Shown here: in pieces, positions 1 to 64,000 of the stretch
Layout of the letters: every line of letters begins with the position of its first letter
Numbering within the stretch: the first letter of the stretch is position 1
DNA from: Pseudomonadota bacterium
GTDB lineage: Bacteria; Pseudomonadota; Gammaproteobacteria; Nevskiales; Nevskiaceae
Direction of reading: 5' to 3'
NCBI GenBank assembly: GCA_040387055.1
Contig: JAZKEM010000040.1
Span: 6 to 64,005 of the forward strand
DNA: 64,000 bases
Program-made: the position numbers and the translations under genes
The notes under the pieces: model-generated
What the model saw: the letters and a program-made list of their open reading frames with translations, nothing else
Told to the model about the DNA's origin: nothing
Database searches by the model: none

Positions 1-2
1 TA

Positions 3-51
3 ACTGGTGCCGAAAAGAGGAATCGAACCTCCGACCTACTGATTACGAATT
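3..51 (-). repeat. att direct-repeat copy 1: 3' portion (anticodon loop to CCA) of a tRNA-Thr(CGU) gene, 5' half absent
   Basis: Reverse complement reads AATTCGTAATCAGTAGGTCGGAGGTTCGATTCCTCTTTTCGGCACCAGT. It shows anticodon loop TTCGTAA (CGT), T-arm GGAGG-TTCGATT-CCTCT, and acceptor 3' strand TTTCGGC plus ACCA. Bases 52-80 cannot form a D-arm or 5' acceptor strand. The identical 49 bp recur at 4515..4563. Confidence 0.85.
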
Positions 52-143
52 GGTCTTTGGTAAAACCGCTGCAATGGAATCAACACCTTGCAACGCTCGC
101 AACAGCCAAAACCAGCTTAAAAAGGCGGCGGAAGATATAACAA

Positions 144-162
144 TGGCTACGTTTTGGCTACG
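144..162 (+). repeat. 19-bp TGGCTACGTTTTGGCTACG (two GGCTACG units 11 bp apart); candidate arm-type integrase site, left arm
   Basis: Exact 19-bp copy of 4439..4457 in the same orientation. It lies 92 bp inside the element from att copy 1. Confidence 0.4.
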
Positions 163-175
163 TACACCGGTAGTT

Positions 176-589
176 TTATTTGCGTGACGAAGTGGATTTT
201 ATTTTCTTACTTTTTTTTGCGGCAACGGCACTAGTGATCGGTGTAAGAGGCTTGGAATTTTTGTGTGCTTCTAATATCTGATTAAGCGCCGAGCCCAATT
301 GTGCATGGGCTGCTAATAAGGACGGTGTGTTATTGGCAAAACTTGCACCGATATTAGCGACGTATTCAATGAGAGCTTGGGTAGGGATAACGATCGTGGC
401 TGCTGCAACACGCTGCTCGGATTCCGTCGACGTTGCCGTAACGACTACACGATGAAAAACAATTTTGCTTATCAGAGGACCCGATAAGGTTTTAGATATT
501 CCGTCCACATAGACTTCGGGCATGTTGTCCGGATATGTGATGTCAAAATTCGCGCCAGGTTCACGCGCTTTTTCTGTCATGCGAGACAT
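176..589 (-). CDS. Hypothetical protein, third gene of the mqsR-mqsA-like operon (137 aa)
   Basis: ORF begins 10 nt after the MqsA-like stop and is preceded by AGGA. No motif recognised. The C-terminus is Lys/Ser-rich. Confidence 0.6.
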   Translation of the reverse strand: MSRMTEKAREPGANFDITYPDNMPEVYVDGISKTLSGPLISKIVFHRVVVTATSTESEQRVAAATIVIPTQALIEYVANIGASFANNTPSLLAAHAQLGSALNQILEAHKNSKPLTPITSAVAAKKSKKIKSTSSRK

Positions 590-599
590 GTGCTGATCC

Positions 600-1199
600 T
601 CAGTTTATTGAAATTGGTTGCGGCACAAAAGGCGTATTCGCATGCACATTCAATAGTTGTAGCAATTGTTCATGGTCTTGTGAGCTTTTCTGTTCATAGA
701 CCTTCGCTGCTGCTTTGACTGGTTGATTGTGCGCAGCCCAAATCAGACTGTATTGCGAGGAAACAATCGTGGGCGTAATTTTTAGAGTAACGCTATATTT
801 TTTTGCTAGCTCTACAGTTGCTTGATCGCTATTAATTACGGCGAACAAAAGACGAGCCGTAGGGCCTGATGGAGTGAGTGCAGCATTCTCATACTTACTG
901 AATGCGGTTGGACCGACGCCCAAAAACATGCCTGCAATGTGTTGGGTAAGGCCCCAGCGATCGCGCCATGCTTTTAGTTCGCTCGGCGATGGCACGCCAA
1001 GGTGTTTATTTTTTGCAGCAATCGCCGCGCGCTTATTAATAGTTGATTGATCAGCGGACAAGATTTCGCTGCCGCACTTATTGCACGTAGAGAAATGTGA
1101 CTCATAGCTCAGAGTGGCACCATCTAGCTCAAAGCTGGCCACTTCAGAGGTCTCAGTTAGATGGCCTGAGCCACACACTGGGCATTCATTACGATTCAT
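600..1199 (-). CDS. mqsA: MqsA-family antitoxin (N-terminal zinc ribbon + XRE-type HTH) with a ~65-aa C-terminal extension
   Basis: CPVCGSG...CNKCGSE zinc-ribbon pairs are followed by LTQHIAGMFLGVGPTAFSKYENAALTPSGPTARLL, which matches the MqsA HTH pattern (LTQ..A..FGGG.NAFSRYE). The gene lies immediately downstream of the MqsR-like gene. It is 199 aa versus ~131 aa for E. coli MqsA. Confidence 0.8.
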   Translation of the reverse strand: MNRNECPVCGSGHLTETSEVASFELDGATLSYESHFSTCNKCGSEILSADQSTINKRAAIAAKNKHLGVPSPSELKAWRDRWGLTQHIAGMFLGVGPTAFSKYENAALTPSGPTARLLFAVINSDQATVELAKKYSVTLKITPTIVSSQYSLIWAAHNQPVKAAAKVYEQKSSQDHEQLLQLLNVHANTPFVPQPISIN

Positions 1200-1206
1200 T
1201 GTTGAA

Positions 1207-1674
1207 TTACGTATTTGATGGATGAAAGGAAAAGATTAATAAAACTTTGCCTGTGAGTGAGACAGCAAATTTTATATACAGATCTATTCGACATGGCGGA
1301 TCGCAGCTCGTATCTAGGTGATTCGGAATGCAGTACCCGTCGCAGGCTGCCCAATTTCCGTGGTTGTCCTCACACCAAGCGGAAGATAAATAATCTTTCT
1401 GTCTAAGCTTTTGGATGGCATTAAAAGTGTCATTAATATCCCACCCCCACTTTGCTAAGTCTTGGCGGCATCCTTTGGTGAATGCATTTAACTTATCGAC
1501 AGTGAAATGTTGTTGAACGACTTCAAGTTTGTAGATTGGCTTTCGCCCGATATTTCTAGAGATTCTCGATGATCCCTTGCCAAAAGCGGGCATCACCGGC
1601 CAGAAATTTACCACAAAGGTAAGTTGTTCTGGTATCGGAGGCGGGGATTTCAGCTTATTGGTCGGTTTGGGCAT
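1207..1674 (-). CDS. mqsR: MqsR-family toxin (ribosome-independent mRNA interferase family); alternative start at 1593
   Basis: The C-terminal ...DLYIKFAVSLTGKVLLIFSFHPS resembles the MqsR ...VYLKITVIHDVLIVSFKEK. A central DLAKWGWDINDTFNAIQKLRQKDY resembles MqsR ELGLDFDGMCNVIIGLSESDFY. Toxin-first gene order is as in mqsRA. Confidence 0.7.
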   Translation of the reverse strand: MPKPTNKLKSPPPIPEQLTFVVNFWPVMPAFGKGSSRISRNIGRKPIYKLEVVQQHFTVDKLNAFTKGCRQDLAKWGWDINDTFNAIQKLRQKDYLSSAWCEDNHGNWAACDGYCIPNHLDTSCDPPCRIDLYIKFAVSLTGKVLLIFSFHPSNT

Positions 1675-1781
1675 CTGATCGGCTATAGCCGGACTCTATC
1701 GATCCGGTCTGGTATTGAAGCGTTACATACTGTTCTTGAGGTTGCTAGTCTGATTTCGAGTTGTCCCTGTAGTCCACAACC

Positions 1782-1850
1782 CGAAGCCCGCGCGGCGGTG
1801 AGGCCGTAAGGAATCACCGTACCGCTGCGCGGGTCGCTTCGTAGAAGCGA
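1782..1850. other. Long imperfect hairpin (1782..1841, ~20 bp stem with bulges); an alternative 7-bp hairpin TCGCTTC-GTA-GAAGCGA (1834..1850) shares its 3' end
   Basis: CGAAGCCCGCGCGGCGGTGA ... TCACCG(TA)CCGC(T)GCGCGGG(TCG)CTTCG pair as read directly. The region is non-coding and lies between the TA operon and rep. Confidence 0.55.
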
Positions 1851-1942
1851 GGCTGTGGGCCCACTGGGGCAACAAACTGTGATTTGACCGCGCATGAGAA
1901 TTTGTGGTTTTATTAAGTCATCGCAAGTAGCGATAACAGCAC

Positions 1943-2078
1943 GCCCGGCACATAGGGCGCAAAATGGCATTAAGCCAAAAATGAGAAGCCCGACATAGGG
2001 CAGTACTGATAGGCACAAAGCCTGAATCTCTAGCCCGAAATAGAAGGGCACTACCCCAAAGCAAAGCCCGATAAGGGA
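1943..2078 (+). repeat. Four iteron-like direct repeats GCCCG-N-ATA-N-AGGG(C)
   Basis: GCCCGGCACATAGGGC (1943..1958), GCCCGACATAGGGC (1988..2001), GCCCGAAATAGAAGGGC (2033..2049) and GCCCGATAAGGGA (2066..2078). Each is internally palindromic (GCCC..GGGC) and they are spaced 33-45 bp apart, upstream of the rep gene. Confidence 0.6.
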
Positions 2079-2198
2079 ACTACGATGGCCTGCCGCCCGT
2101 ATGCGCTGATTTAAGCAGCGATAGCAAGGCATGACGCCTGAAGGAATTTATATGAACCAATCGCCTATCAACGCGATGGAGTCGTAGCGCCTCTGCGT

Positions 2199-2226
2199 GT
2201 GACTCCTCGCAACAATTTGGAGTCAC
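2199..2226 (+). promoter_or_regulatory. Inverted repeat GTGACTCC-N12-GGAGTCAC overlapping the rep ribosome-binding site
   Basis: 8-bp perfect arms at 2199..2206 and 2219..2226. The right arm contains the GGAG 8 nt upstream of the rep ATG (2231). Confidence 0.5.
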
Positions 2227-2230
2227 AGCT

Positions 2231-3232
2231 ATGTCACCGCAAGAACACGCGCAGCCGTGGGAGCACGGCGAGCGCAAGGATGAGCACGCCGCGCACACCA
2301 CGGCGCAGCAGGACCCCCGTTTAGTAACACGGGGGGAAACTCACATAGAGGATGCAAGAGCAATTCCAGCGTTAGCTCATATCGACTGGTTTTCGCTAAC
2401 CGTTACATGCCCCTTCCAAGAAAATAATCTGGAATGGATCACGCCTTTTGTAGAAACCCTATTTGGCATTGCTCGAAGTGAGTGGAGATTTGCTGGATAC
2501 GGTTGGCAGGGATATCGAGAGCGCGTCGATTTAGCGGATTGTGGGCTACTCGCCTTTGGAGGGGAGAGGCAGCGCGGGACAGTCCACATTTCTCTCAATG
2601 CAATGGGATGCTTCCGCGTCAAAGACTGGTGTGCTGTTCGCGTATTTGGTGAAACCTACGAAGCCAGAATTACCCGTATCGATTTAGCGCATGACGATTT
2701 TGATGGTGTGACACTGAACGTCGAACGTGCAATGCAATGGCGACGTGAGGGCGGATTTGATCTCAATGGCAGACCTGCGAACGCTCGTTATATTGATGAC
2801 TTCGATAGTGGTGATGGAAAAACGCTCTACATCGGTAAGCGTCAAAACGGGAAGCTCTGCCGTGTTTACGAAAAAGGACGGCAGCTTGGGGGGCACCTTT
2901 TGCCGCATTGGTGTCGTGCAGAGGTGGAGCTTCGCAACAAGGGCAGGGTGATTCCTTGGGATGTTCTGACTAAGCCCGGCAATTACTTGGCAGGTGCTTA
3001 TCCCTGCTTCGCATATCTGAGTTTGGAGCAATGCAAGCTCAAGACAACACAGAAGCAGCTTGAAGTCAGCTACGCGCACATGGTTCACAACATCCGGAAC
3101 GGCTCTGGGCGTGGGTTGAATGTGATGCTGCAAATGCATCAAGGCGATAGCGGCGGGGTGCTCTTAGACGTCCTTAGAGAGGGCAAGCCAAAACGCTTGG
3201 CATCTATCCCGACGCCTAACCTGAAGCCATGA
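2231..3232 (+). CDS. Rep_trans-family (pT181 RepC / CTXphi RstA type) rolling-circle replication initiator
   Basis: Motifs IDWFSLTV, ITRIDLAHDDF, TLYIGKRQNGKLCRVYEKG and RAEVELRNK match the remembered Rep_trans pattern (R.DlA.D / yiG...s...riYdK / R.E.el). Confidence 0.75.
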   Translation: MSPQEHAQPWEHGERKDEHAAHTTAQQDPRLVTRGETHIEDARAIPALAHIDWFSLTVTCPFQENNLEWITPFVETLFGIARSEWRFAGYGWQGYRERVDLADCGLLAFGGERQRGTVHISLNAMGCFRVKDWCAVRVFGETYEARITRIDLAHDDFDGVTLNVERAMQWRREGGFDLNGRPANARYIDDFDSGDGKTLYIGKRQNGKLCRVYEKGRQLGGHLLPHWCRAEVELRNKGRVIPWDVLTKPGNYLAGAYPCFAYLSLEQCKLKTTQKQLEVSYAHMVHNIRNGSGRGLNVMLQMHQGDSGGVLLDVLREGKPKRLASIPTPNLKP

Positions 3233-3591
3233 GCACGCTCACCCTGCAACAGGCTGCGGCGCTGCTCTTGATTCACCAAGAAACACTGGCCGAACGGGCA
3301 AGGCTGCGCCTTATTCCCGGCGCCAAAATTGGTAAGAGATGGGTGTTCGTGGAGGCAGACTTACTGGCCTATCTGCGCGCACAATACGAACCGCGAGCGT
3401 TGCAGGGTGACAACCCGGAGAAATCTACATGTCACTCTACAAACGAAAGGACTCATCGGTATGGTGGGTCAAGCTCTCACACAAGGGTCGCCGCTTGCAG
3501 GAAAGCACTGGGACTTCCGATAAACGAAAGGCTCAAGAATTCCACGACAAGCGAAAATCTGAACTGTGGGAACAAGAACGACTCGGTGTAA
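3229..3591 (+). CDS. Excisionase/AlpA-like helix-turn-helix protein
   Basis: LTLQQAAALLLIHQETLAERARLRLIPGAKIGKRWVFVEADLLAYL fits the excisionase-family HTH pattern (..iGr.w.f....l..wl). ATGA overlap with the rep stop. The 3' 163 nt overlap the integrase ORF in another frame. Confidence 0.6.
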   Translation: MSTLTLQQAAALLLIHQETLAERARLRLIPGAKIGKRWVFVEADLLAYLRAQYEPRALQGDNPEKSTCHSTNERTHRYGGSSSHTRVAACRKALGLPINERLKNSTTSENLNCGNKNDSV

Positions 3592-4472
3592 AGCCAAGTC
3601 ATATGTGGGAAGAAGCGGTACTGCGATATCTGGACGAGAGCGGTCACAAGGCAAGTATCAAGGATGACAAGCTGCACCTTCGTTGGTTGCAGAAGCACCT
3701 TGAATCTTCCGACCTAGCATCGATCAATCGGGACGTCGTAGACCGTCTGACACGAATAGCGAAAGCTGAACGTGTAAGCAATGCAACAGTGAATCGGCGT
3801 CTAGCGGTGTTACGGGCGATTCTTCGGCGAGCGGCGTTCGATTGGGAATGGATGGATCGGTGTCCCAAAGTTCGCCTCCTGCCAGAAGCAAAAGGCCGTG
3901 TGCGCTTTCTGACGCCGCCTGAGGCTCAACGGCTGCTTAAAGAGTTGCCGGAACATCTCAGGGCGATGGCAGGTTTTTCACTTTGTACGGGATTGCGACA
4001 GGCGAACGTCAAAGGCTTGAAGTGGTCACAGGTGGATATGGAGCGGGGTTTTGCTTGGGTCGCGGCACACGAAGCCAAGGCAGGGAAGGGAATTGCGGTT
4101 CCTCTCAATGCCGACGCTTTAAAGGTGCTCCGATCAGTGGAAGGCAAACACGCCGACTACGTATTCACCTATCAGGGCAAGCCGATCCGACAGGTCGGCA
4201 CCAAAGCATGGCGCGGGGCGTTAAAGCGAGCGGAGATTGAGAATTTTCGCTGGCACGACCTTCGACACACTTGGGCCAGCTGGCATGTACAAAGTGGCAC
4301 GCCGACGTATGCGCTTCAGGAGTTAGGCGGGTGGGCGAGTACAGAGATGGTGAGGCGGTACGCTCATCTTTCTGCAAACCATCTGGCGAACTACGCAGAG
4401 CGTTTTGCACAAAATGCACCACTGCCTTTTGCAGATAGTGGCTACGTTTTGGCTACGGTGCCTTCGGGATAA
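3429..4472 (+). CDS. int: Tyrosine integrase (phage-integrase family) with N-terminal arm-binding type domain
   Basis: N-terminus MSLYKRKDSSVWWVKLSHKGRRLQESTGTSDKRKA is typical of this family. The C-terminus carries WHDLRHTWASW ... GGWASTEMVRRYAHL (HxxR ... Y). The gene lies adjacent to att copy 2. Confidence 0.9.
   Translation: MSLYKRKDSSVWWVKLSHKGRRLQESTGTSDKRKAQEFHDKRKSELWEQERLGVKPSHMWEEAVLRYLDESGHKASIKDDKLHLRWLQKHLESSDLASINRDVVDRLTRIAKAERVSNATVNRRLAVLRAILRRAAFDWEWMDRCPKVRLLPEAKGRVRFLTPPEAQRLLKELPEHLRAMAGFSLCTGLRQANVKGLKWSQVDMERGFAWVAAHEAKAGKGIAVPLNADALKVLRSVEGKHADYVFTYQGKPIRQVGTKAWRGALKRAEIENFRWHDLRHTWASWHVQSGTPTYALQELGGWASTEMVRRYAHLSANHLANYAERFAQNAPLPFADSGYVLATVPSG
4439..4457 (+). repeat. 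Second copy of TGGCTACGTTTTGGCTACG; candidate arm-type site inside the int 3' end
   Basis: Identical to 144..162. It lies 57 bp left of att copy 2, so in a circularised element the two copies would flank the core. Confidence 0.4.
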
Positions 4473-4479
4473 TAAAAAA

Positions 4480-4511
4480 GGCCTGCATGTTTTCGCATGC
4501 AAGCCTTTGTT
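4480..4511 (+). terminator. Rho-independent terminator after int
   Basis: GGCCTGCATG-TTTTCG-CATGCAAGCC forms a 10-position stem with 1 mismatch, followed by TTTGTT. Confidence 0.6.
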
Positions 4512-4514
4512 AAT

Positions 4515-4563
4515 ACTGGTGCCGAAAAGAGGAATCGAACCTCCGACCTACTGATTACGAATT
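4515..4563 (-). repeat. att direct-repeat copy 2 (tRNA-Thr 3' fragment), shared junction of the two elements
   Basis: 49 bp identical to 3..51. The flanking bases at 4564-4595 do not complete a tRNA. Confidence 0.85.
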
Positions 4564-4690
4564 TGGCTGTACAAGTATCAGCAAAGCTTTGATGATAAAT
4601 AATAAACGGTCTGGAACGGTTCTACAATTTACCCATTACTTCGTTTTGTTTTGCGTGGGGAGAATCTGCTTCTTTTAGCGATTGTAGACC

Positions 4691-5680
4691 TCATTTTGTC
4701 GGGTTAATTTTCTCGCGCTTGTTGTTCGTAAGGTAGATTTCCGTTGTCTTGATTGAAGCGTGTCCCGCGAACCCTTGAGCTGAGTACGCGCCACCCTGTT
4801 CTTCGATGTCATTGATCGCCGTGCGGCGCAGATCGTTGTAGGTCAGCCCGGTGATTTTCTGGGCCTTCAAGTGCTTCTTCCACATCGTCTGAAATCCGTC
4901 CTTGGTGTACGGCTCGCCTGTTCGCGTCGGGAACAGATACTCGCTGCTGGGCTTGCGCCGGAGCAGTTTCGCCTTGGCGACGCAAGCGCGCAGTGCAGGG
5001 GTCCAGACAAACAGCATCTTCTTGCCGGTGCTGTTCTTCGTTTTGCTTGGTTCGACCTCAATGCCGGCGTCGGTAATCTGCGACAGCTTCATCAGTCGGA
5101 TGTCGTGCTGACGGGCACCGATGAGTAGATCGAGTTCGGCCATGAGCGGAATCGGGCCGGGGCCCTTTAGGACTTCAGCTCTTTCGTGATCGGTGGCCAC
5201 GCGCTTACGTTTGCCAGTGCGCGGCTTCTTTACGCCGGTGCAGGGATTGGCAAGGTCAGTGAGTCCAGCACTGCGGCAGGCATTCCACGCAGCCGACAGA
5301 AAGGCGATGTGCCTGGCACCTGCGACGGTGCCATTGAACACAACCTGCATGAACTGCGCGATGTGCTTGGGCCGCACTTCCGGCAGGGTGAACCCTTCAA
5401 ATTCCTTTTTGAGCACCGCCGCACTGCGGTTGTATTCGACCATCGTGGCCGCCGATAGCTTGCCGCAACGGGACAGATACCAAGTCAACAACTTGGCCAC
5501 GGTCTGCGTGTCGTTACCGATGCCCTCAATGTCGCGGTACTGCACCAGCGCGGCAAGGTAGTCGTTCCCCAGCGGAATGTAGGGGCGTTTGCCGTCCTTG
5601 TATCCGACCCAATAGTAGCGGCCCTTTTTGAGCTGCATCTTGGGTGGCAAGTGCTTGTGCTTGGTCTTGTGTCTTCCCAT
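4691..5680 (-). CDS. int: Tyrosine integrase of the prophage
   Basis: C-terminal YNDLRRTAIND ... GHASIKTTEIYL (catalytic Arg and Tyr region). It is the first gene next to att copy 2 and shows no obvious similarity to the 3429..4472 integrase outside these motifs. Confidence 0.85.
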   Translation of the reverse strand: MGRHKTKHKHLPPKMQLKKGRYYWVGYKDGKRPYIPLGNDYLAALVQYRDIEGIGNDTQTVAKLLTWYLSRCGKLSAATMVEYNRSAAVLKKEFEGFTLPEVRPKHIAQFMQVVFNGTVAGARHIAFLSAAWNACRSAGLTDLANPCTGVKKPRTGKRKRVATDHERAEVLKGPGPIPLMAELDLLIGARQHDIRLMKLSQITDAGIEVEPSKTKNSTGKKMLFVWTPALRACVAKAKLLRRKPSSEYLFPTRTGEPYTKDGFQTMWKKHLKAQKITGLTYNDLRRTAINDIEEQGGAYSAQGFAGHASIKTTEIYLTNNKREKINPTK

Positions 5681-5681
5681 G

Positions 5682-5882
5682 TCAGGCAGCCAATGATTTC
5701 AGGTGACGTTCGCGTGGCTTTTGCTTTCCAATCATGCGCTGTTCAGCCTCGGCGCGCATGACCTTTGGGCGACCAGTCATGCCAACTTCGAATTTCCAGC
5801 CGTGGTCAGTCAGCCAGCGAATCTGGGCCGCGGCTTGGCGCCGTTCGGTCAGCTCAGCAATTTCGTCACGAGTTAAAAACAT
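5682..5882 (-). CDS. DUF4224-like small DNA-binding protein (excisionase position)
   Basis: FLTRDEIAELTERRQAAAQIRWLTDHGWKFEVGMTGRPKV fits the remembered DUF4224 pattern. The stop is 1 nt from the int start. Confidence 0.55.
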   Translation of the reverse strand: MFLTRDEIAELTERRQAAAQIRWLTDHGWKFEVGMTGRPKVMRAEAEQRMIGKQKPRERHLKSLAA

Positions 5883-5884
5883 GG

Positions 5885-6388
5885 TTACTCCATGGCTCGA
5901 AGTGCACAGCTCTCAAGCTCATCAGCCGTGGCAATCATCGCTGCCGGTTCATCATCAGGGCTGGTGCGGTCGGGGATCTCGCTGATGTTCTGGATGAAGC
6001 GATCCCACCATTCGGGCAGCTTTGGGTCATTCATCGCGGCTACTGAGGATTTCTCGGTAGATGGCTTATCGCAAGTGCATGGGCGACAGAACCAATCTTC
6101 ACATTGATACGTCCCTTCAACTGCCGAGGAATCCTCGGTAGCTCGCCCCATTTTGTTAGCGTCAACAAAATGGTCTGGCTCACCCTTCACCCCGCCATCA
6201 GCAGCGGGGGAGGCTGACTTTTCGGCAGTATCGGCAAGCTCTAGCAGCCAATTAACCCATTCTTGGCGCTGCCAGAAACACGGCTCATCGTCGCCTTCAA
6301 TTTTGATTTGATGGGCGCGGCCTCGGTTAATAGACCTGACTGCGCTAATCAGATCAGCAATAGCTTCATCCGGTAGTGTTTTGCTCAT
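5885..6388 (-). CDS. Hypothetical acidic protein (167 aa)
   Basis: Long ORF whose start overlaps the upstream stop (ATGA). No motif recognised. Confidence 0.6.
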   Translation of the reverse strand: MSKTLPDEAIADLISAVRSINRGRAHQIKIEGDDEPCFWQRQEWVNWLLELADTAEKSASPAADGGVKGEPDHFVDANKMGRATEDSSAVEGTYQCEDWFCRPCTCDKPSTEKSSVAAMNDPKLPEWWDRFIQNISEIPDRTSPDDEPAAMIATADELESCALRAME

Positions 6389-6567
6389 TCGTCTGCCGTC
6401 CAGTAGCTGAGTTCTTCGTAAAGCGCGTCGATGGGCGTGTCGCCGTCATTGAACGCGGTGTCGTCGGCCGTAGCCATGTGCCATGCGAGTCTTGGCGTGC
6501 AGTGCATTACGTACATCGCGGCGATGGCGTAGCGGATACGCCACCAGAACAACAGAATCGCGGTCAT
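6385..6567 (-). CDS. Hypothetical small protein (60 aa)
   Basis: ATGA overlaps with neighbouring ORFs at both ends. Confidence 0.45.
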   Translation of the reverse strand: MTAILLFWWRIRYAIAAMYVMHCTPRLAWHMATADDTAFNDGDTPIDALYEELSYWTADE

Positions 6568-6701
6568 TTTCCACCTCTGAGAGGATTTGGTTTAGTCGTA
6601 CCGCAGCGATGGCAGCGCCAGACTTTGTGGCCCTTTTGCCAACTGCGATCGTTGTGCACTTCGCACCGGGTCAGGTACCGGCTGTGCCATTTCTTGCTCA
6701 T
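6564..6701 (-). CDS. Small Cys/His protein, 45 aa (below ORF-track cutoff)
   Basis: Hand translation gives MSKKWHSRYLTRCEVHNDRSWQKGHKVWRCHRCGTTKPNPLRGGK. ATGA overlaps at both ends (6698-6701 and 6564-6567). It has a C..H / CxxC pattern. Confidence 0.45.
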   Translation of the reverse strand: MSKKWHSRYLTRCEVHNDRSWQKGHKVWRCHRCGTTKPNPLRGGK

Positions 6702-6859
6702 GAGTCGAATGCCTCTTTAATCAGAGATTCGAAACGGTTCCACGCATAGTCGAAATCAAAGCGAACCCACAGGATGATGAAAACCCCTGCTACGGCCGCG
6801 CTGCTGGTGATAAGCAAAAGGCAAATAAAGAAGTCGAGAAACTTATTCATGGATCTCAT
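6698..6859 (-). CDS. Small single-pass membrane protein (53 aa from MRSMNKF...)
   Basis: Hydrophobic stretch FFICLLLITSSAAVAGVFIILWV. GGTGAAGG lies upstream of the ATG at 6859. Confidence 0.5.
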   Translation of the reverse strand: MRSMNKFLDFFICLLLITSSAAVAGVFIILWVRFDFDYAWNRFESLIKEAFDS

Positions 6860-7050
6860 GCCTTCACCTGCTGGTAAAATCTGCGCATGATCTTGAAATT
6901 CACCTGTAAAAACCCTCGCTGCGGCCATGCCGTCGATTCAGAATTGCGAGGCATTCCAGAGCGGCACTTGTTCGTGGCGACCTGTCCAGACTGCAAAACT
7001 GAACATTGGGTCAACGAAGGGCTGCCGAGTGGTGGGGCGAAGACGTTCAT
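6856..7050 (-). CDS. Hypothetical protein (64 aa); coding status uncertain because of a competing antisense zinc-ribbon ORF
   Basis: ATGA overlaps at both ends support it. The composition is unremarkable, and the + strand ORF 6887..7093 looks protein-like. Confidence 0.35.
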   Translation of the reverse strand: MNVFAPPLGSPSLTQCSVLQSGQVATNKCRSGMPRNSESTAWPQRGFLQVNFKIMRRFYQQVKA

Positions 7051-7433
7051 AGTTGTTGGCCTGTTGCCCGGCTCACAATCACCGGCTCAATAGCCATCGC
7101 TGCCTCCATGTCTTCAACGCGAATGCGCAGCTTTGGCTTCTCTGACTTCTTGCTGTAGCCGAATCCACGAAGCTGTCTGGCTGCGTCGCGACGGTAGCAA
7201 TGCGTACCGCTGTGATAGCGGATGCCGTATGAGAAATCTCTTTTGCATGGTTCGCCCACAACAGCTTTGCAATGCGGGCAATCAACTTCAGCGACGCAGC
7301 GATCGGTAAGGATCCAGCGGCCCTTTTCATTGGGCACGCGAACAAACACGAGGCCGGGCATTGCTTCGTATGCAGTCAGTCCGATGTGTAGCGACTGCGT
7401 TGGGATTGGTGGAGCTGTGCTCTCGAGTCCCAT
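7047..7433 (-). CDS. Hypothetical Cys/His-rich protein (128 aa)
   Basis: CPHCKAVVGEPC ... HSGTHC suggests metal binding. The start overlaps the upstream stop (TAATG). Confidence 0.6.
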   Translation of the reverse strand: MGLESTAPPIPTQSLHIGLTAYEAMPGLVFVRVPNEKGRWILTDRCVAEVDCPHCKAVVGEPCKRDFSYGIRYHSGTHCYRRDAARQLRGFGYSKKSEKPKLRIRVEDMEAAMAIEPVIVSRATGQQL

Positions 7434-7987
7434 TAAACTCCTCCTGCAGGCTGGTTGATTTCGCGCATGGCCTTGTCAATGCCGGCTACTTCTTCTGCTG
7501 CAAGATTTCCAAAGTTATTGCGCGAAGACGACTCAAAAGCGCTCAAGAGATTCCGCGCCGATTGAAGCAATTCAGCCAGGCGGTTGCGCTGGTCTCTAAC
7601 GGATTCGTAGGTAGAGTCGGCTTTGAGAATAAAAGTGTCGCCAGCATTTAGGCGCACCGATGGCTTTTGCATCCAGTCAGGGAAGTGCAATTCAATCTGC
7701 TCTTCAATGAAATAAACGCGCCGTATTTCGATGCCGCCAATCTCGAATTTGGTTTCCCAACTGCCATCATCTTCGAAGTCATGCCCTTCGATTTCTGTCA
7801 TGGCCTCATCAAGCTCGGGGCAGTCTTCCTGCCCGAACCATTGCTCCTGAAAGAATTTTCGGATGCCAGCAAAATTACTGGCGATCACAACGATGGGCCG
7901 ATCAGACTCGCCCCACGCTTCGCAGTGATAGCGGAAATTGTCGTTGGGGTTTGTTGCCCCGCCATGTGATTTAATTTCAGTGCTCAT
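7433..7987 (-). CDS. Hypothetical acidic protein (184 aa, start MSTEIK)
   Basis: The ATG at 7987 forms an ATGA overlap with the stop of 7984..8253. The longer ORF-track version overlaps the upstream gene with an Arg-rich, non-protein-like N-terminus. Confidence 0.6.
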   Translation of the reverse strand: MSTEIKSHGGATNPNDNFRYHCEAWGESDRPIVVIASNFAGIRKFFQEQWFGQEDCPELDEAMTEIEGHDFEDDGSWETKFEIGGIEIRRVYFIEEQIELHFPDWMQKPSVRLNAGDTFILKADSTYESVRDQRNRLAELLQSARNLLSAFESSSRNNFGNLAAEEVAGIDKAMREINQPAGGV

Positions 7988-8253
7988 GCTGCCTTCTGCT
8001 GCGACATCTGCTCTGCGTTGAATTCCTGTCCAGCGATATGCGCCAGACGCACTGCAACGCGGTCGACGCGGCTGGCGTGATTGACTGGCAAGTCTTGAAC
8101 GTAGGCGTCTGCAGCATCGTGGCTGTTCTGAATCAATGGCGCGTCCCACTCCATGCGATCAAGCAACGCGTGTGCTTTGCAGGAATCGCAGGTGCAGCAC
8201 TTCTGCCGCTGCGGTAGTCCTGCACGGAGGATTTCGATATCGCGTTTCTTCAT
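7984..8253 (-). CDS. Hypothetical protein (89 aa, start MKKRDIEIL)
   Basis: AAGGAG lies 7 nt upstream of the ATG at 8253. Contains a CCTCDSC cluster. Confidence 0.55.
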   Translation of the reverse strand: MKKRDIEILRAGLPQRQKCCTCDSCKAHALLDRMEWDAPLIQNSHDAADAYVQDLPVNHASRVDRVAVRLAHIAGQEFNAEQMSQQKAA

Positions 8254-8278
8254 TTCCGTTTGCTCCTTGCGCGTCGGG

Positions 8279-9052
8279 CTAGTCGTAAATGCCGTAGCTG
8301 AACTGATCTTCATCGCAATCAATCACCAGCATGGCCGCGCCGAAGTACAGCCCCGCAAGCAGACGTTGCCACCGGCCACGAATGCTGAATTCCTTTCCAA
8401 TGGGGTTGTCATTGATCTTGGCCGCGTACACCTTGCCGATGGTGTTTCCTTTGGCGTCCTTCTCTGGGTTGTTCTTGTCGAACTGCACGCAGATGTGGTT
8501 ATCCAGCGACCATTCGCTACGATCACTTGAGCGCGAAAAATGACCTTTCTGATGTGAAGAATTAGGTTCTTTGTCGAAGAAGATACGCATGCCGCCGTAT
8601 TCGCTTGGCTGGATGCGAACCTCTGGGTGCTCCCACTGGTTCTCGACTGCTTGCTCCTTGTGTTCCTTGATGAATTCTTCAAGCAACTCGCTGAGATACA
8701 CGCGCTCCGGAATAACTTCATCCTTGAGCAACTGATCCAGCACTTCCTTCGAGCGGCGAAGCATGTCGTTTTCAACGCCACTGCTTTCCCACTGCGTGCG
8801 CAGCGAGTTTGCGATCAGCGTGTTGTAGCGGGTCAGTTCGAACATATCTGAGATATTGCCCGGCAGCGCTTTAGCGACAGCTTCCTTCATGGCCTTGCCC
8901 ATTTCGCCGTAGCTTCTGAAGGTGTCATCGATGACGTCAGTGAAGAGCTTCTTGACGCCAGCGTCGATGATTTCCTCGGCTTTACCACTTTCTGCGAACA
9001 ATGCGACACGCTCGGTCAGCAGTTCTTGCAGTGATTGGTTCTTGTTGCTCAT
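8279..9052 (-). CDS. Hypothetical protein (257 aa)
   Basis: Long ORF with protein-like composition. No motif recognised. Confidence 0.7.
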   Translation of the reverse strand: MSNKNQSLQELLTERVALFAESGKAEEIIDAGVKKLFTDVIDDTFRSYGEMGKAMKEAVAKALPGNISDMFELTRYNTLIANSLRTQWESSGVENDMLRRSKEVLDQLLKDEVIPERVYLSELLEEFIKEHKEQAVENQWEHPEVRIQPSEYGGMRIFFDKEPNSSHQKGHFSRSSDRSEWSLDNHICVQFDKNNPEKDAKGNTIGKVYAAKINDNPIGKEFSIRGRWQRLLAGLYFGAAMLVIDCDEDQFSYGIYD

Positions 9053-9360
9053 GCTTTTCTTCCTCTCTTGTTACTGCAATAAAAATCCATGTTTGCGGCT
9101 TTGATCGTCACGCTCGGTTTCGTCAGTTCATTGATGCTGGCGACGACCTTGCTTTTCATGTCGATCAGGGCGCACTCGCCGTTGCTGTAGATGACGTGCT
9201 CATCCTTAACTCGACCTTCTGGGTTCTCTTCCGTGATCGCCTCTGGATCTAAGGCTTCAACCACGACGACGACTCGCCACCGCTGTAAGCCCTGAATCTT
9301 CCGTAGGGGAACGATTTGGCCAGCGAAGCGACCAGATGCGCTGTAGGTAGCGACTCGCAT
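9049..9360 (-). CDS. Hypothetical protein (103 aa, start MRVATYS)
   Basis: TAATG coupling at 9358-9362 and an ATGA overlap with the next gene at 9049-9052. Confidence 0.5.
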   Translation of the reverse strand: MRVATYSASGRFAGQIVPLRKIQGLQRWRVVVVVEALDPEAITEENPEGRVKDEHVIYSNGECALIDMKSKVVASINELTKPSVTIKAANMDFYCSNKRGRKA

Positions 9361-9430
9361 TAGCGACCCAGCCATTTGCGCTTTGCCTTGGCTTGTCGTG
9401 CACGACGGATATCGCGGCGCTTCATGCGGC

Positions 9431-9607
9431 TCATGCTCTTTCCCTCTTCTCGCGCTGGTGCTGTTGATCGGCTGCGATCGCTTCAAGCAATTCAGGGCCG
9501 ACGCCAACAGGCTCGCCGGTTCCGAAAACGATGGCGCTCCAGCCGTCGTTGAACTGCTCATAGATGATCGTCTTGCCTTGGAATGCGATGACGTTTGGGC
9601 TGCTCAT
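9431..9607 (-). CDS. Hypothetical protein, 58 aa (below ORF-track cutoff)
   Basis: Hand translation gives MSSPNVIAFQGKTIIYEQFNDGWSAIVFGTGEPVGVGPELLEAIAADQQHQREKRERA. ATGA overlap with the upstream stop at 9604-9607. Confidence 0.5.
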   Translation of the reverse strand: MSSPNVIAFQGKTIIYEQFNDGWSAIVFGTGEPVGVGPELLEAIAADQQHQREKRERA

Positions 9608-9885
9608 GCGGCTTCTCTGTGAGGCATCAAGTCCATTGGATGAAAAGTTTCAATAGCGCCGTCTTCAAACTGCAAAACGATTCCGTGCGCACGAGAATTC
9701 AGCACCTCGAGCACGCCGATGAAGGATCCAACCTTGCCGTGCCACTTCTGTTTACCGCCGTAGACCTGCCATGAACTCGGCTGCGGATTTGGTGAGAATT
9801 TCACCAAGCGGGTGATGTCGATGGCAGTTGTCGCCAGAGGTAGGCTTTGCTGATTCACGGCTTCACCGCCGCAATCAGCAGGCAT
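9604..9885 (-). CDS. Hypothetical protein (start uncertain: ATG 9885 or GTG 9862)
   Basis: The C-terminal two thirds of ORF 9604..10002 are protein-like. The N-terminal part overlaps 9929..10204. Confidence 0.4.
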   Translation of the reverse strand: MPADCGGEAVNQQSLPLATTAIDITRLVKFSPNPQPSSWQVYGGKQKWHGKVGSFIGVLEVLNSRAHGIVLQFEDGAIETFHPMDLMPHREAA

Positions 9886-9928
9886 CCTGCAGCGACACAG
9901 ATAAGAAATAGGCGAAGACCTGGCGTCA

Positions 9929-10204
9929 TCAGTGTGTCTCGCCTTTGCGCAGCGCCTTGATTTTCCTTTTGATGTGACTGACGTCGGATTCCAAGTCGTC
10001 AACGGCGTTCTGTGCCGTGCGAAGCTCTTCGCTTACTTCTTCTAGTTCGTCCTCAAGCTCTTTGATGGCGAATTCGGTCGCTGACATTCGGTTGATTTCA
10101 TCAGCGCGATCGTCGAGTGCGGCTTTTGCGACCGGGTCACCGATGTAGGCATAGCGCTCCAGTTCATCGGCGCTCATGTTCTTGGCATTTACTTCGGTGA
10201 TCAT
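9929..10204 (-). CDS. Hypothetical coiled-coil protein (91 aa)
   Basis: Heptad-like, charged sequence (ELEDELEEVSEELRTAQNAVDDLESD). ATGA overlap with the upstream gene. Confidence 0.6.
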   Translation of the reverse strand: MITEVNAKNMSADELERYAYIGDPVAKAALDDRADEINRMSATEFAIKELEDELEEVSEELRTAQNAVDDLESDVSHIKRKIKALRKGETH

Positions 10205-11082
10205 GCGGCGGCCTGCTGCGAATCTTCAGGCTGAGGACGCTCTACGAGAACGTCTTGAGAAATATTCCCCTCTGGTTTGCCGTAGGAGGCAAGCTCGTCG
10301 ATGCCTTGCGCAAATTCTTTCAATCGCTTTGAAAGCGATTCGATAGCGGCGGATCCGTACTTGGAAAAGATCTGCGACCGCACAACCGCATTGATAGCGC
10401 TGGCAACACCATCCGACAAGCCATACCGACCAAAGTCGATGCCAGTCTCTTTCTGCAAGTCTTCGAGGATTTTGAGCGCGTGGGTGTTGTGACTTATACG
10501 GTTCTGTATGCCTTGCTTGATACGATCTTCGATCTGATCCTTGACCGGCTGAATGCGCTTCTCAATGATCGCTTCAATATCGGCAGCGTCTGCTTCACTA
10601 GCGCGTCTTAGTAGGCACGCCACGAAGCCACGGGGTAGCGTTTCGCGGTCATCTGGCTTGCCAAGGAATGGCGCATCTTTGAAAAGTGAAAGCCGGGCTG
10701 TTTTTGCAGGCTTACCTGTTCCGTTGCCCACCGCTGGGACATAAACCATGATGCCCCAGCTTGGGGGAATCTTCGCGAGTACATCATCGGCGAATATTTC
10801 GCGTGGACCGACCAGCCACCAATGATCACAGTATTTTGCGATGGCCTCGCACTTCTCCGGCTGAGTCAATTCCTTGATCAGATCCGAGCGGGATACCTTA
10901 ATCTCAAAGCCATGGATGCGCAGTCCACGCGAAGGCCACAGATTCATCGCAACTGCGTCAGCAGAGCGGGAGCGGCTAAAACCTGCGTCATTGCTGACCT
11001 CAAACATCAAAGCCCATTCTTTAGACGAATAGTGCTCACGCATCGTGGCGCGAACATCTGCGGCTGTGCCGTACTTGCTCAT
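10201..11082 (-). CDS. Putative PD-(D/E)xK-fold nuclease-like protein (MmcB-like N-terminal domain) with C-terminal extension
   Basis: ...SADAVAMNLWPSRGLRIHGFEIKVSRSDL shows a D...E.K arrangement typical of PD-(D/E)xK enzymes. The assignment is from motif memory only. Confidence 0.4.
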   Translation of the reverse strand: MSKYGTAADVRATMREHYSSKEWALMFEVSNDAGFSRSRSADAVAMNLWPSRGLRIHGFEIKVSRSDLIKELTQPEKCEAIAKYCDHWWLVGPREIFADDVLAKIPPSWGIMVYVPAVGNGTGKPAKTARLSLFKDAPFLGKPDDRETLPRGFVACLLRRASEADAADIEAIIEKRIQPVKDQIEDRIKQGIQNRISHNTHALKILEDLQKETGIDFGRYGLSDGVASAINAVVRSQIFSKYGSAAIESLSKRLKEFAQGIDELASYGKPEGNISQDVLVERPQPEDSQQAAA

Positions 11083-11630
11083 GGCGATTCCGTGTAGTTG
11101 CGATGATTAACGAAGTCACCCGTAGGCAACCAAAAGCCCCACGAACCCTGCTTCTTGAACCAAATAACGAAGGTCCAGCATCCGCCCGGCGACACTTCTT
11201 GAATCGTGTGACGATCTGTCGCGCTCCGGAAAGCAATGCTTCCAGCTTTGCGCAGAACGTATTCGTACTCAGCCCTATCCAGTGATGGATGCTGAGCTTG
11301 TGTCTTTGGCAAGCGCTCCAAGTACCAGCCTTGAAATACGATGCTTAGAAACGATGACGGGTGCGTGTGGTGATCGCGTGCACGGTCTTCGCGTGCGATG
11401 TGATGCAAGCGACCTGATACGAAGTTACCGATGAACGCATCGATGCGGCCGCGTTTCCACGTCCGAGCAACAGGGCGGTTCTCATCTGGATCAAGCTTCG
11501 GATTACTGCCGCCGAAGATCCACAAGCGACCCATGTAGAGAGTGCCGTCACTGCCATGGATGTCGTAGTACGGACGCTTCAATCCGATCCAGCGGAAGAA
11601 ACGAACAACTGCATTGAGCTTGGTGCTCAT
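11079..11630 (-). CDS. Conserved phage-type hypothetical protein with DHxHP motif
   Basis: RLHHIAREDRARDHHTHPSSFLSIVFQGWYLE resembles the widespread R.YLH.F..SD.DR.LHDHPW.F.S.IL.GGY.E family of unknown function. Confidence 0.4.
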   Translation of the reverse strand: MSTKLNAVVRFFRWIGLKRPYYDIHGSDGTLYMGRLWIFGGSNPKLDPDENRPVARTWKRGRIDAFIGNFVSGRLHHIAREDRARDHHTHPSSFLSIVFQGWYLERLPKTQAQHPSLDRAEYEYVLRKAGSIAFRSATDRHTIQEVSPGGCWTFVIWFKKQGSWGFWLPTGDFVNHRNYTESP

Positions 11631-11848
11631 TCTTCGCTGCCCACTTTCGTGGATTTGTACTTGCTGCGAATGCTGGCGCTGAAGTACTTGCCGACGGATT
11701 CAGAGGCCATCAGCTTTTCGTATTCATCCTGCGGCACGCCTTCGTACTGATGAACAGAGCCGTTGCCGAATTCGATTTCGAGCGTTTCCGACGCGGCGTC
11801 ATAGCCGACAGACTTGATGTTCGACGATGTGACGGCAGTGCGGATCAT
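11627..11848 (-). CDS. KTSC-domain protein
   Basis: SSNIKSVGYDAASETLEIEFGNGSVHQYEGVPQDEYEKLMASESVGKYF matches the KTSC domain pattern. Confidence 0.7.
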   Translation of the reverse strand: MIRTAVTSSNIKSVGYDAASETLEIEFGNGSVHQYEGVPQDEYEKLMASESVGKYFSASIRSKYKSTKVGSEE

Positions 11849-12309
11849 GCCGACACCTCATCCGTGTTCTTCACAAGCTTTGGCATGGAATGACCAGCAA
11901 GAACGGTTGCCAAGTCAGGAGCGGTCCAACCTTCAGGCTTCAAAATCTTGCCGTCAGCGCGACGTTGAAGCGTGCCGTCAGCAGAAATCTTGGCGAGGTT
12001 AGAGCGAGCAACTTCAAGCCAGCCGCTTTCAATCGGAAAGCCCAGCGCGCGAAGGCCAGCGATGATCGTCCAGATCGCATCCAATCCGCCGTCGAGAATT
12101 TCAACTTGATCGCCTCGCATCCAAGCGTCAGCCAGTTCATCAATCTCTTCGCGAACCAAGCCGCCAATCAGCGGGCCATTCAAGCCAAGGTCGAGGTCAT
12201 CTGGATTGCCGAAATAAAGCTGAGCCGTTTGAGTGATGGTCGGGACATCCGGGGTTTCTTGCCCGGCTGCCTGCATGAACTTCTCAACGTCTTTAACTAC
12301 TGCTTTCAA
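11845..12309 (-). CDS. MazG-like nucleoside triphosphate pyrophosphohydrolase family protein (putative)
   Basis: GLVREEIDELADAW ... LDGGLDAIWTIIAGL is an EExxE/D-type helical pattern typical of all-alpha NTP pyrophosphatases. Confidence 0.45.
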   Translation of the reverse strand: MKAVVKDVEKFMQAAGQETPDVPTITQTAQLYFGNPDDLDLGLNGPLIGGLVREEIDELADAWMRGDQVEILDGGLDAIWTIIAGLRALGFPIESGWLEVARSNLAKISADGTLQRRADGKILKPEGWTAPDLATVLAGHSMPKLVKNTDEVSA

Positions 12310-12322
12310 TGGAGTGCTCCGA

Positions 12323-13204
12323 TTAAAACTGGTTAAGAAGATCGGCCAACAGTCGCGACAGCTCGCCAGTCATCAAGGCGAAGTCAGCTTCGAATTGCTC
12401 TTCAGGGTTTTGCGACTTATCGCTTTCGCGGTTCTTGTCGATGTCGAGGAAGCGAATCTTCTTGAGCTGCAGATGGCCATCGAGAACAAACGAAATGCGC
12501 TCGTTCCAAATCAGCCCCAACTTGGTCGCGGTCTTTCCGTCGCTGATGTGCTTGGCTACGTCCTTGCCGCCAAGGTCGTGGCGCACGTAGCGCACGGTGG
12601 GCTTGGATTCATCGGCGCCGCGCAGCTCACAGTCCTGATCGATGATGAAACGGCTGGGCGTGTCGTTACCTGCGAGCCAGGCGCTCATCACGGTTACTGG
12701 CGACAGCTTTGTTTCTGGCAGGCTGATCGGAAACTCGCCGAGCACATTGCGCAGTTGCTCAGTCACTTCTTCTGCGCGGCCTACTGAAGCGGTGTCAACC
12801 ACTAGCCAGCCGTCTGCAGGTGAAAGCCATGCGCGAGTAGAACGGCGTTGCGAGAAAGCGCGTGGCAACAACTCAGCCATGATCTGCTCTTTCAGTTCGC
12901 GCATCTGCTTCTTGCCGACCTTGTAGCCCTGCTGCTTTTCGAGTTTCAAAGCACGATCCAAGGCGGTCTGATTGATCACGGCAGAGGGCAGAATCTTTTG
13001 CTCAACGCCAAGCGCAATCAGAAGTTGCTTGCCATGCGAAGCGACCAACTGCTGGTCACCGCGCGGAGACACCCAGCCACGGCTTGTGGTGCTCATTCCG
13101 CTGCAGGGTTGCAGAGGAAACTTGGCGAGAATTTCTTCCAGCGTTCCGGCTGGCATGGCCCAGCCGACAGGCAGGCGATAAATAGTGAGATTTCGGAAGA
13201 ACAT
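12323..13204 (-). CDS. rdgC: Recombination-associated protein RdgC
   Basis: MFFRNLTIYRL..., EQKILPSAVINQ, LLPRAFS and FEADFALMTGELSRLLADL are colinear with E. coli RdgC (MLWFKNLMVYRL..., EEKILPSPVIKQ, LLPRAFS, FDADFILMTGELAALIQNL). Confidence 0.92.
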   Translation of the reverse strand: MFFRNLTIYRLPVGWAMPAGTLEEILAKFPLQPCSGMSTTSRGWVSPRGDQQLVASHGKQLLIALGVEQKILPSAVINQTALDRALKLEKQQGYKVGKKQMRELKEQIMAELLPRAFSQRRSTRAWLSPADGWLVVDTASVGRAEEVTEQLRNVLGEFPISLPETKLSPVTVMSAWLAGNDTPSRFIIDQDCELRGADESKPTVRYVRHDLGGKDVAKHISDGKTATKLGLIWNERISFVLDGHLQLKKIRFLDIDKNRESDKSQNPEEQFEADFALMTGELSRLLADLLNQF

Positions 13205-13259
13205 GAGGCCTCTGATTCAAGAATGGGTTTGCGTGTTTTTCGGTGGGGCCACGCGCCCC

Positions 13260-13772
13260 TTAATCAAAAGGGATGTCGTCATCCTCGAAGCCATTGGGAT
13301 CCGTTGGCGGCGGGGCTGTCGATTGCGCTCGACTTGGGTCGCGTCCGGTTGCAGATGCGTAACCCGTTGCAGTTGCGCCTTGCTCGCGAGTGCGGCCGGG
13401 TTGATAACCACCACGCGACTCACCTTCTGCTGGCTTGCCATCAAGCATCTGCATGTCGTCCACCACGATTTCAGTGGTGAAACGATCCTTGCCGGTGTCT
13501 TTGTCTTGCCACTTACGGGTGCGAAGCTTTCCTTCGATGAAAATCTTGCTGCCTTTCTTCAAGAATTGGCTTGCGATTTCTGCCAGCTTTCGACGGAAAA
13601 CGATGTTGTGCCACTCGGTGTGTTCCTTGTTCTCACCCGAGGCTTTGTCCTTCCACGTTTCGCTCGTGGCGAGCGTGGTGTTAGCCACGGCATCACCATT
13701 CGGAAAGTATCGAAGCTCGATTTCTTTTCCGAGGTTGCCGATCAGTAGAACCTTGTTGATTCCGCGCGACAT
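13260..13772 (-). CDS. ssb: Single-stranded DNA-binding protein
   Basis: [43 protein letters not shown]... is followed by a Gly/Pro-rich tail ending DDDIPF. Confidence 0.95.
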
Positions 13773-15499
13773 TAGGCGGCCACCTGCTGTTTAACATTCA
13801 GCATCAAATGCTCTGCGAGCTTCAGACAGATCAACGGAAAGTCAGTGGCTCTGTAGAGCTTCGCGGACTTATCAATTTCGACCGGGTTGAAACCGATTGA
13901 CGCTAGGCCATCCGAAGTAATCAGCAATGGCGCTATGCGTGCATTGATTTCGCCGAGCTTCATCTTGGCCAGCACTTGCGCACCGCTGGCCACCTGCTGA
14001 CGCGGCGCGCTTGTTGGCGCGGATGTGGCCACTGCCGGCGCGCTGACAGTTTCGGCCTTAGATTCTGGTTGTACTTCGCTCTGCACTGCGACTGGAGCAG
14101 GAGTCGCTTCTTCAGTGGCGCGACGTGCTTCCTCTGCTACGGCATCGAGACGAGCCTGTTCTTCTTTGGCTGTTTGCTCATCGCGAATGCGCTGCTGTTC
14201 TGTCTCGTGCGCAGTGATGCGGCTTTTGATCAGCAACACCAGGTAATCGTTTTCCTTCATCACCAACTGTTGAGCGTCGGCAAACAGGAAAGCATGGTCC
14301 TTGGCCAGTGTGCGCAGTGAGCCCAGATTGACTTCGATCTTTTCCGCAGCCGTGTTGGCTTCGATCTTCGCGCGTGCTAGTTCTGTGTCGACGGCATCCT
14401 GCATAGTCGAAAAGAGCTTCAGGCCTTTTATCGCACCGCCAAAGTCGACAATGACGTCCGGAAGCTTGATCTTTCCGAGACGCGTGTTGATCGCAGCGAT
14501 GTGCTCGTCGAACGCATTCTTACCGCCTTGCACGATTTCAAGACGACGTTCGTCCTTGCGCTTTGTGACGAGCTTGTCCAAGGCGAGGCGTTTTGTGCGA
14601 GCCTCTTCTTTGATTTCATCAATCGCGCGGAACAGTTCGTCGATTGTTTTCGTCTGACCCAGCGCATTCTCCTTGGCCAGATCCAGCTTTTCTTCGATGC
14701 CTTTGCACCAAGTAACGGTTTTTGCGGCATCAGCAAATTCCTGATCTGTATTCAGATCAGTGCTGATATTCTTGAACACAGCTATGGCTTGCTCTTTGAA
14801 CTCAGCCAGATTGCTCGACTGCACCATGCCCATCACGCGGATATCCAGCGCGGGAAGTGCTTCAGGTGCACGGCCTACTGCTTCAATCGTGACCGCAGCA
14901 GGCTTGTAGTTTTCGCGATCAATGCGGAATTGAACCCAGCCAGCTTCGATACGTTGCACCCAAGCTGGGACTGGCAGCACTTCCATGCGAGCGCAGTTTT
15001 CTTCCGTTCCATCAGATACCGTGAAGATGACTTTCTTGGCGCCAGTGACGTGCATGATCTGTTGGCACTGAGGCTGATACTCTTCAGGCAGAACTCCGCT
15101 CATCACCGAATCAAACAGTTCTTTGCTGATCTGCTTGTGCTCGAAAGCGATTTCGCCATCCATGGTGAGGCCGTCGCACGAAGCCGACAGCAAGCCAAAT
15201 GAGTAGGTAGCCGGATAAAGGTCTTGACCGATGATGCCTTCGAGAATCGCGCGAGCCTTTGCTTCAACTTCGTGGCCGTAGTCCAGAATGTTCTTCTGAA
15301 CCCAATCACTGAACTCCTTGGCGAGACCAGTCGCCTTCATCTTCAACAGCTCAGTGCGAGTGGTCTTCGTCGAAATGCCAAGCATCGCAGCGGCTTCGCT
15401 GGCACCGTCATGCACAAGACGGAAGCGGTGCCATTCATCACTGCCTTGGACAAGGTTATGAACCTGACGAGCAATAAGATTTTTTACGGGTGCGTTCAT
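13772..15499 (-). CDS. YqaJ-type (lambda Exo-like) recombination exonuclease fused to a ~350-aa coiled-coil C-terminal region
   Basis: N-terminus [26 protein letters not shown] and ...[17 protein letters not shown] (D..E.K) match the YqaJ pattern. The rest is long and helical with an Ala/Pro-rich linker. The gene lies directly downstream of recT. Confidence 0.8.
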
Positions 15500-16530
15500 G
15501 CTGCTTGCTCCACCTTGATGTCTTTAAGGATTTGCTTCTGATCGGTGCTGAAGGTGGATCTGGTTTCAGCCATGGCGACAACTTCGTCGGCTGTTTTCTT
15601 GCCTTCCTTGATCAGCTTTTCCCACATCGGCAGACGGCTTTTGAATTCGTCTTCGGTGTACTGAGGCTTGGCTTCTTCTTTCTTGCTTGTGCCTGCGTCG
15701 GCACCTGCACCGGTGGTGTCGCCATCGCCTTCCGTTTCGGTTAGCGGTTCTGCTTCTGGCTCAATGACGTTGACGAAGTCGCCTTCGATAACTGCGCGCT
15801 TGCCTTGATCAACTGCGTCAGTCACGGCGATAGCCTTGGCCAACTCGACCGACATAGGCAGTGTTTTGCAGATACGGCGAATCATGGTTTTCTTGGCCAT
15901 TTCCTCGTAATCAGTGTCCCAAGGAGTTTCTTTTTTGTAGTCAGCTTCCTTGTTCTTGCTGTTCTTTTTTTCGTTGCGGAGGCGAATTTTTTCGACCTCT
16001 TCAATCGTCATCCAGCCAAACTGGTACGAGCCTTCTTTGAATTGGGCGACGGCGTAGACGCAGATCGGTTCCCCGCGCTCACCGTCGATCTTTGGCTTGT
16101 GCTTCAGTGAAGGATTGACGCCAAGCTCAATCTCAAAGAAGTCTTTGTCGTAGACAATTTCAGCGTTAATGCTAGTAACGTCTCCACCGCGACGTGCGAG
16201 AGAAATCAATCCGCGATAGCCAGGCATGAACTGGCATTCCATTACGCTGTGCCAATCATTGCCGCGCTTGAAACTGCGTTTGAATGGGATGAGATATGCC
16301 TGACCCATCAGTCCCGGCTCTAGGCCCAACTGTGCAGACTGGACGATGGCTGCGATCACTGACATTGGATCGCACTCGGCCAGCTTGGGGGTGGTGCGGA
16401 AGCAGGTGAGGGAGACGCGCAACATGCGGTCTACATCCATGTGCTTCGGCAATGCCAAAGCAATCTGCGACTTCATTTTGTCGAGTAGCAGTGGAAATTC
16501 TTTTGCGTTTGTTGCGAGGTTGTTGCTCAT
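15496..16530 (-). CDS. recT: RecT-family single-strand annealing protein
   Basis: SVIAAIVQSAQLGLEPGLMGQAYLIPF and the following segments match the RecT pattern. ATGA overlap with the exonuclease gene. Confidence 0.9.
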   Translation of the reverse strand: MSNNLATNAKEFPLLLDKMKSQIALALPKHMDVDRMLRVSLTCFRTTPKLAECDPMSVIAAIVQSAQLGLEPGLMGQAYLIPFKRSFKRGNDWHSVMECQFMPGYRGLISLARRGGDVTSINAEIVYDKDFFEIELGVNPSLKHKPKIDGERGEPICVYAVAQFKEGSYQFGWMTIEEVEKIRLRNEKKNSKNKEADYKKETPWDTDYEEMAKKTMIRRICKTLPMSVELAKAIAVTDAVDQGKRAVIEGDFVNVIEPEAEPLTETEGDGDTTGAGADAGTSKKEEAKPQYTEDEFKSRLPMWEKLIKEGKKTADEVVAMAETRSTFSTDQKQILKDIKVEQAA

Positions 16531-16563
16531 TCTTCGGCTCTCTTGAGTGGTGCCAGAAATTGG

Positions 16564-16887
16564 TTAAGCGAGTGCGAGACGGTCGCGGCGCTCTGGGTCG
16601 TGGAGGAACAGCAAGCCGCTGCCGATCTGGGCAAAGCAGGGCTCTGTGCTGCGCATGGCGACGCCCTTGCTGTAGACGGGCAGACCGTTCTTCACTTCAA
16701 CGCCAGCAAGCTCGTAAAGCTCTTTAGCGGCATCGTCGAAAGTGGTGTGCGTGTCGCCGAGGATGTCGTTCTCGTCGTCTACGACGATGTAGTCACCGGG
16801 GCCGATCTTCTTGGAGTTGCGAACGTGGACCGGCAGAACATTGCCAGCGAGTTCGACGCGCATGCCGTTGATCTTGAGGGCGCGCAT
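16564..16887 (-). CDS. Hypothetical protein (107 aa)
   Basis: TAATG coupling to the upstream ORF. No motif recognised. Confidence 0.6.
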   Translation of the reverse strand: MRALKINGMRVELAGNVLPVHVRNSKKIGPGDYIVVDDENDILGDTHTTFDDAAKELYELAGVEVKNGLPVYSKGVAMRSTEPCFAQIGSGLLFLHDPERRDRLALA

Positions 16888-17087
16888 TACAGGCCACCTA
16901 CGAGACGCAAGCGGGTCAGAACGCTGTCTGCCTTCACTTCGATATTCCGGTCGCAGTACACGACTGGCTTAGGTGCGAGGGCGATGTTTTGGGGGTTGGA
17001 TGTTGGGCGGTCTACTGCCATGCGGTACATGGCGCGCTGACGGCGGTTAAAGAGGAAACGACGTACTAGGCTCACTTGGTTCTCCAT
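16887..17087 (-). CDS. First gene of the leftward early operon; small Arg-rich protein (66 aa)
   Basis: It starts ~25 nt downstream of the PL-like -10 element. An N-proximal VRRFLFNRRQRAMYR stretch is arginine-rich. No clear SD sequence. Confidence 0.5.
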   Translation of the reverse strand: MENQVSLVRRFLFNRRQRAMYRMAVDRPTSNPQNIALAPKPVVYCDRNIEVKADSVLTRLRLVGGL

Positions 17088-17091
17088 GGCG

Positions 17092-17156
17092 TTATTAGGT
17101 GCCGGTGAAGAATATTAGGCGCACCTAATAACTAAGTCAATAGGCGCACCTAATAA
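17092..17156 (-). promoter_or_regulatory. OL/PL region: two 20-bp palindromic operators plus a half-site, overlapping a sigma70-type promoter
   Basis: Read on the minus strand: TTATTAGGTGCGCCTA-TTGACT-TAGTTATTAGGTGCGCC-TAATAT. The -35 TTGACT is at 17135..17140, the spacer is 17 bp, and the -10 TAATAT is at 17112..17117. Operators are ATATTAGG-CGCA-CCTAATAA (17112..17131) and TCAATAGG-CGCA-CCTAATAA (17137..17156), with half-site TTATTAGGTGC at 17092..17102. Confidence 0.75.
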
Positions 17157-17221
17157 ATGATTCAAGATCATTCATGGACTTACAGCTATGCTGTTTTTTG
17201 CGCTTGGAGTTAAGGACGACG

Positions 17222-17467
17222 ATGGATTACTACATCATCATGGCCGCCATTGGGGGCGCGCTGGTTGCTGCTGGCTATAACAAGGTAAACAACATTAAAA
17301 GCTTCAGTGAATACGAGCGGGGGCTTCGTAGTGCAGGACTGGATTTTCCTTCAGAAAGCTTTCAGAGTTCCTATGCTTCACACGTCGAAGAAGTGCGTGG
17401 ACAGGGAAAGTTTTTTATAGGACTCGGAGCTTTTATTCTCGTCGTCTGCGTTCTGCATTTTGCCTAG
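17222..17467 (+). CDS. Small two-TM membrane protein (81 aa, start MDYYIIM) in the immunity region
   Basis: AAGGA lies 7 nt upstream of the ATG. Hydrophobic segments are YYIIMAAIGGALVAAGY and FFIGLGAFILVVCVLHF. The patch is AT-richer than its surroundings. Confidence 0.55.
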   Translation: MDYYIIMAAIGGALVAAGYNKVNNIKSFSEYERGLRSAGLDFPSESFQSSYASHVEEVRGQGKFFIGLGAFILVVCVLHFA

Positions 17468-17472
17468 AGAAA

Positions 17473-17565
17473 TTAATTTGTTGCTCTTTCGAATGCCCAA
17501 GCAATTAAAAAATTCAAAGCGAATATTCCAACGCAGGGAATAGCGATGTCTAAGACGGCTTGCAT
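17473..17565 (-). CDS. 30-aa hydrophobic peptide ORF immediately downstream of cI (below ORF-track cutoff)
   Basis: Hand translation gives MQAVLDIAIPCVGIFALNFLIAWAFERATN. The ATG is 2 nt after the cI stop, with AAGG 7 nt upstream inside the cI 3' end. Confidence 0.4.
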   Translation of the reverse strand: MQAVLDIAIPCVGIFALNFLIAWAFERATN

Positions 17566-17567
17566 GG

Positions 17568-18311
17568 TTAAACCTTCACAAAATTAATTGCAATTACCAC
17601 TCTACCGGCCACACGAAATCCTGACCGCAGCGGGTCTTGAATCTCGATGTCTTTAAACTTTTTGTTGTCCGAAATCATTAGGTACGCGTCCTTCTTGCCT
17701 GGCACTCGCTGAAATCGCTTGATGTAGAGTTCATCATTGTTTTCGAGGCAATACACATCATCGACCTTAAGGTCGTACACGCCGCAATCGATTAACAGCG
17801 GATCTCCATCATCAAAAGTTGGTCGCATGGATCCTCCCATGCCCGTGACGATGCAGAGATTTTCTGGTGCCGTGATTTTTACGCCACGTGATCGGCAAAG
17901 TTCAGGGACATTTAGCTCGATGTAGTCGACGATTTGCGCTGAATCTAGAATACGTACACCGTTCCCCATACTGGCCTTTATATCCAGTTTAGGAATGCGG
18001 TAAAAGCCTTCACTTTGCCGCTGATTTGTAATCGCTGCAGCGTTTTTTGTCTGCGGCCCATCGTGATCAGTTTCACCCGAATCTAGCTCGGGCTTTTCAA
18101 GCATTCGCCCACGGCCGTTCGCAAGCCAGTCTGCATTTACTCCGAGTGCGCGAGCTGCGGCAATCGCGGTATTTGCTTTGAGCGACTTCGTTTTTCCGGA
18201 CAGCCAATCGTTGACGGACGGAGGTTTTACTTTGACCAAGCGAGCCAAGTCAGCCTGATCAATATTGGCGTGAGCTAGAGCAGCAGCAACACGTTCAGCG
18301 AGATTTCTCAT
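17568..18311 (-). CDS. cI: CI-like repressor (XRE HTH + S24 LexA-type autopeptidase domain)
   Basis: HTH QADLARLVKVKPPSVNDWLSGKT. S24 motifs GGSMRPT (Ser) and YIKRF (Lys). The start MRNLAERV at 18311 avoids running across the operators. Confidence 0.9.
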   Translation of the reverse strand: MRNLAERVAAALAHANIDQADLARLVKVKPPSVNDWLSGKTKSLKANTAIAAARALGVNADWLANGRGRMLEKPELDSGETDHDGPQTKNAAAITNQRQSEGFYRIPKLDIKASMGNGVRILDSAQIVDYIELNVPELCRSRGVKITAPENLCIVTGMGGSMRPTFDDGDPLLIDCGVYDLKVDDVYCLENNDELYIKRFQRVPGKKDAYLMISDNKKFKDIEIQDPLRSGFRVAGRVVIAINFVKV

Positions 18312-18334
18312 ATTTGTCCAGCCTACGGCGGGGA

Positions 18335-18377
18335 TTATTAGGTGTGCCTTGACTTGTTTATAAGGTGTACCTAATAA
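18335..18377 (+). promoter_or_regulatory. OR/PR region: palindromic operator plus half-operator overlapping a sigma70-type promoter for cro
   Basis: TTATTAGGTGTGCC-TTGACT-TGTTTATAAGGTGTACC-TAATAA. The -35 is at 18349..18354, the spacer is 17 bp, and the -10 is at 18372..18377. Operator TTATAAGG-TGTA-CCTAATAA is at 18358..18377. The architecture is the same as at PL. Confidence 0.75.
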
Positions 18378-18384
18378 TGCGGGC

Positions 18385-18564
18385 ATGACAGACGCAGAAA
18401 TCATTGAACGGCTCGGCGGCACTAACGAAGTTGCACGTCTATGTGAAGTGCGGCCGCCATCAGTATCCGAATGGAAATCAAAGGGAATCCCCAGATCTCG
18501 TCGGATGTATCTGAAGCTCCTGAAGCCAGCGGCATTCAGAAAGCCTCGCAGTAAGGCTGCCTAA
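18385..18564 (+). CDS. cro: Cro/YdaS-like small HTH regulator (59 aa, below ORF-track cutoff)
   Basis: Hand translation gives MTDAEIIERLGGTNEVARLCEVRPPSVSEWKSKGIPRSRRMYLKLLKPAAFRKPRSKAA. It is divergent from cI across the operators, and its ATG is 7 nt after the -10 element with no SD. Confidence 0.7.
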   Translation: MTDAEIIERLGGTNEVARLCEVRPPSVSEWKSKGIPRSRRMYLKLLKPAAFRKPRSKAA

Positions 18565-18625
18565 TGGGCGCCAAAGCGAAGCAAACGATCTCCTCCAGAC
18601 AGTCTCCGCGACTGTCTCGCACTTT

Positions 18626-18654
18626 GCCCGGCCATTCGGTCGGGCTTTCTTTTT
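18626..18654 (+). terminator. Rho-independent terminator downstream of cro (tR1-like position)
   Basis: GCCCGGCC-ATTC-GGTCGGGC forms an 8-bp stem with one G-U, followed by TTTCTTTTT. Confidence 0.65.
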
Positions 18655-18674
18655 CCTGTTTCAAGGTGGCTTGA

Positions 18675-18938
18675 ATGAACAAGAACACTGACTCACCAAC
18701 TGCTTCACCAGAGCCCGCTTTGGAATTTGCATTGGCTGAGACATCGCCGATGGGCAAGTGCAGTTTTGAAACCAAAGTCAGCTTGCCCGAAGAAATCGAC
18801 ACTGACATGCAGATGCTTGCATCGCTGGTTGGTATGACGAAGGCGGCGTACATGCGTGAGGTTTTCATTGAGCACTGCATCGGTAGAGCGGGCATGCATA
18901 AGATGGCAGCTCAGCGCCGCCTACGCAGTGTGAGATGA
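18675..18938 (+). CDS. Hypothetical protein (87 aa; cII position)
   Basis: First ORF after the post-cro terminator. No motif recognised. Confidence 0.5.
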   Translation: MNKNTDSPTASPEPALEFALAETSPMGKCSFETKVSLPEEIDTDMQMLASLVGMTKAAYMREVFIEHCIGRAGMHKMAAQRRLRSVR

Positions 18939-18989
18939 GTCCGGAATGTCTCCCTCACACTTCGTCAATGCTGTAGCGGATCGCTCCTA

Positions 18990-19889
18990 ATGGCTCGTAT
19001 CCGTTCGATCAAACCAGAGTTTCCTCAATCCGAAAGTATGGGAAACGTGAGCCGCGATGCACGGCTACTTTTCATAATGCTTTGGACCCTTTGTGATGAC
19101 GAGGGGAGGACTCGCGGGGATTCGCGAATGCTCGCGAGGACTCTTTACCCCTATGACGATGGCGAAGATGGCAGCGTAAGGACCACTCGTCGTGATGTTG
19201 AAACATGGTTGGACGAGTTGGAGCACGAATGCTGCGTTGAGCGCTATGAAATCGACGGTGCCGACTACATTCAAGTTTGTAACTGGTTGAATCATCAGAA
19301 GATCGATAAACCGACCAAGTCGAAAATATCCCCGCCCGGTGAATCCTCGCGAAGAGTCGCGAGAATTATCGAGGCCTCGTCTACGGAAGGGAAGGGATCT
19401 TCTTTATTGGAGGGGAGTGGAAAGGAAGGGATGGTTGCGCCTGCTGATGCAGCCGCACCGCCGCTTGAGTTTTCGCTTACCGATGATCCGGCCCACGTGG
19501 AACAACGTGGAAAAGTTGCAACCAAAACCGAAACCCGGACGGCTGCAACTTGGGCCGCCTATGCAACCGCCTACCGCGCTGCTTACGGCGTCGACCCCGT
19601 TAGAAACCGAACTGTGAATGCGCAGCTCTCGTCGTTCATTAACCGCGTGGGTGAAGCGGAAGCGCCTGAGATTTCGGCGTTCTACATCAAGCACCCAAGT
19701 GCGTACTACCGCAGTCGCGGGCATAGCGTCGGCTGCTTGCTGCAAGACGCTGAAAAGCTGCGCACAGAGTGGGCGACCAACCGAGTAACCACCACCACAC
19801 AGGCGCGCCAGCAAGAGCGCACCGCATCCAATCCATTCGCAAAGATGGCTGAAGGCATGCCGCAAGGAGAAGACCATGGCGCTGAGTAG
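18990..19889 (+). CDS. Putative replication-initiation/DNA-binding protein (O-like position)
   Basis: N-terminus MARIRSIKPEFPQSE...RLLFIMLWTLCDDEGR is a recurrent prophage motif. Its position after cro/cII is as in lambdoid replication modules. The function is inferred from context. Confidence 0.4.
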   Translation: MARIRSIKPEFPQSESMGNVSRDARLLFIMLWTLCDDEGRTRGDSRMLARTLYPYDDGEDGSVRTTRRDVETWLDELEHECCVERYEIDGADYIQVCNWLNHQKIDKPTKSKISPPGESSRRVARIIEASSTEGKGSSLLEGSGKEGMVAPADAAAPPLEFSLTDDPAHVEQRGKVATKTETRTAATWAAYATAYRAAYGVDPVRNRTVNAQLSSFINRVGEAEAPEISAFYIKHPSAYYRSRGHSVGCLLQDAEKLRTEWATNRVTTTTQARQQERTASNPFAKMAEGMPQGEDHGAE

Positions 19890-20535
19890 GCGAGTAATCG
19901 AAGCTCTTGCAGTCACTGCAGAAATCTGCGGCGGCGAAATCAGTGACGCTGCTGCAAAGGTGATGCTGATGGATCTATCGGCTTACCCAGAGCAAGCCGT
20001 GCTGGCTGCGCTGCAGCGCTTGCGTCGCGAGCACTCAGGCCGACTAGTGTTGGCTGCAATCATCGCGCGCATCGACGATGGCCGCCCTGGTGTTGAAGTG
20101 GCTTGGGCGATGGTGCCACGTACCGAATACGACACTGCAGTGCTCACGCAAGAAGCATTGATTGCCTTGAGCCAAGCGCAACCACTGCTGAACCGTGGCG
20201 ACGAAATCGGCGCACGTATGGCGTTCAAGGAAGCCTACAACTCAGCGATGGTGAAAGCGCGAGCTGAACAGAAGCCTGTGCAATGGCAAGTCAGCTTGGG
20301 CTTTGATGCGCCCGGTCGCCCGGGGCCATTGGCTGAAGCAGTTCGTTACGGGCGTATCTCGATTGCCGAAGCAGAAAACAGCGTGCACGGCGAACACCTT
20401 CGCGAAATGCTCTCGCTTGCTGGCGTGACTAATCACCCGGCACTTGCAGCACCAGAAAGAACCAATGCGCAAATTCTGAAATTCGTACCGCGCAAAGCCA
20501 TCGAAGCAGAAACCCCAAGGCAGGAGACGGCATGA
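19876..20535 (+). CDS. Hypothetical protein (219 aa; P-like position)
   Basis: Overlaps the upstream gene by 14 nt. No NTPase motif seen. Confidence 0.55.
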   Translation: MALSRRVIEALAVTAEICGGEISDAAAKVMLMDLSAYPEQAVLAALQRLRREHSGRLVLAAIIARIDDGRPGVEVAWAMVPRTEYDTAVLTQEALIALSQAQPLLNRGDEIGARMAFKEAYNSAMVKARAEQKPVQWQVSLGFDAPGRPGPLAEAVRYGRISIAEAENSVHGEHLREMLSLAGVTNHPALAAPERTNAQILKFVPRKAIEAETPRQETA

Positions 20536-21179
20536 ACCAAATGATGCAGTTCGATCTTCCGATGTCTTTGCTCCCAACAAAATCAGAAGCACGTAAGCGC
20601 GCTGATGAAGGCATGCAGAAGGCCGGTGACCACGCTGATGAAGAGCATGCTTTCTGGCGCCAAGAAGCTGCACGCTTTGTTTCTCGTTTCGCTGAGACGC
20701 ACGTCGATTTTCTGGCTGAAGATGTGATCAACGCATCACGCGGCATCGTGCCGGCACCACCAGATGGCCGGGCTTGGGGTTGCGTGTTCAAGACTGCAGC
20801 GAAAGACAGCGTGATCGAGAAGATTGGTTATCGCCCAGCCAAGACCTCAAATCTGTCGCCGAAGGTGCTTTGGGGATCTCGCGTGTTGGACCTTCACGCA
20901 GATTTTTCGGAGCTGGAATGGAAAAAGGTGATGTTGAATTACGTCCGCGCATTCACGGCGAACACGAATCAAGATGGGTTCACAACATCCGCTGTCTTCA
21001 ACTACGCCAGAGAAATGGGATTTACGCATCAGCAAACCATGCGGCAGGAGCACTTGGCTTGGATGGTGGATCTTCTGAAGGGTGAAGAATTCGAATTGCA
21101 TGGCGCTATTGGCATCAAGACCGGCGCTACTGGAATCTGGCGCAAAACAGCTTGCAACGCTGAGTGCGTGGAGCGCTGA
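20532..21179 (+). CDS. Hypothetical protein (215 aa)
   Basis: ATGA overlap with the upstream gene. No motif recognised. Confidence 0.6.
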   Translation: MNQMMQFDLPMSLLPTKSEARKRADEGMQKAGDHADEEHAFWRQEAARFVSRFAETHVDFLAEDVINASRGIVPAPPDGRAWGCVFKTAAKDSVIEKIGYRPAKTSNLSPKVLWGSRVLDLHADFSELEWKKVMLNYVRAFTANTNQDGFTTSAVFNYAREMGFTHQQTMRQEHLAWMVDLLKGEEFELHGAIGIKTGATGIWRKTACNAECVER

Positions 21180-21182
21180 GTA

Positions 21183-21401
21183 ATGGCCGCCATACATCCG
21201 GGTACCGGGCACAAGTGCGGCGAGCAACATCACCGCACGCGCTGGAGCAATGAGATTGTCGAAGAGGCGCGCACCATGGACGACGATGGGGTAGGCAGCT
21301 ATCTCACGATCGCACGCAAGCTTTCGGCTAAGTACGGCAAGAAACTGAGCGAAGACACGGTTCGCGATTGGTGTGAATACCGGACGAGGATCGCAGCTTG
21401 A
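21183..21401 (+). CDS. Small HTH-like protein (72 aa), paralogous to the C-terminus of 22542..22964
   Basis: IVEEARTM..G.SYLTIARKLSAKYGKKLSEDTVRDWCEYRTR aligns with MIEDARKMRGNGYFYKEIAAALEKEYGIKVPWITVRDWVNYYYR. Confidence 0.55.
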   Translation: MAAIHPGTGHKCGEQHHRTRWSNEIVEEARTMDDDGVGSYLTIARKLSAKYGKKLSEDTVRDWCEYRTRIAA

Positions 21402-21895
21402 GCGCAAAGCGCAGCGCTGACGCTATCTACGCCAAGGTGATGGAAGATGGATCCTTCGTGGCCGCTGATGACATCAGCGCAAGCCATTTACGACGAAAAA
21501 AAATCCGGCGTCACAGCATTGTTCGATTAGTTGTCAGCCAGCCACGCGACTATCCGAAATGGAAAAAAGCCCACGAGCTGGGCACATACATCGCCAACAA
21601 CCTTGAAGACTTCAGCAAGTTCCAGTTACCCAACAATCGCACCGACAGCCACGGAGCACTGAAGCACCTGCAAGCACTCAGCGGCGTCGAGTGCGAAGAA
21701 TCATTCGTCAAGCTCTCCACTGGCGACAACATGATGATCCGAACGCCACGCAGCCTGGCATTCGATGAAATGGAAGAAGGGCAGTACCAAGCAGCCTATT
21801 CAGGTTTCTGCCAATACCTCATCGACAAATACTGGCACGACCTCACAGAAAACCAGATTGCAAACATGGCGAGCCTCGTGGGGTTAGCGGCATGA
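21398..21895 (+). CDS. DUF1367-like phage protein (putative)
   Basis: Its position directly upstream of ninG and its C-terminal ...F..M.EGQYQAAYSGFCQYLIDKYW pattern are as remembered for DUF1367. This is a low-certainty family call. Confidence 0.35.
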   Translation: MSAKRSADAIYAKVMEDGSFVAADDISASHLRRKKIRRHSIVRLVVSQPRDYPKWKKAHELGTYIANNLEDFSKFQLPNNRTDSHGALKHLQALSGVECEESFVKLSTGDNMMIRTPRSLAFDEMEEGQYQAAYSGFCQYLIDKYWHDLTENQIANMASLVGLAA

Positions 21896-22545
21896 TCAAA
21901 GCGGCAGTCATAAAGCAACGCAAATGCAAAAGCTGCCGGAATCCGTACACGCCTCGGAACAGTATGCAGCCTGTGTGCTTAACCCCGACCTGCATCGTTG
22001 ACTGGCACCGCAAGCAGGAGGCGAAGAAAGTGCGCGCGGTTGGTGTAGCGCAGCGCAAAGCTCGCACGGAGTACCGCCGCGAAACTCGGCGAATGCGTGA
22101 AGCGATCATGGGCCGTGGCGAATGGGTCAAGAAGGTGCAGAAGGATGCCTTCAATCCCTACATCCGTGAACGTGATCGCAATGAACGGTGCATCACCTGT
22201 GATCGCACAAACGAAGAAGTAGCCGGAACCGATGGGTGGAAACCGGGTGGTCTTTGGGATTGCGGCCACTACCTCAGTGTTGGTTCACATCCAAATCTTC
22301 GATTCATTCCAGACAACGCACATAAGCAGTGCAAGTCCTGCAATGGCGGATCGAAGCACTACGCGCTGAAGGGTAGATCGGTAAAAGAAAGCTATGACGT
22401 GAACATCGTTGAGCGCATTGGACAAGCTGCGGTCGATGCGCTCAAGGCTGACAACGATCCACGCAAATACACCATCGAAGAACTGAAGCAGCTCTACGCC
22501 CATTTCACTGGACTGACGCGAGCACTCAAAAAAGGTGAAGCATGA
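21892..22545 (+). CDS. ninG: NinG/Rap-family recombination endonuclease
   Basis: CKSCRNPYTP...CLTPTC, AFNPYIRERDRNERCITC, WDCGHYLSVGSHPNLRFIPDNAHKQCKSCN and VERIGQAAVDAL are colinear with lambda NinG ([60 protein letters not shown]). Confidence 0.9.
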   Translation: MIKAAVIKQRKCKSCRNPYTPRNSMQPVCLTPTCIVDWHRKQEAKKVRAVGVAQRKARTEYRRETRRMREAIMGRGEWVKKVQKDAFNPYIRERDRNERCITCDRTNEEVAGTDGWKPGGLWDCGHYLSVGSHPNLRFIPDNAHKQCKSCNGGSKHYALKGRSVKESYDVNIVERIGQAAVDALKADNDPRKYTIEELKQLYAHFTGLTRALKKGEA

Positions 22546-22964
22546 AAGCTCAGAGAAAAGAGAGCGGGGAGAAGGTCGTAATTAAACGGCAGTTCCTGCA
22601 ACAGCTTCTGCTCAGTGTCAGCGCAAATCCTGCTGCGCTCGCCGACCTCAGCCCTGATCAAGTTCAGTTACTCAAGCAAGCTGTGCTTCGTGCGCGACGC
22701 GGCCTTAAGGAATCTTTGGAGCTGTCTGCAGTGCCACAACTGGCGCTGGAACTGCCGCCGCAGAAGAAGTGGAAGAACCAGAGCCGTTCGACAAGGCGGT
22801 CATGTAAGTATCCGTACAAGATGATCGAAGACGCTCGCAAAATGCGTGGCAACGGCTACTTCTATAAAGAAATAGCCGCTGCACTGGAGAAGGAATACGG
22901 CATCAAAGTGCCTTGGATCACCGTTCGCGATTGGGTCAACTACTACTACCGAGTCATGGGCTAA
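22542..22964 (+). CDS. Hypothetical regulator-like protein (140 aa) in the antiterminator-Q position
   Basis: It is the last gene of the rightward operon, after ninG. Its C-terminal HTH-like module is shared with 21183..21401. Confidence 0.5.
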   Translation: MKAQRKESGEKVVIKRQFLQQLLLSVSANPAALADLSPDQVQLLKQAVLRARRGLKESLELSAVPQLALELPPQKKWKNQSRSTRRSCKYPYKMIEDARKMRGNGYFYKEIAAALEKEYGIKVPWITVRDWVNYYYRVMG

Positions 22965-22967
22965 TCG

Positions 22968-25900
22968 CTATTGATCCTTGAGCGCGTCGGAAACCTCGGC
23001 GCGCATTCCCTTTGGTGCTGACTTGATGAAGCGCTGAGCGCGCGTCATCGTCATCTGCTTCACGCGCTGCTGAATCGATGAAGGTGCGATCAGGATCCGT
23101 GAGTCTGGATTCTTAGCATTCCAGCGCATCAACTTCGCACGGGCTTTATTCACCTTGTCTTGATCGTGCTCGAAAATACCCTGCGCCCATTCCTCGGCAA
23201 TTTCAGATGAAGTGGCACGGTTGAGATCGATATCTTGGCGCTTTATTTCCACTGCGCGAGATTCAACCGCAACCTTTCTCGGGTTGAATCCGATGGCCTT
23301 CGACACGGCATCTGCCGTAGTAGTATCAATGACGCGGCGGCCCTTGTCGTCTCTTGCATATCCAAGTTGAGCCATCTGGTAGCCATTGATTGCGTTCTGC
23401 AAAGCGTTCGGCATTGCAGATTTCACAGCGCCGCTGATGTCGCCTGACAAAAGATCCGCTGCGGACTTTCCGTAATTCTTTGCAAGACCACCGATGGGGC
23501 CAACTGCCTCTGCAAATTCGCGGCCCTTGTCGTTCTGAGATTTCAAGCCAATGCCGGTGCCGGGAATCAAATTTCCCATACCCATGCGCCCAGCCACATC
23601 GATAGGCAGGAATGTCGATACGCCGCTTTGTGCAAATTCAGTAGCGCCTTGGCCAAAAATCGGTGTGATAACCGCACTAATAGCTTTGTTGCGCTCTTCC
23701 TTTGTGTTCCATGACAGGCCAAGGCCTTGAGCAATGGTATCGATCAAATCGTCGAGATCTTCCGCGCCTGGGAATCCGTTTACCCCTGCAGAGAGAACCA
23801 ACACACCAAGAGTCATCAACTGCTGTTTGCGCGGCAAGCGCTTCACGAACTCAAGGTAGCTGATGCTGTATTGCTTGAAGGTAAACACTGTTGCGCCGAC
23901 AGCACCGCGCGCCCAATTCGGACGGTTGCCGCGGTTGTAGACGCCTTGAGTTTCGTGCACCGCCTTGGCTGCAAAGTCGTAGGCATCCGTTGCCCTTGCC
24001 GCAGCAAGTTGCTCGCCTGAGAGTTTGCGCCCAATTTGATATGCGGCCGCAAATGTCGAGCGACGGTTGAACTGCTCAGCCAGCGAGAACATGCGGCCCC
24101 AAATAAACAGGCCCTTATTGCCGAGTTCGCGCGCCTTGTCGAATTTCCCCCAATCGCCTTCGGAGCGCATTGACGCAGCCGTCAGTTCGTGGATCTGGTG
24201 TGGCTCTACTGTGCCGTCCTTGATGGCTCTCTGCATTGCCGCGCGCAGGCCTGCATCACTGATAGCTTCTGGGCGCTGCATCGCGATCTTCATGCCGGCG
24301 GCAAGTTCCTTCGCTGCGGATCCTGCGCCCCACTGAGATAGATACGGCATCGACATCGTCACCGGCTGGGTCATGTTGACCATTGCTGATGCTACAGATC
24401 CGCCGAGGAAGTTGAAGAACAGGAACGAGCGGAGGCCCTGCGCTTCTTCGCGCGGATTCTGAATGTACTGAATCAAGCGACCGGCTTGTTTCTGCACGTC
24501 ACCTTTCTCTTTAGGAATGGCTTCCCACGCTTTGGTCATCTCGCCCATGTGCAAGCCCGACGATGCTGCGCGAGCATTGCTGGTGATGAACTGCGCGAGC
24601 ACGCGCTTCAAGTCTGGGTTGTAACCTTCGATGCCTTTGCGATGAATCAAGCGCTTCAGCGCCGACCGGTTGTTCTTGGCCAGCTTCAAGTACTGCTGGA
24701 ACGCATCATCTTTATCCATGCCGGTGACGCCAGCAAAGAGTTCGAGTGTTTCGGGCGTCATGCCCTTGAACATCTGATATGTCTCATCGTTCACAACGCC
24801 AGATTTAATCAGCGCGTCGGGGTACTGTTCCTGCATCAGACGTTCCATGCGATTTCGATCTGCGGCATTTTCAAACATGCTGAAGTAGACCGTCTCGCCA
24901 GCTTTGTCAGTGACGTGAAGCGAGTATTCGCCAAAGCGCATGAGCGGAGCGTAGCCCTCTGAAATTAGCTGGTTCACACGGCCAATCTTCTGATCAAAAT
25001 CATCAGCCAGGGCAGGAGCGGAATTAACGAGCAAATTACGTGCAGCGCGCATGGATCCCGCCGCCGCAGCTTCACGTGCTACCGCATCAGAGATGTTCGG
25101 GCGTGCGAGTTTCACCATGTCGGTGATGGCTACATCGCTCAAACTCTTATTGATTGCAGTCCGCGCTTGCTGATATAGGCGGATCTGCTTCGGGTTCAGA
25201 TTGAAGCGATCGCGCAGCTCCGATTCGGTGTAGTGCTTTTGATCTTCAAGAGTTCCGCGAAAGATTGCATCAGCAACAGGCTTCAGCTCTCGCGGGCTTG
25301 CACCAGATTTGGTTAGATCTGAAAAGCTTTCGAATTTCGGCAAGATGTCAGAAGCAAGGTCAGCGGCACCGAGCGCAAAGCGAGATACATCGGTTAGATA
25401 TTCCTGCGTGCGGTTGTAGACGCGTCCGTAATCTTTGTCGACTTGGGCTTTGTGGTACTGAGTACCAACTGTTTCATGCCACCAGCGATTGAAGGTTCGA
25501 CGATTGTCGAGCATGTCGCCAATGCGTTGGCGAATGTCTCCGATGGCTTCTGGTGCTCGCGCATCGGCGAGCGAGTACATCGGTTCGTCTTTACCTAGAA
25601 CTTGCCCGCTTTCTTGTCCGCTTCGATCAGCGCTTTGATCGTCTTCGAGGCCGAGCGTGCGTCGGCCCTCAGCGATTCGATCTCGGACGGCGTCAAGAGA
25701 CGGGGCAGCCGCGAGGTGCCCGGCTTCGCCTTGGGTGAGTTGATCGATTCCGAAACCGAAGTTTTCATGGAGATAATCATCCAATTTAGCGCCATGTTTG
25801 GCAAGCAATTTGTCACGCATCGCAGGGCGCAAAGTGATATCTGCCGTGCTCTCGTGACCGGTCAGCGCAGAGGCAAGGATGACGTGACCGCCATTGGCTT

Positions 25901-28900
25901 CGATGTGTCCGCGCAGATTGGCCAGCGTGCCGCCAATAGTCTGCGTGTCGTCGACAATCAGGTAGTTGCCGCCTTTCTTTACATCACCGTCAAAGGCTGG
26001 CTGGCTGGCGATTCGCTCATACGCGTTGGCATTTGTGTGAAATGCGCGAACCGATTGCATGATGTTTTCATCTACCGGAAGTCCAAGCTTTTGGCCCAGC
26101 AGTTCAGCGTAAGCACGCGGCAGCATATTGCGTCCGGTGGCCTCTACGGATTGAACCGGGACAACCGTGGGGCTCGAGTCACCGAGAGCTTTGCTCAGCT
26201 CTTCGAGCTTCTTGTCATCGAGTAGGTCATGCGCTACTCGGTATGCAGCGGCTGGGTCTCCAGCTTTGGCGGCGACATAATCGGCATGCTTCTGTGCCGC
26301 GCCAAGTGGCTGCATGCGGTGCACCGGTGGAAAGCCGTTCCAGTCCGCGCGGTCGGAACCGTACTTGCCCTTCAGACTGAAATCGATGCGCGAATCATTT
26401 GGATTGAACGTGCCACGATTGCCCGAGGCGGATTTGATTTGCTCTGAACCTTGCACCAAGAATACTCGGCCACCACCTTTGGTTAAGCTGTATTCGATCC
26501 CATGAGTTTTCCCGCTGCCGATGGTTTCTCTAGTACGACCGTTGTAGAGTCGGTCTATCTGCAAGTAAACCGGAATAACATTCTTTCCGTAGACTTTCGC
26601 TTCTTCTGGCGACGACGTGAAATAAAATCCTTTGCCGAGACGCCCCTCGCGCTGGCGTTTTTTATCGAACGCATCAAAATCACTGTCAGTCCCGTGATAC
26701 ACGATCAGCGGTTCGCCATTGGCGTCAATCACTTTGGAAGCACCAAACCATTTCTTAAAGGCAGGTGTATCGGTCTGCTTAATGTTCGATTCTTTTAAAC
26801 TCTGACCGGCCTCAGCGGTTGCAGCGTTCATTCCTGCCATGGCCTTGCGCAGGCTGGCCGAAACCATTGCGCGCAGATCGTTGTGATCCAGCTTGATGAA
26901 CTTGAAGCCCTTCGACCAAAGGAATTGGCGGATGGCCTGCATGACGCGCTGGAACCATGGCGCGCTAGAGGCTTCTGCTGATTCCCCGACATGCGCAATG
27001 ACTTCGCGTACAAAACGGTCACTGCCAGGTGTGATGTTCTTGTAGTTCCGCTCCACGCGATTCCATGCGCTTCTAACAATCGGATTGCCAGCAGCGCGCA
27101 TGCGACGGACATCGTTAAGCAGCTTGCTGTACTGGTCGGCGCCAAGCATTTGCTTCAGCCCGTAGTGCTCGCCAATTTCGTGCAGAACAATGGAGATAGC
27201 TTCTGACGCTTCGATGTTATCGGCCACGATATAGGCGGCTTTTCCATCGTACAGACCTCTCACGCGGCCAGCGATTTGGCTGGACATCTTTGCGCGCATG
27301 GTCGACGGTAAATCATCTGCAGACTGCACGATGTTCAGGATGCCGCGATCCATCAGCGATTTAACGCCAGCGGCTCCAAGCTTGTCGTTTAGTGCCTTTA
27401 GAACTTCTGCGGTGGTGGACTGCTGCACCGTGTTGTACGACGGCGACATTCTGAATTCAGGAGTTTCGCCAGCGGGTTTTTCAATGACGACCATGCGTGC
27501 ATTGACGCTGGTATTTACCGGAAGTGTAGGGTCTTCAAACGTGCCTTCCGCCAACTTCTCATCGGTGCCGCCAACAGATTCAAGCCACTCGCGGAACTCG
27601 CGGGCCTGCTTGTTGTCACGGAAGAATGCACCTTCGCCCATGATGGCGATCAGGCGGCCTTCCGGCTTGAGCAAGTCATAAGCATGGCGGACGTGCTGCA
27701 TGTCACGGCCATCGCTGAAAGGGGGATTCATGATGATGCGATCGTACTGACCAGCGGTTTCCGGCTTCAGGTCCATCGTGTCGGAGCCGACCACGTTGAA
27801 TCCCTTGGCTTCCAGCAGTTCGCGGCGATCACCAGACATCTCGACGACGTCAGGTTCAACACCTGCAGCGCGGATGCGGTCAGCGATGTGACCCATGCCG
27901 GCCGATGGCTCCAGCACGCGCATGCCTGGCTCAATGCCAGCGGCATCAACCATTTCATCGGCGGTGGTTTCCGGAGTTGGGAAGAAGTCGAGCCCGTCAT
28001 TGCGGCGCCCGACCATTGCCCGTTCCATCTGCTTGATTTTGTCTGGCTCTGCAGCCTGCTCGCGCAGGCCAATGAACTCACGCAAGGCGCTGCGGTATTC
28101 GGCTGGGGTTTCGATTCCCATGCGTGCAAGCGTTTTCAGCTTGTCGCTCGCGGATACAAACTGCCATGGTGCCGGGACGTCTTTGCGTCCCTTCAGCTTG
28201 GTAACAATCTCATTGCCAATTTCGTGCACAAGCGATATCCGCTTGTCGCCATCACCTTTCCAAATGCCGCGGCCAATGGCTTCGCTTGGGCTCATCACGA
28301 TGGCATTCTTTCCACGGCCCAGCGGCATCACAATCGCTTTGCCTAAAAGGCCGGAGCGACGGATAGCTGTCTCTGCAGCTTCACGGGTTGGAATGACAGC
28401 AGGTTTGCCGTCATTGATCGTGTACGGCGATACCTTCTCCCAATTCGCTTTAGCGAACTTGGTGTATTCGTCCGACACGTCATCGGCAACCTTCAACAGT
28501 CGCGTGCTGATCAACTTCAGCCCGTCGACGTCTTCCAACTGTCGTGCAAGGCTTGCAAGGTCAGAGCGATACATCGTGAAGCTGGGGAAGGTGGCGAACT
28601 CAACCGTATCGGATGTTGCTGGCTCGCCCTTGTGCTTGAGCTGTTCGCCGTAGCTGTCGTACTTAGCGCGCAGCTCGTCATCTTTCGCGGTGTTGATCGT
28701 GGTCGTCAGCAGTTCAACTTGAGTTTTCTGACGCACGCGGTCAAGGAACTTTGCTTTGCCGGATTCGACGGCCTTGGCAATGTTGCGCATGGTCTTGGCC
28801 AGCGCCTTGCTTGCATTCGCGTTTGCTTCTGCTCGCGAAGCCATGGCGGCGCGGCGATTGGTGTTTGTCTTGCGATCTGCATTGAGTGATTCGTCTGCGC

Positions 28901-31900
28901 GCTCTTCCAGTGCGTCAGCCATTTCAGTCAGACGTTCGACAGCAGTCTGTGAACGATCATCTTGGAAGGCATCGCGGCGCGTCTGTGCGGTCTCGTTTGC
29001 AGCAGTGGCATCACCGTTGGCCAGCTTTACGAAGGCCTCAGCAGTGGGCCGGTCAGTGAACTGGAAGCCAGCTATTGCCCCCGCGCCACGGAATGACGAG
29101 TAGTACCCACCCATCCGCTTGGCTGCAGTGTTGAGCGTGTCGTAGTCCTCGCGAGGGACGCGCTCACCGAGGCGCACGACAAACAGATCGTGCAGCTTCT
29201 TCGTGTGCTTGGTCGCAATGATTTCAGCATCGACCTTCTGACCAGCTACGCGGATCTCGCGGGATTCATCTTTCTGAACCTTGCGAGTGCTGCGAGACTT
29301 CTCAGCCGAAAGAGCATCGTAAGCTTCACGCTGCTCTGGGGTCAGCATCAGTCGCGCGTCGCGGTGCTTCTTACCTTCGCCCGTGTGGAATCGCATGAAG
29401 GCGTAAAAGTCTTCGAGCGTCTTAGGGCTCTTAATGGATTCCACGCGTGCAGCGCGCTGAGATGCAAACTCTTCGCGCTTCTTCTTCATGTCGGCAGCGT
29501 ATTCGGCCAGAGATTCAGCCGATTGACCGTTTACCAATTCGGTTAATGCCTTAAGCTTGGCGGCTTCGTGTCGCTCTAATGCCCCAGGTGCCATCATGTA
29601 GCCAGTGGGGCCGTACTCTTTGCCCAGCGCGAATGACCGCACAAAAGCTTGATAAACCTGATCAACAAGCTCCGGCTTTTTGTATTCACGGCCATAGCCA
29701 CGGCCGCCAATCAGGTCATACAGCGCATCTTTATTCTTGCCAGCGAGTTCAGCCTTTACAGACGCGACGTTATCGATCAAAGCAGTAAATGCGCTGCGGT
29801 ATTGTTCAACCGTTGCAGTGCCATCGCGAAGCGCAGCAATGGTTTCGTCAGCGGTCTTGAATGCTGAGTCGGGAGCTGTCTCTACCGCTGCATTAGATTC
29901 GGTCTCGGTAGTTTCAGCCCGAACCTGATCAACCACCTTTCGTAGCTCGTCACGATCACCGCCAAAGAACGTCTTTGCGATATCGATCTTGTCGTGCACG
30001 CCCTTAACGATGCCTTCGCCAGAAATGGTGAACGACACAGGCTGCTTGCCAGCGCCAAACGTCACGCGCTCAACATTCATGCCAGCGATTTTGTCGCCTT
30101 TCTTCAGATTGAGAATCTTGCGAACGATTTCAATCTTGGATTTTTCTTTGGCTTCAGCGCGACGTGCGATATCGGCTGAGGTTCCCTTGCCAGCAAGCAG
30201 TGAATTTGCTTGCGCTTCGAGGGATTCAGCCTGCTTGTAGATCCCAACTGCAATGCCAGCCTTTTTGACAGATGAATCAATCGCCTGCTCTTTCCGCTTG
30301 GTCATCTTGGTGAAACCGACGCCCAAGGGGAATGCGTTGCCCTTGTTCATGGGATCGCTGCTACGGCCTACGATGCCATTGGCTTTGCGCTGCAGTTCGT
30401 CGGCCTTCTTGAAGGCCATGCGAATTGCGTTCTTGTCAGAATCGTTGAGCACTACGCCAGATTTCTCGGCGGCTTCGATCTTCGCTTCGACAGGATCCTC
30501 GTTGGGCTTCTTGGCTTCTACGGCTTCACGGAGCGCCTTGTTTGCGGCGTCGTCATCCAAGTCTTGGTAGTAGAAGTCCTCGACGATGCTGTCGATTTCC
30601 TTCGGCGTAATGCCTGCATCGAGCGCATCTTTAATCGCGCTGCGATCAAGGCGATCGTACTTGCCGGCCACCGCTTGCACAGGGTTGTCGACAGCGTTGT
30701 TCGCCATGAAGAACGCATACGCGAAACCTTCTGGCGTAACGCTGCGAGCATTCTTTGTAGCCTGGCTCTTTCCGCCGTACTGCGTGTGCATCTTCGAGCC
30801 TTCAACAGGCTCAACGGGTGCAATCGGCATGTCGCCGTCAAAGCGGCCCCAAAGAAGAGTCTTCTTCGTGTACGTGTCGCCGAAGTTGTAGGGGTCGAAC
30901 GAAGTGCGCCAAGGCGGAAGGCCGCCAAGTGATTCAATGCGGCCGACTGGATTTTCCAATGCCCAGACAGCAGGCTTGAAGTACTCGATAGTGGCGAGCG
31001 TCTGATGCACCAGCTTGACTGACGAAACGGTGCGACCGTCAGAATCCTTGGCGGCAAAGTGACGTGCGCCGGATGATGCGAAGTCCGTGCAAGGGCAGGC
31101 GGCAAGAATCGCGTGGATGTCTTGGCCTTCGAAGTCGCCGAACCAGTCGCCGAAGAAATCAGCGGAGAAATTCGTGACGTCGCCGACTTCTGCGTCGTCC
31201 TGAATATCGAAGCGATAGACCTGATACCCAGCTTCTTCCCAAGGCTTAGACCACTCACCGGACAAATCAAACAGAGAGAGCACAACTTTCTGGCTGTTCT
31301 CAGAACGGTTTTCTTTGCCCTGTTTCTCGGCGTGCTGCTTCCACTCTTTGATCTTCTGCTTGGCTTCAGCAGGCGTCATCCATCCATGCTTAGAAACATG
31401 GACTTTTACTTTGTCATTTAATCGAACAATCTCGCTCTTCTTTGGAGCATCGAAAACATGGGTGACTTGATCGTCACCGTTAATCATCGATTCTTGTGCG
31501 TCGCTGAACTCGGCGGCGATCTTCTTCAGATCAGCTTCGCTCGCGCCTTCCGTCGGGTAGGCGTTGTGTTCAGGAGCGGTTTTTACGTTACTAGCTGATT
31601 CAAGCGCTCTGATTTGATCGCGTACTTCCTGAATCTGCTCGTTAAGATCGCTTGATCGAGCGTTATAAGTCGTCGTTTGTGCGCGAGTTGCGGAGCCATC
31701 GCGATACTTCTGCATATGCTGCGTTTGCATACGCTCACGCTTCGTAGTCAGGTTTTCAAGGTTAGCTTGAAGTGCTTTTAGTGTTGGAGATTGTTCGCCA
31801 TTGGCTGAGGTTGCAGGTGGTGCGATTGAGCTTGCCCCCAGCGCCTTCAAGATTCCACGCAACTCATTCGTGGCTTCTCCAGCGTCATCGTTCTTCAGCC

Positions 31901-34900
31901 ACTCGGATACCGTTTCGACCGCATCGCTATGAATCGAAATCAGGTCGTCTCCGTTATCCAAAGCGGCCGTGATTCGATCACTCAGTTGGGAGGCTTGCTC
32001 CGTGATGCTTGGGGAAAACTGCCCATCGTTCATCGTGTCAGAACCAGCGTCCAGCATGTCGCGCAAGATGATTAGCGAGGCGCGTGCTTGCGTTTCTCCG
32101 GCGATGTTGGCTTTGGTGCGCTCAGCGAGGTCGGACTCATCAACTAAGTCGGTTTGCTTTTGCTGGTTCGAGAAGAGACCGCCATCGATATCAGCGGGTA
32201 CATCTTTGGTGCCGTTGCGCTGCGCATCCTTGGCGCGCTGGGCATCTGCAAGGGCCTGCTCCTTAACTGGAGCTGCCCCAAATAAATCTACTTGGCCGCT
32301 GGAGCCTTGGCCTTCGCTGTTGGCTTCTGAATGTTGGCGGCTGCCTTGGCTTTGCGATCCTTCGCGTACGCCACTCCCGCTGCGTAGAGTTTCTGCACTC
32401 TGGTTTTGCTTTGATTCTGTGCCATTAACAATTTCCTCCAGTGCTCGGCGATAACCCGCATCGTCGTCCTGATGACGAATAGCGGCCTCTTCTGTCGCGT
32501 CAGCGTCAATATCATGCGCTTGTGCCGTAAGCGCTGCAATCTGCAAATCATCTTCATTGCTGGCATCCGCCCCAGCGGCTTCGAGGTGGTCGGCCAATGT
32601 CGGGTCGAACGGATCTACGCTGTTCGCAGCATCAAAGGCGGCATCTTCAGCGCGGCCGCTGTCGACAAAATCGAGCATCCATTGGATGGCGCGCTTCTCT
32701 GACGCGGTCAGTGGCTTGCCATCCAGTGCTTTGGTTACTGCTTGGCGGACACCGTAGTCGCTGCCTGGCAACTTCACGCCACGCGCAAACTCGGCGAACC
32801 AAGGCGCATGCGGCACCCAAGTCGTGCGGCCGCTGACTTCGTTGTCGGGCCCGCGAAGAATTCTGCCACCGACTGTTGCCCAGCCAGCTTCGTTGGCCAT
32901 TTCTCGCAGCTTGTCGTGGTACGACTGATCCTTGAGGCGTGCATCGTCAGACGGCGTGAGTTTCTTGCCGTTCTGTACTGGTGACTTCTGTGCCTGAGTG
33001 GTCGCGGCTTTGCCCTTTACCTTCTCTTTTGGTTCAGGACGAGTCGAAAACGGAAGACCAAATGCTTTCTCTACTTCGTGTGCATCCTTGAAGGTTGGTG
33101 GAAAGTCGTTGCTGTCGAGGTCCGGGTCTGGATTATTTTCAGCGACGGGGCGAGTGGCGCGTTTAAATCCGGATCCTCCCTCCCATTCACCGACCTTGAA
33201 CTGTTTGCCCTTCCAGTCGTCATCAAGACCGATTGCGCTCGGATCTAGCAGGGTGCGAATCTGACCTTTTCCTTTGCTATCGTGCGCAGGCAATCCGACA
33301 CGCTTACGCGTTTCATTGAAAATGTTTTCACGCCACGATTCATCGTTGAGCGTTTTCTGAGCGGTCAGAACTTCTTTCAGGAACTTATGATCTTTCGCTT
33401 TAGTTGGTCCATCGACGGTGTCGTTGTACCACTGGTTCAGTGCCTCTGGCAGTGCTTCATCAAATGCAGTGCGGCTGGATGCTGCTTTCTGCACTTCAGG
33501 ATTTGACGCCGCGAACTCGTGCGCTGCCTTGGTTAGGTCAGCCGCCTTGCGCACATCCTGGCCTTTGCTTGCGCTCGATTCGTCCTTCGTCGAACTGGGG
33601 AATTCCTTAACCAGCGGCAACAGATCCTTGATCGGAGAATCAAGGCGAATCACCTTCACAGGTTCTTTGCTGTCGGCTTTGGCCAGCCACTGATGATGAC
33701 CATCGACTACATGGTTGTCAGATGAAATCAGGATTGAACGATCACCGCCCTCAAAGTTTTTAGCTTTCTCTACCTTGGAGGGGGAGTATTCAGCCTGCGT
33801 TGCCTTGAGCGTTTCCGGCGCAACCTCTTCCTGTTCGTGGCTGATGCCGCGACCTTTAAGGAAGTTGACCAGCGCGCCGCGGTGCTCAGCTTTGACCTGT
33901 GGCATTTCTGCACGAGGCACGCCAAGCGTTCCAGACTCTTTCGCGAACTGCTTGAACTCGGGTTCGTCAGAATTTACATCTGACCGATTGCCTGTTCCTT
34001 CGCTGGCGGGAACGACCGGCGCTTTTTCTTGGGCGCTGGCTTGCTGTCCTTCGCCGGTGGAAATGGCGGCTTCTTGTTGCTGTTGGTTTTGCTGGGGAAC
34101 ATTGGCTTTTACCTCGTTGCTGATTGGTGCTGCGTTCGGGCGCAGCACAAAACCACCCTCGACAGGATGAATGGTGTGCGTTTCTTTCTGACCACCTTTT
34201 GCGCGCGCGCCAGTGGCTGCGATCTTGGTGGGGAATGGCGAGCCATCTGGACGGCTAATATCGCTGGCGATCAGTGGATTAGGCTGCTGGGACTTGGTGA
34301 CTCCCACAGATGCAGGCGCTGCATTGCCTGATCCAGTTCGGGCGGCATCATCGCCAATTCGTTGTGCGGTGTTTCGCAGCTCAGCTTGTGAATTTGCCGC
34401 GCCTGTCGACGCGTTATCACTCTGTCGCCCATTGCCTGCCGGAGCCACTTTGGAAGCATTGATTTGTTCGCCATTCACTGCCTCCTTGCGTGCAAGCACG
34501 AACTGACCTTTCTCGACGCGACTAACAGCGAACTGATCGCCGTCATCCATCTTCTTGAGAAATGCACTCGCACCGAGATAGCTTTTCCAAGGCTGGTTAT
34601 CCTTTGGATTGCGGACTTCGCTGGGTGGAGCTTTGATGCCGGTAGGGCGACCGCTGATTAAGTCGGCTTCTGCGCGCTGCTGTTGTGCGCTCGCGTTTTC
34701 AGCGAAGGTCGCGCGGCGAGCAGCACCATCAGGGCCCACAACCATGTCACGAGCTGGAGCAGGTAACGCAAGTTGCGCCTGTACACCGGGCATCTGGCCA
34801 GCATCTTCCGCTTGCACGGTGCCGACTTCGATGCCTTCGGCAGTTGGCTGCTTAAAGCGATCACCGCTATCCAAGGTGATATTGCTGGATGGGACTTCGC

Positions 34901-36077
34901 TTACTTCAATGCCGCGTGCAGATGGCAGAGTCGCATCATCGAAAGCTGATTCGACATTGGCTTGCGCCGTTGCGTCATCGGCCTCTCGCTTCTGAAGATC
35001 GGTGAATTCTTTCTGCAGCGATTTGGCTTTGCCCGGCGATTGCTCAACCTTTTCATTGAGCGCTGCATCTTGGCGAGCTTGCTGCTGATCACCCACGGCA
35101 GCCGCGGCATCAGGATTAAGGCCAACTGCTTTCGTCAGTGCGCCAGCACCAGGCTGCTGCGCAGCTTGTGCAACGTCGGCAATGTCTGCATTGCGCTGCG
35201 CTGCGATTGGATCAACTTTGTTTTGCTTTTCGCGTGGCGTGAAACCGGAAGCGGCACCACCAAACACACCGCCACCGATGCCACCAGCAAGGCCCGACAT
35301 AACGTAGTCGTTAGTTGCATCGTCGCCGGTTAGTTCTTGGCCAGCGCCGTAACGCTCGAGTCCAGTCTGTGCGACTTCTGTAACGCCTTCGCCTGCAGCC
35401 GACTTCAGCGCTTCCTTGCCCATGTGGGCAAGACGGCTTTCACCCGGGGCAAGATCGCGGCCCAGCATCTTCGCAAGGCCTTCTTCGGTGACTTTGCCAC
35501 CGGATTTGAGAATGTTCTTCGCAATGATTGCTTCAGGACCAAGCGCCAACTCGAGTGCGGTCGCTGGAAGCGCACCAGTCAGTGCGCGGCCCTTGTCATC
35601 AATGCCTTCTTCATCTTGACCCTGACGGATGCCGCCATATTCCTGCGCGAACGTCGGGACCAATCCGCCAGCGATACCACCAAGGATTGCACCGCGACCG
35701 CCACCGATTCGTGAGCCAAGCTTTGCACCGGCAGCAACGCCGGCCATGTTGATACCAAGCTGCGGAGCCATTTCGGCAATCGCTTGCTTCGCGAACGTGC
35801 CCGGGTTGTCCTTGATGCCCTGAATGTCAGTGACGAGGGCAGGGTTACGCGCTGCAAGGTCTTCACCGTAGTGCTGAATGCCAGAGGCAATGCCGCCAAC
35901 ATCGGTGACGTCTTTGAGCGCACGTCCGGTCGAACCGATGACGTTGCCGACAGAGCGTTTGATTGATGTGCCGACGACACTAGGCTTTTCGTACCCGGCC
36001 GCAAACGGATCTGCGATCCCTTCGTTGTTCTCGCTTACTGCGCCGGAAACTTTGAAGGGATCGAAGATGTCAGCCAT
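22968..36077 (-). CDS. Giant multidomain 'polyvalent' virion-associated protein (4369 aa)
   Basis: Single uninterrupted ORF at the distal end of the virion operon. Recognisable modules are listed as separate features: ParB-like, C5-MTase-like, N6-MTase, HExxH zincin, ART-like, PRTase-like, and a PLxRFG plus TM C-terminal region. Confidence 0.9.
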   Translation of the reverse strand: MADIFDPFKVSGAVSENNEGIADPFAAGYEKPSVVGTSIKRSVGNVIGSTGRALKDVTDVGGIASGIQHYGEDLAARNPALVTDIQGIKDNPGTFAKQAIAEMAPQLGINMAGVAAGAKLGSRIGGGRGAILGGIAGGLVPTFAQEYGGIRQGQDEEGIDDKGRALTGALPATALELALGPEAIIAKNILKSGGKVTEEGLAKMLGRDLAPGESRLAHMGKEALKSAAGEGVTEVAQTGLERYGAGQELTGDDATNDYVMSGLAGGIGGGVFGGAASGFTPREKQNKVDPIAAQRNADIADVAQAAQQPGAGALTKAVGLNPDAAAAVGDQQQARQDAALNEKVEQSPGKAKSLQKEFTDLQKREADDATAQANVESAFDDATLPSARGIEVSEVPSSNITLDSGDRFKQPTAEGIEVGTVQAEDAGQMPGVQAQLALPAPARDMVVGPDGAARRATFAENASAQQQRAEADLISGRPTGIKAPPSEVRNPKDNQPWKSYLGASAFLKKMDDGDQFAVSRVEKGQFVLARKEAVNGEQINASKVAPAGNGRQSDNASTGAANSQAELRNTAQRIGDDAARTGSGNAAPASVGVTKSQQPNPLIASDISRPDGSPFPTKIAATGARAKGGQKETHTIHPVEGGFVLRPNAAPISNEVKANVPQQNQQQQEAAISTGEGQQASAQEKAPVVPASEGTGNRSDVNSDEPEFKQFAKESGTLGVPRAEMPQVKAEHRGALVNFLKGRGISHEQEEVAPETLKATQAEYSPSKVEKAKNFEGGDRSILISSDNHVVDGHHQWLAKADSKEPVKVIRLDSPIKDLLPLVKEFPSSTKDESSASKGQDVRKAADLTKAAHEFAASNPEVQKAASSRTAFDEALPEALNQWYNDTVDGPTKAKDHKFLKEVLTAQKTLNDESWRENIFNETRKRVGLPAHDSKGKGQIRTLLDPSAIGLDDDWKGKQFKVGEWEGGSGFKRATRPVAENNPDPDLDSNDFPPTFKDAHEVEKAFGLPFSTRPEPKEKVKGKAATTQAQKSPVQNGKKLTPSDDARLKDQSYHDKLREMANEAGWATVGGRILRGPDNEVSGRTTWVPHAPWFAEFARGVKLPGSDYGVRQAVTKALDGKPLTASEKRAIQWMLDFVDSGRAEDAAFDAANSVDPFDPTLADHLEAAGADASNEDDLQIAALTAQAHDIDADATEEAAIRHQDDDAGYRRALEEIVNGTESKQNQSAETLRSGSGVREGSQSQGSRQHSEANSEGQGSSGQVDLFGAAPVKEQALADAQRAKDAQRNGTKDVPADIDGGLFSNQQKQTDLVDESDLAERTKANIAGETQARASLIILRDMLDAGSDTMNDGQFSPSITEQASQLSDRITAALDNGDDLISIHSDAVETVSEWLKNDDAGEATNELRGILKALGASSIAPPATSANGEQSPTLKALQANLENLTTKRERMQTQHMQKYRDGSATRAQTTTYNARSSDLNEQIQEVRDQIRALESASNVKTAPEHNAYPTEGASEADLKKIAAEFSDAQESMINGDDQVTHVFDAPKKSEIVRLNDKVKVHVSKHGWMTPAEAKQKIKEWKQHAEKQGKENRSENSQKVVLSLFDLSGEWSKPWEEAGYQVYRFDIQDDAEVGDVTNFSADFFGDWFGDFEGQDIHAILAACPCTDFASSGARHFAAKDSDGRTVSSVKLVHQTLATIEYFKPAVWALENPVGRIESLGGLPPWRTSFDPYNFGDTYTKKTLLWGRFDGDMPIAPVEPVEGSKMHTQYGGKSQATKNARSVTPEGFAYAFFMANNAVDNPVQAVAGKYDRLDRSAIKDALDAGITPKEIDSIVEDFYYQDLDDDAANKALREAVEAKKPNEDPVEAKIEAAEKSGVVLNDSDKNAIRMAFKKADELQRKANGIVGRSSDPMNKGNAFPLGVGFTKMTKRKEQAIDSSVKKAGIAVGIYKQAESLEAQANSLLAGKGTSADIARRAEAKEKSKIEIVRKILNLKKGDKIAGMNVERVTFGAGKQPVSFTISGEGIVKGVHDKIDIAKTFFGGDRDELRKVVDQVRAETTETESNAAVETAPDSAFKTADETIAALRDGTATVEQYRSAFTALIDNVASVKAELAGKNKDALYDLIGGRGYGREYKKPELVDQVYQAFVRSFALGKEYGPTGYMMAPGALERHEAAKLKALTELVNGQSAESLAEYAADMKKKREEFASQRAARVESIKSPKTLEDFYAFMRFHTGEGKKHRDARLMLTPEQREAYDALSAEKSRSTRKVQKDESREIRVAGQKVDAEIIATKHTKKLHDLFVVRLGERVPREDYDTLNTAAKRMGGYYSSFRGAGAIAGFQFTDRPTAEAFVKLANGDATAANETAQTRRDAFQDDRSQTAVERLTEMADALEERADESLNADRKTNTNRRAAMASRAEANANASKALAKTMRNIAKAVESGKAKFLDRVRQKTQVELLTTTINTAKDDELRAKYDSYGEQLKHKGEPATSDTVEFATFPSFTMYRSDLASLARQLEDVDGLKLISTRLLKVADDVSDEYTKFAKANWEKVSPYTINDGKPAVIPTREAAETAIRRSGLLGKAIVMPLGRGKNAIVMSPSEAIGRGIWKGDGDKRISLVHEIGNEIVTKLKGRKDVPAPWQFVSASDKLKTLARMGIETPAEYRSALREFIGLREQAAEPDKIKQMERAMVGRRNDGLDFFPTPETTADEMVDAAGIEPGMRVLEPSAGMGHIADRIRAAGVEPDVVEMSGDRRELLEAKGFNVVGSDTMDLKPETAGQYDRIIMNPPFSDGRDMQHVRHAYDLLKPEGRLIAIMGEGAFFRDNKQAREFREWLESVGGTDEKLAEGTFEDPTLPVNTSVNARMVVIEKPAGETPEFRMSPSYNTVQQSTTAEVLKALNDKLGAAGVKSLMDRGILNIVQSADDLPSTMRAKMSSQIAGRVRGLYDGKAAYIVADNIEASEAISIVLHEIGEHYGLKQMLGADQYSKLLNDVRRMRAAGNPIVRSAWNRVERNYKNITPGSDRFVREVIAHVGESAEASSAPWFQRVMQAIRQFLWSKGFKFIKLDHNDLRAMVSASLRKAMAGMNAATAEAGQSLKESNIKQTDTPAFKKWFGASKVIDANGEPLIVYHGTDSDFDAFDKKRQREGRLGKGFYFTSSPEEAKVYGKNVIPVYLQIDRLYNGRTRETIGSGKTHGIEYSLTKGGGRVFLVQGSEQIKSASGNRGTFNPNDSRIDFSLKGKYGSDRADWNGFPPVHRMQPLGAAQKHADYVAAKAGDPAAAYRVAHDLLDDKKLEELSKALGDSSPTVVPVQSVEATGRNMLPRAYAELLGQKLGLPVDENIMQSVRAFHTNANAYERIASQPAFDGDVKKGGNYLIVDDTQTIGGTLANLRGHIEANGGHVILASALTGHESTADITLRPAMRDKLLAKHGAKLDDYLHENFGFGIDQLTQGEAGHLAAAPSLDAVRDRIAEGRRTLGLEDDQSADRSGQESGQVLGKDEPMYSLADARAPEAIGDIRQRIGDMLDNRRTFNRWWHETVGTQYHKAQVDKDYGRVYNRTQEYLTDVSRFALGAADLASDILPKFESFSDLTKSGASPRELKPVADAIFRGTLEDQKHYTESELRDRFNLNPKQIRLYQQARTAINKSLSDVAITDMVKLARPNISDAVAREAAAAGSMRAARNLLVNSAPALADDFDQKIGRVNQLISEGYAPLMRFGEYSLHVTDKAGETVYFSMFENAADRNRMERLMQEQYPDALIKSGVVNDETYQMFKGMTPETLELFAGVTGMDKDDAFQQYLKLAKNNRSALKRLIHRKGIEGYNPDLKRVLAQFITSNARAASSGLHMGEMTKAWEAIPKEKGDVQKQAGRLIQYIQNPREEAQGLRSFLFFNFLGGSVASAMVNMTQPVTMSMPYLSQWGAGSAAKELAAGMKIAMQRPEAISDAGLRAAMQRAIKDGTVEPHQIHELTAASMRSEGDWGKFDKARELGNKGLFIWGRMFSLAEQFNRRSTFAAAYQIGRKLSGEQLAAARATDAYDFAAKAVHETQGVYNRGNRPNWARGAVGATVFTFKQYSISYLEFVKRLPRKQQLMTLGVLVLSAGVNGFPGAEDLDDLIDTIAQGLGLSWNTKEERNKAISAVITPIFGQGATEFAQSGVSTFLPIDVAGRMGMGNLIPGTGIGLKSQNDKGREFAEAVGPIGGLAKNYGKSAADLLSGDISGAVKSAMPNALQNAINGYQMAQLGYARDDKGRRVIDTTTADAVSKAIGFNPRKVAVESRAVEIKRQDIDLNRATSSEIAEEWAQGIFEHDQDKVNKARAKLMRWNAKNPDSRILIAPSSIQQRVKQMTMTRAQRFIKSAPKGMRAEVSDALKDQ
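22971..25579 (-). other. C-terminal PLxRFG-type region with hydrophobic segments (aa ~3500-4369)
   Basis: APLMRFGEY is at aa 3710-3718 (PLMRFG core 24930..24947). Hydrophobic stretches are FLFFNFLGGSVASAMVNM and LMTLGVLVLSAGVNGF. Confidence 0.55.
25848..26294 (-). other. Phosphoribosyltransferase (PRTase)-like module (aa ~3262-3410, approximate)
   Basis: GGNYLIVDDTQTIGGTLANL matches the PRPP-binding loop pattern (hhhVDD..tTGgT). Confidence 0.6.
26433..26765 (-). other. ADP-ribosyltransferase-like module (aa ~3105-3215, approximate)
   Basis: LIVYHGTDSDFDAFD...GKGFYFTSSPEEAKVYG is an H...Y-type pattern, as in the polyvalent-protein ART clade. This call is from motif memory. Confidence 0.45.
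26898..27380 (-). other. Zincin-like metallopeptidase module (aa ~2900-3060, approximate)
   Basis: IVLHEIGEHYG contains HExxH (aa 2966-2970; 27165..27182 spans HEIGEH). Confidence 0.5.
27468..27995 (-). other. N6-adenine (amino) DNA methyltransferase domain (aa ~2695-2870, approximate)
   Basis: Motif I is RVLEPSAGMGHIA. Motif IV is IIMNPPFS. Confidence 0.75.
30693..31289 (-). other. DNA cytosine-C5 methyltransferase-like domain (aa ~1597-1795, approximate; compact)
   Basis: VVLSLFDLSGEWS resembles motif I, AACPCTDFASSG resembles motif IV (PC..FS), and WALENPVG resembles motif VI (ENV). Confidence 0.6.
33633..33935 (-). other. ParB/Srx-like nuclease domain within the giant ORF (aa ~715-815, approximate)
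   Basis: ...GGDRSILISSDNHVVDGHHQWLAK contains the DGHH(R/Q) signature of ParB N-terminal-like domains (DGHHQW = aa 792-797). Confidence 0.65.
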
Positions 36078-37601
36078 TTATTGCCCGTAGGTGCGTTGGT
36101 AATACGCTTTGAGCTGGTCATCAGACTGTCCCTTATTACGTGGGTCAGCTTTTGCCGCTGCGAGGAACTTGTCTAATGTTGGAGCTTCTTGGCCCCCTGA
36201 ACCCATAGCGGGCTGAGCGGCGCCAGACGGGGGCGTCAGCCACTTTTTATTTTCAGAGTCGTAGAGGCTGTCCGCCATGATCGGCTGACCAAACGAATCA
36301 GTGCCAGCCACGCTGCGAACACGCTGAAGTGATGCTTCGCGTGGATCTTTGCCAAGACCAATGAGCGCCTGACGCTCGAGTACGCGACGTGCATCCGATC
36401 CAAGGTTTTGATCAGACAGTTGATCAATGATCGACTGTTGACGCTGAGCGTTCTTGTTTTGCAGGCCTTGTGCGATCGCTTGCTCGCCACCAAGAGCGTT
36501 TTGCGTTTTCGCCTGCTGGTCATTCAGGCGTAGTTCCTGCTCTTGCTCCGGCGTACGAATGAAGTCTTTATTCGGCGCACGACCAGCCGCATCAGCGGCG
36601 CGACCTTCGAAATCCGTTGCAGCGGCGAGTAGCTGACGCTGAGTGCGACCGCCCTTAACAAGGCCAACACTGCCCGCAGAGATACGCGCGTTACGTGCAG
36701 AATCGTTGAGTGCATTGCGTTGTGCGATCTGATTCTCGCTGGACGTGCTGGCTGCCAAGTCGACTGACTGGCGAGCGCGAGCGTCCAAACTTTGCTGCTG
36801 GCTTTGATTCACGAAGTCTTGGGTGCGTTTCAAATCTTGCTCGTTGCCAATGACCGATACGCCACCGCCTTTCTTTGCAGCGTTGAATTCAACGCCACCG
36901 GCAATCGGCTGATCACTGAACGTGTTGCCATTGCGATACACGCCAGAACTAGCGCCATCAGCGCCAGGCGCATCATCTTGTGCAGAAACTGCACGCGGAT
37001 CATTCGGCAGATTCGTTGGTCTTGCGATAGACGCAGGGTTTGGCAGAGGCGCTGCAATACCTTGCTGTGCTGGGTTGTCATTCGCACGCAGGATGGATCC
37101 GAACGATTGAATGGGCTCAGCGCCACCGAAGCCACGAGCGACATTCACCGCACCTGTGCCGATATCGAGTACGCCAGCGCCTACGTCAGAGACCACGCCA
37201 GCCGTGCGAGCGGCGACGTCTTTAAAACCATTTTCACCAACAGTCTTAGGATCCAGCCCCAAGCGGTTGTAGTAGTCCTCGGTTGGGCGGCTGAATGCGT
37301 CAATCGATGATCCAATCGCGGCCGCAGGGATTACACCTGCAGCTATGCCGCCTCCAACTCGACTAATGCGAGTCGCTTTATTCAGCGCGCCGACTTTGGG
37401 TGGCGTTGCTGGTCGTGCAGTATTTGCGGCTGAAGGCGCTGCGGCACGTTGCTGAGCCAGTGATTGCTCTGCAGCGACAGAATCAGCGGTGCGCATCTGC
37501 GCAAGGCGCTGTTGAGTCTGAGCATCAATCGCAGGGCGAACACCTGTGCGCGCTTTACGCTGTGCTGAGTCAGATTGATAAAGCAGATCATCAATGGCCA
37601 T
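36078..37601 (-). CDS. Putative internal virion/ejection protein (507 aa, Gln/Ala/Gly-rich)
   Basis: Its stop abuts the giant-ORF start. The composition is low-complexity and the gene lies within the virion operon. Confidence 0.5.
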   Translation of the reverse strand: MAIDDLLYQSDSAQRKARTGVRPAIDAQTQQRLAQMRTADSVAAEQSLAQQRAAAPSAANTARPATPPKVGALNKATRISRVGGGIAAGVIPAAAIGSSIDAFSRPTEDYYNRLGLDPKTVGENGFKDVAARTAGVVSDVGAGVLDIGTGAVNVARGFGGAEPIQSFGSILRANDNPAQQGIAAPLPNPASIARPTNLPNDPRAVSAQDDAPGADGASSGVYRNGNTFSDQPIAGGVEFNAAKKGGGVSVIGNEQDLKRTQDFVNQSQQQSLDARARQSVDLAASTSSENQIAQRNALNDSARNARISAGSVGLVKGGRTQRQLLAAATDFEGRAADAAGRAPNKDFIRTPEQEQELRLNDQQAKTQNALGGEQAIAQGLQNKNAQRQQSIIDQLSDQNLGSDARRVLERQALIGLGKDPREASLQRVRSVAGTDSFGQPIMADSLYDSENKKWLTPPSGAAQPAMGSGGQEAPTLDKFLAAAKADPRNKGQSDDQLKAYYQRTYGQ

Positions 37602-37625
37602 CGTTGTGCTCCAAATGTTTCATAG

Positions 37626-39503
37626 TTACGGCCCGCCAATAACCGGCGGTTCTCCTTCGCCACCGTCGACGCTGTAGCCGACAGAGAGCCCGTAGTTGTA
37701 ATCGGCAGAGGTCGATACGCCCATCGTTGCCGAAATGTTGAGTGCTGAAAGCGTGCCGACTGCGAGCTGTCCAGCGACTTGCGCGATACCTTTCTGCGCT
37801 TCAACAGCCAGCGACGCTGACCGTGCAGCACCTTCAGAAATGCCGCGCGCGTTCTCGATGGCGACACTGGCTTGCGCGCGTGAGGAATCTGTTTGAGCTG
37901 CATACGCGGCAATGGCAGAGCGAGTTGTGTCACTGACAGCGCCAGACTGCGCGACGTACATGCGGACCTTGCCGTCGTAGACAGATCCAAGAGTTTGGAT
38001 CTCCTGCGCCTTTGCTGAAATGCGCTCGCGCACTGCACTGAGACGCGCCTGATAGCCTTCGAGCTTCAGGCGTTCACCATCCATCTGCGTCTGAATCGGC
38101 TTCAGCGTTGCATCAATGGTGCTGCCGTACGCGCGCACACGTTCGGCATAAGCCGATACCGACGTTTTGTAAATGTCAGCCTTGGCATTCTGAGCGCGAA
38201 CCTTCTCGCCCCACGCCTGATACTCGGACGATTTAGCTTGTACCTGTGCTGAGAATCCTTCGATCTCTGCACGATACAAACCGACCTGGGCGGTCTTCAT
38301 GTCGACCTTGGCGCGCACTGCTTCAATGCGTGCCTTGAAGATGCCAATCTTTAGTTCTTGAGCACGGACACGCTCAGAATAAATCCGGATACGCTGCTCA
38401 TTCACATCGCCAACAAGCCGCATTGCTTCAAGCTTGCTGCGATAGATATTGAGCTTCTGATCGTTTTCCTGAAACTTCAGGCGGTGCAGCTCTACCTTGA
38501 CGTTAAAGCCCGAAATCTTCGCGTTGAACAGCGAAACTTCAGCGTTGAAATATTCAAGCGTCAGGCGAGCCGTAAGCTCTGCGGCCTGCATTCTGCGGGC
38601 AGACGACTGATTGAACAGATCAATGAGCTGACCTTCGAGCACCAAGCCTTGCTGCACAGCAGCGCGAAGATTCTCGGACTTCTGTTCGTGAATGCGAACC
38701 ATGATGTCGCGATTGATCGTGCTGACTGCATCTTGGTTGCGCTGGCGGACCTCATCGATGCGGCGATTAAGCTCGCCTTGAGGCATTGAGAATCCGCGTG
38801 CTGACCATTCTTCAGTGACTTCTTGCACAGCCTTGCGAGCGGTGATGTCTTCACGTGAACGCGCACGATCAAAGAGCGCCGTTTCAACTTCTGGCGGGAA
38901 TCCAGCCCCGCCGGAGAGCATCGACTGAATGGCATCTTTTGCGCTGGTCTGCAGTTGATACGGATTCTCGGTGTACGAGAAATTCACCGCAGGGACGCTG
39001 GCGGGTGCTAATGGAACAAGCCCGGTGAACGTCGGCACCGTGAGTATTGGTGCAGCCGGAATATTCAACGTCGTCAGCGACGGCGCAGTCAGCGATGCGA
39101 TGGCCGGCGCATTGGGGACATCGACGGTGTAGTCGATTGCAGGAGCACTCGGCGCTACGGCCGACAGGGCAGTCGGTGCACCTGAAAGGTCCAGCTCCGG
39201 CGCCAAGTCCGTGAATTCTGGTGCGTCAGGTAATGACGTGAAGATCGGAAGCGTTACAGCATCAGGATCCGTGATCGCATCGAATTCGACTTCTAAGTCT
39301 GGATCTTCCGGTGGTTCCGGCAGCGTGAAGTCGATGTCGAGTTCTGGGAATGTCGGGAGCGTTACAGTCGGCGCATCGGGCAAGGTAATGCCAGACAGCG
39401 TTACCAATGCCGTTTGTGCAGTGGAAAACGCCGAGGCTCCTAGGCCATAAAGCGTTTCGTAGCCGCCGTTGACGATTTCGCTGACATCTTCATAGATCGA
39501 CAT
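37626..39503 (-). CDS. Putative internal virion protein with long coiled-coil region (625 aa)
   Basis: The N-terminus has Pro/Ala/Thr-rich repeats (APSAPAIDYTVDVPNAPAIASLTAPS...). A ~350-aa heptad-rich helical region follows. Confidence 0.5.
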   Translation of the reverse strand: MSIYEDVSEIVNGGYETLYGLGASAFSTAQTALVTLSGITLPDAPTVTLPTFPELDIDFTLPEPPEDPDLEVEFDAITDPDAVTLPIFTSLPDAPEFTDLAPELDLSGAPTALSAVAPSAPAIDYTVDVPNAPAIASLTAPSLTTLNIPAAPILTVPTFTGLVPLAPASVPAVNFSYTENPYQLQTSAKDAIQSMLSGGAGFPPEVETALFDRARSREDITARKAVQEVTEEWSARGFSMPQGELNRRIDEVRQRNQDAVSTINRDIMVRIHEQKSENLRAAVQQGLVLEGQLIDLFNQSSARRMQAAELTARLTLEYFNAEVSLFNAKISGFNVKVELHRLKFQENDQKLNIYRSKLEAMRLVGDVNEQRIRIYSERVRAQELKIGIFKARIEAVRAKVDMKTAQVGLYRAEIEGFSAQVQAKSSEYQAWGEKVRAQNAKADIYKTSVSAYAERVRAYGSTIDATLKPIQTQMDGERLKLEGYQARLSAVRERISAKAQEIQTLGSVYDGKVRMYVAQSGAVSDTTRSAIAAYAAQTDSSRAQASVAIENARGISEGAARSASLAVEAQKGIAQVAGQLAVGTLSALNISATMGVSTSADYNYGLSVGYSVDGGEGEPPVIGGP

Positions 39504-42500
39504 TTATATTCTCCGGCTCAGTTCAAGCATCTGCAGATGGATGGCTTCGAACTCAAAGTCAGCGCCGTTCACGTTCATCAACTCAAATTGCCAGTGGCGT
39601 GATGCCAGGCCTTTCCCGAGATTTATCTTTGCTTCGGTGGCGGTTCCATTTACTGGCTTGTTACAGCGATACCAGTATTCGCTTCTTTCGCCTTCGTGCT
39701 CCACAGTAACTTTGAGCACCAAATCACCGTTTGCGGTGTAGCCGATGTGCGCCTCGAGTGGTCGTTTGATCTGTGCGGATCCAAAGTCCATGTCACCCGT
39801 GCGAATGCTGGCGGCAATCTCTGCGCCTTGGTCATCATCGCCTTCGAGCAGGAACAGACCAGCGTCAGAGACCGCGTAATAGCGATCACCCAAACGACAC
39901 ATCGAATCGAAGTTCCAATTCTGATATTCAGATGGAGCGCCAGATTCGGTATTGACCACCCAAGCTGCGTACGGCTGGCCTTCGATGAACAGCACTGCAT
40001 CAATGTTCGCGATATCGCTGATGGACAGTGACGCACGAAGCATTGCGCTGACTGAATCGTCGAGCTGCGGGTGATCGATCAGGAAAGCCGTCTTCGTCAT
40101 CTGCAGCGAGAGCAGTTGATCCAGCTCAGCCATGCTGAGAGCCGAAAGCTGCTGAATCATGCGCGTGACCATCGCGCTATCCGCATGGATCAAATCACCA
40201 AGCAGAAGGCCAAGGATCGTGCGTGTGTCGTCGCTTGCTTCGATGATTGACTGCAGCGACAGGACGCCGCCGGTATTCTCAATCAAGTACAGCGACAGGA
40301 TGCTTCCGACTGGCGTGCTGAATTCGTCGCTGTCTGTTGAAACAACAGCAAGATATCTTTCGCCAAAGGTAACAACGCACCTGCGCTGAACCGCGCCGCC
40401 CAAAAAGTCAGGCCGCTGGTCTGGAATGTCTTCTTTAGGCTGATACGTCTCGCCATCCACTAAGTAAATTACAAGCGCATTCTCGGGATCAGTGCTGAGC
40501 GCGGTGCCGGTGGCGAGATACGGGAACAACCGCGAGTAGCTGAGGCCACGATACTCGGCACCAGACGTCGGCCATGAATCATTTACCTTCGTGAAAGTGT
40601 CGCCATCACGTCGATACACGATGACATCCGGCAGTACGTTTGCTGGGTCAGACGGCAAATTCGAAACAGCAAGATAGTTGCCATCAGCCGACCATGTCGG
40701 GGTGACGACGTTGTCCAGCGAATCTGGGGCGATATCAGGATACAGCGCCGTAAAATCATCGCCATCTCGCTTGAAGATTGTCAGCTTGTCGGTGCCGTAA
40801 CCTCCTACCGCGAGGTAAGTGCCATCTGGGCTCCACGCATGCTCTGAAGCAAAATTCGGCGCAGTGTAGGACGGTGTTGGCAATTTATTGAATACATCGC
40901 CGGTTCTCTTGTAGACAAACAGGCTCGCTTCACTGTCATCAACTGTCGCAGATAAGTAAGTGCTATCAGGGCTCCACGCGAGTTCTGCGCAGTAGCTGGA
41001 TGCCTGAATATCAGGAGCATCAGGAAGGCGGATGAAGCTGTCGCCATCACGCTTGTAAATTGCGAGTCGAGTATCACCGCCACCAGAAACAGCCAGGTAA
41101 TTTCCGTCTGGGGAAATCTTTGCGTGATACAAATCATAGATCCCTACATCAGATGGAGCAGGGGACAGGCAATCTGCAAGCTCGACGAACGAATCAACAA
41201 CACGCTTAAACACGCGCACTGGCGGAACCGCGTTATTGACCGCAGTCACAAGGAAAGCATCGCCAGCGGCAAAGCTTGGCGGGCAGAATCCGTTTCCGGC
41301 GAATCCGCCAGTCGTAAAATCGGCGATGTGCGTTACAGGATTCGGTGAAGGCTCTGGTGGTTCTGGCTCTTCACCGAATGTGCGATAGAAACTCAGAATC
41401 GCTTGTGAATCGTTTTTCCATACAGCGCCAAATGCAGCTTGGCCAAACGCTGCGAAGGTATCGAAGATGCTACCGCTAGGACGCGTCTCAGGTAGTTCAC
41501 TTCTACGCACGAAACCATCATTGACGGTGTAGATGCCCAGAGTTTGCGACGAGTCTCCACCATTGAAGCCACTGGCAAATAATGGAAAGGCAGGAGAGAA
41601 GCTGGTCGTGCGGCCGCTGTTAGCTGCTTCTGGCGCTGGATCTCCGATGCGAGTGAAGTTGTCACCATCACGAGAGTAAACGAGCACCGGTGATGAGCCG
41701 CCAGAATTGCCGACAGCAACGTACACACCATCAGGACTCCACGAAGGGAATAATCCCGTGTATCCATCCGGCTGTTCATCAATCGTATCCAGCGCTTCAA
41801 AGTTATCGTCTGTGCGCTTGAGGATCGCAAGCCAATCAGCATCAACATCGCTATAGCCAGCTACTGCGAGGTAAACACCATCTGGGCTCCATGCCATATC
41901 CACTGCGACGGCATCGGCTGGATATGGCGGAATATCCAATTTCGTGAACGCATCATCAGTGCGTTTGAACACAATCAGGCTGCCGCCTGCATCAGCGCAC
42001 GAGGCTGCTAGATACGTGCCGTCTGGGCTCCAAGCTAAGCCACCGGAGTAGCTATACGTTGCGCTGACGTCAGGACCATCGATGCGATTGAAGAATGAAC
42101 CACTGCGCTTGTAGAGCAGTAGGCCGGTATCAGGCGAGCCGTCTTGAAGAGCTACAGCCAGATAGTTTCCGTCAGGGCTCAGTACTGCATTGACGAAAGA
42201 CGATGATGTGATCGAGTCGACTGGCGGATATAGCGAGTTAGCGATCGCGGTGTATGACGTCGCATTCTTTCTGAAGATCTTGACGTATGGTACTTCACCA
42301 ATGCCCAAAGCCACGAACTCATCATCATTCGAAAAGCTGGGCGGATAAAAGGTGTCTGCAGGAACATTGAAGTCGCGCAGATGCTCAATGAAGTATCCAG
42401 ACGGATCAGGTGCTGGCGCAACAAAAGCCGATCCCAGATCTTCCAGTGTCGGGGCCATTTGGCCAGCACCCAAGATCTCAGGCGAGACATTGCCGAGTGT

Positions 42501-43847
42501 CTTAAGTACTTGGCCGCCCGTTGAAATGGCCGCGACCACGCGTGCAAGCGTGGACTTCAGCGAACTCAGCGGGTTGAAGCGACCAGTGACGCCATCGAGA
42601 GTGCCGGAAATTCCTTCGCCACGCCAAGGGAAGTACAGCCATGAATAATTTGGACTGCCGCTGGGGTAGTTATAGAAGAAAATATTGACGAGCTTGTCAC
42701 TGCCACCCAAGCCGGGGCCATTATTGTTGACGAAACTCGTCGCCCCGAAATTGGTGGAAGGCGGTATGGTTGGAAATGACGTCAACGGGTTTGCAATCGC
42801 GGATATTGACGCGCCGTTCAGCTCATAGAGCTTCACGATTTCACCAATCACGGGACTGCCGCTGACACCTGTTTCAGCTTTGGTTGTCAGTAGCAGCGTA
42901 TTTGAAACAAAATGTGCGCTTAACTTATAGGCTGATGTAAACGCGCCGCCAGGCGTGCCGATATCCGTGAACGTATCGCCCACTCTGCGAATGACTGTCC
43001 AGCCCACGAGCGTAGTGCTGGTGTTGTTGTTCTTGGCAGTGACCAGATAATTGCTGTCAGGGCTCCACTCCATAAACCGATTCGGGAGGGAGCCAGTCGT
43101 GTTGACGTTGATACTGGTCAGTAAGGTGAACGCTCCCCCATCAACCTTATAGATTCTGAGGTTGCCATCATTACGGACCGCCAAGTAATTCCCATCGGGC
43201 GACCACTCAACGGAAAGGCTGTTGCTGTAGGCCGAGAGTCCGGAGAGGTTAATGAATGGGACATACGTGTCGCCGCTTTTCGCGTAGATCGGCACGTACG
43301 GAACAGCATATCTTGCGAAGGCGAGGTACTGCCCGTTTGGGCTTAGTTCCGCAGACAAAGTTGAAGCCAGCGTAAGCTCTTGAGTCAGCGATACGATGTC
43401 ATCATCGATGATTTTATAAAAGTAGAACTTACTGGTGTTGCCGTTGTAAACCAGAAATGAATGTTCTACCTGGCTCCAAACTGCGTCAGTGACGTAATCA
43501 ACAGGAAGATCGCTTGGCGGGTCCAGTTGTACAAACGTATCGTCGGTGCGCTTGAAAACAGTCAGCTTCGGACTGTTGTTGTAGTTGAAAATTAAAAGAT
43601 ACAGCCCGTCAGCACTCCATCGGCAAGTCAGAGAATCTTGCGTGATGAACGAGGCACCTAGATTTGAGAACTGATACAGGTTGCCGATCAGTTCATCATA
43701 AGTGGCGGTCAATCCGTTCCACTTATAGACGGAAACAACATACACGCTACCTGTGTAGCTGAGCTTTGTTGCGTAGAGCCCATCAGAAGTCGCACCGTTG
43801 TTCACCGCGACCGGCGATTCTCCAGCTTTGAAAAGCTGAATTGCCAC
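39504..43847 (-). CDS. Virion-operon protein with three tandem beta-propeller (PD40/TolB-like repeat) modules and a distinct C-terminal domain (1447 aa)
   Basis: There are twelve copies of [WLI]S[PA][DN][GS].Y[LV] followed ~20 aa later by (F/Y)(K/R)R.(D/G)D.F, arranged 4+4+4 (aa 77-300, 556-735, 911-1085). A Pro-rich linker GEEPEPPEPSPNP separates modules 2 and 3. Confidence 0.8.
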   Translation of the reverse strand: MAIQLFKAGESPVAVNNGATSDGLYATKLSYTGSVYVVSVYKWNGLTATYDELIGNLYQFSNLGASFITQDSLTCRWSADGLYLLIFNYNNSPKLTVFKRTDDTFVQLDPPSDLPVDYVTDAVWSQVEHSFLVYNGNTSKFYFYKIIDDDIVSLTQELTLASTLSAELSPNGQYLAFARYAVPYVPIYAKSGDTYVPFINLSGLSAYSNSLSVEWSPDGNYLAVRNDGNLRIYKVDGGAFTLLTSINVNTTGSLPNRFMEWSPDSNYLVTAKNNNTSTTLVGWTVIRRVGDTFTDIGTPGGAFTSAYKLSAHFVSNTLLLTTKAETGVSGSPVIGEIVKLYELNGASISAIANPLTSFPTIPPSTNFGATSFVNNNGPGLGGSDKLVNIFFYNYPSGSPNYSWLYFPWRGEGISGTLDGVTGRFNPLSSLKSTLARVVAAISTGGQVLKTLGNVSPEILGAGQMAPTLEDLGSAFVAPAPDPSGYFIEHLRDFNVPADTFYPPSFSNDDEFVALGIGEVPYVKIFRKNATSYTAIANSLYPPVDSITSSSFVNAVLSPDGNYLAVALQDGSPDTGLLLYKRSGSFFNRIDGPDVSATYSYSGGLAWSPDGTYLAASCADAGGSLIVFKRTDDAFTKLDIPPYPADAVAVDMAWSPDGVYLAVAGYSDVDADWLAILKRTDDNFEALDTIDEQPDGYTGLFPSWSPDGVYVAVGNSGGSSPVLVYSRDGDNFTRIGDPAPEAANSGRTTSFSPAFPLFASGFNGGDSSQTLGIYTVNDGFVRRSELPETRPSGSIFDTFAAFGQAAFGAVWKNDSQAILSFYRTFGEEPEPPEPSPNPVTHIADFTTGGFAGNGFCPPSFAAGDAFLVTAVNNAVPPVRVFKRVVDSFVELADCLSPAPSDVGIYDLYHAKISPDGNYLAVSGGGDTRLAIYKRDGDSFIRLPDAPDIQASSYCAELAWSPDSTYLSATVDDSEASLFVYKRTGDVFNKLPTPSYTAPNFASEHAWSPDGTYLAVGGYGTDKLTIFKRDGDDFTALYPDIAPDSLDNVVTPTWSADGNYLAVSNLPSDPANVLPDVIVYRRDGDTFTKVNDSWPTSGAEYRGLSYSRLFPYLATGTALSTDPENALVIYLVDGETYQPKEDIPDQRPDFLGGAVQRRCVVTFGERYLAVVSTDSDEFSTPVGSILSLYLIENTGGVLSLQSIIEASDDTRTILGLLLGDLIHADSAMVTRMIQQLSALSMAELDQLLSLQMTKTAFLIDHPQLDDSVSAMLRASLSISDIANIDAVLFIEGQPYAAWVVNTESGAPSEYQNWNFDSMCRLGDRYYAVSDAGLFLLEGDDDQGAEIAASIRTGDMDFGSAQIKRPLEAHIGYTANGDLVLKVTVEHEGERSEYWYRCNKPVNGTATEAKINLGKGLASRHWQFELMNVNGADFEFEAIHLQMLELSRRI

Positions 43848-43850
43848 GGC

Positions 43851-44261
43851 TTACGGGTTTCCTTCCGTCAGTGCTGCGGTAGCGATTGCAACGGTGTTGC
43901 CGGAAAGGATGTTGATGCTGATCAGCTCAATGTCGGCGCCAGAGCCAGCAGGACCAACTACGAGATCCATGACAAAGTTGCCAGCGGAATCTTGAACGCG
44001 TGCCCAGGTGGCAGTGCCGTTCGCTGCGCCAACACCGCTCGCGATTGCATTGAAGCTGAGTACGCCATCTGCAGCAGCAGGAGCACTTGGATCTGCAAAG
44101 GTCAGCGTTGCAAGCAGCGTCTGCGTTGTGATGGCAGCGCCAGCAGCAGGCTTCGGGACGGTGTAGAACTTCAGCGTGCCAGCACCGGAACCAGCATCAA
44201 TGGCTGCAGCGATTGGATTGAGCCGCGCATTGCGCAGGGCCGTGGACATGGAAATAGACAT
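43851..44261 (-). CDS. Small conserved virion-associated protein (136 aa, start MSISMSTAL)
   Basis: GGAG lies 7 nt upstream of the ATG at 44261. The overall pattern resembles 63304..63735 and a common podophage small-protein family. Confidence 0.55.
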   Translation of the reverse strand: MSISMSTALRNARLNPIAAAIDAGSGAGTLKFYTVPKPAAGAAITTQTLLATLTFADPSAPAAADGVLSFNAIASGVGAANGTATWARVQDSAGNFVMDLVVGPAGSGADIELISINILSGNTVAIATAALTEGNP

Positions 44262-44328
44262 TGGTGTCTCCGATAGGCTTACACGGTCGATGATGTCTCC
44301 CGCGCAGCACACCCATCCACAACCGGCA

Positions 44329-45891
44329 CTATTTCTTTTTGCCTTCCTCGGGCTCGAATACGGCGAGGGCGCGAATGACGCTTGTTCCCAGCTCCACATC
44401 ATCATCCGGGTTGTAGTCATCTTCAGTCAGCTTGATGGCTGTTTTGATATTCCAGCCAATCGCGCCACCGCCTTCAGATGCAGGCTTGTGAATGAAGAGT
44501 GTTGGGATCAAGTCGTACTCTTCCTCGAGTTCAGTGAGGCTGAACGTCGCTACTTGCCCTTCAGAGCGAATGACACGGGTGCCATCAATCAGCGGAACAG
44601 AGTGTTGACCGACTCTTAATCCACCGATGCCGTTTACCGGGTAGTTCAGGTACGCATTGGGCGAGCCAGCGTTAAAGCATCTGACGCCCCACATGGCCCG
44701 GCCTGAATCATTCACGGAAAGCCAGTCATTGAAGAAGAACGTCCCTCCAGAAACCAGCATGTTGCGTCCGGTCTGGCCAAATCCATTGACCGATGCAACG
44801 GCAGTGAGTGGTTCATAGCCATCCCAAGGCGACGTCGTGAATCCCGCCGGCGCATCAAGCGTTCCGCCGCCCAGAGGAAAGGTGATCGCATCCGTCGTAT
44901 AACCCGGAATGCCGCCACTGCCGACGGGCTTCGCAGGCACTTTATGCTCAAGTGGGGTCGTGCCGTCTTCATCGAGCTTGGTGACGATGGATCCAAACCC
45001 AAAGCACGACAACAACTGTTTGCCGTCTTCGCTGATAACAGGGTCGAGTACTCGCGGCTGTCGCGCTTCACCGAAGGATGCTGACTCGCAATCCCACTCC
45101 CACGTGCCGACATCAGTGGGCGCGTCGCTTGGATCGGTGTACGTGTACGACTTGACCGAGAATCGGTGAATGGTCCCGTCAATGACCAAATGCTTTCTAT
45201 AAAACAAAGGCAGCTTCGGATGATGATTGCGACTACCGACAGTGCTTCGTGCATACGATTGCACTTGCTCCCCTGTGAAATACGATATCGAGCCGTCAGT
45301 CGAGTCGTACAGCGCTGAATCAATGCTGGCGATGACGTACTTGTTCGCATCTTGCGTAGCGTAGAAATCGTTGAATCCTGTCCATGATGGATCCCAGCCA
45401 GGCACGAACGCATCTTCACGAATCAGCTTGAGTTGTCCTGTCTTTGGATCTGCCTTGAAGACAAGAATCGCGGTCTCGCACAAAACTACGATCTGGTTGC
45501 CATGGCCGAAGTTATCGACTCGCAGCGGTGCGTAGTCGAGAGTGAATGGCATCCCTGCAATCGGTGTTGCAGCATCACTGCCGCGCTTGATCTTCCAGCC
45601 CATCGCCCGGTGTTCACCGTAGTAGGTGAATCCACCGAAGAGATAGACGAAGTACCAGCCATCGGTTTCGATCTGTACGACGTTACGGACATCAATCTCA
45701 ACAATCCGCACGTCGCCGTAGTAGCGAGTGCGGATCACTGTTCCGTCTTCAAACTTCCATGTCTTCGCGCCCCGCGATTGGCCAAGATAGGCCTCAGTGC
45801 GACCAAGAAGAGTGCGCGCTATCGACAACCGTTGCGATGCAATCTTCTCGTCGCCCTGATACCTGAAGTGGATCGGGGCAGTGACACGCAT
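44329..45891 (-). CDS. Putative tail/virion structural protein (520 aa)
   Basis: Long ORF in the virion operon with TAATG-type coupling to the upstream gene. No motif recognised. Confidence 0.6.
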   Translation of the reverse strand: MRVTAPIHFRYQGDEKIASQRLSIARTLLGRTEAYLGQSRGAKTWKFEDGTVIRTRYYGDVRIVEIDVRNVVQIETDGWYFVYLFGGFTYYGEHRAMGWKIKRGSDAATPIAGMPFTLDYAPLRVDNFGHGNQIVVLCETAILVFKADPKTGQLKLIREDAFVPGWDPSWTGFNDFYATQDANKYVIASIDSALYDSTDGSISYFTGEQVQSYARSTVGSRNHHPKLPLFYRKHLVIDGTIHRFSVKSYTYTDPSDAPTDVGTWEWDCESASFGEARQPRVLDPVISEDGKQLLSCFGFGSIVTKLDEDGTTPLEHKVPAKPVGSGGIPGYTTDAITFPLGGGTLDAPAGFTTSPWDGYEPLTAVASVNGFGQTGRNMLVSGGTFFFNDWLSVNDSGRAMWGVRCFNAGSPNAYLNYPVNGIGGLRVGQHSVPLIDGTRVIRSEGQVATFSLTELEEEYDLIPTLFIHKPASEGGGAIGWNIKTAIKLTEDDYNPDDDVELGTSVIRALAVFEPEEGKKK

Positions 45892-46490
45892 TACGTCGAG
45901 GTCAGACCGATCTCATAGCCGACGTTGAGATTGTCGGTCGGCTCGTAGTCGCGCTTATTCTGGAAGCGTGCGGCTGCGAGCAGAATGCCAGTGGATCCGC
46001 CTTTTTCGCTGGACGAAATGATCGCGCCGCCGTACACCGACCCGACTTCATTCATCGTGTATGCCGCCTCGTTGGTGAGGTTGGACGACACGCCATCGAT
46101 TGCATCGCCTACCAGAAAGGATGGGCGGTCTGCTTCGTCATAGTCGGTAATCTCAGTGGCAACCGCGGCAAAGTTCGCAGCGGTCCACGTATCACCTTGC
46201 GGAGTGACGTCCCCAGAGAACAGCGCCATGTACCAATCTGTGATCTGCGATTCGTTGTGCAGCACCACGTTCAGCATGTGATTGCGACCTTCGCGAACCA
46301 CCGTGTTCGGATGCAGGCTGACAGGGCCGCCATTGCACGAAAGCGAGAATACGCCGCGCAACGCGATGCGCTCCTTTGGAAGGAACAGGCCGCCGTCTGC
46401 CATCTGTTCGTATCGATTCTGGAGCAGTTTGCGAATCAGCGAGGCTTTGACGCGCGCGGAGAGTTTGTTAAAAGTAGTTTCGATGCTCAT
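45891..46490 (-). CDS. Putative virion structural protein (199 aa)
   Basis: Operon context only. Confidence 0.55.
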   Translation of the reverse strand: MSIETTFNKLSARVKASLIRKLLQNRYEQMADGGLFLPKERIALRGVFSLSCNGGPVSLHPNTVVREGRNHMLNVVLHNESQITDWYMALFSGDVTPQGDTWTAANFAAVATEITDYDEADRPSFLVGDAIDGVSSNLTNEAAYTMNEVGSVYGGAIISSSEKGGSTGILLAAARFQNKRDYEPTDNLNVGYEIGLTST

Positions 46491-46500
46491 GTGTATCTCC

Positions 46501-47799
46501 TTAAACAGCTACGCCGTTGCGAATGACTTTGAGGGTGATGGCATCACGCGCAGCGAGCGGAGAACCGTTGTCGCCGCCACGAAACACGCTGATGAGTTGT
46601 TGGAGCTGGTCTTGCTCGCGCAGGAGCAATGAACCGGAAGAGAATTTGGGAAGAGCCAGGCGCCCTTTGGTGATTGGTGTGATAACGCCACTCGCACCGC
46701 CGCGCATCAACACGCCGTTGTTCGACCACCAGACGGCAGCCTTCTCATTGGGTGGAAGCTTCAAGCCGAACGTGACGCCACGTGTGTCTTGCAGGGTGTT
46801 TTCGACTACACCGAACGCATCAACGGGTAGTTGCTGCATGTCCTTGGGATCATTGCCGCCAAGGAAATACGCACCGCGCTGAGTGCCCACATAGATCCCG
46901 TCGTCAACAGCAGCGACGCCCGTGATGCGATGTGGGAAGCGGAAATAGGTTTGGTGAATCCTGAACTGGCCGTAACGCAAGGCCAGTGTGTAATACAGCG
47001 TGTCGCCAATCGCGAAGTAGATGCGGCCGCGATAGCTGCACAAGAATGACGACGCAGGAATCTTGTCGCAGAACTGTGTGTCTAGCAGCTTGCCCATCTG
47101 AGCGATGTGCGAGCGATCAATCGTGAAGCTGGTAATGCCGTACGGGATGCGTGCAACGTGATACAGCGCTTCGCCGTTTGGTGGCGAGCAATAAATATTG
47201 ATGGCGTGATCAGGCGCAGTCTGTGGAATCGTGCTCAGCGTGATTCCGCCGTCGGCCGACACAGCAACAACGGCTGCACGACCGGTGCCAGACTCTTCGC
47301 CGCTTGGTGCAACTGCCGTGATGGCTACTTGATAACGTCCAGCATCAAGGCCCCAGCCAGTAGTCGCAGAGAGGGCAGGCTGACCGCCCGGGCTATCAAC
47401 GCCCCAAGATTGCAGCGCACCCAAGCGATCGATGCGTGCGGTGGTGAGACCGTTGGACGCATAGATCGAGTTATTCATTTCGCAGTAACGCCAGCGATTG
47501 CTAGAAACAACCTGCATCAGCGGGGTTAATGACTCGAAGCCGTCGACCAGTTCGAATCGCGTGAGGCTATTTTCATAGACCATCAGTGCAAACGACCAAT
47601 CTTCAGCAGCCCAAAGACTGTGTCCGCTGCCTGATTGAATTGATTGATATCCATTGCGGCGACGTGGCTTGCCACTCACTGGAATATCGACGTTCACGGC
47701 ACTGCGAAGAGCCCGGGCTGACTGCAGCTCCTTCAGGTTCTTCACGTTGTTTACGCCGGATGGCCAGCTCGTTAAATCAACTGGATTGCGCGTGGCCAT
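46501..47799 (-). CDS. Putative tail/virion structural protein (432 aa)
   Basis: Operon context only. Confidence 0.6.
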   Translation of the reverse strand: MATRNPVDLTSWPSGVNNVKNLKELQSARALRSAVNVDIPVSGKPRRRNGYQSIQSGSGHSLWAAEDWSFALMVYENSLTRFELVDGFESLTPLMQVVSSNRWRYCEMNNSIYASNGLTTARIDRLGALQSWGVDSPGGQPALSATTGWGLDAGRYQVAITAVAPSGEESGTGRAAVVAVSADGGITLSTIPQTAPDHAINIYCSPPNGEALYHVARIPYGITSFTIDRSHIAQMGKLLDTQFCDKIPASSFLCSYRGRIYFAIGDTLYYTLALRYGQFRIHQTYFRFPHRITGVAAVDDGIYVGTQRGAYFLGGNDPKDMQQLPVDAFGVVENTLQDTRGVTFGLKLPPNEKAAVWWSNNGVLMRGGASGVITPITKGRLALPKFSSGSLLLREQDQLQQLISVFRGGDNGSPLAARDAITLKVIRNGVAV

Positions 47800-47802
47800 G
47801 CG

Positions 47803-48462
47803 TCACCAGATCGGTTTGCAGACGGGCACCTTCTTCAGGCGACGTGTGCGCTGATGATTTGCGGTCGGTCGTTCACCAAAGATTGCCGTGAAGCGTGCTT
47901 CGTGATCATTAGCGCGAGGCTTGTCCTGCGAATCTGAATCACGACGCATGAAGCAAAGATGTGCAGCCCATTCAATTAAGTGAATTTGGAAGCGCTCTGG
48001 AATCTCGGGTTCGTCATCGGCAGCATCCATCGGCTCCAGAGGGAGACGATAGACAGCCAGCATTAGACTTGTATTGACGGTCGGTGTCGGATGGACGCCG
48101 AGATAATCAATCTCGTCATAGAAGAAACGCGGCTGACCTTTGCAGCTTGGCCAGCGTCCGTCGTATTCAGCATCGAGTGTTTCGATACTGGTGCGGCTTA
48201 GAGAACGACGCTCACCCGATATCAGGCCATACACACGCTGAACGTGGGTGATGAGCGGATCAAGCTCTACTTCGTTTTCGTTTGCTGCGACGGTGACTTT
48301 GGTAATGATCGAATCTTTGTCAGGGATGAGGCGTGCACGGATGCACGCCTCTACCTGTGCTTCATTCAGATATGCCGTGAGCTTGTCGTCTTGCCATAGG
48401 TAAGGCTTCGCGACGTCATCAAGAATGACGCGCAGCCCACCAATGATGTCCTTAAGCTTCAC
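47803..48462 (-). CDS. Putative head-tail adaptor/head-completion protein (219 aa)
   Basis: Its position is downstream of the capsid genes. The N-terminal ...PYLWQDDKLTAYLNEAQVEACIRA pattern resembles adaptor proteins. Weak call. Confidence 0.35.
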   Translation of the reverse strand: MKLKDIIGGLRVILDDVAKPYLWQDDKLTAYLNEAQVEACIRARLIPDKDSIITKVTVAANENEVELDPLITHVQRVYGLISGERRSLSRTSIETLDAEYDGRWPSCKGQPRFFYDEIDYLGVHPTPTVNTSLMLAVYRLPLEPMDAADDEPEIPERFQIHLIEWAAHLCFMRRDSDSQDKPRANDHEARFTAIFGERPTANHQRTRRLKKVPVCKPIW

Positions 48463-48472
48463 GGCTCTGGCC

Positions 48473-48844
48473 TTAGCGCTGCTTCAGGTCAGATTCAATA
48501 ACGGACCAGTGCTGGTCGCGCTCTTCAGCAGTGACATCAAAGCCGACGGTCTTCGAAAGCTTGGCAAGGTCAGGCTTGTTGCTAGCGTCGAACAGATCGT
48601 CATCGTCAGAATCAAGCATCTTGTTCAGGCCTGCGACGATGTCATCCGCACGCTTCTTGTCTGCTTTGCTGACTTTCTTGCCGGTGCCGAGATCCAAGCC
48701 AATAGGCTCGCAGCCTTTGGAGATCGCTTCGCGGCGGAATTCTGGAGAAACAGGCGTGCCAGCCGGTTCATTGGTGACTGTGAGCGTGTGACCACTCAGC
48801 AGTGCAAGAGTAATGGGCTCGCGGCCCGGTGCTCGAAATTTCAT
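48473..48844 (-). CDS. Hypothetical virion-module protein (123 aa)
   Basis: Operon context. GGGAG lies upstream of the ATG. Confidence 0.55.
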   Translation of the reverse strand: MKFRAPGREPITLALLSGHTLTVTNEPAGTPVSPEFRREAISKGCEPIGLDLGTGKKVSKADKKRADDIVAGLNKMLDSDDDDLFDASNKPDLAKLSKTVGFDVTAEERDQHWSVIESDLKQR

Positions 48845-48857
48845 GGTGAACTCCCGT

Positions 48858-48888
48858 TTAAAAAAGGGGCGACAGAACTTGCCGCCCC
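48858..48888 (-). terminator. Rho-independent terminator after the 143-aa capsid-associated gene
   Basis: The minus strand reads GGGGCGGCAAGTTCTGTCGCCCC followed by TTTTTTAAA. Confidence 0.7.
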
Positions 48889-48904
48889 ATCAATGCAGAA
48901 CTAC

Positions 48905-49336
48905 TTAAGCGCCAGGTACACCAGCAGCGCGTGAGTCGAGGCCCTGCGTGTTGGTTACGCGACCTTCAACTACGTACTCAATGCGCACGCGTGCAGAGCC
49001 AGCCGTAGCAGCAGCGCCGGTCTGTGCGAACAGTGCTTTCAGGCGTTCAACGACCGTGTGCTTGAAACCAGTCAAGGTCAGAGCAGTGCGGCCCAGCGTC
49101 TTGAGATCGATGGCGGCCAAGGTGTAGCGGTCGTCATCGGCTGCGTCACCGAGTTTGAAAGTTGCGGTCGTTGCCGAATTCCAAGCAGTGGTGACAGTGA
49201 TGTCGCCACCAACAAGAATTGCGTTCGCCGGAACTTCGATGGCTTCTTCAGCCGCACCATAAGCAGTGGGGTCGTCGAAGTTGATGTTGATGCTGGCGGA
49301 CAAAATCGTCTGTCGGCCGGATTTGAGCTTGATCAT
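48905..49336 (-). CDS. Putative capsid decoration/accessory protein (143 aa)
   Basis: Lies immediately downstream of the major capsid gene with AAAGGAG upstream. The sequence is beta-rich. Confidence 0.45.
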   Translation of the reverse strand: MIKLKSGRQTILSASININFDDPTAYGAAEEAIEVPANAILVGGDITVTTAWNSATTATFKLGDAADDDRYTLAAIDLKTLGRTALTLTGFKHTVVERLKALFAQTGAAATAGSARVRIEYVVEGRVTNTQGLDSRAAGVPGA

Positions 49337-49358
49337 TGAAATACTCCTTTCAAGGAAA

Positions 49359-49382
49359 GGGGCCGCACGTGAATGCGGCCCC
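49359..49382 (-). terminator. GC-rich hairpin (partial terminator) after the major capsid gene
   Basis: The minus strand reads GGGGCCGCA-TTCACG-TGCGGCCCC followed by TTTCCTT. Confidence 0.5.
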
Positions 49383-49390
49383 TGTTCTGG

Positions 49391-50494
49391 TTACGCGCCT
49401 TCGGCGTGGTCGATGGTTACGTTGCCGAAATCTTCAACCGACTTGTCGCAGCTCGAGTAGAACTGCGGCTTAAGCAGGCCAAACATCTTGTCGACGTTGA
49501 TGCCTTGCTTAGCGCCGTAATCGAAGTCCTTTTCGTTCCATTCAGGAGCGCCAAGGTCAGCCATGCCCATCGCTTGAGCGCCGCACAGCAGCGTGCGAGT
49601 GCCATCAACGTGGCCACCTGCACCCCACTTGCCGCCATCAGCAATGCCCTTCGTGGTGTAGACCAAGCGGTGTTCGTGGAACACGATGCCGTCAATGGTC
49701 ACGGTGCCGCCGGTGAACCAAGGCGAATCAGTGCCCTGCTTAGCTGCGACGTTGGTCACGGCGCGAACGTAGTCAGGATCCTGCTTGAGCTGCGCGAAAG
49801 AACCTGGGCGGAGCAAGCACACGAAGTACTCTTTACCGTCAGCCATCAGCGGACGGATGTAGTGCTCGTTTGCATAGGCTTTGGCTTTAACGATTGCCTT
49901 GTACGTCAGGCGATCCGTTGCAGCGATTGCGCCGGTGTTCGATGGCAGCAAGTTGCCGCCTTGGAACATCAATGCACGCTTGCTCGATGGTGGCTTCACG
50001 TCAGCAGCGAATGCCAATGAAGGGAAGGCCGAAGAGCTACGAGCACTGCCGTCAGTGTTGTACTGATAGCCGATGCCCGAGAGCGTCAGGATGCCGAGCT
50101 GATCGATACGATTGGCGAGCCAGTAGGCCAGACGATCTTTCGCAGTCTCGCGGAAGTTGATGACCGAACGCTGATCGGACATCTTGCCTTTGTTCTTAAC
50201 CGAGTGCGTCAGCAGATCGATGTTGATGATCTGACTGAAGGCCTGCATTGCTTCTTCGTTGCCTTCGCGATCACTGTCACCGGTCTGGCCGTCGTCCTGC
50301 AGTTCAGCAACGAGCTGGAAGATGCACTGCTCGCCCTTCTCAGTTTTGGTCAGTTCGGTAATGCGCTGAATCATCGAGCCCGAGGAAGAGCCGACGAACT
50401 TTTTGAGGTACATCTGATCGCGCGCGCCCTGCCACAGGTCGCGAGACCATACGAGTTTCTGTTTCGGCTGAAGAGCCGCAAAATTAGTTTCCAT
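49391..50494 (-). CDS. Major capsid protein (N4 gp56-like family suspected; 367 aa from METNFAAL)
   Basis: Its position is after the scaffold gene. METNFAALQPKQKLVWSRDLW...LVAELQDDGQTGDSDREGNEEAM resembles remembered N4-type MCP N-termini. GGAG lies 10 nt upstream of the ATG at 50494. Confidence 0.75.
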   Translation of the reverse strand: METNFAALQPKQKLVWSRDLWQGARDQMYLKKFVGSSSGSMIQRITELTKTEKGEQCIFQLVAELQDDGQTGDSDREGNEEAMQAFSQIINIDLLTHSVKNKGKMSDQRSVINFRETAKDRLAYWLANRIDQLGILTLSGIGYQYNTDGSARSSSAFPSLAFAADVKPPSSKRALMFQGGNLLPSNTGAIAATDRLTYKAIVKAKAYANEHYIRPLMADGKEYFVCLLRPGSFAQLKQDPDYVRAVTNVAAKQGTDSPWFTGGTVTIDGIVFHEHRLVYTTKGIADGGKWGAGGHVDGTRTLLCGAQAMGMADLGAPEWNEKDFDYGAKQGINVDKMFGLLKPQFYSSCDKSVEDFGNVTIDHAEGA

Positions 50495-50794
50495 GACGAA
50501 TGTCTCCGGAAGTGGGTTTAGTGCCTTCAGGCTCGCGAGTGCCTGCTTCCGCGGAGACATGGAATTCGGGTACGGCTCCAAGAGGCCGTCACTGCTGACG
50601 AGAGTGTTCCGACCCGGTTTACCGCCTCGGGTGTGGCGAATGCGCTGTAGTCAGCGAACCATGTTGAGCGACGGCCAGTTCATTACTGGACCGGGGAGTG
50701 ACGGCTGATAAATCTCCAGCCGCCGCTCAAACTCAGTGGACTATTAGTCCGTGGTGCAATCATCAAACCTATTCATGCAATCAATCCACAGCGC

Positions 50795-50822
50795 AAAAAA
50801 AAGCCCACCGATTTGGTGGGCT
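50795..50822 (-). terminator. Strong rho-independent terminator between scaffold and capsid genes
   Basis: The minus strand reads GCCCACC-AAATC-GGTGGGC followed by TTTTTTTT. Confidence 0.8.
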
Positions 50823-50840
50823 AGTAAGTGCATTGAAGTT

Positions 50841-51839
50841 TTAGAAGTTGTCGCCGCGTGCTTCCTTCTTTTGCTTTGGCGTGAGTTTGCTGAAGTCTTC
50901 ATCTGGCAATTCCGAAACATCAACCTTGCCTGCGGTTGAGCGTTCGCCATCGCCACCATTCATCTGTGCTGGCTGACGACTTGCTGCATCAGCGTTACGG
51001 CGAAGCGAGAGCTTCTTGCGAAGCGCAGCCTGGCTTTCTTGCTGAGATCCACCGCCTTTGCCTGCATCTTCTTCTTCCTCTCCTTCGTTGCCTTTGCCGG
51101 CTGCTTTCGCATAACGAGGGCCAACCTTGTCAGCAGCTTTGCGAAGTGCGGCTGCAGCAGAGAGGTTATCTTTCGTGATGTAGTGATTGCGAAGAGCCAC
51201 TACTTCATCGATCGCATCGAGATTCTTGTCTTTCGCCTTCGAATTCAAGAACGGGTAGGCCTCGATCACTTCGGCGACGGCTTCATTAAAGATGGCCGTG
51301 GCATTCTGTGATGTCACTTCCGCAACAGCTTCAGCGCGTGCCGACTCACGGATGTGGTTTTCGAGCTGTTCTTCGAGTTCTTCAGCCAAGTCGAGATCGC
51401 CATCAACGAGCGCCTGATTCTTTTTCTTGCGCAGTGCTTTCAGGTCGACAGTGTTCGTTTCTTGGCCAGCCTGTTGCTCTTGGCCTTTGCCGCCACCGGA
51501 CTTCTCAAGCTGCTCTTGCAGTACGCGGCTACGTTCTTCAGCGCGAATGCGCAGATCACGTTCATCGTCACGAGCTTTCAGCGCCTTGTTTAAGCGGCTC
51601 TTTGGAATCATTGGAGAGTCGCCACCACCGGCGGCCTCTTCCTCTTCTTCCTCTTCCTCTTCTTCCTCAGCGCCAGTTGCAGCACCGGCACCAGCTACGC
51701 GACGCAGGTTCTGTTCGGTGACTTCTGGATTGACGTTGTCGCCGCGATCTTCAGCTTCACTGCCATCGCCACCACCTTCGCCACCGGTGCTGAGATCGAT
51801 TTCTTCTTCTAACTCTTCGTCGTTTACTTTCGTATTCAT
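50841..51839 (-). CDS. Scaffolding protein (acidic, helical; contains a Glu run)
   Basis: Its position is between portal and capsid. It has long charged helices, an EEEEEEEEEEE run and a basic C-terminus. Confidence 0.65.
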   Translation of the reverse strand: MNTKVNDEELEEEIDLSTGGEGGGDGSEAEDRGDNVNPEVTEQNLRRVAGAGAATGAEEEEEEEEEEEAAGGGDSPMIPKSRLNKALKARDDERDLRIRAEERSRVLQEQLEKSGGGKGQEQQAGQETNTVDLKALRKKKNQALVDGDLDLAEELEEQLENHIRESARAEAVAEVTSQNATAIFNEAVAEVIEAYPFLNSKAKDKNLDAIDEVVALRNHYITKDNLSAAAALRKAADKVGPRYAKAAGKGNEGEEEEDAGKGGGSQQESQAALRKKLSLRRNADAASRQPAQMNGGDGERSTAGKVDVSELPDEDFSKLTPKQKKEARGDNF

Positions 51840-51859
51840 GTGTGGGCTCCCTGTGTTGA

Positions 51860-52054
51860 TTACTTCTTAACCGACGGAAACACAGCCTGCATTTCCTTCA
51901 ATTTATCTTTGGCGAGTTTCTGCGCGGCTTTAAAGCGCTTCGGGTCTTTGCGAACTTCTTCGGCTCGCAGCAACGTGCGCATGTCTTCTTCGATCTGCCA
52001 TGTATCCGGACCTCTTTCGATGCCGGGGTTCGCTTTGTTTACTTTTCTAGCCAT
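51860..52054 (-). CDS. Small basic protein (64 aa)
   Basis: ORF between the portal and scaffold genes. Confidence 0.5.
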   Translation of the reverse strand: MARKVNKANPGIERGPDTWQIEEDMRTLLRAEEVRKDPKRFKAAQKLAKDKLKEMQAVFPSVKK

Positions 52055-52070
52055 GAGCTTTCTCCTGTAC

Positions 52071-54218
52071 TTATTGCTGACCGCCTTCGATACCTGCGTT
52101 CACGCCTACATCGGCATGCGCTGGATTCAAAGGGGTGAGGGGATTGGTGTTGCGTGGCAATTCGATGTGATCGATGCCCGGTGGTGCATTCGGAATGATT
52201 GGCGCTGCATCGTGATCAACGTAACCAGCGGAGCCGAGTAACTGATCGGCGAGTGGTGCGGTCGCTGGCATTTCGGCAATAACCTGTGCGGTTTGAATTG
52301 CGCTGAACTGTGTTTCAACAGACTTCGACGTCGCTTCGGCATCAGTCTTGCGCGTCTGAGCTGCAATGAGTTCGACCTTGGCCTCGGTAACAGGATCCGG
52401 TTTAACAGTTTGCTCGGACATGCTCTGCACGATGTCGTTCTTGGTCGTTACAGTGCTGGCTCGAACGACAAACGCGTCAGGTATGCCGACACCATTTTCC
52501 TTCATGCGCATCACTTGATCGAAGTCACCATTCTCGAAGGTGGCTTGCATTGGAACCTGACTGATTACGACGTCATATTCACCAAGTGTCAGATCATTGA
52601 GGATATTGCCCGTGGCCGGATCCTCGTAGTTGATACGCAAATCTTCGTGCTTAGGTTTGCCCGTGACAGGATCAATCTTTGTGATGCGATACAGGCGTTC
52701 ATCGTCGTAGTAGGTCTGGATCATCCAGAGCTGACGCTTAACCAACAGCTTTCGCGTGCGAGATAGGTTGTCGATCTCCATGGCGAGCTGCTTCTGTGCA
52801 GCGTATTCACGCGCTTGGCGTGCAACACCAGATTCAGGACCGTTGTCATCAATACCGCGAGCAGCATCGGGGACAGTGTTTTCTTTCAGTAGTGCATTCA
52901 GGCGATCGATCATGCGATCGATGCCGGTTGGCACCTGATTGGGCTGAATCTTCTCAGGCTTTGACGAGCCTTTCTTGTAGACCAGAACGATGCCTGTTTT
53001 GGCACCATTGGTCTCAAGATCGCTAGTCTCTTGATCAACGAGCGAATCTTCTTCCACGACCCAGCCGCTGTTAGCGGACGAATTGACTACATGGATGAAC
53101 TGCGAGCCCAGCTTGTTCAACGCGTTCTGCGGGCCGACTGCGTTGTCGACCATGCCGATTGAGCGTCCGCGACGGAAGAACGGGAAGTATCCAACTACAG
53201 TGAAGAATGGATACGGGCTCCAGTCATCGAACAGTAGAGCGTTGCAAGTGGTGACGGTCCAGCGAACACGGCGCGACATGCGCTGCGTCAGGATGCCTCC
53301 CTTAGAGAGCATGTTATCGATGCGCTCTTGATCCATGCCTTCAACGACACGGATGTCACCCGTATCTGGCGTTACGATGACCTGGCACATTTCATAGACG
53401 AAGTACTGACGGTCGACAACACGTAGCTTTGTCTTGCCTCTCTCAGTTCTTTTAGCGTCGAGAGGGTTGTAATAGGCGCCGGAGTTACTATCGCCAAACT
53501 TGTTGCGTTCACCGGCAGATCCATCGCCATCACCGAAATCAGATTCACTTTGAGATGGTGTGTAGCTGTTTGTGCCGTCGAGTTCCGCTTTGGCCTTCGC
53601 CTTGGCTCCGTAACGACGACCAATATCGTCAAGCGACAGCCAGCGCGTGACGATGACGTCAGCCCATTTGTCGCTGTCGTAACTCTTGGCGTCTGGATCC
53701 GGCAGAACGTCCATTGGGTCAAGATCATCGATCCTGACTTCGCCGCGCATGCTGTCATCGAAATCAATGCGGATCTCGAAGAAGCCGCGACGCTGGATTA
53801 AGCCATCAAGGAATACTTGTGACTCGGTCCAGTGATATTCGTTGTTGTCGGCGATCTGCATTGAGACCTTCGACAGGGTATTGGCGAGGTCTTGCGTCGC
53901 TTGCCCACCGCGAGGCTGGTATGAAATATCCATGCGATTGGATATTTGATAGCCGCCTGCAGCTTTGATTGCAGGAAGGATCTGGTTGAACTCGAGCGGC
54001 ATGCGCCCTGTTCCTTCCAGTGCCTTCTTATCGTCTTCTTCCCACTGCTTGCCGCCACCTAGAACATAGTCTTCTAGGCGACGGACTTCTTTGCAGAAAT
54101 CATCATGGCCGCGACTCCGGACATAGTCGTAGCGACTCCAGTTGTCAGCGACAATCGTTTGCTCGCTGAGTTCTTGCGACGATCCGCTGGAATCTACTTT
54201 GTCAGTGCCGTCGGCCAT
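52071..54218 (-). CDS. Portal protein (715 aa)
   Basis: Its size and its position downstream of the large terminase fit a portal. The acidic/Gln-rich C-terminal tail is typical of podovirus portals. Confidence 0.75.
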   Translation of the reverse strand: MADGTDKVDSSGSSQELSEQTIVADNWSRYDYVRSRGHDDFCKEVRRLEDYVLGGGKQWEEDDKKALEGTGRMPLEFNQILPAIKAAGGYQISNRMDISYQPRGGQATQDLANTLSKVSMQIADNNEYHWTESQVFLDGLIQRRGFFEIRIDFDDSMRGEVRIDDLDPMDVLPDPDAKSYDSDKWADVIVTRWLSLDDIGRRYGAKAKAKAELDGTNSYTPSQSESDFGDGDGSAGERNKFGDSNSGAYYNPLDAKRTERGKTKLRVVDRQYFVYEMCQVIVTPDTGDIRVVEGMDQERIDNMLSKGGILTQRMSRRVRWTVTTCNALLFDDWSPYPFFTVVGYFPFFRRGRSIGMVDNAVGPQNALNKLGSQFIHVVNSSANSGWVVEEDSLVDQETSDLETNGAKTGIVLVYKKGSSKPEKIQPNQVPTGIDRMIDRLNALLKENTVPDAARGIDDNGPESGVARQAREYAAQKQLAMEIDNLSRTRKLLVKRQLWMIQTYYDDERLYRITKIDPVTGKPKHEDLRINYEDPATGNILNDLTLGEYDVVISQVPMQATFENGDFDQVMRMKENGVGIPDAFVVRASTVTTKNDIVQSMSEQTVKPDPVTEAKVELIAAQTRKTDAEATSKSVETQFSAIQTAQVIAEMPATAPLADQLLGSAGYVDHDAAPIIPNAPPGIDHIELPRNTNPLTPLNPAHADVGVNAGIEGGQQ

Positions 54219-54225
54219 GGATGAT

Positions 54226-54507
54226 TTACTTGGTCAGGATGCTGCTTGGTGCCGCGATTTGTATTCGCGGTCCTGCGGTGGCATACCGATACGTTTCAAG
54301 CCGGGCCAGCTCATCTGCAGCGTCACTAAACGCGAGCTTCTTAGCTGTTTCCGGATCTGGCGTAGGCTGATCCACCTTGCCAAGTACGTTAAAGCCGCTC
54401 TCCAGCACCAATACACAGCAAGTCATATTGGTGCCGGGCACGTGCCAGAACTCTGCTTGGCTGGACTCGATCAGCTTTTCAACTGAAACGATGACGTCCT
54501 GTTCCAT
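54226..54507 (-). CDS. Gp49/Sf6-gp66-like small phage protein
   Basis: TCCVLVLESGFNVLGKVDQPTPDPETAKKLAFSDAADELARLETY fits the remembered Phage_gp49_66 pattern. Confidence 0.5.
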   Translation of the reverse strand: MEQDVIVSVEKLIESSQAEFWHVPGTNMTCCVLVLESGFNVLGKVDQPTPDPETAKKLAFSDAADELARLETYRYATAGPRIQIAAPSSILTK

Positions 54508-55289
54508 CAGGCCGACTCAGGACGATGGATGCCGAAGTGAGCCAGTGCATTGCGCACGCTGCTCTCGACCATGTCGACGATGTGCTGCGGCGTTTCGCGG
54601 CTGAAAGCGAGGCAGGAAATGTAGTCTTCGACTTCAGCGCCAGTGACAACGCGATAACCTTCTTCAAAGGCTTGAGCCGGTGAGAAGCTTTCGTAGCCGT
54701 CTTCATACAGAACGTAGTAGCCAGGCTGATTCAGATTGTTGCGAGTGATGTACTCGGGGCTGACGGTGATCGGCGCGATGCCACTTGATTCGTCATGCGG
54801 AAAGAGTGTGCAACCTTCAATGCGGCCGACCTTCATGGCGTGCACACGCTTGTGCGACTGATACAGAGGTAGAGGCGTTGCTTCAGGCGCAGATTCAACC
54901 GCAACAGGCGGTTCGGGCTGGGTTTCATCTTCCTGTGTCACTTCTTCAACGACAGGCGAGGCGAGCTTCTGTTCAACAAATGCAGCGAGAGCCGCATCAG
55001 CTTTGGCTGTATCCGGTTTTGGCTCTTCAGCCTTGTTCTTTTCGGGCTGTTCATCACCAGCATCAGCGTTGGACTGTTCCTGTGTGCCCACTGAGAGAGT
55101 CGCATCAGCGCCATCAGTAGCGACAGTTTCAGTCACGGACACTGTGCTGGTCGTGGTATCAACAGATGCCGCCGCATCAGCGTTGGGCTGCGTCTCTGCG
55201 TCGACGTTGCCTGCAGTGTCTGCTTGGTTGCGCAGCATCGCGTGCGCCATAGAGAAGCCAATAATCGAAATCAAATGATGTTTGTGCAT
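54507..55289 (-). CDS. Hypothetical protein with N-terminal hydrophobic leader, acidic Thr/Ala-rich linker and conserved C-terminal domain (260 aa)
   Basis: MHKHHLISIIGFSMAHAML leader. C-terminal ...VHAMKVGRIE...GYYVLYEDGYESFSPAQAFEEGY. Confidence 0.55.
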   Translation of the reverse strand: MHKHHLISIIGFSMAHAMLRNQADTAGNVDAETQPNADAAASVDTTTSTVSVTETVATDGADATLSVGTQEQSNADAGDEQPEKNKAEEPKPDTAKADAALAAFVEQKLASPVVEEVTQEDETQPEPPVAVESAPEATPLPLYQSHKRVHAMKVGRIEGCTLFPHDESSGIAPITVSPEYITRNNLNQPGYYVLYEDGYESFSPAQAFEEGYRVVTGAEVEDYISCLAFSRETPQHIVDMVESSVRNALAHFGIHRPESA

Positions 55290-55307
55290 GTGAACTACTC
55301 CTTACAA

Positions 55308-56852
55308 TTAAGAGGCCATTGCTGAGCCACGGGATTTAGCTTTGAGTCGGTCGCGCCACTTCGGACGATCCGATTGGTCGCGCGATGCGATGCGCACGGC
55401 GAACGTCAACGCGAGTGCGTCGGCGCGGTCCGGTGATGGGATGCCGTCTTCACGCATCTTTTCTTTCGATGTGAGGACAAGGCGACGGCTTGAGTCGTAG
55501 CGATAGGTGACGCTGCTCAGCTCTGAGGCGAGCACGTCGTCATTGGGAAGGTGTGGGGTCTGGTCTTTGATCCAGTCGCGCATGAGCCCCCACATTTCAG
55601 CCCTGCGGTTGCTGTAGATCTCTGGCTCTAACGCGGTCGCACCAAAGTTGATGCGATAGATGTGCTTGTATCCCCACTCACTCAACAGGTCGCAGATGGT
55701 GTTGCCGTAACCACCACCGACGTCGACACACACTGCGTCGGGCTTCTCGTCATCGATCATCTTCGCGAGGATGTTGGCGATTTCGATCTGACCAATGCCG
55801 TGATAGGCCTTGATCGGGTAGGCGAGGCGACCGCGGCGGCGACCAATGGCAGTGTCGTCATCACCGTATTCGGCTGGGTCACACGTGAGAATTAACGGGC
55901 CAACAGGGTGCGGCTTGGGCTCAGCACGCGCCTTGGAAACGGTCATCGGAGCAATCAAGCTGTTCGCAGCAGCAGCTTGGAACGCCATTTCGATGGTGGC
56001 CGGATACTCCTGATTGAACAGAGAGATATCGCCAGCGAAGTCGGTATCGATCTTGTTCCGGCGCCATGCCATCTGCTCATCGGACAAGCCGAAGAGTTCC
56101 TGATACTGAATTTCGTCTTCTTCCAGCATGAAGTCGTCATCGACTGCACGCTTATAGCCGTCATCCCAGAACCACGGCACGAAGATCAGTTCGTAGTCAC
56201 CTTTGCCGCGCATGGCTTGCTGGCACATGGCGTGGAAAAGGTTTGCGAGGCCGTTGGCTGTCGATTCAAGAATGATTTCAGTGCCAGGCTCATCCGGAAC
56301 AATCTGACCGATACCCGCCATGTGATCAGCAGCATTCGGCCAGAACGCTACTTCAGAGCCATGGAAGAACTGAGCCGTGGCAGATCGGCCAGTGGCTTGG
56401 GCTCCAGCGGTCGCAATCGAGTAGCGCGTGTCCAGCTTGTCAAAGACCAACTCGGTAGCACTGGAATTGCTGGTGCTGGGCTTCACGACTGGCGGGCAGT
56501 AGTCGTGATAACGCTTGGTCATGCGGAAAAGGTTTTGCGTGGCGGCTGATTCGTGCGTGAGGATCTGCACGCGCTTGCCGAATTCACCAGACGAGCGCCA
56601 ATAGAACCGGCCACCAATGTACGTGCTCGCGCCTTGCTGGCGTCCCTTGAGCACGATTGCGCGGATCTTGCCGCGACGTTTGAGCTGGTCTTCCAGCTTC
56701 TCGTGAATGTAGAGCTGGGCTTTATTCAGCTTGAATGGAACCAGCTTGCCAGCCTTGGTGAGAATATTTAGGCAGCGAGGCGCGTAGTACGCGAACTCGG
56801 TGCGCAGTGACTGCAGGATGCCGGAAGCTGTTAGTTCAACTTCGACGGTCAC
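55308..56852 (-). CDS. terL: Terminase large subunit
   Basis: Walker A-like LKGRQQGAST, then ...FFHGSEVAFW and ILESTANG ATPase motifs, followed by a C-terminal nuclease-type region. Confidence 0.85.
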   Translation of the reverse strand: MTVEVELTASGILQSLRTEFAYYAPRCLNILTKAGKLVPFKLNKAQLYIHEKLEDQLKRRGKIRAIVLKGRQQGASTYIGGRFYWRSSGEFGKRVQILTHESAATQNLFRMTKRYHDYCPPVVKPSTSNSSATELVFDKLDTRYSIATAGAQATGRSATAQFFHGSEVAFWPNAADHMAGIGQIVPDEPGTEIILESTANGLANLFHAMCQQAMRGKGDYELIFVPWFWDDGYKRAVDDDFMLEEDEIQYQELFGLSDEQMAWRRNKIDTDFAGDISLFNQEYPATIEMAFQAAAANSLIAPMTVSKARAEPKPHPVGPLILTCDPAEYGDDDTAIGRRRGRLAYPIKAYHGIGQIEIANILAKMIDDEKPDAVCVDVGGGYGNTICDLLSEWGYKHIYRINFGATALEPEIYSNRRAEMWGLMRDWIKDQTPHLPNDDVLASELSSVTYRYDSSRRLVLTSKEKMREDGIPSPDRADALALTFAVRIASRDQSDRPKWRDRLKAKSRGSAMAS

Positions 56853-57451
56853 TTGGACAGTGCGAGCCGCTTCAGCTCGGCCTCATAGTCGGGCGGGGTG
56901 TCGTCCTTGTCATCCAGATTCCAAGCGGTGCGTTCAAGGCCTTGGAAGTTCTTCATCGCCGTTGAAAGGTCACGAATCACGCCGGCATGAGTCGGCAGGC
57001 TCATCGCCTTACGGAAGCGAGCAAGCGTGGAGCCTGCAAACAGGCCGTCTTTCTTGGCCTCTTCCTGTGCAACCTCATCAAGATCGCCGTGGCGATTCTC
57101 GGCTGCATCTTTCAACTGAGTGAACAGAAGGCCAATCAACTGCTGGCCAGACGACAAGTCCTTGCGATGCAAGCGCACGACAGCCACCGCACTCTCAGCA
57201 GCTTGTTCAACGACATCACGTTCGGTACGAGTCGCGTGGGCCGCTCGTACCTCGTCTCGTACCAGCTTGGCCCTTGTAGCTTCTTGAACCTTGGCTGTTA
57301 GATCTTTAGTCCAACCGTCTTTCTTTGCTCGCTTGCGTAGCGCACCTTCTGAGACGTTGATCTGTGCTGCGATCTGGACGTTAGAGAGTTGGCCAGCGCG
57401 ATACAGGCGCTCAGCTAATTCCCAATCTGTGACTGGCTTCTTGTCGGTCAC
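56849..57451 (-). CDS. terS: Terminase small subunit (HTH-containing)
   Basis: LSNVQIAAQINVSEGALRKRAKKDGW HTH. ATGA overlap with terL. Confidence 0.65.
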   Translation of the reverse strand: MTDKKPVTDWELAERLYRAGQLSNVQIAAQINVSEGALRKRAKKDGWTKDLTAKVQEATRAKLVRDEVRAAHATRTERDVVEQAAESAVAVVRLHRKDLSSGQQLIGLLFTQLKDAAENRHGDLDEVAQEEAKKDGLFAGSTLARFRKAMSLPTHAGVIRDLSTAMKNFQGLERTAWNLDDKDDTPPDYEAELKRLALSK

Positions 57452-57753
57452 GTGATATTGACCTCAGTCCAGCTATCCTCGTACTTCCCATACATGGGAT
57501 CAGCCAACTGCTTGGCTTTCAGCTTCAGATACAACTCGTGCTGGGCCTGCTCCTGACGCGACTCCGACAACTTCTCGAAGCGCTGTCCAGCGTGATAGAA
57601 GACCTGCACCATCACGGCTGGAGGTTCTGGCAGCAGCGTTACTGACGAAACACTCGGGATGAGCCCATCAGCCTGTGACGAGTTCATCGACTCAGCTAGA
57701 GCACGGGCTGGTGATGGGCGGAACAGGCTGGCGAGGAAGGCAAAGAGCTTCAT
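57448..57753 (-). CDS. Hypothetical protein with signal-peptide-like N-terminus (101 aa)
   Basis: MKLFAFLASLFRPSPARALA leader. Confidence 0.5.
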   Translation of the reverse strand: MKLFAFLASLFRPSPARALAESMNSSQADGLIPSVSSVTLLPEPPAVMVQVFYHAGQRFEKLSESRQEQAQHELYLKLKAKQLADPMYGKYEDSWTEVNIT

Positions 57754-58223
57754 GGCACGACCTCAAAGATGAAATCGCCGCAGTGCTGTCTACCTAAAAC
57801 TTCAGGATTGATCTTGTATCCGGCCTGCACGAACTTGCGAGCCACTGATTTATTCACGCGAACGAGAAAGGCTCCGCCCGGTAGCGGGTCCGCGCCATTT
57901 TTTATGAGTAGCTGACGGGCGCGTAAGAGTGTTTCGAGGTTCAGATGTGCTGTCGCCGCCTGCCCGGGCGGCAAGTACCAGCCGATACCTTTTACCTCTT
58001 GAGTTGCCAGGTCATCACGGCGCCACCACACCCGCCACGATTCAGCGCCATCACCAGCACGCTCAGAGGCAATCACGGTGTATCGACCTTGCTTGTCAAA
58101 GAACTGGTAGGCGCACTCTCCGCGCCACATGCCGATGAACAGGAGATACAGCCAGCGGCGAAACAGCGCCCATTCAATCTGGGCTGCGGTTCGTAACTTA
58201 CTCGCGAGGATTCGCGACTTCAT
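57750..58223 (-). CDS. Hypothetical protein (157 aa)
   Basis: ATGA-coupled ORF. No motif recognised. Confidence 0.55.
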   Translation of the reverse strand: MKSRILASKLRTAAQIEWALFRRWLYLLFIGMWRGECAYQFFDKQGRYTVIASERAGDGAESWRVWWRRDDLATQEVKGIGWYLPPGQAATAHLNLETLLRARQLLIKNGADPLPGGAFLVRVNKSVARKFVQAGYKINPEVLGRQHCGDFIFEVVP

Positions 58224-58657
58224 CGGTGAGCCTCGCTACTCGCTGCGAGCTGGAGGTATTGATTCCGTATCGCATGAGCATCGGCCAGAGCGTTGTGCGG
58301 GATTGCGGATGCACTCGAGTCAAGGTCGCGCCGCACTTCCATCGTCAGCGGCGGAGTAGCAATTCGTTTCCCGGGGCCGACGATGAGGGCTTGGCAGAAG
58401 TGCGCGATGTCTTCTGGCCAGTCGGCAATGACATGGATCGCGCTGTACGGGTGTAGATATTGCTGCAAGGAATGCTTGAAGTGCATCGGCAACACAGGGG
58501 CTTCGCCCAATACCGGCATCACATTCGCAGCCACCCAAGGCGTCGGATTCTGGCAGGCCAACACGCGATACCAGTCATGCCCATGCTTATCGACCAAGGC
58601 CATCGAGATTAGTGCGCCGCCGAAATCGTTGAACTCGCAATCTAGGAAGAGGTTCAT
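58220..58657 (-). CDS. DEDDh-type 3'-5' exonuclease-like protein (145 aa)
   Basis: LFLDCEFND (DxE), VIADWPEDI (D) and HNALADAHA (H-x4-D). Confidence 0.6.
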   Translation of the reverse strand: MNLFLDCEFNDFGGALISMALVDKHGHDWYRVLACQNPTPWVAANVMPVLGEAPVLPMHFKHSLQQYLHPYSAIHVIADWPEDIAHFCQALIVGPGKRIATPPLTMEVRRDLDSSASAIPHNALADAHAIRNQYLQLAASSEAHR

Positions 58658-59052
58658 GGCAGCCCCTGACGCAACACCAGCCGCGTGAAAGTCTCTGTCG
58701 CGTCTCTCAGAACGACTAGCAATGGAATGCGCCCCGAATAAGTGTGCTCAATCCCATGTGAGCCGCCCCCCTGGTCAATCCGAACATGCAGCCGTTCTGG
58801 ATCCTTCAAAGCGCGCATCAACAGACGGCCACGCGGGCGCATTGATGAGGGAAGCGCGAAAGCGTCTCCATGTAGGTAGCCACCAGTCCACGGGCCAACA
58901 TTCAGGCCGCGATACTCTTCGATGCAGAAGTACTGCGGCGTGTCGATGATGCGTTCGATGTCTTCACGATATGCGCGGATCAAGTGCTTGCCGCCGACAT
59001 ACACATCGCGGGTGCGATGCAATGGATTGTCGTAAGTGGCTGTCGCGGTCAT
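58654..59052 (-). CDS. Hypothetical protein (132 aa)
   Basis: ATGA-coupled ORF. Confidence 0.55.
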   Translation of the reverse strand: MTATATYDNPLHRTRDVYVGGKHLIRAYREDIERIIDTPQYFCIEEYRGLNVGPWTGGYLHGDAFALPSSMRPRGRLLMRALKDPERLHVRIDQGGGSHGIEHTYSGRIPLLVVLRDATETFTRLVLRQGLP

Positions 59053-59054
59053 GG

Positions 59055-59276
59055 CTAGCAGAACGTCGTGTCGTCTTTGTACGGGACCAACGACGCAGGG
59101 CGCGCTATGAGCCTGCGCAAAGATTCGTCCGCTGCTTCTGGTGCTGCCATCACCTGAGTGAAGACAACCCCTAGATGCTCGCGGATCAAGTGAACCTGCG
59201 GCTCATCCAGCGTCTTAAGGTCGGGCTGCAATTCGAGCAGACCATTCAGCCAATAACAGAAGTCGCGGGGCGTCAT
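59055..59276 (-). CDS. Small conserved phage protein (73 aa, start MTPRDFCYWLNG)
   Basis: The DFCYWLNGLLE...HL..VF pattern recurs in many phages. ATGA overlap with the upstream stop at 59273-59276. Confidence 0.5.
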   Translation of the reverse strand: MTPRDFCYWLNGLLELQPDLKTLDEPQVHLIREHLGVVFTQVMAAPEAADESLRRLIARPASLVPYKDDTTFC

Positions 59277-59569
59277 GCTGTTGGCTCCAATGCGATCAGG
59301 CAAACAGAGGCAACCCATTCCTTGTGCTGAAGGAGCTGCGCATTCAGGCTTTGGCGAAGCCATGCAGGCATGTCCGGTGGATAGTCGGCCACTACTGCAG
59401 CGGACGCAGGTGATTCACTTTTGGCTCGAGGATGGCGATAGAACACCACCCCCTGTTTGCGTGCACGAATAAGTAAAGCGCTGGCATCAGAAATAGAACG
59501 CGCGAACTCAGTCATGCACTGACGAAAGATCTGACGCTCGCTCTGGTCGACCTCGCGACAGTTGCTCAC
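59273..59569 (-). CDS. Hypothetical protein (98 aa)
   Basis: The ORF abuts the upstream stop. Confidence 0.5.
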   Translation of the reverse strand: MSNCREVDQSERQIFRQCMTEFARSISDASALLIRARKQGVVFYRHPRAKSESPASAAVVADYPPDMPAWLRQSLNAQLLQHKEWVASVCLIALEPTA

Positions 59570-59833
59570 TTAGCTCCCCGGTGCGAATACGGACTTGATG
59601 CGCTTGCCCAGAGACGGAGGCGGTAGCTTGTTGGCTGGCGTCTCGCCGGGCTTCACATCAGTGAATGCAAATGGGCATGGATGGCCGACTGCGCCGTACG
59701 CAATCTTGAGATCCTGACAATGCGTCTTGGTCCAGTCGTAGCCACGAGCGTCAAGCGCTGCGACCAAACCTGTGAGCACACCGCCCAGATGTTCAGCCTG
59801 TTTGCCGGTGATGAACTTGCCTTTTAATCCCAT
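59570..59833 (-). CDS. Hypothetical protein (87 aa)
   Basis: ORF after the lysis cassette. Confidence 0.5.
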   Translation of the reverse strand: MGLKGKFITGKQAEHLGGVLTGLVAALDARGYDWTKTHCQDLKIAYGAVGHPCPFAFTDVKPGETPANKLPPPSLGKRIKSVFAPGS

Positions 59834-59924
59834 CTTGTCGCCCTCGTCGGTGATTAAACCGTCGCCACTCCCATGGCGACCACGAGTACAGAATGAGGCC
59901 GCTGAGAGAGGTCAATCCACAGCG

Positions 59925-60500
59925 CTAGAAGTTGAAACCGACACCAACAAAGTGATCGAGTCGGTCTTTATCTCGCTGGATTGCATTCACACTTAAGCGA
60001 AGGCGGCCGACATCACGCGATACACGCGCGCCGTAGTGTTTGTTGAATGGGTCATACAAAGCTTCGACAGCCCAGAGGCGTGGAGCTGGTGCGAGATTGA
60101 GTGCGCGAATCGGAGTGTCAGTGCCTTCAACAATGGTGCCGTTGTCAGCGCTCACCACAGCACGCAGGCCATCACCATCTTGAATGAGTGAGCTGGTGAT
60201 CGTGATCGGGTCGCAGTTCTCTTGCGCCGGTGCGATCTTCGTTGTCACGCGGCGAACCTCAACGGTGCCGGGCGGAATCTTGTGCGGTGCTACAGGCGGC
60301 TTTGCGTTTGGTGCACGCGCGAGAATCACGCTGCCATCACCTTGGCGCACTTCTGGAGCGGCTGTCATTGCTTCAGGCTTGGGAGTCTGTGACGAACCAA
60401 TCCAGAATCCAGCGGCTAAAGCGATGAACACCAATGCAAGCAATCCTGCTGCTGCGATGCTGTCGCGAACACGCGGCGCATTTGGGATATCAATATTCAT
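59925..60500 (-). CDS. Lysis-cassette membrane protein: N-terminal TM anchor, Pro-rich periplasmic part, C-terminus ending GVGFNF (191 aa); spanin position but atypical
   Basis: ATGA overlap with the endolysin stop at 60497-60500. TM segment AAAGLLALVFIALAAGFWI. No coiled coil. The terminal aromatic residue resembles an outer-membrane beta-signal. Confidence 0.55.
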   Translation of the reverse strand: MNIDIPNAPRVRDSIAAAGLLALVFIALAAGFWIGSSQTPKPEAMTAAPEVRQGDGSVILARAPNAKPPVAPHKIPPGTVEVRRVTTKIAPAQENCDPITITSSLIQDGDGLRAVVSADNGTIVEGTDTPIRALNLAPAPRLWAVEALYDPFNKHYGARVSRDVGRLRLSVNAIQRDKDRLDHFVGVGFNF

Positions 60501-61012
60501 GCTGATTGCTCCGCGATGCAGCGCGCGTGGCGTTGCTGTTGACGAACCCAAACGCCGGCACATCGTTTATTGCCAGGCGTTGAACAGTCATAGCCAGCGC
60601 TGTAGCGATACTTCAGAAGATCGTTGCAGGCCTGCCTATAACGCTTGGCCAGAAGATCCGCGCGCATCGATGACGTTCGCCAGTTGCCTATGCCGTACTG
60701 GTAGACGAAGTCCATGTAGACGTCGTACTCGCCTTGGGTCAGCGCAACATTGGGGAGTGAATCTCGGAAGCGGATCTCTTCGGCATTGATGTGAGCTGCT
60801 GCGAGCTGCACTGCGCGAACTGGCGTGGTCTTCTCGCCGAGCCTGACGGGCGTGCCGTCTTCGTGCTTCGTAGAGCCAAACCCGTGAGTAGGGACGTCGC
60901 CCTTGGTTGGGATGACGGCTGTATCTGTGTAGCCTTCATCCGTGACGAGCTTCGCGAACGCTGCAAAGCTGAGCGTCAGTGCGTAAACAGCAACTCGAAC
61001 CTTAAGGTTCAT
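60497..61012 (-). CDS. Lysozyme-family (GH24, lambda R/P21 R-like) endolysin with N-terminal signal or SAR segment
   Basis: VTDEGYTDTAVIPTKGDVPTHGFGST matches the E...D...T catalytic-region pattern. LTQGEYDVYMDFVYQYG also fits the family. The N-terminus is VRVAVYALTLSFAAFA. Confidence 0.8.
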   Translation of the reverse strand: MNLKVRVAVYALTLSFAAFAKLVTDEGYTDTAVIPTKGDVPTHGFGSTKHEDGTPVRLGEKTTPVRAVQLAAAHINAEEIRFRDSLPNVALTQGEYDVYMDFVYQYGIGNWRTSSMRADLLAKRYRQACNDLLKYRYSAGYDCSTPGNKRCAGVWVRQQQRHARCIAEQSA

Positions 61013-61193
61013 TCTTATATGGTGACCGCGCTTCGCGTAGCCACTTCCATATTGAATGCGTGATGAGCACGACCAAGTAAGTAATCGTGAGCGCAGCGAT
61101 GATCTGATCGGACGTCAGCCCACTGGTAAATGCCACAGCGGGCGGGGTGATTTTTACCGCGCCGATTGTGATGTCTGTTTTGATTTCACTCAT
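61002..61193 (-). CDS. Putative holin/pinholin (63 aa, two hydrophobic segments, charged C-terminus)
   Basis: Lies immediately upstream of, and overlapping, the endolysin gene. IIAALTITYLVVLITHSIW is followed by KWLREARSPYKNEP. Confidence 0.5.
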   Translation of the reverse strand: MSEIKTDITIGAVKITPPAVAFTSGLTSDQIIAALTITYLVVLITHSIWKWLREARSPYKNEP

Positions 61194-61257
61194 TGAACTC
61201 GCCAGATCTAAGAAGATGATCTAGCGTATGTGCGCTGGCGAACCTCAACCCATAACG

Positions 61258-62781
61258 CTACGGCAGGGAAATGATTCTCTGCAAAGCTCCGGGTGGCAGT
61301 GGGCCTGTGCTGGCATTAACAGCTTCGACTCGTCCATCTGGTCGCAGACGAAGCAGCCCATTCGGATAGCTAGGCGACTCGCCACCTGAGTCGCCGATGT
61401 TGCAGGTGCCGACGGCCGCAACAATGATCCCGACGTTTCCTGTAACTGCTGCTGCGCCTGCTGCATTGCCTACAGTCGCTGAGAGTGAAGAGCCATATCC
61501 AACGGCCACACCTGAACCGACTGCGCCATAAACACCAGAAAAAATAGACCGGCCGTCAGCCACGACGTTTGCAGAACCTTGTACGTTATAGACGCCGGAA
61601 AAGATCGCAGTGGCAATGCCGTTGACTGATGACGTGCTCGCTGCATTGCCTGTTGCGCTGAATCGTGCTGCGCCAACACCAGCCGCATTTCCAATTCCAG
61701 CCGCATTTCCATTCGCGCCAGCAACGCTACTGCCAAGTGCTAACGCAGTACCTGCGCCTGCAGCACCGTAAACGCCAGAACCAATAGCACCCGCAATTCC
61801 ATTGACTGTGACGCTGCCTACACTAGATCCGATGCCGGAAAACAAGGCCGTGGCAATAGCGCTCGCAGAGGCTTGTCCTACGGCGGAATACACACCAGAG
61901 AAAACGCCTGTGCCTACGCCTAGAGCTTGTGATTGGCAGTTACTTTGATAGACGCCGCTAAACCTTGCCGCGCCTACTCCGACTGCGTTACTGACGTTAT
62001 TCAGTGCGAAAGCCCCAGCACCGATGCCCCCACCTATGCCTCCAGCCGCACACGCTCCTGACGAAGAATACGACGCTGAAAATGTTGCAGCTCCAACGCC
62101 AGACGCATTGCCAACACCAGCAGCCGCGCCGTCACCTTCGGCGCGCGTCCCAATGCCGGGTGATGGCACTGTGAAGTAGGCATTGGCGTTGATGTTGACT
62201 GTGACTACGGTGTTTGAGTTAGCTCCCAGCACCAGAGCAGTTGTACTGGCAGAAGTGATTGCGACCCCAACCATAAACACTTCGCCCGGAGCCAGCGTAT
62301 AGGCGGGCTGTGACGCTGATGTAGTTGAGTAGGTCGCGGTTCCGAACGTACCGCCCGTTGTCGCGGTTGCAGTAAACAACAGAGTGCGTGCCCCGCCGCC
62401 TGCAGCTACTCGGTATACGTTGAACTTGATCGTCGCAGCGCCAGTGGCCAACAAAGCCGCTGCCGACACTGTTAAGGGTAGCGAGAAGAACCAAGTTCCG
62501 GCACGCGTGAATCGCAAAGCACCCAAGGCAGAGCCAAGGCCGTCAGATCCGCCATTCGCGAACGTCATGCCATTGTTGGCCGACGTATCGCCAGACGCCG
62601 AGTTCGCAGTGTTCGGGATCCACGTCTTTTCGATTGGAGTCGTGGTGGTCCATGTGATCGTGCCGTATGCCGTGCTCAGTCCCGGGTTGGCTGATGCGAC
62701 CTTTCGAATTTGCCCTTCACTGGTGAACGACTGATCGTCTGCCGATGTTGTGAAGTAGAAAACTGAGCCGGCGATAGGCAT
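61258..62781 (-). CDS. Tail-fibre-like protein with Gly/Ala-rich internal tandem repeats (507 aa)
   Basis: There are at least seven ...G.GAA.FSGVY...-type units (ARFSGVYQS, GVFSGVYSA, ALFSGIGSS, AIGSGVYGA, ARFSATGNA, AIFSGVYNV, SIFSGVYGA). Confidence 0.6.
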   Translation of the reverse strand: MPIAGSVFYFTTSADDQSFTSEGQIRKVASANPGLSTAYGTITWTTTTPIEKTWIPNTANSASGDTSANNGMTFANGGSDGLGSALGALRFTRAGTWFFSLPLTVSAAALLATGAATIKFNVYRVAAGGGARTLLFTATATTGGTFGTATYSTTSASQPAYTLAPGEVFMVGVAITSASTTALVLGANSNTVVTVNINANAYFTVPSPGIGTRAEGDGAAAGVGNASGVGAATFSASYSSSGACAAGGIGGGIGAGAFALNNVSNAVGVGAARFSGVYQSNCQSQALGVGTGVFSGVYSAVGQASASAIATALFSGIGSSVGSVTVNGIAGAIGSGVYGAAGAGTALALGSSVAGANGNAAGIGNAAGVGAARFSATGNAASTSSVNGIATAIFSGVYNVQGSANVVADGRSIFSGVYGAVGSGVAVGYGSSLSATVGNAAGAAAVTGNVGIIVAAVGTCNIGDSGGESPSYPNGLLRLRPDGRVEAVNASTGPLPPGALQRIISLP

Positions 62782-62784
62782 TGA

Positions 62785-63300
62785 TTACTCAACGAGCATC
62801 GAGAATAGAATTCCACCAACCAGAACAGGGTGATAGTTGCCGCCGAAGTCCTCGCGGTCGATCTCCAGCCAGCCATCTGTAAACAATTCGAGCGCGCTGT
62901 CCATCGCAGAAGACCAGTGACCGATGCACTTGGCGCTGATCAACAGCTCTCCCAGAACGTCCAAGTCTTCTGCGTAAGTGATAACGAGAGAATCGAGCAA
63001 GCTGCAATAGGCTGACATGGCAATGCCGCTGATCGTCTTATTGCCGAAGTCAGTCGCGAAGAAGATCGTATGCGTCAGTTTGTACGCTTCCGCGCGGTTC
63101 GTTACTGATGGAGCGCCACGTAGCAGCTCGCATTGATATGCGTAGCCCAGCACTGAACGACCGCCAGTGCTATCGGCGCCTGACATAGCGCGAAGAATCT
63201 TACTCTCAGGAAAAGCAGCGCCGCTGTGAGCCTCCACAGCGGCGTTGTTGGTTTCCATGAAGCTGACTGCTTCCGCCGCGAGAGCTGCGAAGTCAGTCAT
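62785..63300 (-). CDS. Hypothetical protein between tail-fibre genes (171 aa)
   Basis: ORF in operon context. No motif recognised. Confidence 0.5.
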   Translation of the reverse strand: MTDFAALAAEAVSFMETNNAAVEAHSGAAFPESKILRAMSGADSTGGRSVLGYAYQCELLRGAPSVTNRAEAYKLTHTIFFATDFGNKTISGIAMSAYCSLLDSLVITYAEDLDVLGELLISAKCIGHWSSAMDSALELFTDGWLEIDREDFGGNYHPVLVGGILFSMLVE

Positions 63301-63303
63301 TGG

Positions 63304-63735
63304 TTAGTCTTCCGTAATCGTGCTGGTCGACTTCAGGCGAGGCGTTACACCGGTGGCAATGACGATGTTGGGCGTCACGGTGCCGCTGTACAGAATCTTA
63401 GTGGCACCTGCTGAAGCAACACCAATAGCGAAGTGGGTGACAGTGCCGCCAGTGCCGCCAGTCGACTCGGGGAAGTCGATATTGGCTGCGGGACTGACGC
63501 TATTGCCGCTTACGACAAATCCGCCAGAGTTTCGCGCGACTGCTTGTCGAGCGTAGCCGGTGTAACTGATTTCGCTCGTCGCTTCGGTGCCAGCTTCGCC
63601 CGGGTCTGCAGTGTGCAAACTGACGTAGAGGTTCGTGAGCGGAGACGACGCGGCATTATCCGCAAGGTTAGCGATCGCCGTGCCGTTGAAAATCAGCTTG
63701 ACTAGATCGTTTTCAAAAGTATCTGACTTACTCAT
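63304..63735 (-). CDS. Small conserved tail-fibre-associated protein (143 aa)
   Basis: FENDLVKLIFNGTAIANLADNAASSPLTNLYVSLHTADPG is a recurrent prophage family. Its pattern is similar to 43851..44261. Confidence 0.55.
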   Translation of the reverse strand: MSKSDTFENDLVKLIFNGTAIANLADNAASSPLTNLYVSLHTADPGEAGTEATSEISYTGYARQAVARNSGGFVVSGNSVSPAANIDFPESTGGTGGTVTHFAIGVASAGATKILYSGTVTPNIVIATGVTPRLKSTSTITED

Positions 63736-63744
63736 GGGAATTCC

Positions 63745-64000
63745 TTAAGCGAGGATGATGCCGTCGGTGGCTTCAAACGCAATCTCGGTTTCCGAAATAG
63801 CGCGGCCGATGTACTGCACGACATTGCCGGTCGCGTTTGGTGGGGTGTCAGTAATACCGCCCGGGACAGAATCAGACAGGTAGTAGCGAGTGCCTGGCAC
63901 CAAATCGGACAAGCCAGAAATGCGGCCTTCAAAATAGACCAGCGCGTTAGCGCCAGATGCCGCGCCAGCAACAACGAATCCATCGCCTTCCTTGCCTGCA
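63745..64000 (-). CDS. C-terminal part of a tail-fibre-like protein (5' end outside window)
   Basis: Hand translation of the open frame gives ...GDGFVVAGAASGANALVYFEGRISGLSDLVPGTRYYLSDSVPGGITDTPPNATGNVVQYIGRAISETEIAFEATDGIILA, with a stop at 63745-63747. This is a typical fibre C-terminus. Confidence 0.6.
   Translation of the reverse strand, partial: AGKEGDGFVVAGAASGANALVYFEGRISGLSDLVPGTRYYLSDSVPGGITDTPPNATGNVVQYIGRAISETEIAFEATDGIILA

Follow-up and report, generated by a model that had tools for sequence, protein, structure and literature searches.

In toxin-antitoxin-chaperone (TAC) systems a toxin gene is accompanied by that of an antitoxin whose C-terminus is extended by a disordered ChAD, and by a third gene (PMC9519451; bioRxiv 2024.02.24.581848; PMC5105189); in the cited literature these systems are defined by a SecB-like chaperone that doubles as a phage sensor. 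The MqsRAC systems of Escherichia coli C496_10 and Vibrio cholerae RC385 belong to this group: their toxin is an MqsR, their antitoxin an MqsA bearing a ChAD, and their chaperone is SecB-like (PMC9519451, PMC5105189). The original prediction for the locus described here pointed to an anti-phage mqsRAC system reported from an E. coli functional screen; such a report does exist, but the system in question was cloned and tested subsequently, in follow-up work, and did not emerge from the selection (PMC9519451). HigBAC and CmdTAC are likewise TACs of the SecB type that defend against phage (Mets et al. bioRxiv 2024.02.24.581848; PMC11618068), in which the chaperone, a SecB tetramer, binds aromatic SLiMs of the ChAD as well as nascent phage tail or capsid proteins (bioRxiv 2024.02.24.581848; PMC11618068).

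Here we describe a three-gene operon, located in a 64,000-nucleotide stretch of DNA that was analysed as a whole (the window), which shares the layout of TAC systems and differs from them in its third component. What is new is the presence of an unnamed, non-SecB family in the TAC third slot; the TAC-type layout itself was already known. Judging from the comparisons below, this third-gene family probably does the same job as a SecB-type chaperone.

The operon runs from toxin to antitoxin to third gene, all on the minus strand, and measures ~1.5 kb in total (Table 1). A 7-nt spacer separates the toxin stop from the antitoxin start, and the third ORF has its ATG at 589, after a gap of 10 nt from the antitoxin stop at 602-600. 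The GAGGA of the third gene overlaps the antitoxin TGA stop and is placed 7 nt ahead of that ATG; this overlap, together with the short gap, suggests coupled expression of antitoxin and third gene. The toxin-first mqsR-mqsA order, the 137-aa ORF 10 nt downstream with its own ribosome-binding site and the AT-richness of the block had all been anticipated from the letters of the DNA, and each was confirmed, with GC contents of 45.5% in the operon, 53.5% in the remainder of the 4.5-kb element that carries it and 54.7% in the remainder of the window. The operon sequence was present in a single metagenome run only.

Table 1. Features of the operon and of the small element around it (positions in the window).
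Feature	Position	Strand	Evidence
Left 54-nt direct repeat, resembling a tRNA 3' end; one end of the 4.5-kb element	3..56		96% identity with 4515-4568
Third gene, 137 aa, unannotated family	176..589	-	homologues, alignment A1, AF2
Shine-Dalgarno GAGGA of the third gene	597..601	-	direct sequence reading
Antitoxin gene, MqsA-family, 199 aa; two-CxxC zinc ribbon and HTH, then C-terminal tail	600..1199	-	
Antitoxin C-terminal tail, ~64 aa, residues ~136-199	603..794	-	AF2 and composition
Toxin gene, long-form MqsR-family, 155 aa	1207..1674	-	ORF and Pfam PF15723 match
Rep_trans-type replication initiator of the small element	2231..3232	+	Pfam PF02486, E 3e-25
HTH_17 (AlpA/excisionase-like) ORF of the small element	3229..3591	+	Pfam PF12728, E 1.3e-8
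Tyrosine integrase of the small element	3429..4472	+	Pfam PF00589, E 7e-33
Right 54-nt att-like repeat, between the small-element integrase and the neighbouring prophage integrase	4515..4568		

The toxin is matched by Pfam MqsR_toxin (PF15723) over residues 45-151 (E 1.3e-7; 32.3 bits, gathering cutoff 26.2), indicating an MqsR (RelE-like RNase) domain in a divergent sequence; a phmmer search against the PDB did not match an MqsR structure. The domain is preceded by a conserved N-terminal extension of ~44 aa with the motif VVN[FY]WP, and the toxins of five further loci (L007, L011, L001, L002 and L008) show 35-39% identity, this motif included. By its sequence the protein is a divergent long-form member of the MqsR family and a putative RNase, with 155 aa as compared with the 98 aa of E. 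coli K-12 MqsR.

The antitoxin is matched by TIGR03830 (MqsA) over residues 6-125 (E 6.6e-26; 90.6 bits, cutoff 61.8) and by Pfam MqsA_antitoxin (E 8.9e-12), and its residues 5-120 align to residues 4-121 of the 133-residue chain of E. coli MqsA in PDB 3GN5 (E 8e-5). C6, C9, C39 and C42, which form the two CxxC pairs of the MqsA zinc ribbon, are invariant in alignment A5. The zinc-ribbon and HTH core takes up residues 1 to ~135, with 10-residue block-mean pLDDT values in the AF2 model of 83-97 over residues 1-130 and 89 over 131-140, and is followed by a C-terminal tail of ~64 aa; the limits of the TIGR03830 and 3GN5 alignments leave ~65-70 additional residues, which bears out the claim that the MqsA-like protein carries ~65 residues beyond its HTH. 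Over residues 146-195 pLDDT falls below 50, and the tail is rich in S, Q, V, L and A. It is predicted to be disordered, and we regard it as a candidate chaperone-addiction-like element. The classical E. coli K-12 MqsR/MqsA pair (PDB 3GN5, 3O9X) has the same core and the same toxin-first order, but its 131-aa MqsA lacks a tail and has no third gene beside it, whereas the window antitoxin has both.

With MqsRAC the window operon has in common the toxin-first order, an MqsR-family toxin, an MqsA-family antitoxin, a small and tightly linked third gene, residence on a mobile element and a non-conserved antitoxin extension, located at residues 136-176 (ChAD) in V. cholerae MqsA and ~136-199 here. 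It differs in its longer toxin with the conserved N-terminal extension. The three-gene order and the poorly conserved, predicted-disordered antitoxin extension that characterise TACs are both found in the window, but the third characteristic, a SecB-like chaperone (SecB^TA) encoded by the third gene, is absent.

No family in Pfam, NCBIfam or PADLOC matched the third protein, in agreement with the earlier remark that it has no recognisable motif, and searches against PHROGs and PDB sequences returned nothing significant (best E ~0.1-0.3). An exhaustive HMMER scan of 1.84 billion proteins found 144 representative homologues at E<=1e-3, all of them unnamed, the relatives recovered by phmmer ranging from E 1e-13 to 1e-3 and the nearest being only ~39% identical. 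The family is visible solely in this exhaustive scan; word-indexed homologue searches, with the third protein alone or with an alignment, gave almost nothing. A search for loci with a 12-sequence sub-alignment yielded a single locus in genomes, a single one in metagenomes and none in viruses; in viral contigs, scans with single proteins turned up no more than a marginal fragment; and tblastn found no match for the window protein in plasmids and phages or for another family member (P0020) in phages. Family members are ~105-145 aa long and follow the consensus FDL..D..PE.Y.DG.S....G.P.SK..FH.V...E.R.....L.IPT..L.E...N (alignment A1), in which the motifs PE.Y.DG.S, G.P.SK..FH and E.R.....L.IPT..L.E precede a long helix; the window protein has all of these motifs. 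Because 144 representatives exist, the third ORF is not a chance reading frame, and homology identifies it as a real gene of a conserved, recurrent family.

The AF2 model of the third protein (pLDDT 91.3) consists of five beta-strands and one long helix (residues 70-111), behind which comes a Lys-rich tail, so that where HigBAC and CmdTAC have a SecB tetramer, the window partner is a predicted five-stranded sheet with a single helix of 42 residues. Foldseek found no significant match for this model in the PDB (best E 0.9) or BFVD, and no known chaperone was matched. A likeness to the SAS-6 head and coiled coil was considered and set aside as insufficient (structure E 0.9, profile E 0.13).

Could this protein nevertheless be a highly diverged SecB, and the operon a canonical MqsRAC or TAC? 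Operon layout and antitoxin tail are the same, and the order of secondary-structure elements, with the antiparallel sheet ahead of the long helix, may loosely resemble that of SecB. However, neither the window protein nor 86 other relatives matched the PADLOC model PD-T4-9_C (CmdC) at E<=0.01, and a Pfam scan of these 87 members at E<=1 listed 25 families, every one of them from a single member, with SecB not among them. Both models do recognise SecB-like third genes at sister MqsRA loci: those of L002, L005 and L008 match Pfam SecB at E ~1e-3, and those of L005 and L002 match PD-T4-9_C/CmdC at 1.4e-8 and 6e-4. When the family was aligned with these SecB-like genes, hhalign gave a probability of 0.1%, and no SecB appeared among the top 50 Foldseek PDB matches. 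We therefore hold a diverged SecB to be very improbable; by profile and predicted fold the third protein is non-SecB. Since that protein fails all tests of SecB-likeness, the window operon stands outside the described MqsRAC and TAC systems. The proposal of a TAC-type module thus survives as regards layout, with its MqsR/MqsA pair, tail-bearing antitoxin and tightly linked third gene, but not as regards membership of a described system. The observation that the third protein does not visibly resemble SecB was upheld by HMM, profile-profile and fold searches, and the SecB-like or other chaperone fold for which structure prediction with Foldseek or HHpred had been proposed did not emerge.

Synteny was compared across 12 loci, a small sample picked partly for long contigs, and in 11 of these (the window and ten more) a toxin and a tail-bearing HTH antitoxin are followed, in third place, by the gene of the family, which overlaps the antitoxin gene or starts within 10 nt of it. 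The partners are MqsR and MqsA in the window, L001, L007 and L011, and a Gp49/HigB-like toxin with an Xre/HTH_37 (HigA/Xre-type) antitoxin in L012 (Cupriavidus), L014-17, L018 (Burkholderia), L019 (Robbsia), L020/21 and L023 (a Thiothrix plasmid). The original prediction had been made to depend on conservation of the 137-aa ORF beside extended MqsA homologues, and the gene does recur in that position in L001, L007 and L011. At the one exceptional locus, L024 (Bradyrhizobium), a more distant member of the family has no TA context, and serving antitoxins may therefore not be universal in the family. Some family loci are situated in phage-like or TA-rich regions. All antitoxins adjoining members of the family bear tails (75-107 aa), which show no mutual alignment between loci, and the stand-alone relatives of these antitoxins are without a long tail.

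A passenger gene or spurious ORF downstream of an ordinary MqsRA pair might be expected to look much as the third ORF does in the libraries, where it has no annotation, and to have a nearest homologue as remote as the one found. This reading is barely credible in view of the conserved motifs in 144 representatives, the confident fold prediction, a position overlapping or abutting the antitoxin that has been kept in 11 loci of different bacteria, and an antitoxin tail that is unusual in an ordinary MqsRA pair. Nor do the sampled loci represent one recently spread element, because their toxin and antitoxin families differ.

At three sister MqsRA loci (L002, L008 and L005) the slot held elsewhere by the unnamed family is filled by the SecB-like gene. 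These loci are equally related (toxins at 35-39% identity; antitoxin cores at 41-46% against 52-53%), and the sequence comparison argues for non-orthologous replacement of the SecB-like gene by the unnamed family in MqsRA operons. As with HigBAC and CmdTAC, a modular unit of tail plus partner protein is found on different TA warheads, here HigB/Gp49- and MqsR-type pairs, and in our reading this pairing with two TA families parallels the modular use of SecB and ChAD.

Synteny of this kind indicates functional linkage only and is silent on the mode of action. PasABC of plasmid pTF-FC2 and other three-component TAs contain a small additional protein that modulates the type II pair, and the window protein could similarly be a genuine component without being a tail-binding chaperone: it might enhance neutralisation at the toxin-antitoxin complex in the manner of PasC, co-repress the operon, or serve elsewhere as a protease adaptor or sensor. 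PasC is not known to go with an antitoxin that bears a tail, and PasABC has no known sequence relationship to the window system. Nucleic acid could be bound by the Lys-rich C-terminal tail that the window protein shares with several relatives, and the family member outside a TA context would also fit such a role. We consider it rather unlikely all the same, since it leaves unexplained both the long disordered tail of every partnered antitoxin, absent in stand-alone relatives, and the alternation with SecB-like chaperones in sister loci, and since Pfam-type scans found no DNA-binding domain in the third protein or its family.

The explanation that we cautiously favour is a TAC-like operon whose third component is a non-SecB, tail-binding stabiliser or sensor that has replaced SecB, on account of the layout, the predicted-disordered tail, the conserved third family with its confidently predicted fold, and the synteny with two TA families. 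An MqsR-family RNase toxin would be neutralised by the MqsA-family antitoxin, which its disordered ~64-aa tail would render unstable or aggregation-prone. The 137-aa protein, with its beta-sheet head and long helix and probably oligomeric, would bind the tail and keep the antitoxin functional. Were this protein drawn off, by a phage structural protein emerging from the ribosome for instance, as has been demonstrated in TACs of the SecB type, the antitoxin would fail and the toxin would arrest translation; loss of the 4.5-kb element would likewise lead to antitoxin failure and arrest. In effect the module would bring about abortive infection, or stabilise its element. From the architecture we infer that the third protein binds the tail and stabilises the antitoxin, how the system is triggered and that it has a defence phenotype, and with this the chaperone and defence roles of the module. 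A bolder version, which we put forward tentatively and at somewhat less than an even chance, makes the 137-aa protein the founder of a second class of chaperones to which antitoxins are addicted and which sense phage, structurally unrelated to SecB ('TAC type 2'): an oligomer with a beta-head and helical stalk would bind the disordered tails of MqsA- or HigA-type antitoxins and would have displaced SecB from its slot in the operon.

The biological role of the module is a separate matter from its mechanism. The operon is the sole cargo of a 4.5-kb integrative element that adjoins a prophage in tandem, and an exact 32-mer within the 54-nt repeats occurs twice, against 0 occurrences expected by chance. 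Neither ARAGORN nor Rfam found an intact tRNA at these att repeats; the segment 4515-4595 is without a D-arm and folds no better than shuffled sequences. A megablast of the first 12 kb of the window against phages gave no match. With nothing else carried by so minimal an element (int, xis-like and rep genes between the repeats), and with TA modules classically known to stabilise mobile elements, the operon could be mainly an addiction cassette that secures the element by post-segregational killing and is not directed against phage. SecB-type TACs, including MqsRAC, do however defend against phage (PMC9519451), the element stands in tandem with a prophage, and the phage-like or TA-rich surroundings of other family loci point the same way. 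We regard a mainly addictive role as possible but, on balance, doubtful, and the two roles are not exclusive.

If an unrelated family does fill the same slot across MqsRA and HigBA warheads, chaperone addiction would be convergent and modular and not a speciality of SecB. PADLOC detected nothing at the window operon, and defence finders keyed on SecB or CmdC models would, if our reading is true, miss such systems. A small fold without structural relatives would gain a testable function. Should the 'TAC type 2' proposal hold, chaperone addiction would have evolved at least twice, and the family would supply anti-phage TA systems with a sensor module of a new kind.

The operon comprises three minus-strand open reading frames in succession within the window, and its toxin-antitoxin core belongs, by family-model matches, to MqsR/MqsA. 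The original prediction had described a toxin-first mqsR-mqsA pair followed, after a 10-nt gap, by a third gene with its own AGGA and no recognisable motif, an antitoxin with extra residues and a block richer in AT than the rest of the element, and these factual statements were all borne out. The ribosome site of the third ORF, GAGGA at 601-597, shares bases with the antitoxin stop codon. GC content is 45.5% in the operon, 53.5% in the remainder of the small integrative element carrying it and 54.7% in the remainder of the window, which suggests that the operon is separately acquired cargo.

Features of the operon, its carrier element and the adjoining prophage (positions within the window)
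Feature	Position	Strand	Remarks
MqsR-family toxin ORF, 155 aa	1674..1207	minus	Pfam MqsR_toxin, E 1.3e-7, residues 45-151, over gathering cutoff
Toxin N-terminal extension, residues 1-44	1543-1674	minus	Conserved across the clade's MqsR-like toxins
MqsA-family antitoxin ORF, 199 aa	1199..600	minus	TIGR03830, E 6.6e-26, residues 6-125; Pfam MqsA, E 8.9e-12
Third ORF, 137 aa	589..176	minus	ATG 10 nt past antitoxin stop
54-nt direct repeat, two copies, 96% identical	3-56; 4515-4568		att-like bounds of 4.5-kb element (57-4514)
Rep_trans initiator	2231-3232		Small-element component
HTH_17/AlpA-like ORF	3229-3591		Small-element component
Tyrosine integrase	3429-4472		Small-element component
Second tyrosine integrase	4691-5680	minus	Immediately right of right att copy
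RdgC	12323-13204		Prophage gene
YqaJ-like exonuclease	13772-15499		Prophage gene
RecT	15496-16530		Prophage gene
CI-like HTH + S24 repressor	17568-18422		Prophage gene

E. coli MqsR is a protein of 98 aa. The MqsR-like toxins of the present clade (the window and the related loci L001, L002, L007, L008 and L011) differ from it in a common N-terminal extension of ~40 aa, LT.VVN[FY]WP...IG..PIYKL, which occurs with either type of third gene, the new family or a SecB-like one.

Since the antitoxin aligns to the 131-aa E. coli MqsA (PDB 3GN5) only across chain residues 4-121, it is ~65-70 residues longer, in agreement with the ~65 extra C-terminal residues predicted past its HTH. An AlphaFold2 model built from an 11-sequence alignment is confident for the zinc-ribbon and HTH core (10-residue-block mean pLDDT 83-97 for residues 1-130 and 89 for 131-140), while residues 146-195 fall below 50. 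The tail, in which Ser, Gln, Val, Leu and Ala are abundant, could not be aligned to those of its relatives among the antitoxins. As modelled, it fits the published description of the chaperone-addiction (ChAD) extension, a disordered C-terminal antitoxin segment little conserved between systems (PMC5105189; bioRxiv 2024.02.24.581848). Many of the tailed antitoxins share a similar short C-terminal motif (VSYH, VAYH, VRSH, YAIH, ENFH, EITF or EVTF), seen in L007, L011, L001, L023, L005, L002 and L008, with either type of third gene; it might act as a degron or be constrained by the overlapping start of the next gene.

A word-indexed homologue search with the third protein recovered only itself; an exhaustive phmmer search of 1.84 billion representatives returned 144 proteins at E<=1e-3. 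Family members are nearly all 105-145 aa long, and all those bearing a name are labelled "hypothetical protein", from Burkholderia, Paraburkholderia, Robbsia and Bradyrhizobium, and sequence searches placed further members in Cupriavidus and on a plasmid of Thiothrix. An alignment of 87 sequences shows the conserved motifs PE.Y.DG.S, G.P.SK..FH and E.R.....L.IPT..L.E...N. The AlphaFold2 model derived from it is confident (mean pLDDT 91.3, pTM 0.64), with five predicted beta-strands (residues 4-10, 13-19, 30-36, 40-50 and 59-69) and a single 42-residue helix (70-111), followed in the window's protein by a Lys-rich tail. Conservation and model together argue that the third protein is real.

Whether it might be a diverged SecB was examined with third genes from sister MqsRA loci as positive controls. 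Those of L005, L002 and L008 match Pfam SecB (E 7e-4 to 2e-3) over much to most of the profile, and in a scan covering L005 and L002 both match PADLOC's model for CmdC, which is the SecB-like chaperone in CmdTAC (E 1.4e-8 and 6e-4, respectively). No Pfam, NCBIfam or PADLOC model matches the window's third ORF, and its matches in PHROGs and PDB sequences fall short of significance; across the 87 members, every matching Pfam, NCBIfam or PADLOC model matches one member at most, none of them SecB or CmdC. Profile-profile comparison of the family with the SecB-like third genes gave a probability of 0.1%. Foldseek found nothing significant in the PDB (top match a SAS-6 head and coiled coil at E 0.9; SecB not among the best 50 matches) or in BFVD (best E 0.02 at TM <0.3; TM <=0.39 among the best 50). 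By HMM scans, profile comparison and Foldseek the third protein is not SecB-like, and the reading that it is a diverged SecB deserves little weight.

Twelve loci encoding a family member were examined, and in 11 it is the third gene, overlapping or <=10 nt from a long-tailed HTH antitoxin that is itself preceded by a toxin gene. The family is modular over two toxin-antitoxin families: long-form MqsR and MqsA in the window, L001 (toxin present though uncalled), L007 and L011, and a Gp49/HigB-like toxin with an Xre/HTH_37-type antitoxin (165-226 aa) in L012 (Cupriavidus pauculus), L014-L017, L018 (Burkholderia sp.), L019 (Robbsia betulipollinis), L020/L021 and L023 (Thiothrix unzii plasmid pTunz2). 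The one departure is L024 (Bradyrhizobium elkanii), whose more distant member (3001-3369) lies outside any toxin-antitoxin operon and 336 nt after an unannotated 494-aa protein. This synteny evidence for association is strong, and the possibility that the third gene is a passenger carries little weight. In L025, a distant member and a 158-aa ORF overlap, with a DUF7689 gene downstream; a second context may exist for the family. The module of L014-L017 (metagenome-assembled contigs, ~2100-6300) lies in a phage-like region with ERF recombinase and P63C and directly adjoins more toxin-antitoxin-like pairs (Gp49 + HTH, BrnA-like); the region looks like a toxin-antitoxin or defence hotspot.

The closest MqsRA relatives of the window's operon form two groups, one with a third gene of this family and one with a SecB-like gene (L002, L008, L005 and probably L010). 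Toxin identity to that of the window, VVN[FY]WP extension included, is 35-39% in both groups (the L005 toxin is more distant, at 30%), and antitoxin-core identity is 52-53% in the new-family group versus 41-46% in the SecB-like group. Third genes that differ beside equally related toxins and nearly equally related antitoxin cores bear the signature of non-orthologous replacement, the third gene having been exchanged inside a single toxin-antitoxin lineage.

The closest known systems are the SecB-type toxin-antitoxin-chaperone (TAC) systems MqsRAC (E. coli C496_10, V. cholerae RC385), HigBAC and CmdTAC. The operon is like them in layout and antitoxin tail, but lacks their defining SecB-like chaperone and so, strictly, should not be classed as MqsRAC or TAC. 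The TAC literature, in freely readable full-text papers, defines the chaperone as SecB-like, and a full-text search confined to non-subscription literature turned up no published non-SecB TAC. In SecB-type TACs it is experimentally established that the chaperone binds the antitoxin tail and keeps the antitoxin functional, and that its loss or titration frees the toxin; nascent phage structural proteins that compete with the ChAD act as trigger, and MqsRAC defends against phage T2 (PMC9519451; bioRxiv 2024.02.24.581848). For this operon the analysis shows the anatomy alone, namely gene order, a tail predicted to be disordered, a conserved partner family, its modular pairing with two toxin-antitoxin families and its alternation with SecB; tail binding, stabilisation, trigger and phenotype are inferred. 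On balance we lean towards a TAC-like module: by binding the disordered tail, the third protein would keep the antitoxin functional, and its loss or titration would set the MqsR RNase free. Less probable, at roughly one chance in four, is that the third protein is a true component of the system that acts in a different way.

The operon is the sole cargo of the small element. The bounding 54-nt repeat looks like a tRNA's T-arm and 3' acceptor end; ARAGORN and Rfam found no intact tRNA across the window, and 4515-4595 is without a D-arm. Just within each element end, at 144-162 and 4439-4457, lies an exact 19-nt repeat, TGGCTACGTTTTGGCTACG (TGGCTACG twice), whose copies would flank the att core in the excised circle and may be arm-type integrase binding sites. 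The prophage region also encodes, on the minus strand, a giant ORF of 4369 aa (22968-36077) and one of 1447 aa (39504-43847). The DNA originates from a watershed metagenome, and just one run contains it. Because the second integrase and prophage genes adjoin the right repeat, element and prophage appear integrated in tandem at one att site, a satellite-like arrangement that is compatible with either an element-stabilising or an anti-phage role for the operon.

Follow-up and report, generated by a model that had tools for sequence, protein, structure and literature searches.

A 4369-residue PLxRFG-family giant of mosaic, polyvalent composition closes the virion module of a probable F116/H66-type temperate podophage or prophage

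In many temperate podophages, giant virion proteins of the PLxRFG family take up roughly one fifth of the genome, and we know of no member whose function has been shown experimentally. The family includes gp60 of Pseudomonas phage H66 and its counterparts in the Pseudomonas phages F116, LKA5 and phiC725A (genus Hollowayvirus). In each of these phages the virion module ends with a PLxRFG giant without a helicase, and H66 gp60 (3787 aa) has, according to its GenBank record, been verified in virions by mass spectrometry. Bcep22 gp75 (4602 aa) and JC1 gp69 (4515 aa), Lessievirus proteins annotated as 'DarB-like antirestriction', are likewise giants, each encoded by a single ORF that ends the virion module in a temperate podophage of ~62 kb, and Bcep22-like giants are virion proteins, JC1 gp69 having yielded 51 unique peptides (PMC9144972). 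DarB of phage P1 is packaged in the head and consists of LPD36, an N6-adenine methyltransferase and an SF2 helicase, without a PLxRFG domain, and DarB-type methyltransferases are nearly always paired with a helicase (PMC5512222). N4 gp50 (and DEV gp71), of about 3500 aa, is the product of the third and largest gene of a podophage ejection operon and is packaged and ejected, with an RNA polymerase as the cargo of gp50. Polyvalent proteins, as put forward by Iyer, Burroughs, Anand, de Souza and Aravind in 2017 (PMC5512222), are a concept for phages and conjugative elements rather than one family; the main text of that study contains no discussion of a PLxRFG C-terminal domain or a C5-methyltransferase module. 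The class, the virion location in homologues and the domain vocabulary are already published (PMC5512222, PMC9144972 and the GenBank note of H66 gp60), and the giant described here is a mosaic addition to a known giant-protein family, not a new kind of thing.

The window, by which we mean the whole stretch of 64,000 nucleotides that was analyzed (contig JAZKEM010000040.1, from a bacterium of the Nevskiaceae), carries the giant gene at 22968..36077 (−), which in the open-reading-frame listing starts with ATG and encodes 4369 aa, stop codon included in the coordinates and no internal stop in the translation. A 13.1-kb open frame at ~55% GC cannot be a product of chance, and the alignments indicate that the ORF is real and rule out an origin by frameshift or mis-assembly, since a prophage protein of 3297 aa from Solimonas marina aligns with it collinearly from N- to C-terminus; the giants of related prophages and phages do so as well. 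The gene is the final one of a minus-strand virion module comprising TerL (55308-56852 (−)), portal (52071-54218 (−)) and major head protein (49391-50581 (−)), followed by genes for an Hc3-like protein, for proteins of 1447, 625 and 507 aa, and then for the giant. The original prediction, that a single 13.1-kb ORF closes the virion operon, is thus borne out by the exact ORF, the uninterrupted translation, the collinear homologue and the gene order. Giant ORFs have this terminal place among the virion genes also in H66, 8P, Skulduggery and Vibrio phage douglas. In H66 the giant gene is followed by lysis genes, whereas in the present phage it meets a convergent neighbor (22542..22964 (+)), after which come NinG and replication genes. 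A terminator scan at the operon end gave no more sites than shuffled sequence, and megablast of the giant gene against the phage database returned no match.

Two genes directly upstream encode putative partners of the giant. The 507-aa product of the adjoining gene (36078..37601 (−)) has one glycine-zipper-like hydrophobic segment (aa 79-103, from hydropathy) and is 42% identical to the product of the gene that immediately precedes that of the S. marina giant; it finds no match in PHROG, Pfam or the phage database and is a candidate partner ejection protein. The 625-aa product of the next gene (37626..39503 (−)) matches phrog_10969 (E=1e-105) and is over its full length 30% identical to H66 gp58, encoded two genes upstream of H66 gp60, which makes it a candidate partner ejection or internal protein.

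At its C-terminus (aa 3708-4358; 23004..24956 (−)) the giant matches phrog_21376 and, over profile positions 2-680 of 681, NCBIfam NF032893 with 497.7 bits (E=5.5e-149, cut-off 100), with the motif PLMRFG at aa 3711. The PLxRFG motif had been noticed from the letters alone, and the F116/H66 PLxRFG family had gone unnamed. The domain, which defines the family, is matched by 68 phage records, the C-terminal 840 aa and the methyltransferase block are 36-43% identical to F116-like giants, and by these similarities the protein belongs to the PLxRFG giants of ~60-kb temperate podophages (F116, H66). Two stretches of the domain, aa 3882-3903 and 4087-4108, are hydrophobic; only one segment passes a strict hydropathy threshold. 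Searching the C-terminal profile against the PDB gave nothing, and a role for this domain as chassis or channel is a guess because it has no solved or recognizable relative. Directly before it, the conserved region aa 3532-3707 (24957..25484 (−)), in which the alignment with the S. marina, H66, 8P and Y7 giants begins at aa 3532, occupies the position held in more distant giants by Pfam LPD39. That domain, listed only as possibly enzymatic (PMC5512222), immediately precedes the PLxRFG domain in PBC5, Skulduggery and Vibrio phage douglas, and a direct LPD39 match is absent from the 4369-aa giant.

An N4-type virion RNA polymerase starting early transcription is suggested by nothing beyond the size of the giant, its place at the close of the virion operon and the label 'putative internal virion polymerase' that an older annotation gave to the phiC725A homologue. 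No RNA polymerase family is found in the giant by Pfam, NCBIfam or PHROGs, in keeping with the original prediction, which had seen no T7/N4-type polymerase motifs, and BLASTP against N4 gp50 gives chance-level matches only (E>1), with no region similar. A homology of the C-terminal domain to that of gp50 has been suggested (PMC5217972); we reject it for the present giant, the C-terminal profile scoring -10.2 bits on gp50 in hmmsearch with filters off. The phage furthermore has lambdoid replication genes and encodes a CI-like repressor, in keeping with use of the host polymerase. With neither a polymerase family nor similarity to gp50, this reading is hardly credible and effectively refuted. 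The proposed placement of the giant in the N4 slot holds for position and as an analogy, and fails for sequence similarity.

The opposite end of the protein is formed by a Gly/Ala-rich region (aa 90-290; 35208..35810 (−)) with hydrophobic, glycine-zipper-like segments. Of the 46 [GAS]xxxGxxx[GAS] motifs in the giant 15 fall within aa 100-300, and mildly hydrophobic segments are found at aa 126-144, 168-190 and 259-277. The N-termini of the H66, 8P, Y7 and S. marina giants are alike, that of the present giant being 28-37% identical to those of other giants, and the region may contact membrane or portal. Some 2600 residues, rather than the roughly 2000 without recognizable motif originally counted, are left without an assignable domain, and conservation in relatives extends to about 1300 of these (aa 135-610 and 1952-2670). 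The second of these stretches (28068..30224 (−)), immediately N-terminal to the N6-adenine methyltransferase module, is covered by phrog_11358 and phrog_15406 and shares 51% identity with H66 gp60 and 62% with the S. marina giant; Pfam gives no match within it, nor does any LPD family, LPD36 included, match the conserved region aa 1861-2670.

Between the two ends lie at least six enzyme-like modules. The N6-adenine DNA methyltransferase module (aa 2675-2872; 27462..28055 (−)) matches several methyltransferase PHROGs and carries FFPTP at aa 2699, EPSAGMG at aa 2723 and NPPF at aa 2784, with weak matches to Pfam MTS, Eco57I and N6_Mtase, below or near cut-off; phmmer of the full giant against PDB sequences gives a weak generic methyltransferase match only. 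The combination of TP with NPP(Y/F) is the signature of DarB-type, EcoKI/TaqI-like gamma-class N6-adenine methyltransferases (PMC5512222), and by its motifs the module is predicted to be such an enzyme. P1 DarB and the present giant thus have in common a gamma-class adenine methyltransferase with TP and NPP(Y/F), and both are presumed guards of incoming DNA. Neither a Walker A nor a DExH motif occurs anywhere in the protein and Pfam detects no helicase family, although a comparable scan picks up ResIII, SNF2 or Helicase_C in PBC5 gp21, Skulduggery and 8P. The giant is not a true DarB because it has no helicase, and the DarB label that is common in annotations is rejected here.

The compact C5-cytosine DNA methyltransferase-like module (aa 1589-1799; 30681..31313 (−)) matches phrog_757 (E=3.6e-47) and displays PCTDF (the PC of motif IV) at aa 1662 and ENPVG (the ENV of motif VI) at aa 1708. 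Pfam DNA_methylase PF00145 is matched with 24.7 bits by the segment alone (cut-off 22) and with 20.2 bits by the whole protein; the module is only ~210 aa long, and the match spans profile positions 25-110 of 324. No match was returned for the segment from PDB sequences, and no target-recognition domain was recognized in the module; phage 8P gp23 is 52% identical over it and matches PF00145 as well.

Methyltransferases made from a late operon could also serve to modify progeny DNA within the producing cell. That the two methyltransferases of the late-made giant methylate progeny genomes prior to packaging, its presence in the virion being incidental, is in our estimation improbable. Two DNA methyltransferase modules with intact motifs, expression from a late operon at the time of genome replication and packaging, and the lack of a helicase to drive cis methylation of entering DNA would all agree with it; yet the record of the homologue H66 gp60 places it in the virion, stand-alone phage methyltransferases need 250 aa, which leaves a 4369-aa fusion to a conserved C-terminal domain unexplained, and progeny methylation needs none of the ART-PolyVal, phosphoribosyltransferase (PRTase) and ParB-like modules, which elsewhere are fused to head-internal MuF and portal proteins.

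The ParB-like module (aa 707-835; 33573..33959 (−)) has more than 110 homologues at 45-70% identity. Its profile finds nothing among PDB sequences, and no direct Pfam match exists, neither to PF18763 (DdrB-ParB) nor to PF02195; Pfam run on 30 homologues gives weak ParBc_2 matches in three. The fold was assigned through AlphaFold2 (AF2) modeling (pLDDT 83) and Foldseek, whose top 15 PDB matches are all ParB or sulfiredoxin (Srx) proteins (pNOB8 ParB-N, sulfiredoxin, Noc, ParB-CDP, Atu1540), with probabilities up to 1.00 and E-values of 0.012 to 0.8, weak and mutually consistent. The model thus supports a ParB/Srx alpha+beta fold for this segment. The motif DGHHQW (aa 792), from which a ParB-like domain had been predicted, has Gln in 30 of 30 sequences where ParB has its active-site Arg; other invariant arginines occur at segment positions 28 and 86.

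A zincin with an HExxH motif had been predicted as well. A regular-expression search of the whole protein finds no HExxH, the motif in question being HEIGEH (aa 2966-2971), that is HExxxH, in a module (aa 2885-3095; 26793..27425 (−)) that 1729 representative clusters match at E<=1e-3, almost all of which are proteins 1000-6500 aa long. Both H2966 and H2971 are present in all of 143 homologues and E2967, G2969 and E3025 in 99%, the near-invariant Glu 3025 lying 54 residues downstream of HEIGEH. The AF2 model (pLDDT 87) has three strands (segment residues 43-46, 70-72 and 77-80), a motif-bearing helix (88-107) and a later helix bearing the Glu, the putative third ligand (149-160). Foldseek of the model against the PDB gives nothing significant, only chance-level helical matches; the profile finds nothing relevant among PDB sequences, and there is no Pfam match. 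Matches of the model in BFVD are other phage polyvalent or MuF-C proteins. An HEXXXH clade of metallopeptidase-like (MPTase) domains has been described among polyvalent proteins (PMC5512222), and a zincin-like metallopeptidase is plausible, the zincin fold itself not being demonstrated because the PDB profile and Foldseek searches gave nothing significant.

It is followed by a compact ADP-ribosyltransferase (ART) module (aa 3101-3232; 26382..26777 (−)), which matches Pfam ART-PolyVal PF18760 with 70.8 bits (E=2.7e-19, cut-off 31.2), over profile positions 1-65 of 140 only, and shows VYHGT at aa 3126 and GFYFT at aa 3150; PF18760 is present in 31 homologues. The type I PRTase module (aa 3243-3472; 25662..26351 (−)) holds the PRPP loop LIVDDTQTIGGT, of which D, D, G, G and T are invariant, with VDDT at aa 3375. 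Its 88 homologues are mostly solo proteins of 240-270 aa, two being fused to Phage_Mu_F, and some are named phosphoribosyltransferase or bear PF00156. A profile built from them retrieves 33 PRTase-fold chains from the PDB, the best being APRT at 2.5e-6. Matches in the phage database are confined to Moraxella Mcat8 and Mcat5 and Burkholderia vB_HM795, and peptide patterns found no relatives in IMG/VR.

Six of the seven modules named in the original prediction (ParB/Srx, C5- and N6-methyltransferase, ART-PolyVal, PRTase and PLxRFG) are in this way supported by the searches and models, the zincin being plausible with its motif misread. The giant combines at least two unrelated effector or enzymatic domains and is a late gene with portal and terminase upstream on the same strand. 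It shares with the published polyvalent vocabulary a HYD2-clade ART, a DD-motif PRTase, ParB/Srx, an adenine methyltransferase, an HEXXXH MPTase, LPDs and the late-gene context (PMC5512222). Its reading as a polyvalent protein is upheld by the ART-PolyVal module, a PRTase of the solo or MuF-fused type, the HEXXXH-type domain and the late operon with portal and terminase.

We consider it likely that the giant is a polyvalent internal virion protein of an F116/H66-type temperate podophage or prophage, packaged and ejected as a carrier of anti-restriction and host-modifying enzymes. Domain identities, family membership, late-operon position and the mosaic relationship to relatives come directly from the analyses; packaging is extrapolated from a homologue at about 40% sequence identity, and ejection, processing and every enzymatic activity are predicted. 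The giant would be made late and packed into the head in few copies and, upon infection, be expelled through portal and tail with the DNA, probably alongside the two proteins encoded just upstream. Its conserved ends, the Gly-rich hydrophobic N-terminal region and the PLxRFG domain with its hydrophobic helices, may form a chassis that serves virion incorporation, exit and contact with membrane or channel, with the middle as exchangeable enzymatic cargo. The two methyltransferases, one for N6-adenine and one for C5-cytosine, would methylate the incoming genome in cis ahead of host restriction, following the DarB paradigm without the helicase. The ParB/Srx module may bind or hydrolyze nucleotide or nick DNA, the ART may, on the model of T4 Alt, ADP-ribosylate a target in the host, the PRTase may make, consume or sense a PRPP-derived nucleotide, and the HExxxH domain may cut the polyprotein into working pieces. 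Family membership, the virion location recorded for H66 gp60 and for Bcep22-like giants, the late-operon position with its H66 gp58 synteny, and cargo modules that are each backed independently speak for this model. By analogy, it is supported by N4 and DEV, where the third and largest gene of the ejection operon encodes a cargo-bearing ejection protein. A more far-reaching version, in our view unlikely, would have a self-cleaving injected polyprotein in which the HExxxH domain frees the modules, the ART and PRTase together disarm nucleotide- or NAD-based immunity via NAD+ or PRPP-derived nucleotides, the methyltransferases shield the entering DNA, and the Gly-rich N-terminus and PLxRFG C-terminus form a universal 'third ejection protein' chassis for arbitrary enzymes.

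A conserved chassis around a variable middle, the N-terminal glycine-zipper-like region together with the C-terminal hydrophobic segments, and a position analogous to that of T7 gp16 and N4 gp50 would also befit a structural ejection protein, an inner-membrane part of the DNA ejectosome, with the enzyme-like modules as decayed, inactive passengers. We regard this as distinctly unlikely, the catalytic signatures being kept (NPPF and TP, PC and ENV, DD with the GGT PRPP loop, HExGxH with E) and the modules being 45-70% identical to homologues in unrelated proteins, which argues for purifying selection on each module. For the packaged-effector model, the conserved catalytic-type residues argue that the modules are active enzymes, as predicted. 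Were that model true, such giants would determine host range by forestalling restriction and other immunity as the DNA enters, and they could also be natural protein-delivery vehicles. The cultured relatives F116, H66 and 8P are better suited to experiments, and the present sequence, in which an ART and a PRTase accompany two DNA methyltransferases and a helicase is absent, is an added data point and not a new principle.

Bcep22 gp75, which the original prediction had likened to the giant, shares the ParB-like module (52% over 121 aa) and has no match elsewhere; the C-terminal profile does not detect a PLxRFG domain in gp75, and the motif is absent. Orthology is rejected, and since no other region matches, the likeness is that of a one-module analogue. 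H66 gp60 is 57% identical in the ParB-like module, 51% over aa 1952-2871 and 35% over the C-terminal 840 aa; it has LPD23 and LPD3, lacks the C5-methyltransferase, ART and PRTase, and gives no BLASTP match to the HExxxH domain region. Gp23 of Pseudomonas stutzeri phage 8P (5145 aa), 58% identical in the ParB-like module, 52% in the C5-methyltransferase and 36% in the C-terminal domain, combines an Eco57I-type methyltransferase with an SNF2 helicase, a true DarB-like dyad, and with LPD23, and is without ART and PRTase. Closest is the prophage giant of Solimonas marina C16B3 (NZ_JAAVXB010000002, 3297 aa), 1072 aa shorter, which has the same chassis in the same order, with 37% identity in the N-terminal region, 62% over aa 2045-2784 (including the N6-methyltransferase), 64% over the HExxxH domain and 77% over the C-terminal 900 aa. 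It lacks the ParB-like module, a 700-aa region without assigned domain and the C5-methyltransferase, and it has MuF_C in place of the ART and PRTase. Compared with it, the present gene has gained two blocks, one of ParB, unassigned region and C5-methyltransferase and one of ART and PRTase. Cassette exchange is visible here because S. marina shares the chassis, lacks the ParB-to-C5-methyltransferase block and carries MuF_C for ART and PRTase, and with two inserted blocks discernible against the nearest relative the present giant is a clear example of such exchange on a fixed chassis. The ART and PRTase look like a cassette acquired into the MuF_C slot of this relative, the ART module being deviant in GC, at 0.488 against 0.54-0.59 in the other modules.

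The 4369-aa giant is encoded by a minus-strand open reading frame at 22968..36077 (4369 codons, ATG start in the ORF listing), whose translation contains no internal stop codon and which, as the original prediction had it, is a single ORF closing the virion operon. It ends a minus-strand virion module that comprises the large terminase (55308-56852, -), the portal (52071-54218, -), the major head protein (49391-50581, -) and an Hc3-like head-closure protein (46501-47799, -), from which gene order runs through genes for proteins of 1447, 625 and 507 aa to the giant. From one end to the other its frame is collinear with a prophage protein of 3297 aa in Solimonas marina, and so are large stretches of it with the H66 and 8P giants, which, judged by sequence, excludes mis-assembly and the frameshifts that the prediction had named as a way for the ORF to fall apart. 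Between the stop codon (22968-22970) and the end of the adjoining convergent ORF (22542..22964, +) there are 3 nt, and the sole terminator-like hairpin nearby (22982-23004, + strand) falls within the giant's final codons; terminator-like sites are no more numerous than in shuffled sequence.

Searching 50,697 phage records with the giant by tblastn returned the F116-like Pseudomonas phages (Hollowayvirus: F116, H66, LKA5, phiC725A and others) as best matches, with identity of about 43% over the methyltransferase (MTase) block and the C-terminal 840 aa. The PLxRFG region proposed from the sequence is borne out by NCBIfam NF032893 (5.5e-149 across the whole 681-position model), and the giant is a member of the PLxRFG giants, among them H66 gp60 (3787 aa), annotated in its record as 'PLxRFG domain-containing protein ... 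verified by mass spectrometry'. The domain is shared by 68 phage records, almost all from genomes of about 60 kb, including PBC5, Atu_ph08, Skulduggery, SopranoGao/LASTA, Parlo, Pavtok, POI1126, Vibrio phage douglas and Pseudoalteromonas Y7, the phage giants usually being labeled 'DarB-like antirestriction'. Pfam scans of relatives revealed a common plan in which enzymatic cargo that varies is followed first by LPD39 or its equivalent and then by the PLxRFG domain, and most of the PLxRFG giants examined also have a Gly/Ala-rich, partly hydrophobic N-terminal region. The cargo comprises an SNF2 helicase in PBC5, SLT, helicase and MTase in Skulduggery, inorganic pyrophosphatase and MTase in Vibrio phage douglas, MTase, LPD23 and LPD3 in H66, and C5-MTase, Eco57I-type MTase, SNF2 helicase and LPD23 in 8P. 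In the RefSeq record of Sinorhizobium phage PBC5 the giant appears as two 'DarB-like' CDSs, gp22 of 2180 aa and gp21 of 2524 aa, separated by 1.6 kb; the split could be real, or stem from an intervening element or from faulty sequencing behind an old record.

The nearest relative, found by scanning one genome per species, is a prophage of Solimonas marina C16B3 (NZ_JAAVXB010000002:269701-291740), whose 3297-aa giant has the whole chassis in common with ours (N-terminus 37% identical, aa 2045-2784 62%, HExxxH domain 64%, C-terminal 900 aa 77%) and whose upstream gene is 42% identical to the one here. At the DNA level identity reaches 68-75%, in the chassis parts only. Our giant carries two additional blocks: block A (about aa 692-2044), with the ParB-like module, a 700-aa region outside the assigned domains and the C5-MTase, and block B (about aa 3095-3466), with the ART and PRTase modules, which occupies the exact place of a MuF_C domain in the S. 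marina protein. Phage 8P is closest to the ParB-like (58%) and C5-MTase (52%) modules, and Pseudoalteromonas phage Y7 matches the HExxxH and ART stretch weakly (27%). Module shuffling is the rule in PLxRFG giants, and the class, its domain vocabulary and the virion location of homologues are already published or annotated; the exact combination found here, two MTases without a helicase together with ParB-like, HExxxH, ART and PRTase modules on a PLxRFG chassis, was present in no relative examined.

Seven modules had been named by eye, six of which are supported by profile or fold searches, the seventh, an HExxH zincin, being plausible but misdescribed. The stretch without recognizable motif, put at about 2000 residues, was underestimated: we count about 2600 without an assigned domain, within which aa 135-610 and aa 1952-2670 are conserved among relatives. 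The ParB-like segment (aa 707-835) ranks among the most conserved parts of the giant, recurring in more than 110 metagenomic and genomic proteins at 45-70% identity. An AlphaFold2 model built from 30 homologues (pLDDT 83) gave, in a Foldseek search of the PDB, ParB/sulfiredoxin-fold proteins as all of its best 15 matches (among them pNOB8 ParB-N, human sulfiredoxin, Noc, ParB-CDP and Atu1540; probability up to 1.00, E 0.012 to 0.8), and the model thus supports a ParB/sulfiredoxin fold for this segment, as predicted from its DGHHQW motif. The segment has no direct Pfam match, its DGHHQ motif carries an invariant Gln in place of ParB's Arg, and it does not belong to the Pfam DdrB-ParB family. 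The same module (window 33573-33959) recurs at 45-70% identity in more than 40 portal proteins of the Mu gp29 type (PF06074), at whose C-terminus it sits, as well as within proteins bearing SLT, PBECR1 or LPD3, and from this recurrence it looks like a widespread head-internal cargo domain outside any Pfam model.

The two predicted MTases both found support. The compact C5-MTase module (aa 1589-1799) matches phrog_757 'DNA methyltransferase' at 3.6e-47 and, scanned alone, Pfam DNA_methylase at 24.7 bits against a cut-off of 22; it contains the PC and ENPVG motifs, and no target-recognition domain was identified in it. The N6-MTase is matched by several methyltransferase PHROGs and weakly by Pfam MTS, Eco57I and N6_Mtase, and it bears an FFPTP ... 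EPSAGMG ... NPPF signature of the type described for DarB-type gamma-class adenine methylases (PMC5512222).

No HExxH motif occurs anywhere in the giant; the putative zincin motif reads HEIGEH instead. When 1.84 billion representatives were scanned in full with HMMER, this HExxxH domain turned up in 1729 clusters, nearly all of proteins of 1000-6500 aa, and in an alignment of 143 homologues H2966 and H2971 are conserved in 100%, and E2967, G2969 and E3025 in 99%. Its AlphaFold2 model (pLDDT 87) places three strands before a long motif-bearing helix and a later helix with E3025, the topology given for polyvalent-protein metallopeptidases, of which an HEXXXH clade is named explicitly (PMC5512222). 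Foldseek returned no solved zincin for the model, the profile matched no PDB sequence, and matches in BFVD were other phage polyvalent or MuF-C proteins; the domain is a candidate peptidase, a reading we rate as likely. The predicted ART-like module matches Pfam ART-PolyVal at 2.7e-19, far over the cut-off though over just positions 1-65 of the 140-position profile, and 31 homologues bear the same domain. The GC content of its segment (window 26382-26777, -) is 0.488, while every other module of the giant lies at 0.54-0.59, a deviation that fits a separate, perhaps recent, acquisition. The PRTase-like module likewise held up: its 88 homologues are mostly solo proteins of 240-270 aa, some named phosphoribosyltransferase or carrying PF00156 and two fused to Phage_Mu_F, and the profile built from them matched 33 PDB chains, all PRTase-fold, the best being APRT (2.5e-6) on the PRPP loop, where the DD and GGT residues are invariant. 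Among isolated phages this module was found in just two Moraxella phages and one Burkholderia phage.

Three readings of the whole protein were rejected. It is not a strict DarB, as it lacks Walker A, DExH and any helicase family match; Pfam scanning found no helicase in the giant, whereas the same kind of scan finds helicases in PBC5, Skulduggery and 8P. An N4-type polymerase was dismissed in turn, in line with the predicted lack of T7/N4-type RNA polymerase motifs: no polymerase family was detected, BLASTP against N4 gp50 gave chance-level matches and the C-terminal profile scored -10 bits on gp50 with all filters off, results that contradict a remark on C-terminal homology to gp50 (PMC5217972) and leave a virion polymerase exceedingly improbable. 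The suggested likeness to the Bcep22 giant, finally, extends to the ParB-like module (52% over 121 aa) and to no other region; Bcep22 gp75 has neither a PLxRFG motif nor a profile match, orthology was rejected, and as only this module matches, the Bcep22-like giants, themselves virion proteins (PMC9144972), are analogues that draw on the same module pool.

The giant is an intact gene encoded in a late operon, and its modules have conserved catalytic-type residues. By homology to H66 gp60 and analogy with P1 DarB, T4 Alt and the N4/DEV ejection operon (PMC5512222; PMC13434306), we consider it probable that the protein is a head-packed, DNA-accompanying carrier of enzymatic modules on a chassis, each single enzymatic assignment being held with much less confidence. 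A few copies would be packed into the head and exit together with the DNA, probably alongside the 625-aa protein (30% identical to H66 gp58) and the 507-aa protein, each of which has one hydrophobic segment. The chassis, serving incorporation, exit and contact with the membrane, would consist of the Gly-zipper-like N-terminus together with the PLxRFG domain, in which hydrophobic stretches lie at aa 3882-3903 and aa 4087-4108. That the protein is structural alone, acting in ejection while its enzyme modules are dead, seems improbable, the conserved catalytic motifs speaking against it. A methylation role in the producer cell is a similarly improbable rival. In the carrier reading both MTases would shield the entering genome, the HExxxH domain would cleave the giant's chain and the ParB/Srx, ART and PRTase modules would target nucleotides, DNA or host proteins. 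A speculative extension, which we rate as unlikely, makes the giant an injected polyprotein that cleaves itself and whose ART and PRTase, as one cassette, act jointly against immunity based on nucleotides or NAD.

Beyond the convergent gene lie NinG (21892-22545, +), replication-initiation genes, RecE/RecT, a CI-like repressor and integrases, and the virion module together with these early, repressor and integrase genes identifies the element, from its gene content, as temperate, either a phage or a prophage, and at least 59 kb long. The early region encodes a RecE-like exonuclease, a RecT-like annealing protein and a second recombination-associated exonuclease (window 13772-16530, -, and 12323-13204, -); taken with NinG and two differing genes for replication initiators, they point to an early module of lambdoid type. 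Two tyrosine-integrase genes within window 1-5700 point towards each other (3429-4472, +, and 4691-5680, -), with a gene for replication initiation (2231-3232, +) and a stretch of low GC (0.47, at 1-2000) next to them, probably a prophage end that abuts a second small integrative element. In the virion module, the 1447-aa protein (window 39504-43847, -) contains many WD40/PD40-type beta-propeller repeats, matching 13 Pfam propeller families, and its C-terminal part matches 'virion structural protein' and amidase-like PHROGs, a make-up unusual for a podophage tail or fibre gene.

Follow-up and report, generated by a model that had tools for sequence, protein, structure and literature searches.

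Among podoviruses (short-tailed phages) of the F116/KPP25 type are therapeutic candidates as well as common prophages, and the proteins by which they recognise their hosts are poorly defined. The closest described counterpart of the protein analysed here is KPP25 gp06 (620 aa; PDB 26gp_Q, 26la, 44nx), which belongs with H66 gp57 and an F116 homologue to a family (phrog_26502, phrog_12240) that has a C-terminal helical and jelly-roll domain. Chain 26gp_Q is KPP25 gp06 end to end (620/620 residues); gp06 shares its PDB entries with gp04, gp07, and gp08, and gp04 is deposited together with it in 26la and 44nx. The gp06 gene is located between an Hc3 nozzle-type gene and a phrog_10969-type gene. 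N-terminal to the shared domain, gp06 has about 400 aa of non-propeller sequence, and H66 gp57 has only about 180 aa.

The stretch of DNA analysed here (64,000 nt, hereafter the window) is a temperate F116/KPP25-type podovirus. Its structural genes run in the same order as in KPP25 and H66: TerS, TerL, portal, capsid, an SU10-type adaptor, Hc3, genes for proteins of 199, 520, and 136 aa, the 1447-aa gene that is our subject, genes for proteins of 625 and 507 aa, and a 4369-aa DarB-like giant. A sequence-only reading had placed the 1447-aa gene in a virion operon with tail genes on one side and internal proteins on the other, and this is what the gene order shows, with Hc3 upstream and the internal/ejection proteins downstream. 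The genes of this neighbourhood are as follows.

47803..48462, minus strand: 219-aa head-to-tail adaptor, SU10 type (PF24175), matching PDB 26fb_T
46501..47799, minus strand: 432-aa 'Hc3' protein, homologue of tubular tail B (nozzle/hub) of the F116 group, matching PDB 26fb_K
45891..46490, minus strand: 199-aa protein (phrog_8123), homologue of KPP25 gp08
44329..45891, minus strand: 520-aa protein, the second fast-diverging gene of the tail module
43851..44261, minus strand: 136-aa virion protein (phrog_3758), upstream of the 1447-aa gene, in the position equivalent to KPP25 gp07 and homologous to a 141-aa chain in the phage 7-7-1 tail-fibre model (9RKV)
39504..43847, minus strand: whole gene of the 1447-aa tail protein, with a GTG start and the stop codon at 39504-39506
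37626..39503, minus strand: 625-aa helical protein (phrog_10969), downstream, homologous in part to KPP25 gp04

The operon is tightly packed: the 1447-aa gene begins 3 nt past the upstream stop codon, and its own stop codon is directly adjoined by the ATG of the next gene. The N-terminus (MAIQ...) agrees with the start of the orthologous propeller gene in a relative from metagenomes, L003 (VAIE...). In L003, two propellers are encoded by a separate 729-aa gene, followed with a 4-nt overlap by a 422-aa C-domain gene, as would be expected if the long open reading frame in the window were an artefact that joined two such genes through an assembly or sequencing error. We consider this very unlikely indeed. 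The 422-aa protein of L003 keeps an N-terminal segment of ~180 aa that the window protein lacks, so one frameshift is not enough to account for the difference; fused propeller and C-domain proteins are also found in L082 (P0018; one propeller, 765 aa) and L081 (P0017; 732 aa or more); and the identical gene sequence (0 differences) is present in an independent Logan assembly of the watershed metagenome run.

The last ~250 aa had been described as a non-repetitive C-terminal domain and treated as an appendix. They are indeed non-repetitive, but they constitute a conserved, family-defining virion domain, which comprises two parts.

39993..40277, minus strand: helical segment (aa ~1191-1285), three helices predicted with moderate confidence; the part conserved in relatives begins here
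39507..39992, minus strand: C-terminal jelly-roll (aa ~1286-1447), the family-defining part, pLDDT >90

The jelly-roll carries the motifs WVVNTE, Y.N..F.S, GDDD.G, KR, SR.WQFEL, GADF, and a terminal RR, which occupy invariant or near-invariant columns in the family alignment (family version: WV.NTE, Y.N..FNS, GDDD.G, KR, SRYWQFEL, GADF, and terminal RR), and the protein ends in ...LELSRRI, level with the C-terminal end of the family. The domain is not represented in Pfam. It matches phrog_26502 'virion structural protein' (E 5e-27), has a second PHROG match in the phrog_26502/phrog_12240 family (E 3e-26), and matches PDB 26gp_Q with E 5e-14 as a single sequence and 6e-33 as a family profile; a PHROG 'amidase' family has this region in common with the 1447-aa protein. 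With E<=1e-3 as the limit, 6111 clusters fall in the family. The domain is C-terminal in all 150 of the best matching clusters (protein lengths 171-1447 aa), and in all relatives examined except one. Wherever Hc3 and a 625-aa-type gene could both be recognised, its gene is found between them (across 11 genome loci and 58 IMG/VR loci), and the 199-aa and 625-aa proteins of the window match KPP25 gp08 and gp04, the neighbours of gp06. The view that the 1447-aa protein is no standard podovirus component thus applies to its exceptional triple-propeller load, whereas the C-domain protein itself is standard and syntenic in F116/KPP25-type podoviruses. Presence in the virion is documented for the KPP25 homologue only, by the PDB entries and the annotation 'virion structural protein'; the H66 record marks proteins detected by mass spectrometry, and the homologue H66 gp57 is not one of them.

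The structures nearest to the jelly-roll are tail-hub proteins, namely Pa223 gp59, P22 gp10-type 'stabilization' proteins, and the nozzles of HRP29 and PhiM1. The resemblance is weak (PDB E 1e-3, TM about 0.3), and carbohydrate-binding modules score nearly as well. Podovirus hubs (P22 gp10, Pa223 gp59, and T7 gp12; Foldseek E 1e-3 to 1e-5 for the jelly-roll) likewise contain both a propeller and an insertion domain of jelly-roll type, but they have no sequence similarity to the 1447-aa protein, and their propellers are single, interrupted, and devoid of WD40-type repeats. The 1447-aa protein is not the tail hub of P22 gp10/T7 gp12 type, as the homologue of the hub in this lineage is Hc3 (432 aa).

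N-terminal to the conserved domain are three propeller modules (M1 to M3) and their linkers.

42783..43790, minus strand: propeller module M1 (aa ~20-355), clear blades from aa 77, 168, 215, and 261, marginal blade at aa 115-165
42363..42782, minus strand: linker (aa 356-495), rich in G, S, P, L, and N
41343..42362, minus strand: propeller module M2 (aa 496-835), with five significant blades and then a degenerate tail
41304..41342, minus strand: Pro-rich linker EEPEPPEPSPNP (aa ~836-848), between M2 and M3
40278..41303, minus strand: propeller module M3 (aa 849-1190), seven blades in all (six significant, one marginal)

Twelve repeats of ~47 aa, (W)SPDG.YLAV ... (F/Y)KR.GD.F, had been read from the sequence in a 4+4+4 arrangement. 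All twelve are far past chance (against the unit profile, E is 1e-19 to 1e-24 for each), with starts at aa 77, 168, 215, and 261 in M1, aa 556, 606, 653, and 703 in M2, and aa 911, 958, 1005, and 1052 in M3. This arrangement counts the visible blades only, and with a broader blade profile the count rises to 15 blades at E<0.01 plus two marginal ones (4+1 in M1, 5 in M2, 6+1 in M3). The five significant blades of M2 span aa 497-548, 546-603, 597-649, 645-698, and 694-746. In M1 the four clear blades are non-contiguous and the Pfam propeller matches fall within aa 66-278, and degenerate blades may flank the clear ones. Because each module has ~350 aa, it is probably seven-bladed, judging from sequence. 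M2 and M3, separated by the Pro-rich linker, are colinear paralogues as originally proposed (41.5% identity over 301 aa, E 3e-60), and the nucleotide coordinates given for the modules at that stage were arithmetically correct. M1 is more distant from M3 (34% identity over 235 aa, E 3e-16). No relative of the linker at aa 356-495 was found.

The propeller fold, also part of the sequence-only reading, was borne out by three lines of evidence. The 1447-aa protein has 14 Pfam matches, and the propeller families PF23389, PF07676, PF00400, PF12894, PF10282, and PF08662 are above their cut-offs; the best is the WD40-type propeller PF23389 (71.9 bits), ahead of PD40 (62.3 bits) and WD40 (49.2 bits). 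The repeats are hence better described as WD40/PD40-like than as PD40 specifically. A partial AlphaFold model shows the four central blades of M3 at pLDDT 70-90; its propeller ring is not closed, the degenerate blades and the N-terminal half are absent or of low confidence, and M1 and M2 are outside the model. Foldseek assigned this structure to seven-bladed propellers with probability 1.0 (6igb, 6igq, 6tbl, 3fm0, and 4r40 among the matches, E about 1e-6). The top match is the gluconolactonase PpgL, and the Pfam Lactonase family is also above its cut-off (37.7 bits). Other members of the C-domain family have BNR/sialidase-like, subtilase, or amidase parts. The propellers could accordingly be virion-borne enzymes of a lactonase, sialidase, or other surface-polymer-degrading type, but this seems a poor prospect. 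At 15-22% identity, what is matched is the generic propeller scaffold, and WD40-type families give better scores. Catalytic residues were not recognised in the propellers, and one chain with the same enzyme in triplicate would be out of the ordinary.

TolB likewise has a PD40-like repeat motif and a propeller fold, and the 1447-aa protein had been suggested as an envelope-penetration device or a decoy for Tol-Pal. As a TolB mimic, it would enter the periplasm by ejection and interact there with Pal or TolA, which would suit a gene adjoining those of internal/ejection proteins. The TolB propeller is six-bladed and the modules look seven-bladed. TolB structures appear among the Foldseek matches only at ranks 20, 21, 24, and 48, behind lactonases, S9 peptidases, and WD40 proteins including CIAO1, so TolB is one of many generic propeller matches and not a preferred one. 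The N-terminal (TolA-binding alpha/beta) domain of TolB is absent among the 14 Pfam matches. Moreover, the gene stands in a phage virion operon, the conserved C-domain is that of a protein amenable to modelling in a cryo-EM structure, and across its family this domain is joined to many unrelated N-terminal modules. The decoy proposal is unsupported, we found no evidence for an envelope-penetrating activity, and a TolB mimic is scarcely to be expected here.

Across the C-domain family, the N-terminal parts range from none to about 1190 aa. The jelly-roll stands alone (137-184 aa) in 16 of the 58 viral (IMG/VR) loci, and the N-terminal modules of long members include WD40-like propellers, LamG, Sortilin/BNR, PD40, subtilase, discoidin, and SPRY. 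At 1447 aa, the window protein exceeds in length all others among the 150 best representatives of the family, as well as every homologue in the related loci compared (L001, L003, L004, L006-L017, and L023-L083). It is an extreme variant: a conserved C-terminal virion domain of known type with an unusually large N-terminal propeller load. Close relatives, whose core genes are 44-75% identical, differ from the window exactly at this gene. The metagenomic propeller relatives (L082/P0018, L081/P0017, P0020, and L003) share the SPDG.YLA ... YKR.GD.F motif, the C-domain (56-62% identity), and the gene order, yet their propellers number one, or two encoded by a separate gene, against three fused in the window protein. 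Between the window and L082, identity is 31-35% in the propellers, compared with 75% in the capsid, 66% in Hc3, 56% in the C-domain, and 59% in the 136-aa protein. Few parts of the tail module thus diverge as fast as the propeller region, and the neighbouring 520-aa protein diverges at an equal pace.

We consider it on balance probable that the 1447-aa protein is a C-terminally anchored tail adhesin or receptor-binding protein. A receptor-binding role was among the functions first suggested, and it is the best-supported reading given the fast divergence of the propellers and their varying number among relatives. The ~250-aa C-terminal module of three helices and a jelly-roll would fix the protein to the distal tail, beside the nozzle-type protein and the neighbouring gene products. 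The first ~1190 aa form a load specific to this lineage, three WD40/PD40-like propellers in tandem with probably seven blades each; M1 is the older module, and M2 and M3 stem from a later duplication. The propellers would protrude from the tail and attach to a structure on the host surface. Alternatively, the C-domain could build the distal tail as a purely structural tip or hub accessory, with the propellers as bulky decoration or a stabilising collar lacking receptor specificity. This is consistent with the similarity of the jelly-roll to the insertion domain of hub proteins, the existence of stand-alone jelly-roll proteins, and the presence of KPP25 gp06 as one chain per PDB entry beside other tail proteins. 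It is nevertheless unlikely, since the N-terminal modules of the family are typically of ligand-binding or enzymatic types, and rapid change in propeller number and sequence among close relatives is the pattern expected for host interaction and not for structure.

As a tail adhesin, the protein would resemble classical tail fibres and tailspikes (T7 gp17, P22 gp9) in its modular build, which joins a conserved part for virion binding to another that changes fast. The classical layout does not fit, as in this family the N-terminus is variable and the C-terminus conserved, and the polarity would be the opposite one, with a C-terminal anchor and an N-terminal binding part. The receptor-binding proteins of staphylococcal phages (phi11 Gp45 and P68 gp17) also contain propellers at the host interface; these are five-bladed platforms, not WD40-like arrays, and a triple propeller would bring such arrays into the known phage receptor-binding folds. 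Since WD40-like propellers usually mediate protein-protein contacts, the ligand could also be another virion protein. The 520-aa neighbour, for which we sought a family match and found none, is a second receptor-binding candidate and could be the true receptor-binding protein.

More tentatively, the jelly-roll may serve F116/KPP25-type podovirus tails as a general socket for display that accepts interchangeable N-terminal modules, with host recognition in this lineage evolving through propeller number (one, two, or three) by duplication and gene fusion or fission; we regard this as possible, though doubtful. If it were true, and if the protein were present in six copies as are hub-associated proteins, 18 propellers would surround the tail tip, a multivalent protein- or glycan-binding array of a kind not known to have been described for a phage. 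A jelly-roll that served as a universal tail anchor for any N-terminal module would mark the host-interaction gene in thousands of uncultured phages and offer a natural scaffold for exchanging binding modules. The relatives with one, two, or three propellers constitute a ready-made series for relating module number to adsorption. Similar propeller proteins are also encoded in the tail-fibre regions of other phages, after a collagen-like protein in POR1 and after the tape measure in Salicola phage CGphi29.

The 1447-aa window protein is very probably a virion tail protein of the KPP25 gp06 family that carries three WD40-like propellers (M1, aa ~20-355; M2, aa 496-835; M3, aa 849-1190) ahead of a conserved C-domain comprising the last ~250 aa. 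It is encoded by a temperate phage with two tyrosine integrases, a CI-like repressor, RecE/RecT-like genes, and replication initiators. The structural module lies on the minus strand and comprises, in order, the small terminase, large terminase, portal, major capsid protein, an SU10-type adaptor (PF24175), the 432-aa nozzle-type protein Hc3, a 199-aa protein (phrog_8123), a 520-aa protein without a family, a 136-aa virion protein (phrog_3758), the 1447-aa protein, a 625-aa helical protein (phrog_10969), a 507-aa protein, and a 4369-aa DarB-like/methyltransferase giant. Genes of this module include:

44329-45891, minus strand, 520-aa protein, no family in Pfam or PHROG
39504-43847, minus strand, window protein, 1447 aa, GTG start
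22968-36077, minus strand, giant ORF, 4369 aa, PHROG matches to DarB-like antirestriction, DNA methyltransferase, and helicase-type proteins

The gene order of Pseudomonas phages KPP25 and H66 matches that of this module. F116 and H66 form a distinct podovirus tail homology group, to which VT2-Sakai is also assigned; in this group the Hc3-type protein (H66 gp54) is a homologue of tubular tail protein B (nozzle), and the giant protein is a homologue of T7 internal virion protein D (Hardies et al., PMC4819975). The 4369-aa giant corresponds to the giant virion protein H66 gp60, a homologue of T7 internal virion protein D fused to intracellular enzymes. A C-domain protein was sought in VT2-Sakai and is absent there. 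A megablast search of GenBank phages with 20 kb of the structural region gave no matches, and the window phage is without a close cultured relative at the DNA level. The tyrosine integrase genes are arranged back to back (3429-4472, plus strand; 4691-5680, minus strand) and adjoin a replication-initiator gene (2231-3232); the region 2231-5680 could mark where the prophage ends against a second small mobile element.

The start codon of the window protein gene, preceded by GGAAGGAAA, comes 3 nt after the upstream stop codon, and the gene's own stop codon is abutted by the ATG of the following gene; the N-terminus (MAIQ) aligns with the start (VAIE) of the orthologous propeller gene in L003, a close metagenome relative. 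The sequence-only reading had described twelve repeats in a 4+4+4 arrangement, and a motif scan recovered all of them (starts at aa 77, 168, 215, 261 / 556, 606, 653, 703 / 911, 958, 1005, 1052), each with E 1e-19 to 1e-24 against a profile built from the same repeats. The arrangement holds for the visible blades but not as a full count: a broader profile, built from the window repeats plus blades of related proteins, detected 15 blades at E<0.01 plus two that were marginal (M1 4+1, M2 5, M3 6+1). Together with the ~350 aa available per module, this makes seven blades per module the likely architecture, with 4+4+4 as the visible subset. M2 and M3 were indeed colinear paralogues (41.5% identity over 301 aa, E 3e-60), M3 resembles M1 less closely (34% over 235 aa), and the proline-rich linker and non-repetitive C-terminal 250 aa were found where that reading had placed them. 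Its PD40 label was too narrow: PF23389, PD40, WD40, ANAPC4_WD40, Lactonase, and eIF2A all match above curated Pfam cut-offs, so the repeats are WD40/PD40-like and not strictly PD40. The propeller modules are slightly lower in GC and GC3 than neighbouring genes, an offset too slight to be taken as a sign of recent transfer.

AlphaFold modeling of aa 840-1447 (mean pLDDT 63.9) gave four central M3 blades at pLDDT 70-90 and the jelly-roll at >90, with the degenerate blades coming out disordered owing to the shallow alignment there. Foldseek matched this model to seven-bladed propellers at probability 1.0 (lactonase PpgL, an S9 peptidase propeller, CIAO1, and others), with TolB appearing first at rank 20. 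On the defining features tested, the window protein is not a member of the TolB family, the tail-hub family, or the classical N-terminally anchored fibres; in contrast to the latter, the polarity of its conservation is reversed. That it acts as a mimic of TolB, a reading for which the PD40 match and the TolB structures among the Foldseek matches speak, appears very improbable to us.

Relatives are numerous only for the last ~200-250 aa of the window protein. This C-domain corresponds to phrog_26502 ("virion structural protein", E 5e-27) and phrog_12240 and has no Pfam family. An exhaustive search with aa 1190-1447 found 6111 clusters at E<=1e-3; in 150 of the 150 best matches the domain is C-terminal; these 150 proteins span 171-1447 aa, and the window protein is the longest of them. 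The C-domain also matches PDB chain 26gp_Q (E 5e-14; 6e-33 with the family profile), which in turn aligns with KPP25 gp06 along the full 620 residues. Entries 26gp, 26la, 44nx, and 26fb model the virion of a phage identical to KPP25, and their chains match gp04, gp06, gp07, gp08, gp09, and gp15. KPP25 gp04, gp07, and gp08 occur in the same entries (26la, 44nx) as gp06, and homologues of Hc3 and the adaptor are in 26fb. The window 199-aa and 625-aa proteins are homologous to KPP25 gp08 and gp04, so homologues of the window protein and two of its neighbours have been built together in solved virion structures. The literature searched contained no published description of these cryo-EM entries; a preprint on PhiXacm4-11 was considered as their source and set aside, as it describes a T7-like phage and offers only a split-nozzle analogy. 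By its C-domain sequence and its synteny, the window protein is assigned to the KPP25 gp06 family.

The C-domain model (104-sequence alignment) consists of three helices followed by a jelly-roll of pLDDT >90. Its best Foldseek match in the PDB is the Pseudomonas phage Pa223 tail hub gp59 (E 1e-3), in which a propeller is combined with an adaptor-binding apical insertion domain; the HRP29 tail, P22 gp10, and the PhiM1 nozzle are also among the matches, and carbohydrate-binding modules and Cry toxin domain III score similarly to the hub proteins. Among predicted viral structures, three family members are followed by many hubs annotated as "stabilization protein" or "P22 gp10" (E 1e-5 to 5e-4). 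This weak resemblance hints that the jelly-roll may be a tail-assembly domain.

We surveyed C-domain genes in 11 bacterial-genome loci and 58 IMG/VR loci; a small alignment supplied search patterns, the large one being too diverse, and scanning genome contigs with Hc3 alone gave no matches. Wherever both are recognisable, the C-domain gene follows an Hc3-type gene and precedes a 625-aa-type gene, with zero to three large unrelated genes around it. The bacterial hosts include Halieaceae, Solimonas, Lysobacter, Variovorax, Acidovorax, Comamonas, Herminiimonas, Roseivirgaceae, Syntrophobacteraceae, and Thermodesulfobacteriota. The C-domain proteins of the IMG/VR loci range from 137 to 823 aa, and 16 of the 58 loci encode the jelly-roll alone (137-184 aa), often with a large unrelated gene directly upstream. 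WD40 repeats occur in seven of 52 long family members, LamG, Sortilin/BNR, and PD40 in three each, and subtilase, discoidin, and SPRY in single members; the C-domain region is also shared by an amidase-annotated PHROG family. Conservation across hosts from several phyla makes the C-domain unlikely to be the receptor-binding end, and the optional N-terminal part, made of binding or hydrolytic modules, is likely the functional, exposed end. In a Solimonas marina prophage (L008 7042-8468), the C-domain ORF has only 188 aa and overlaps a 309-aa ORF at the latter's end, and the gene may therefore be frameshifted or split; the 520-aa-type and 136-aa-type genes there follow the C-domain gene instead of preceding it.

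The best-supported account, and on balance a probable one, is that of a tail-anchored C-domain with outward, host-binding propellers. The C-terminal helices and jelly-roll would fix the window protein to the distal tail beside the nozzle-type protein and the products of neighbouring genes, and the three propellers would project outward and bind a host-surface structure; C-domain anchoring, propeller exposure, and propeller ligand are all inferred. A place in the tail would also suit a purely structural collar, which, given the optional binding modules at the N-terminus, we consider unlikely. Less likely still is a virion-borne enzyme, to which the hydrolytic modules of other family members would point. 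Unusual in the window protein are its reversed conservation polarity, the largest N-terminal load among the relatives studied here, and a tandem array of WD40-like propellers.

The closest relatives differ in exactly these propellers. The metagenome contig L082 (68 kb) has the gene order of the window and is 75% identical in the capsid protein, 66% in Hc3, 55% in the 199-aa, 59% in the 136-aa, and 49% in the 625-aa protein, and 56% in the C-domain. Its counterpart of the window protein (8001-10298; 765 aa) has one fused propeller, whose parts are only 31-35% identical to the window. L003 (Hc3 68%, C-domain 62% identity; 3797-7251) encodes a separate 729-aa two-propeller protein and then, with a 4-nt overlap, a 422-aa C-domain protein that retains an ~180-aa N-terminal segment missing from the window protein. 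L082, L003, and the window thus form a natural series of one, two, and three propellers on the same anchor. The sequence-only reading had held that hypervariable modules would suggest receptor binding, and both number and sequence of propellers vary among relatives (31-35% against 75% in the L082 capsid). Since relatives differ exactly here, the window protein very probably stems from M2/M3 duplication and gene fusion or fission, not from misassembly. The only public run with the sequence is a watershed metagenome; its independent Logan assembly shows zero differences and reveals no population variation over the region. An artefactual fusion, for which the separate genes of L003 might speak, is therefore highly improbable.

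In a third relative, L081 (1-2199), the contig end cuts off a fused protein (P0017), which carries seven copies of a 17-aa tandem repeat (L..A.A.F.G.G....; aa 251-369) between propeller and helical segment. The repeat recurs at aa 29-62 of P0008 (L003 5983-7251), and a profile of it found no match in the window protein, so the 140-aa M1-M2 linker was dropped as its site. A general repeat stalk before the jelly-roll was likewise dropped, as the repeat of a further protein, P0013, is confined to its own lineage.

The neighbours also vary. Pfam yields almost nothing for variable neighbours in ten related loci. The 520-aa protein is conserved with L003 over its first ~265 aa only (43%), its L082 homologue is 31% identical, and it diverges as fast as the propellers; on these sequence comparisons it is a second candidate for host recognition. 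A mechanically called 189-aa ORF (43851-44420, minus strand) overlaps the upstream gene, and alignments with relatives begin only at residue 54; the true gene is therefore probably 43851-44261 (136 aa). The 136-aa protein matches a 141-aa chain, present in four copies, of the tail-fibre model of Agrobacterium myovirus 7-7-1 (9RKV, E 1.2e-8), which by size and copy number is probably the "garland" protein that binds distal fibres. BLASTP against KPP25 gp07 was not significant (E 2.7), yet the two are colinear and occupy the same position.

Unrelated phages also have propeller proteins with this blade motif in their tail-fibre regions: that of Pseudomonas phage POR1 follows a collagen-like protein, and that of Salicola phage CGphi29 comes after the tape measure and one further gene. 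On contigs of 61-65 kb (L019 and L020, 1-13160), which may or may not be viral, two giant WD40-repeat proteins with the blade motif (>2714 aa and 1719 aa) are encoded side by side.
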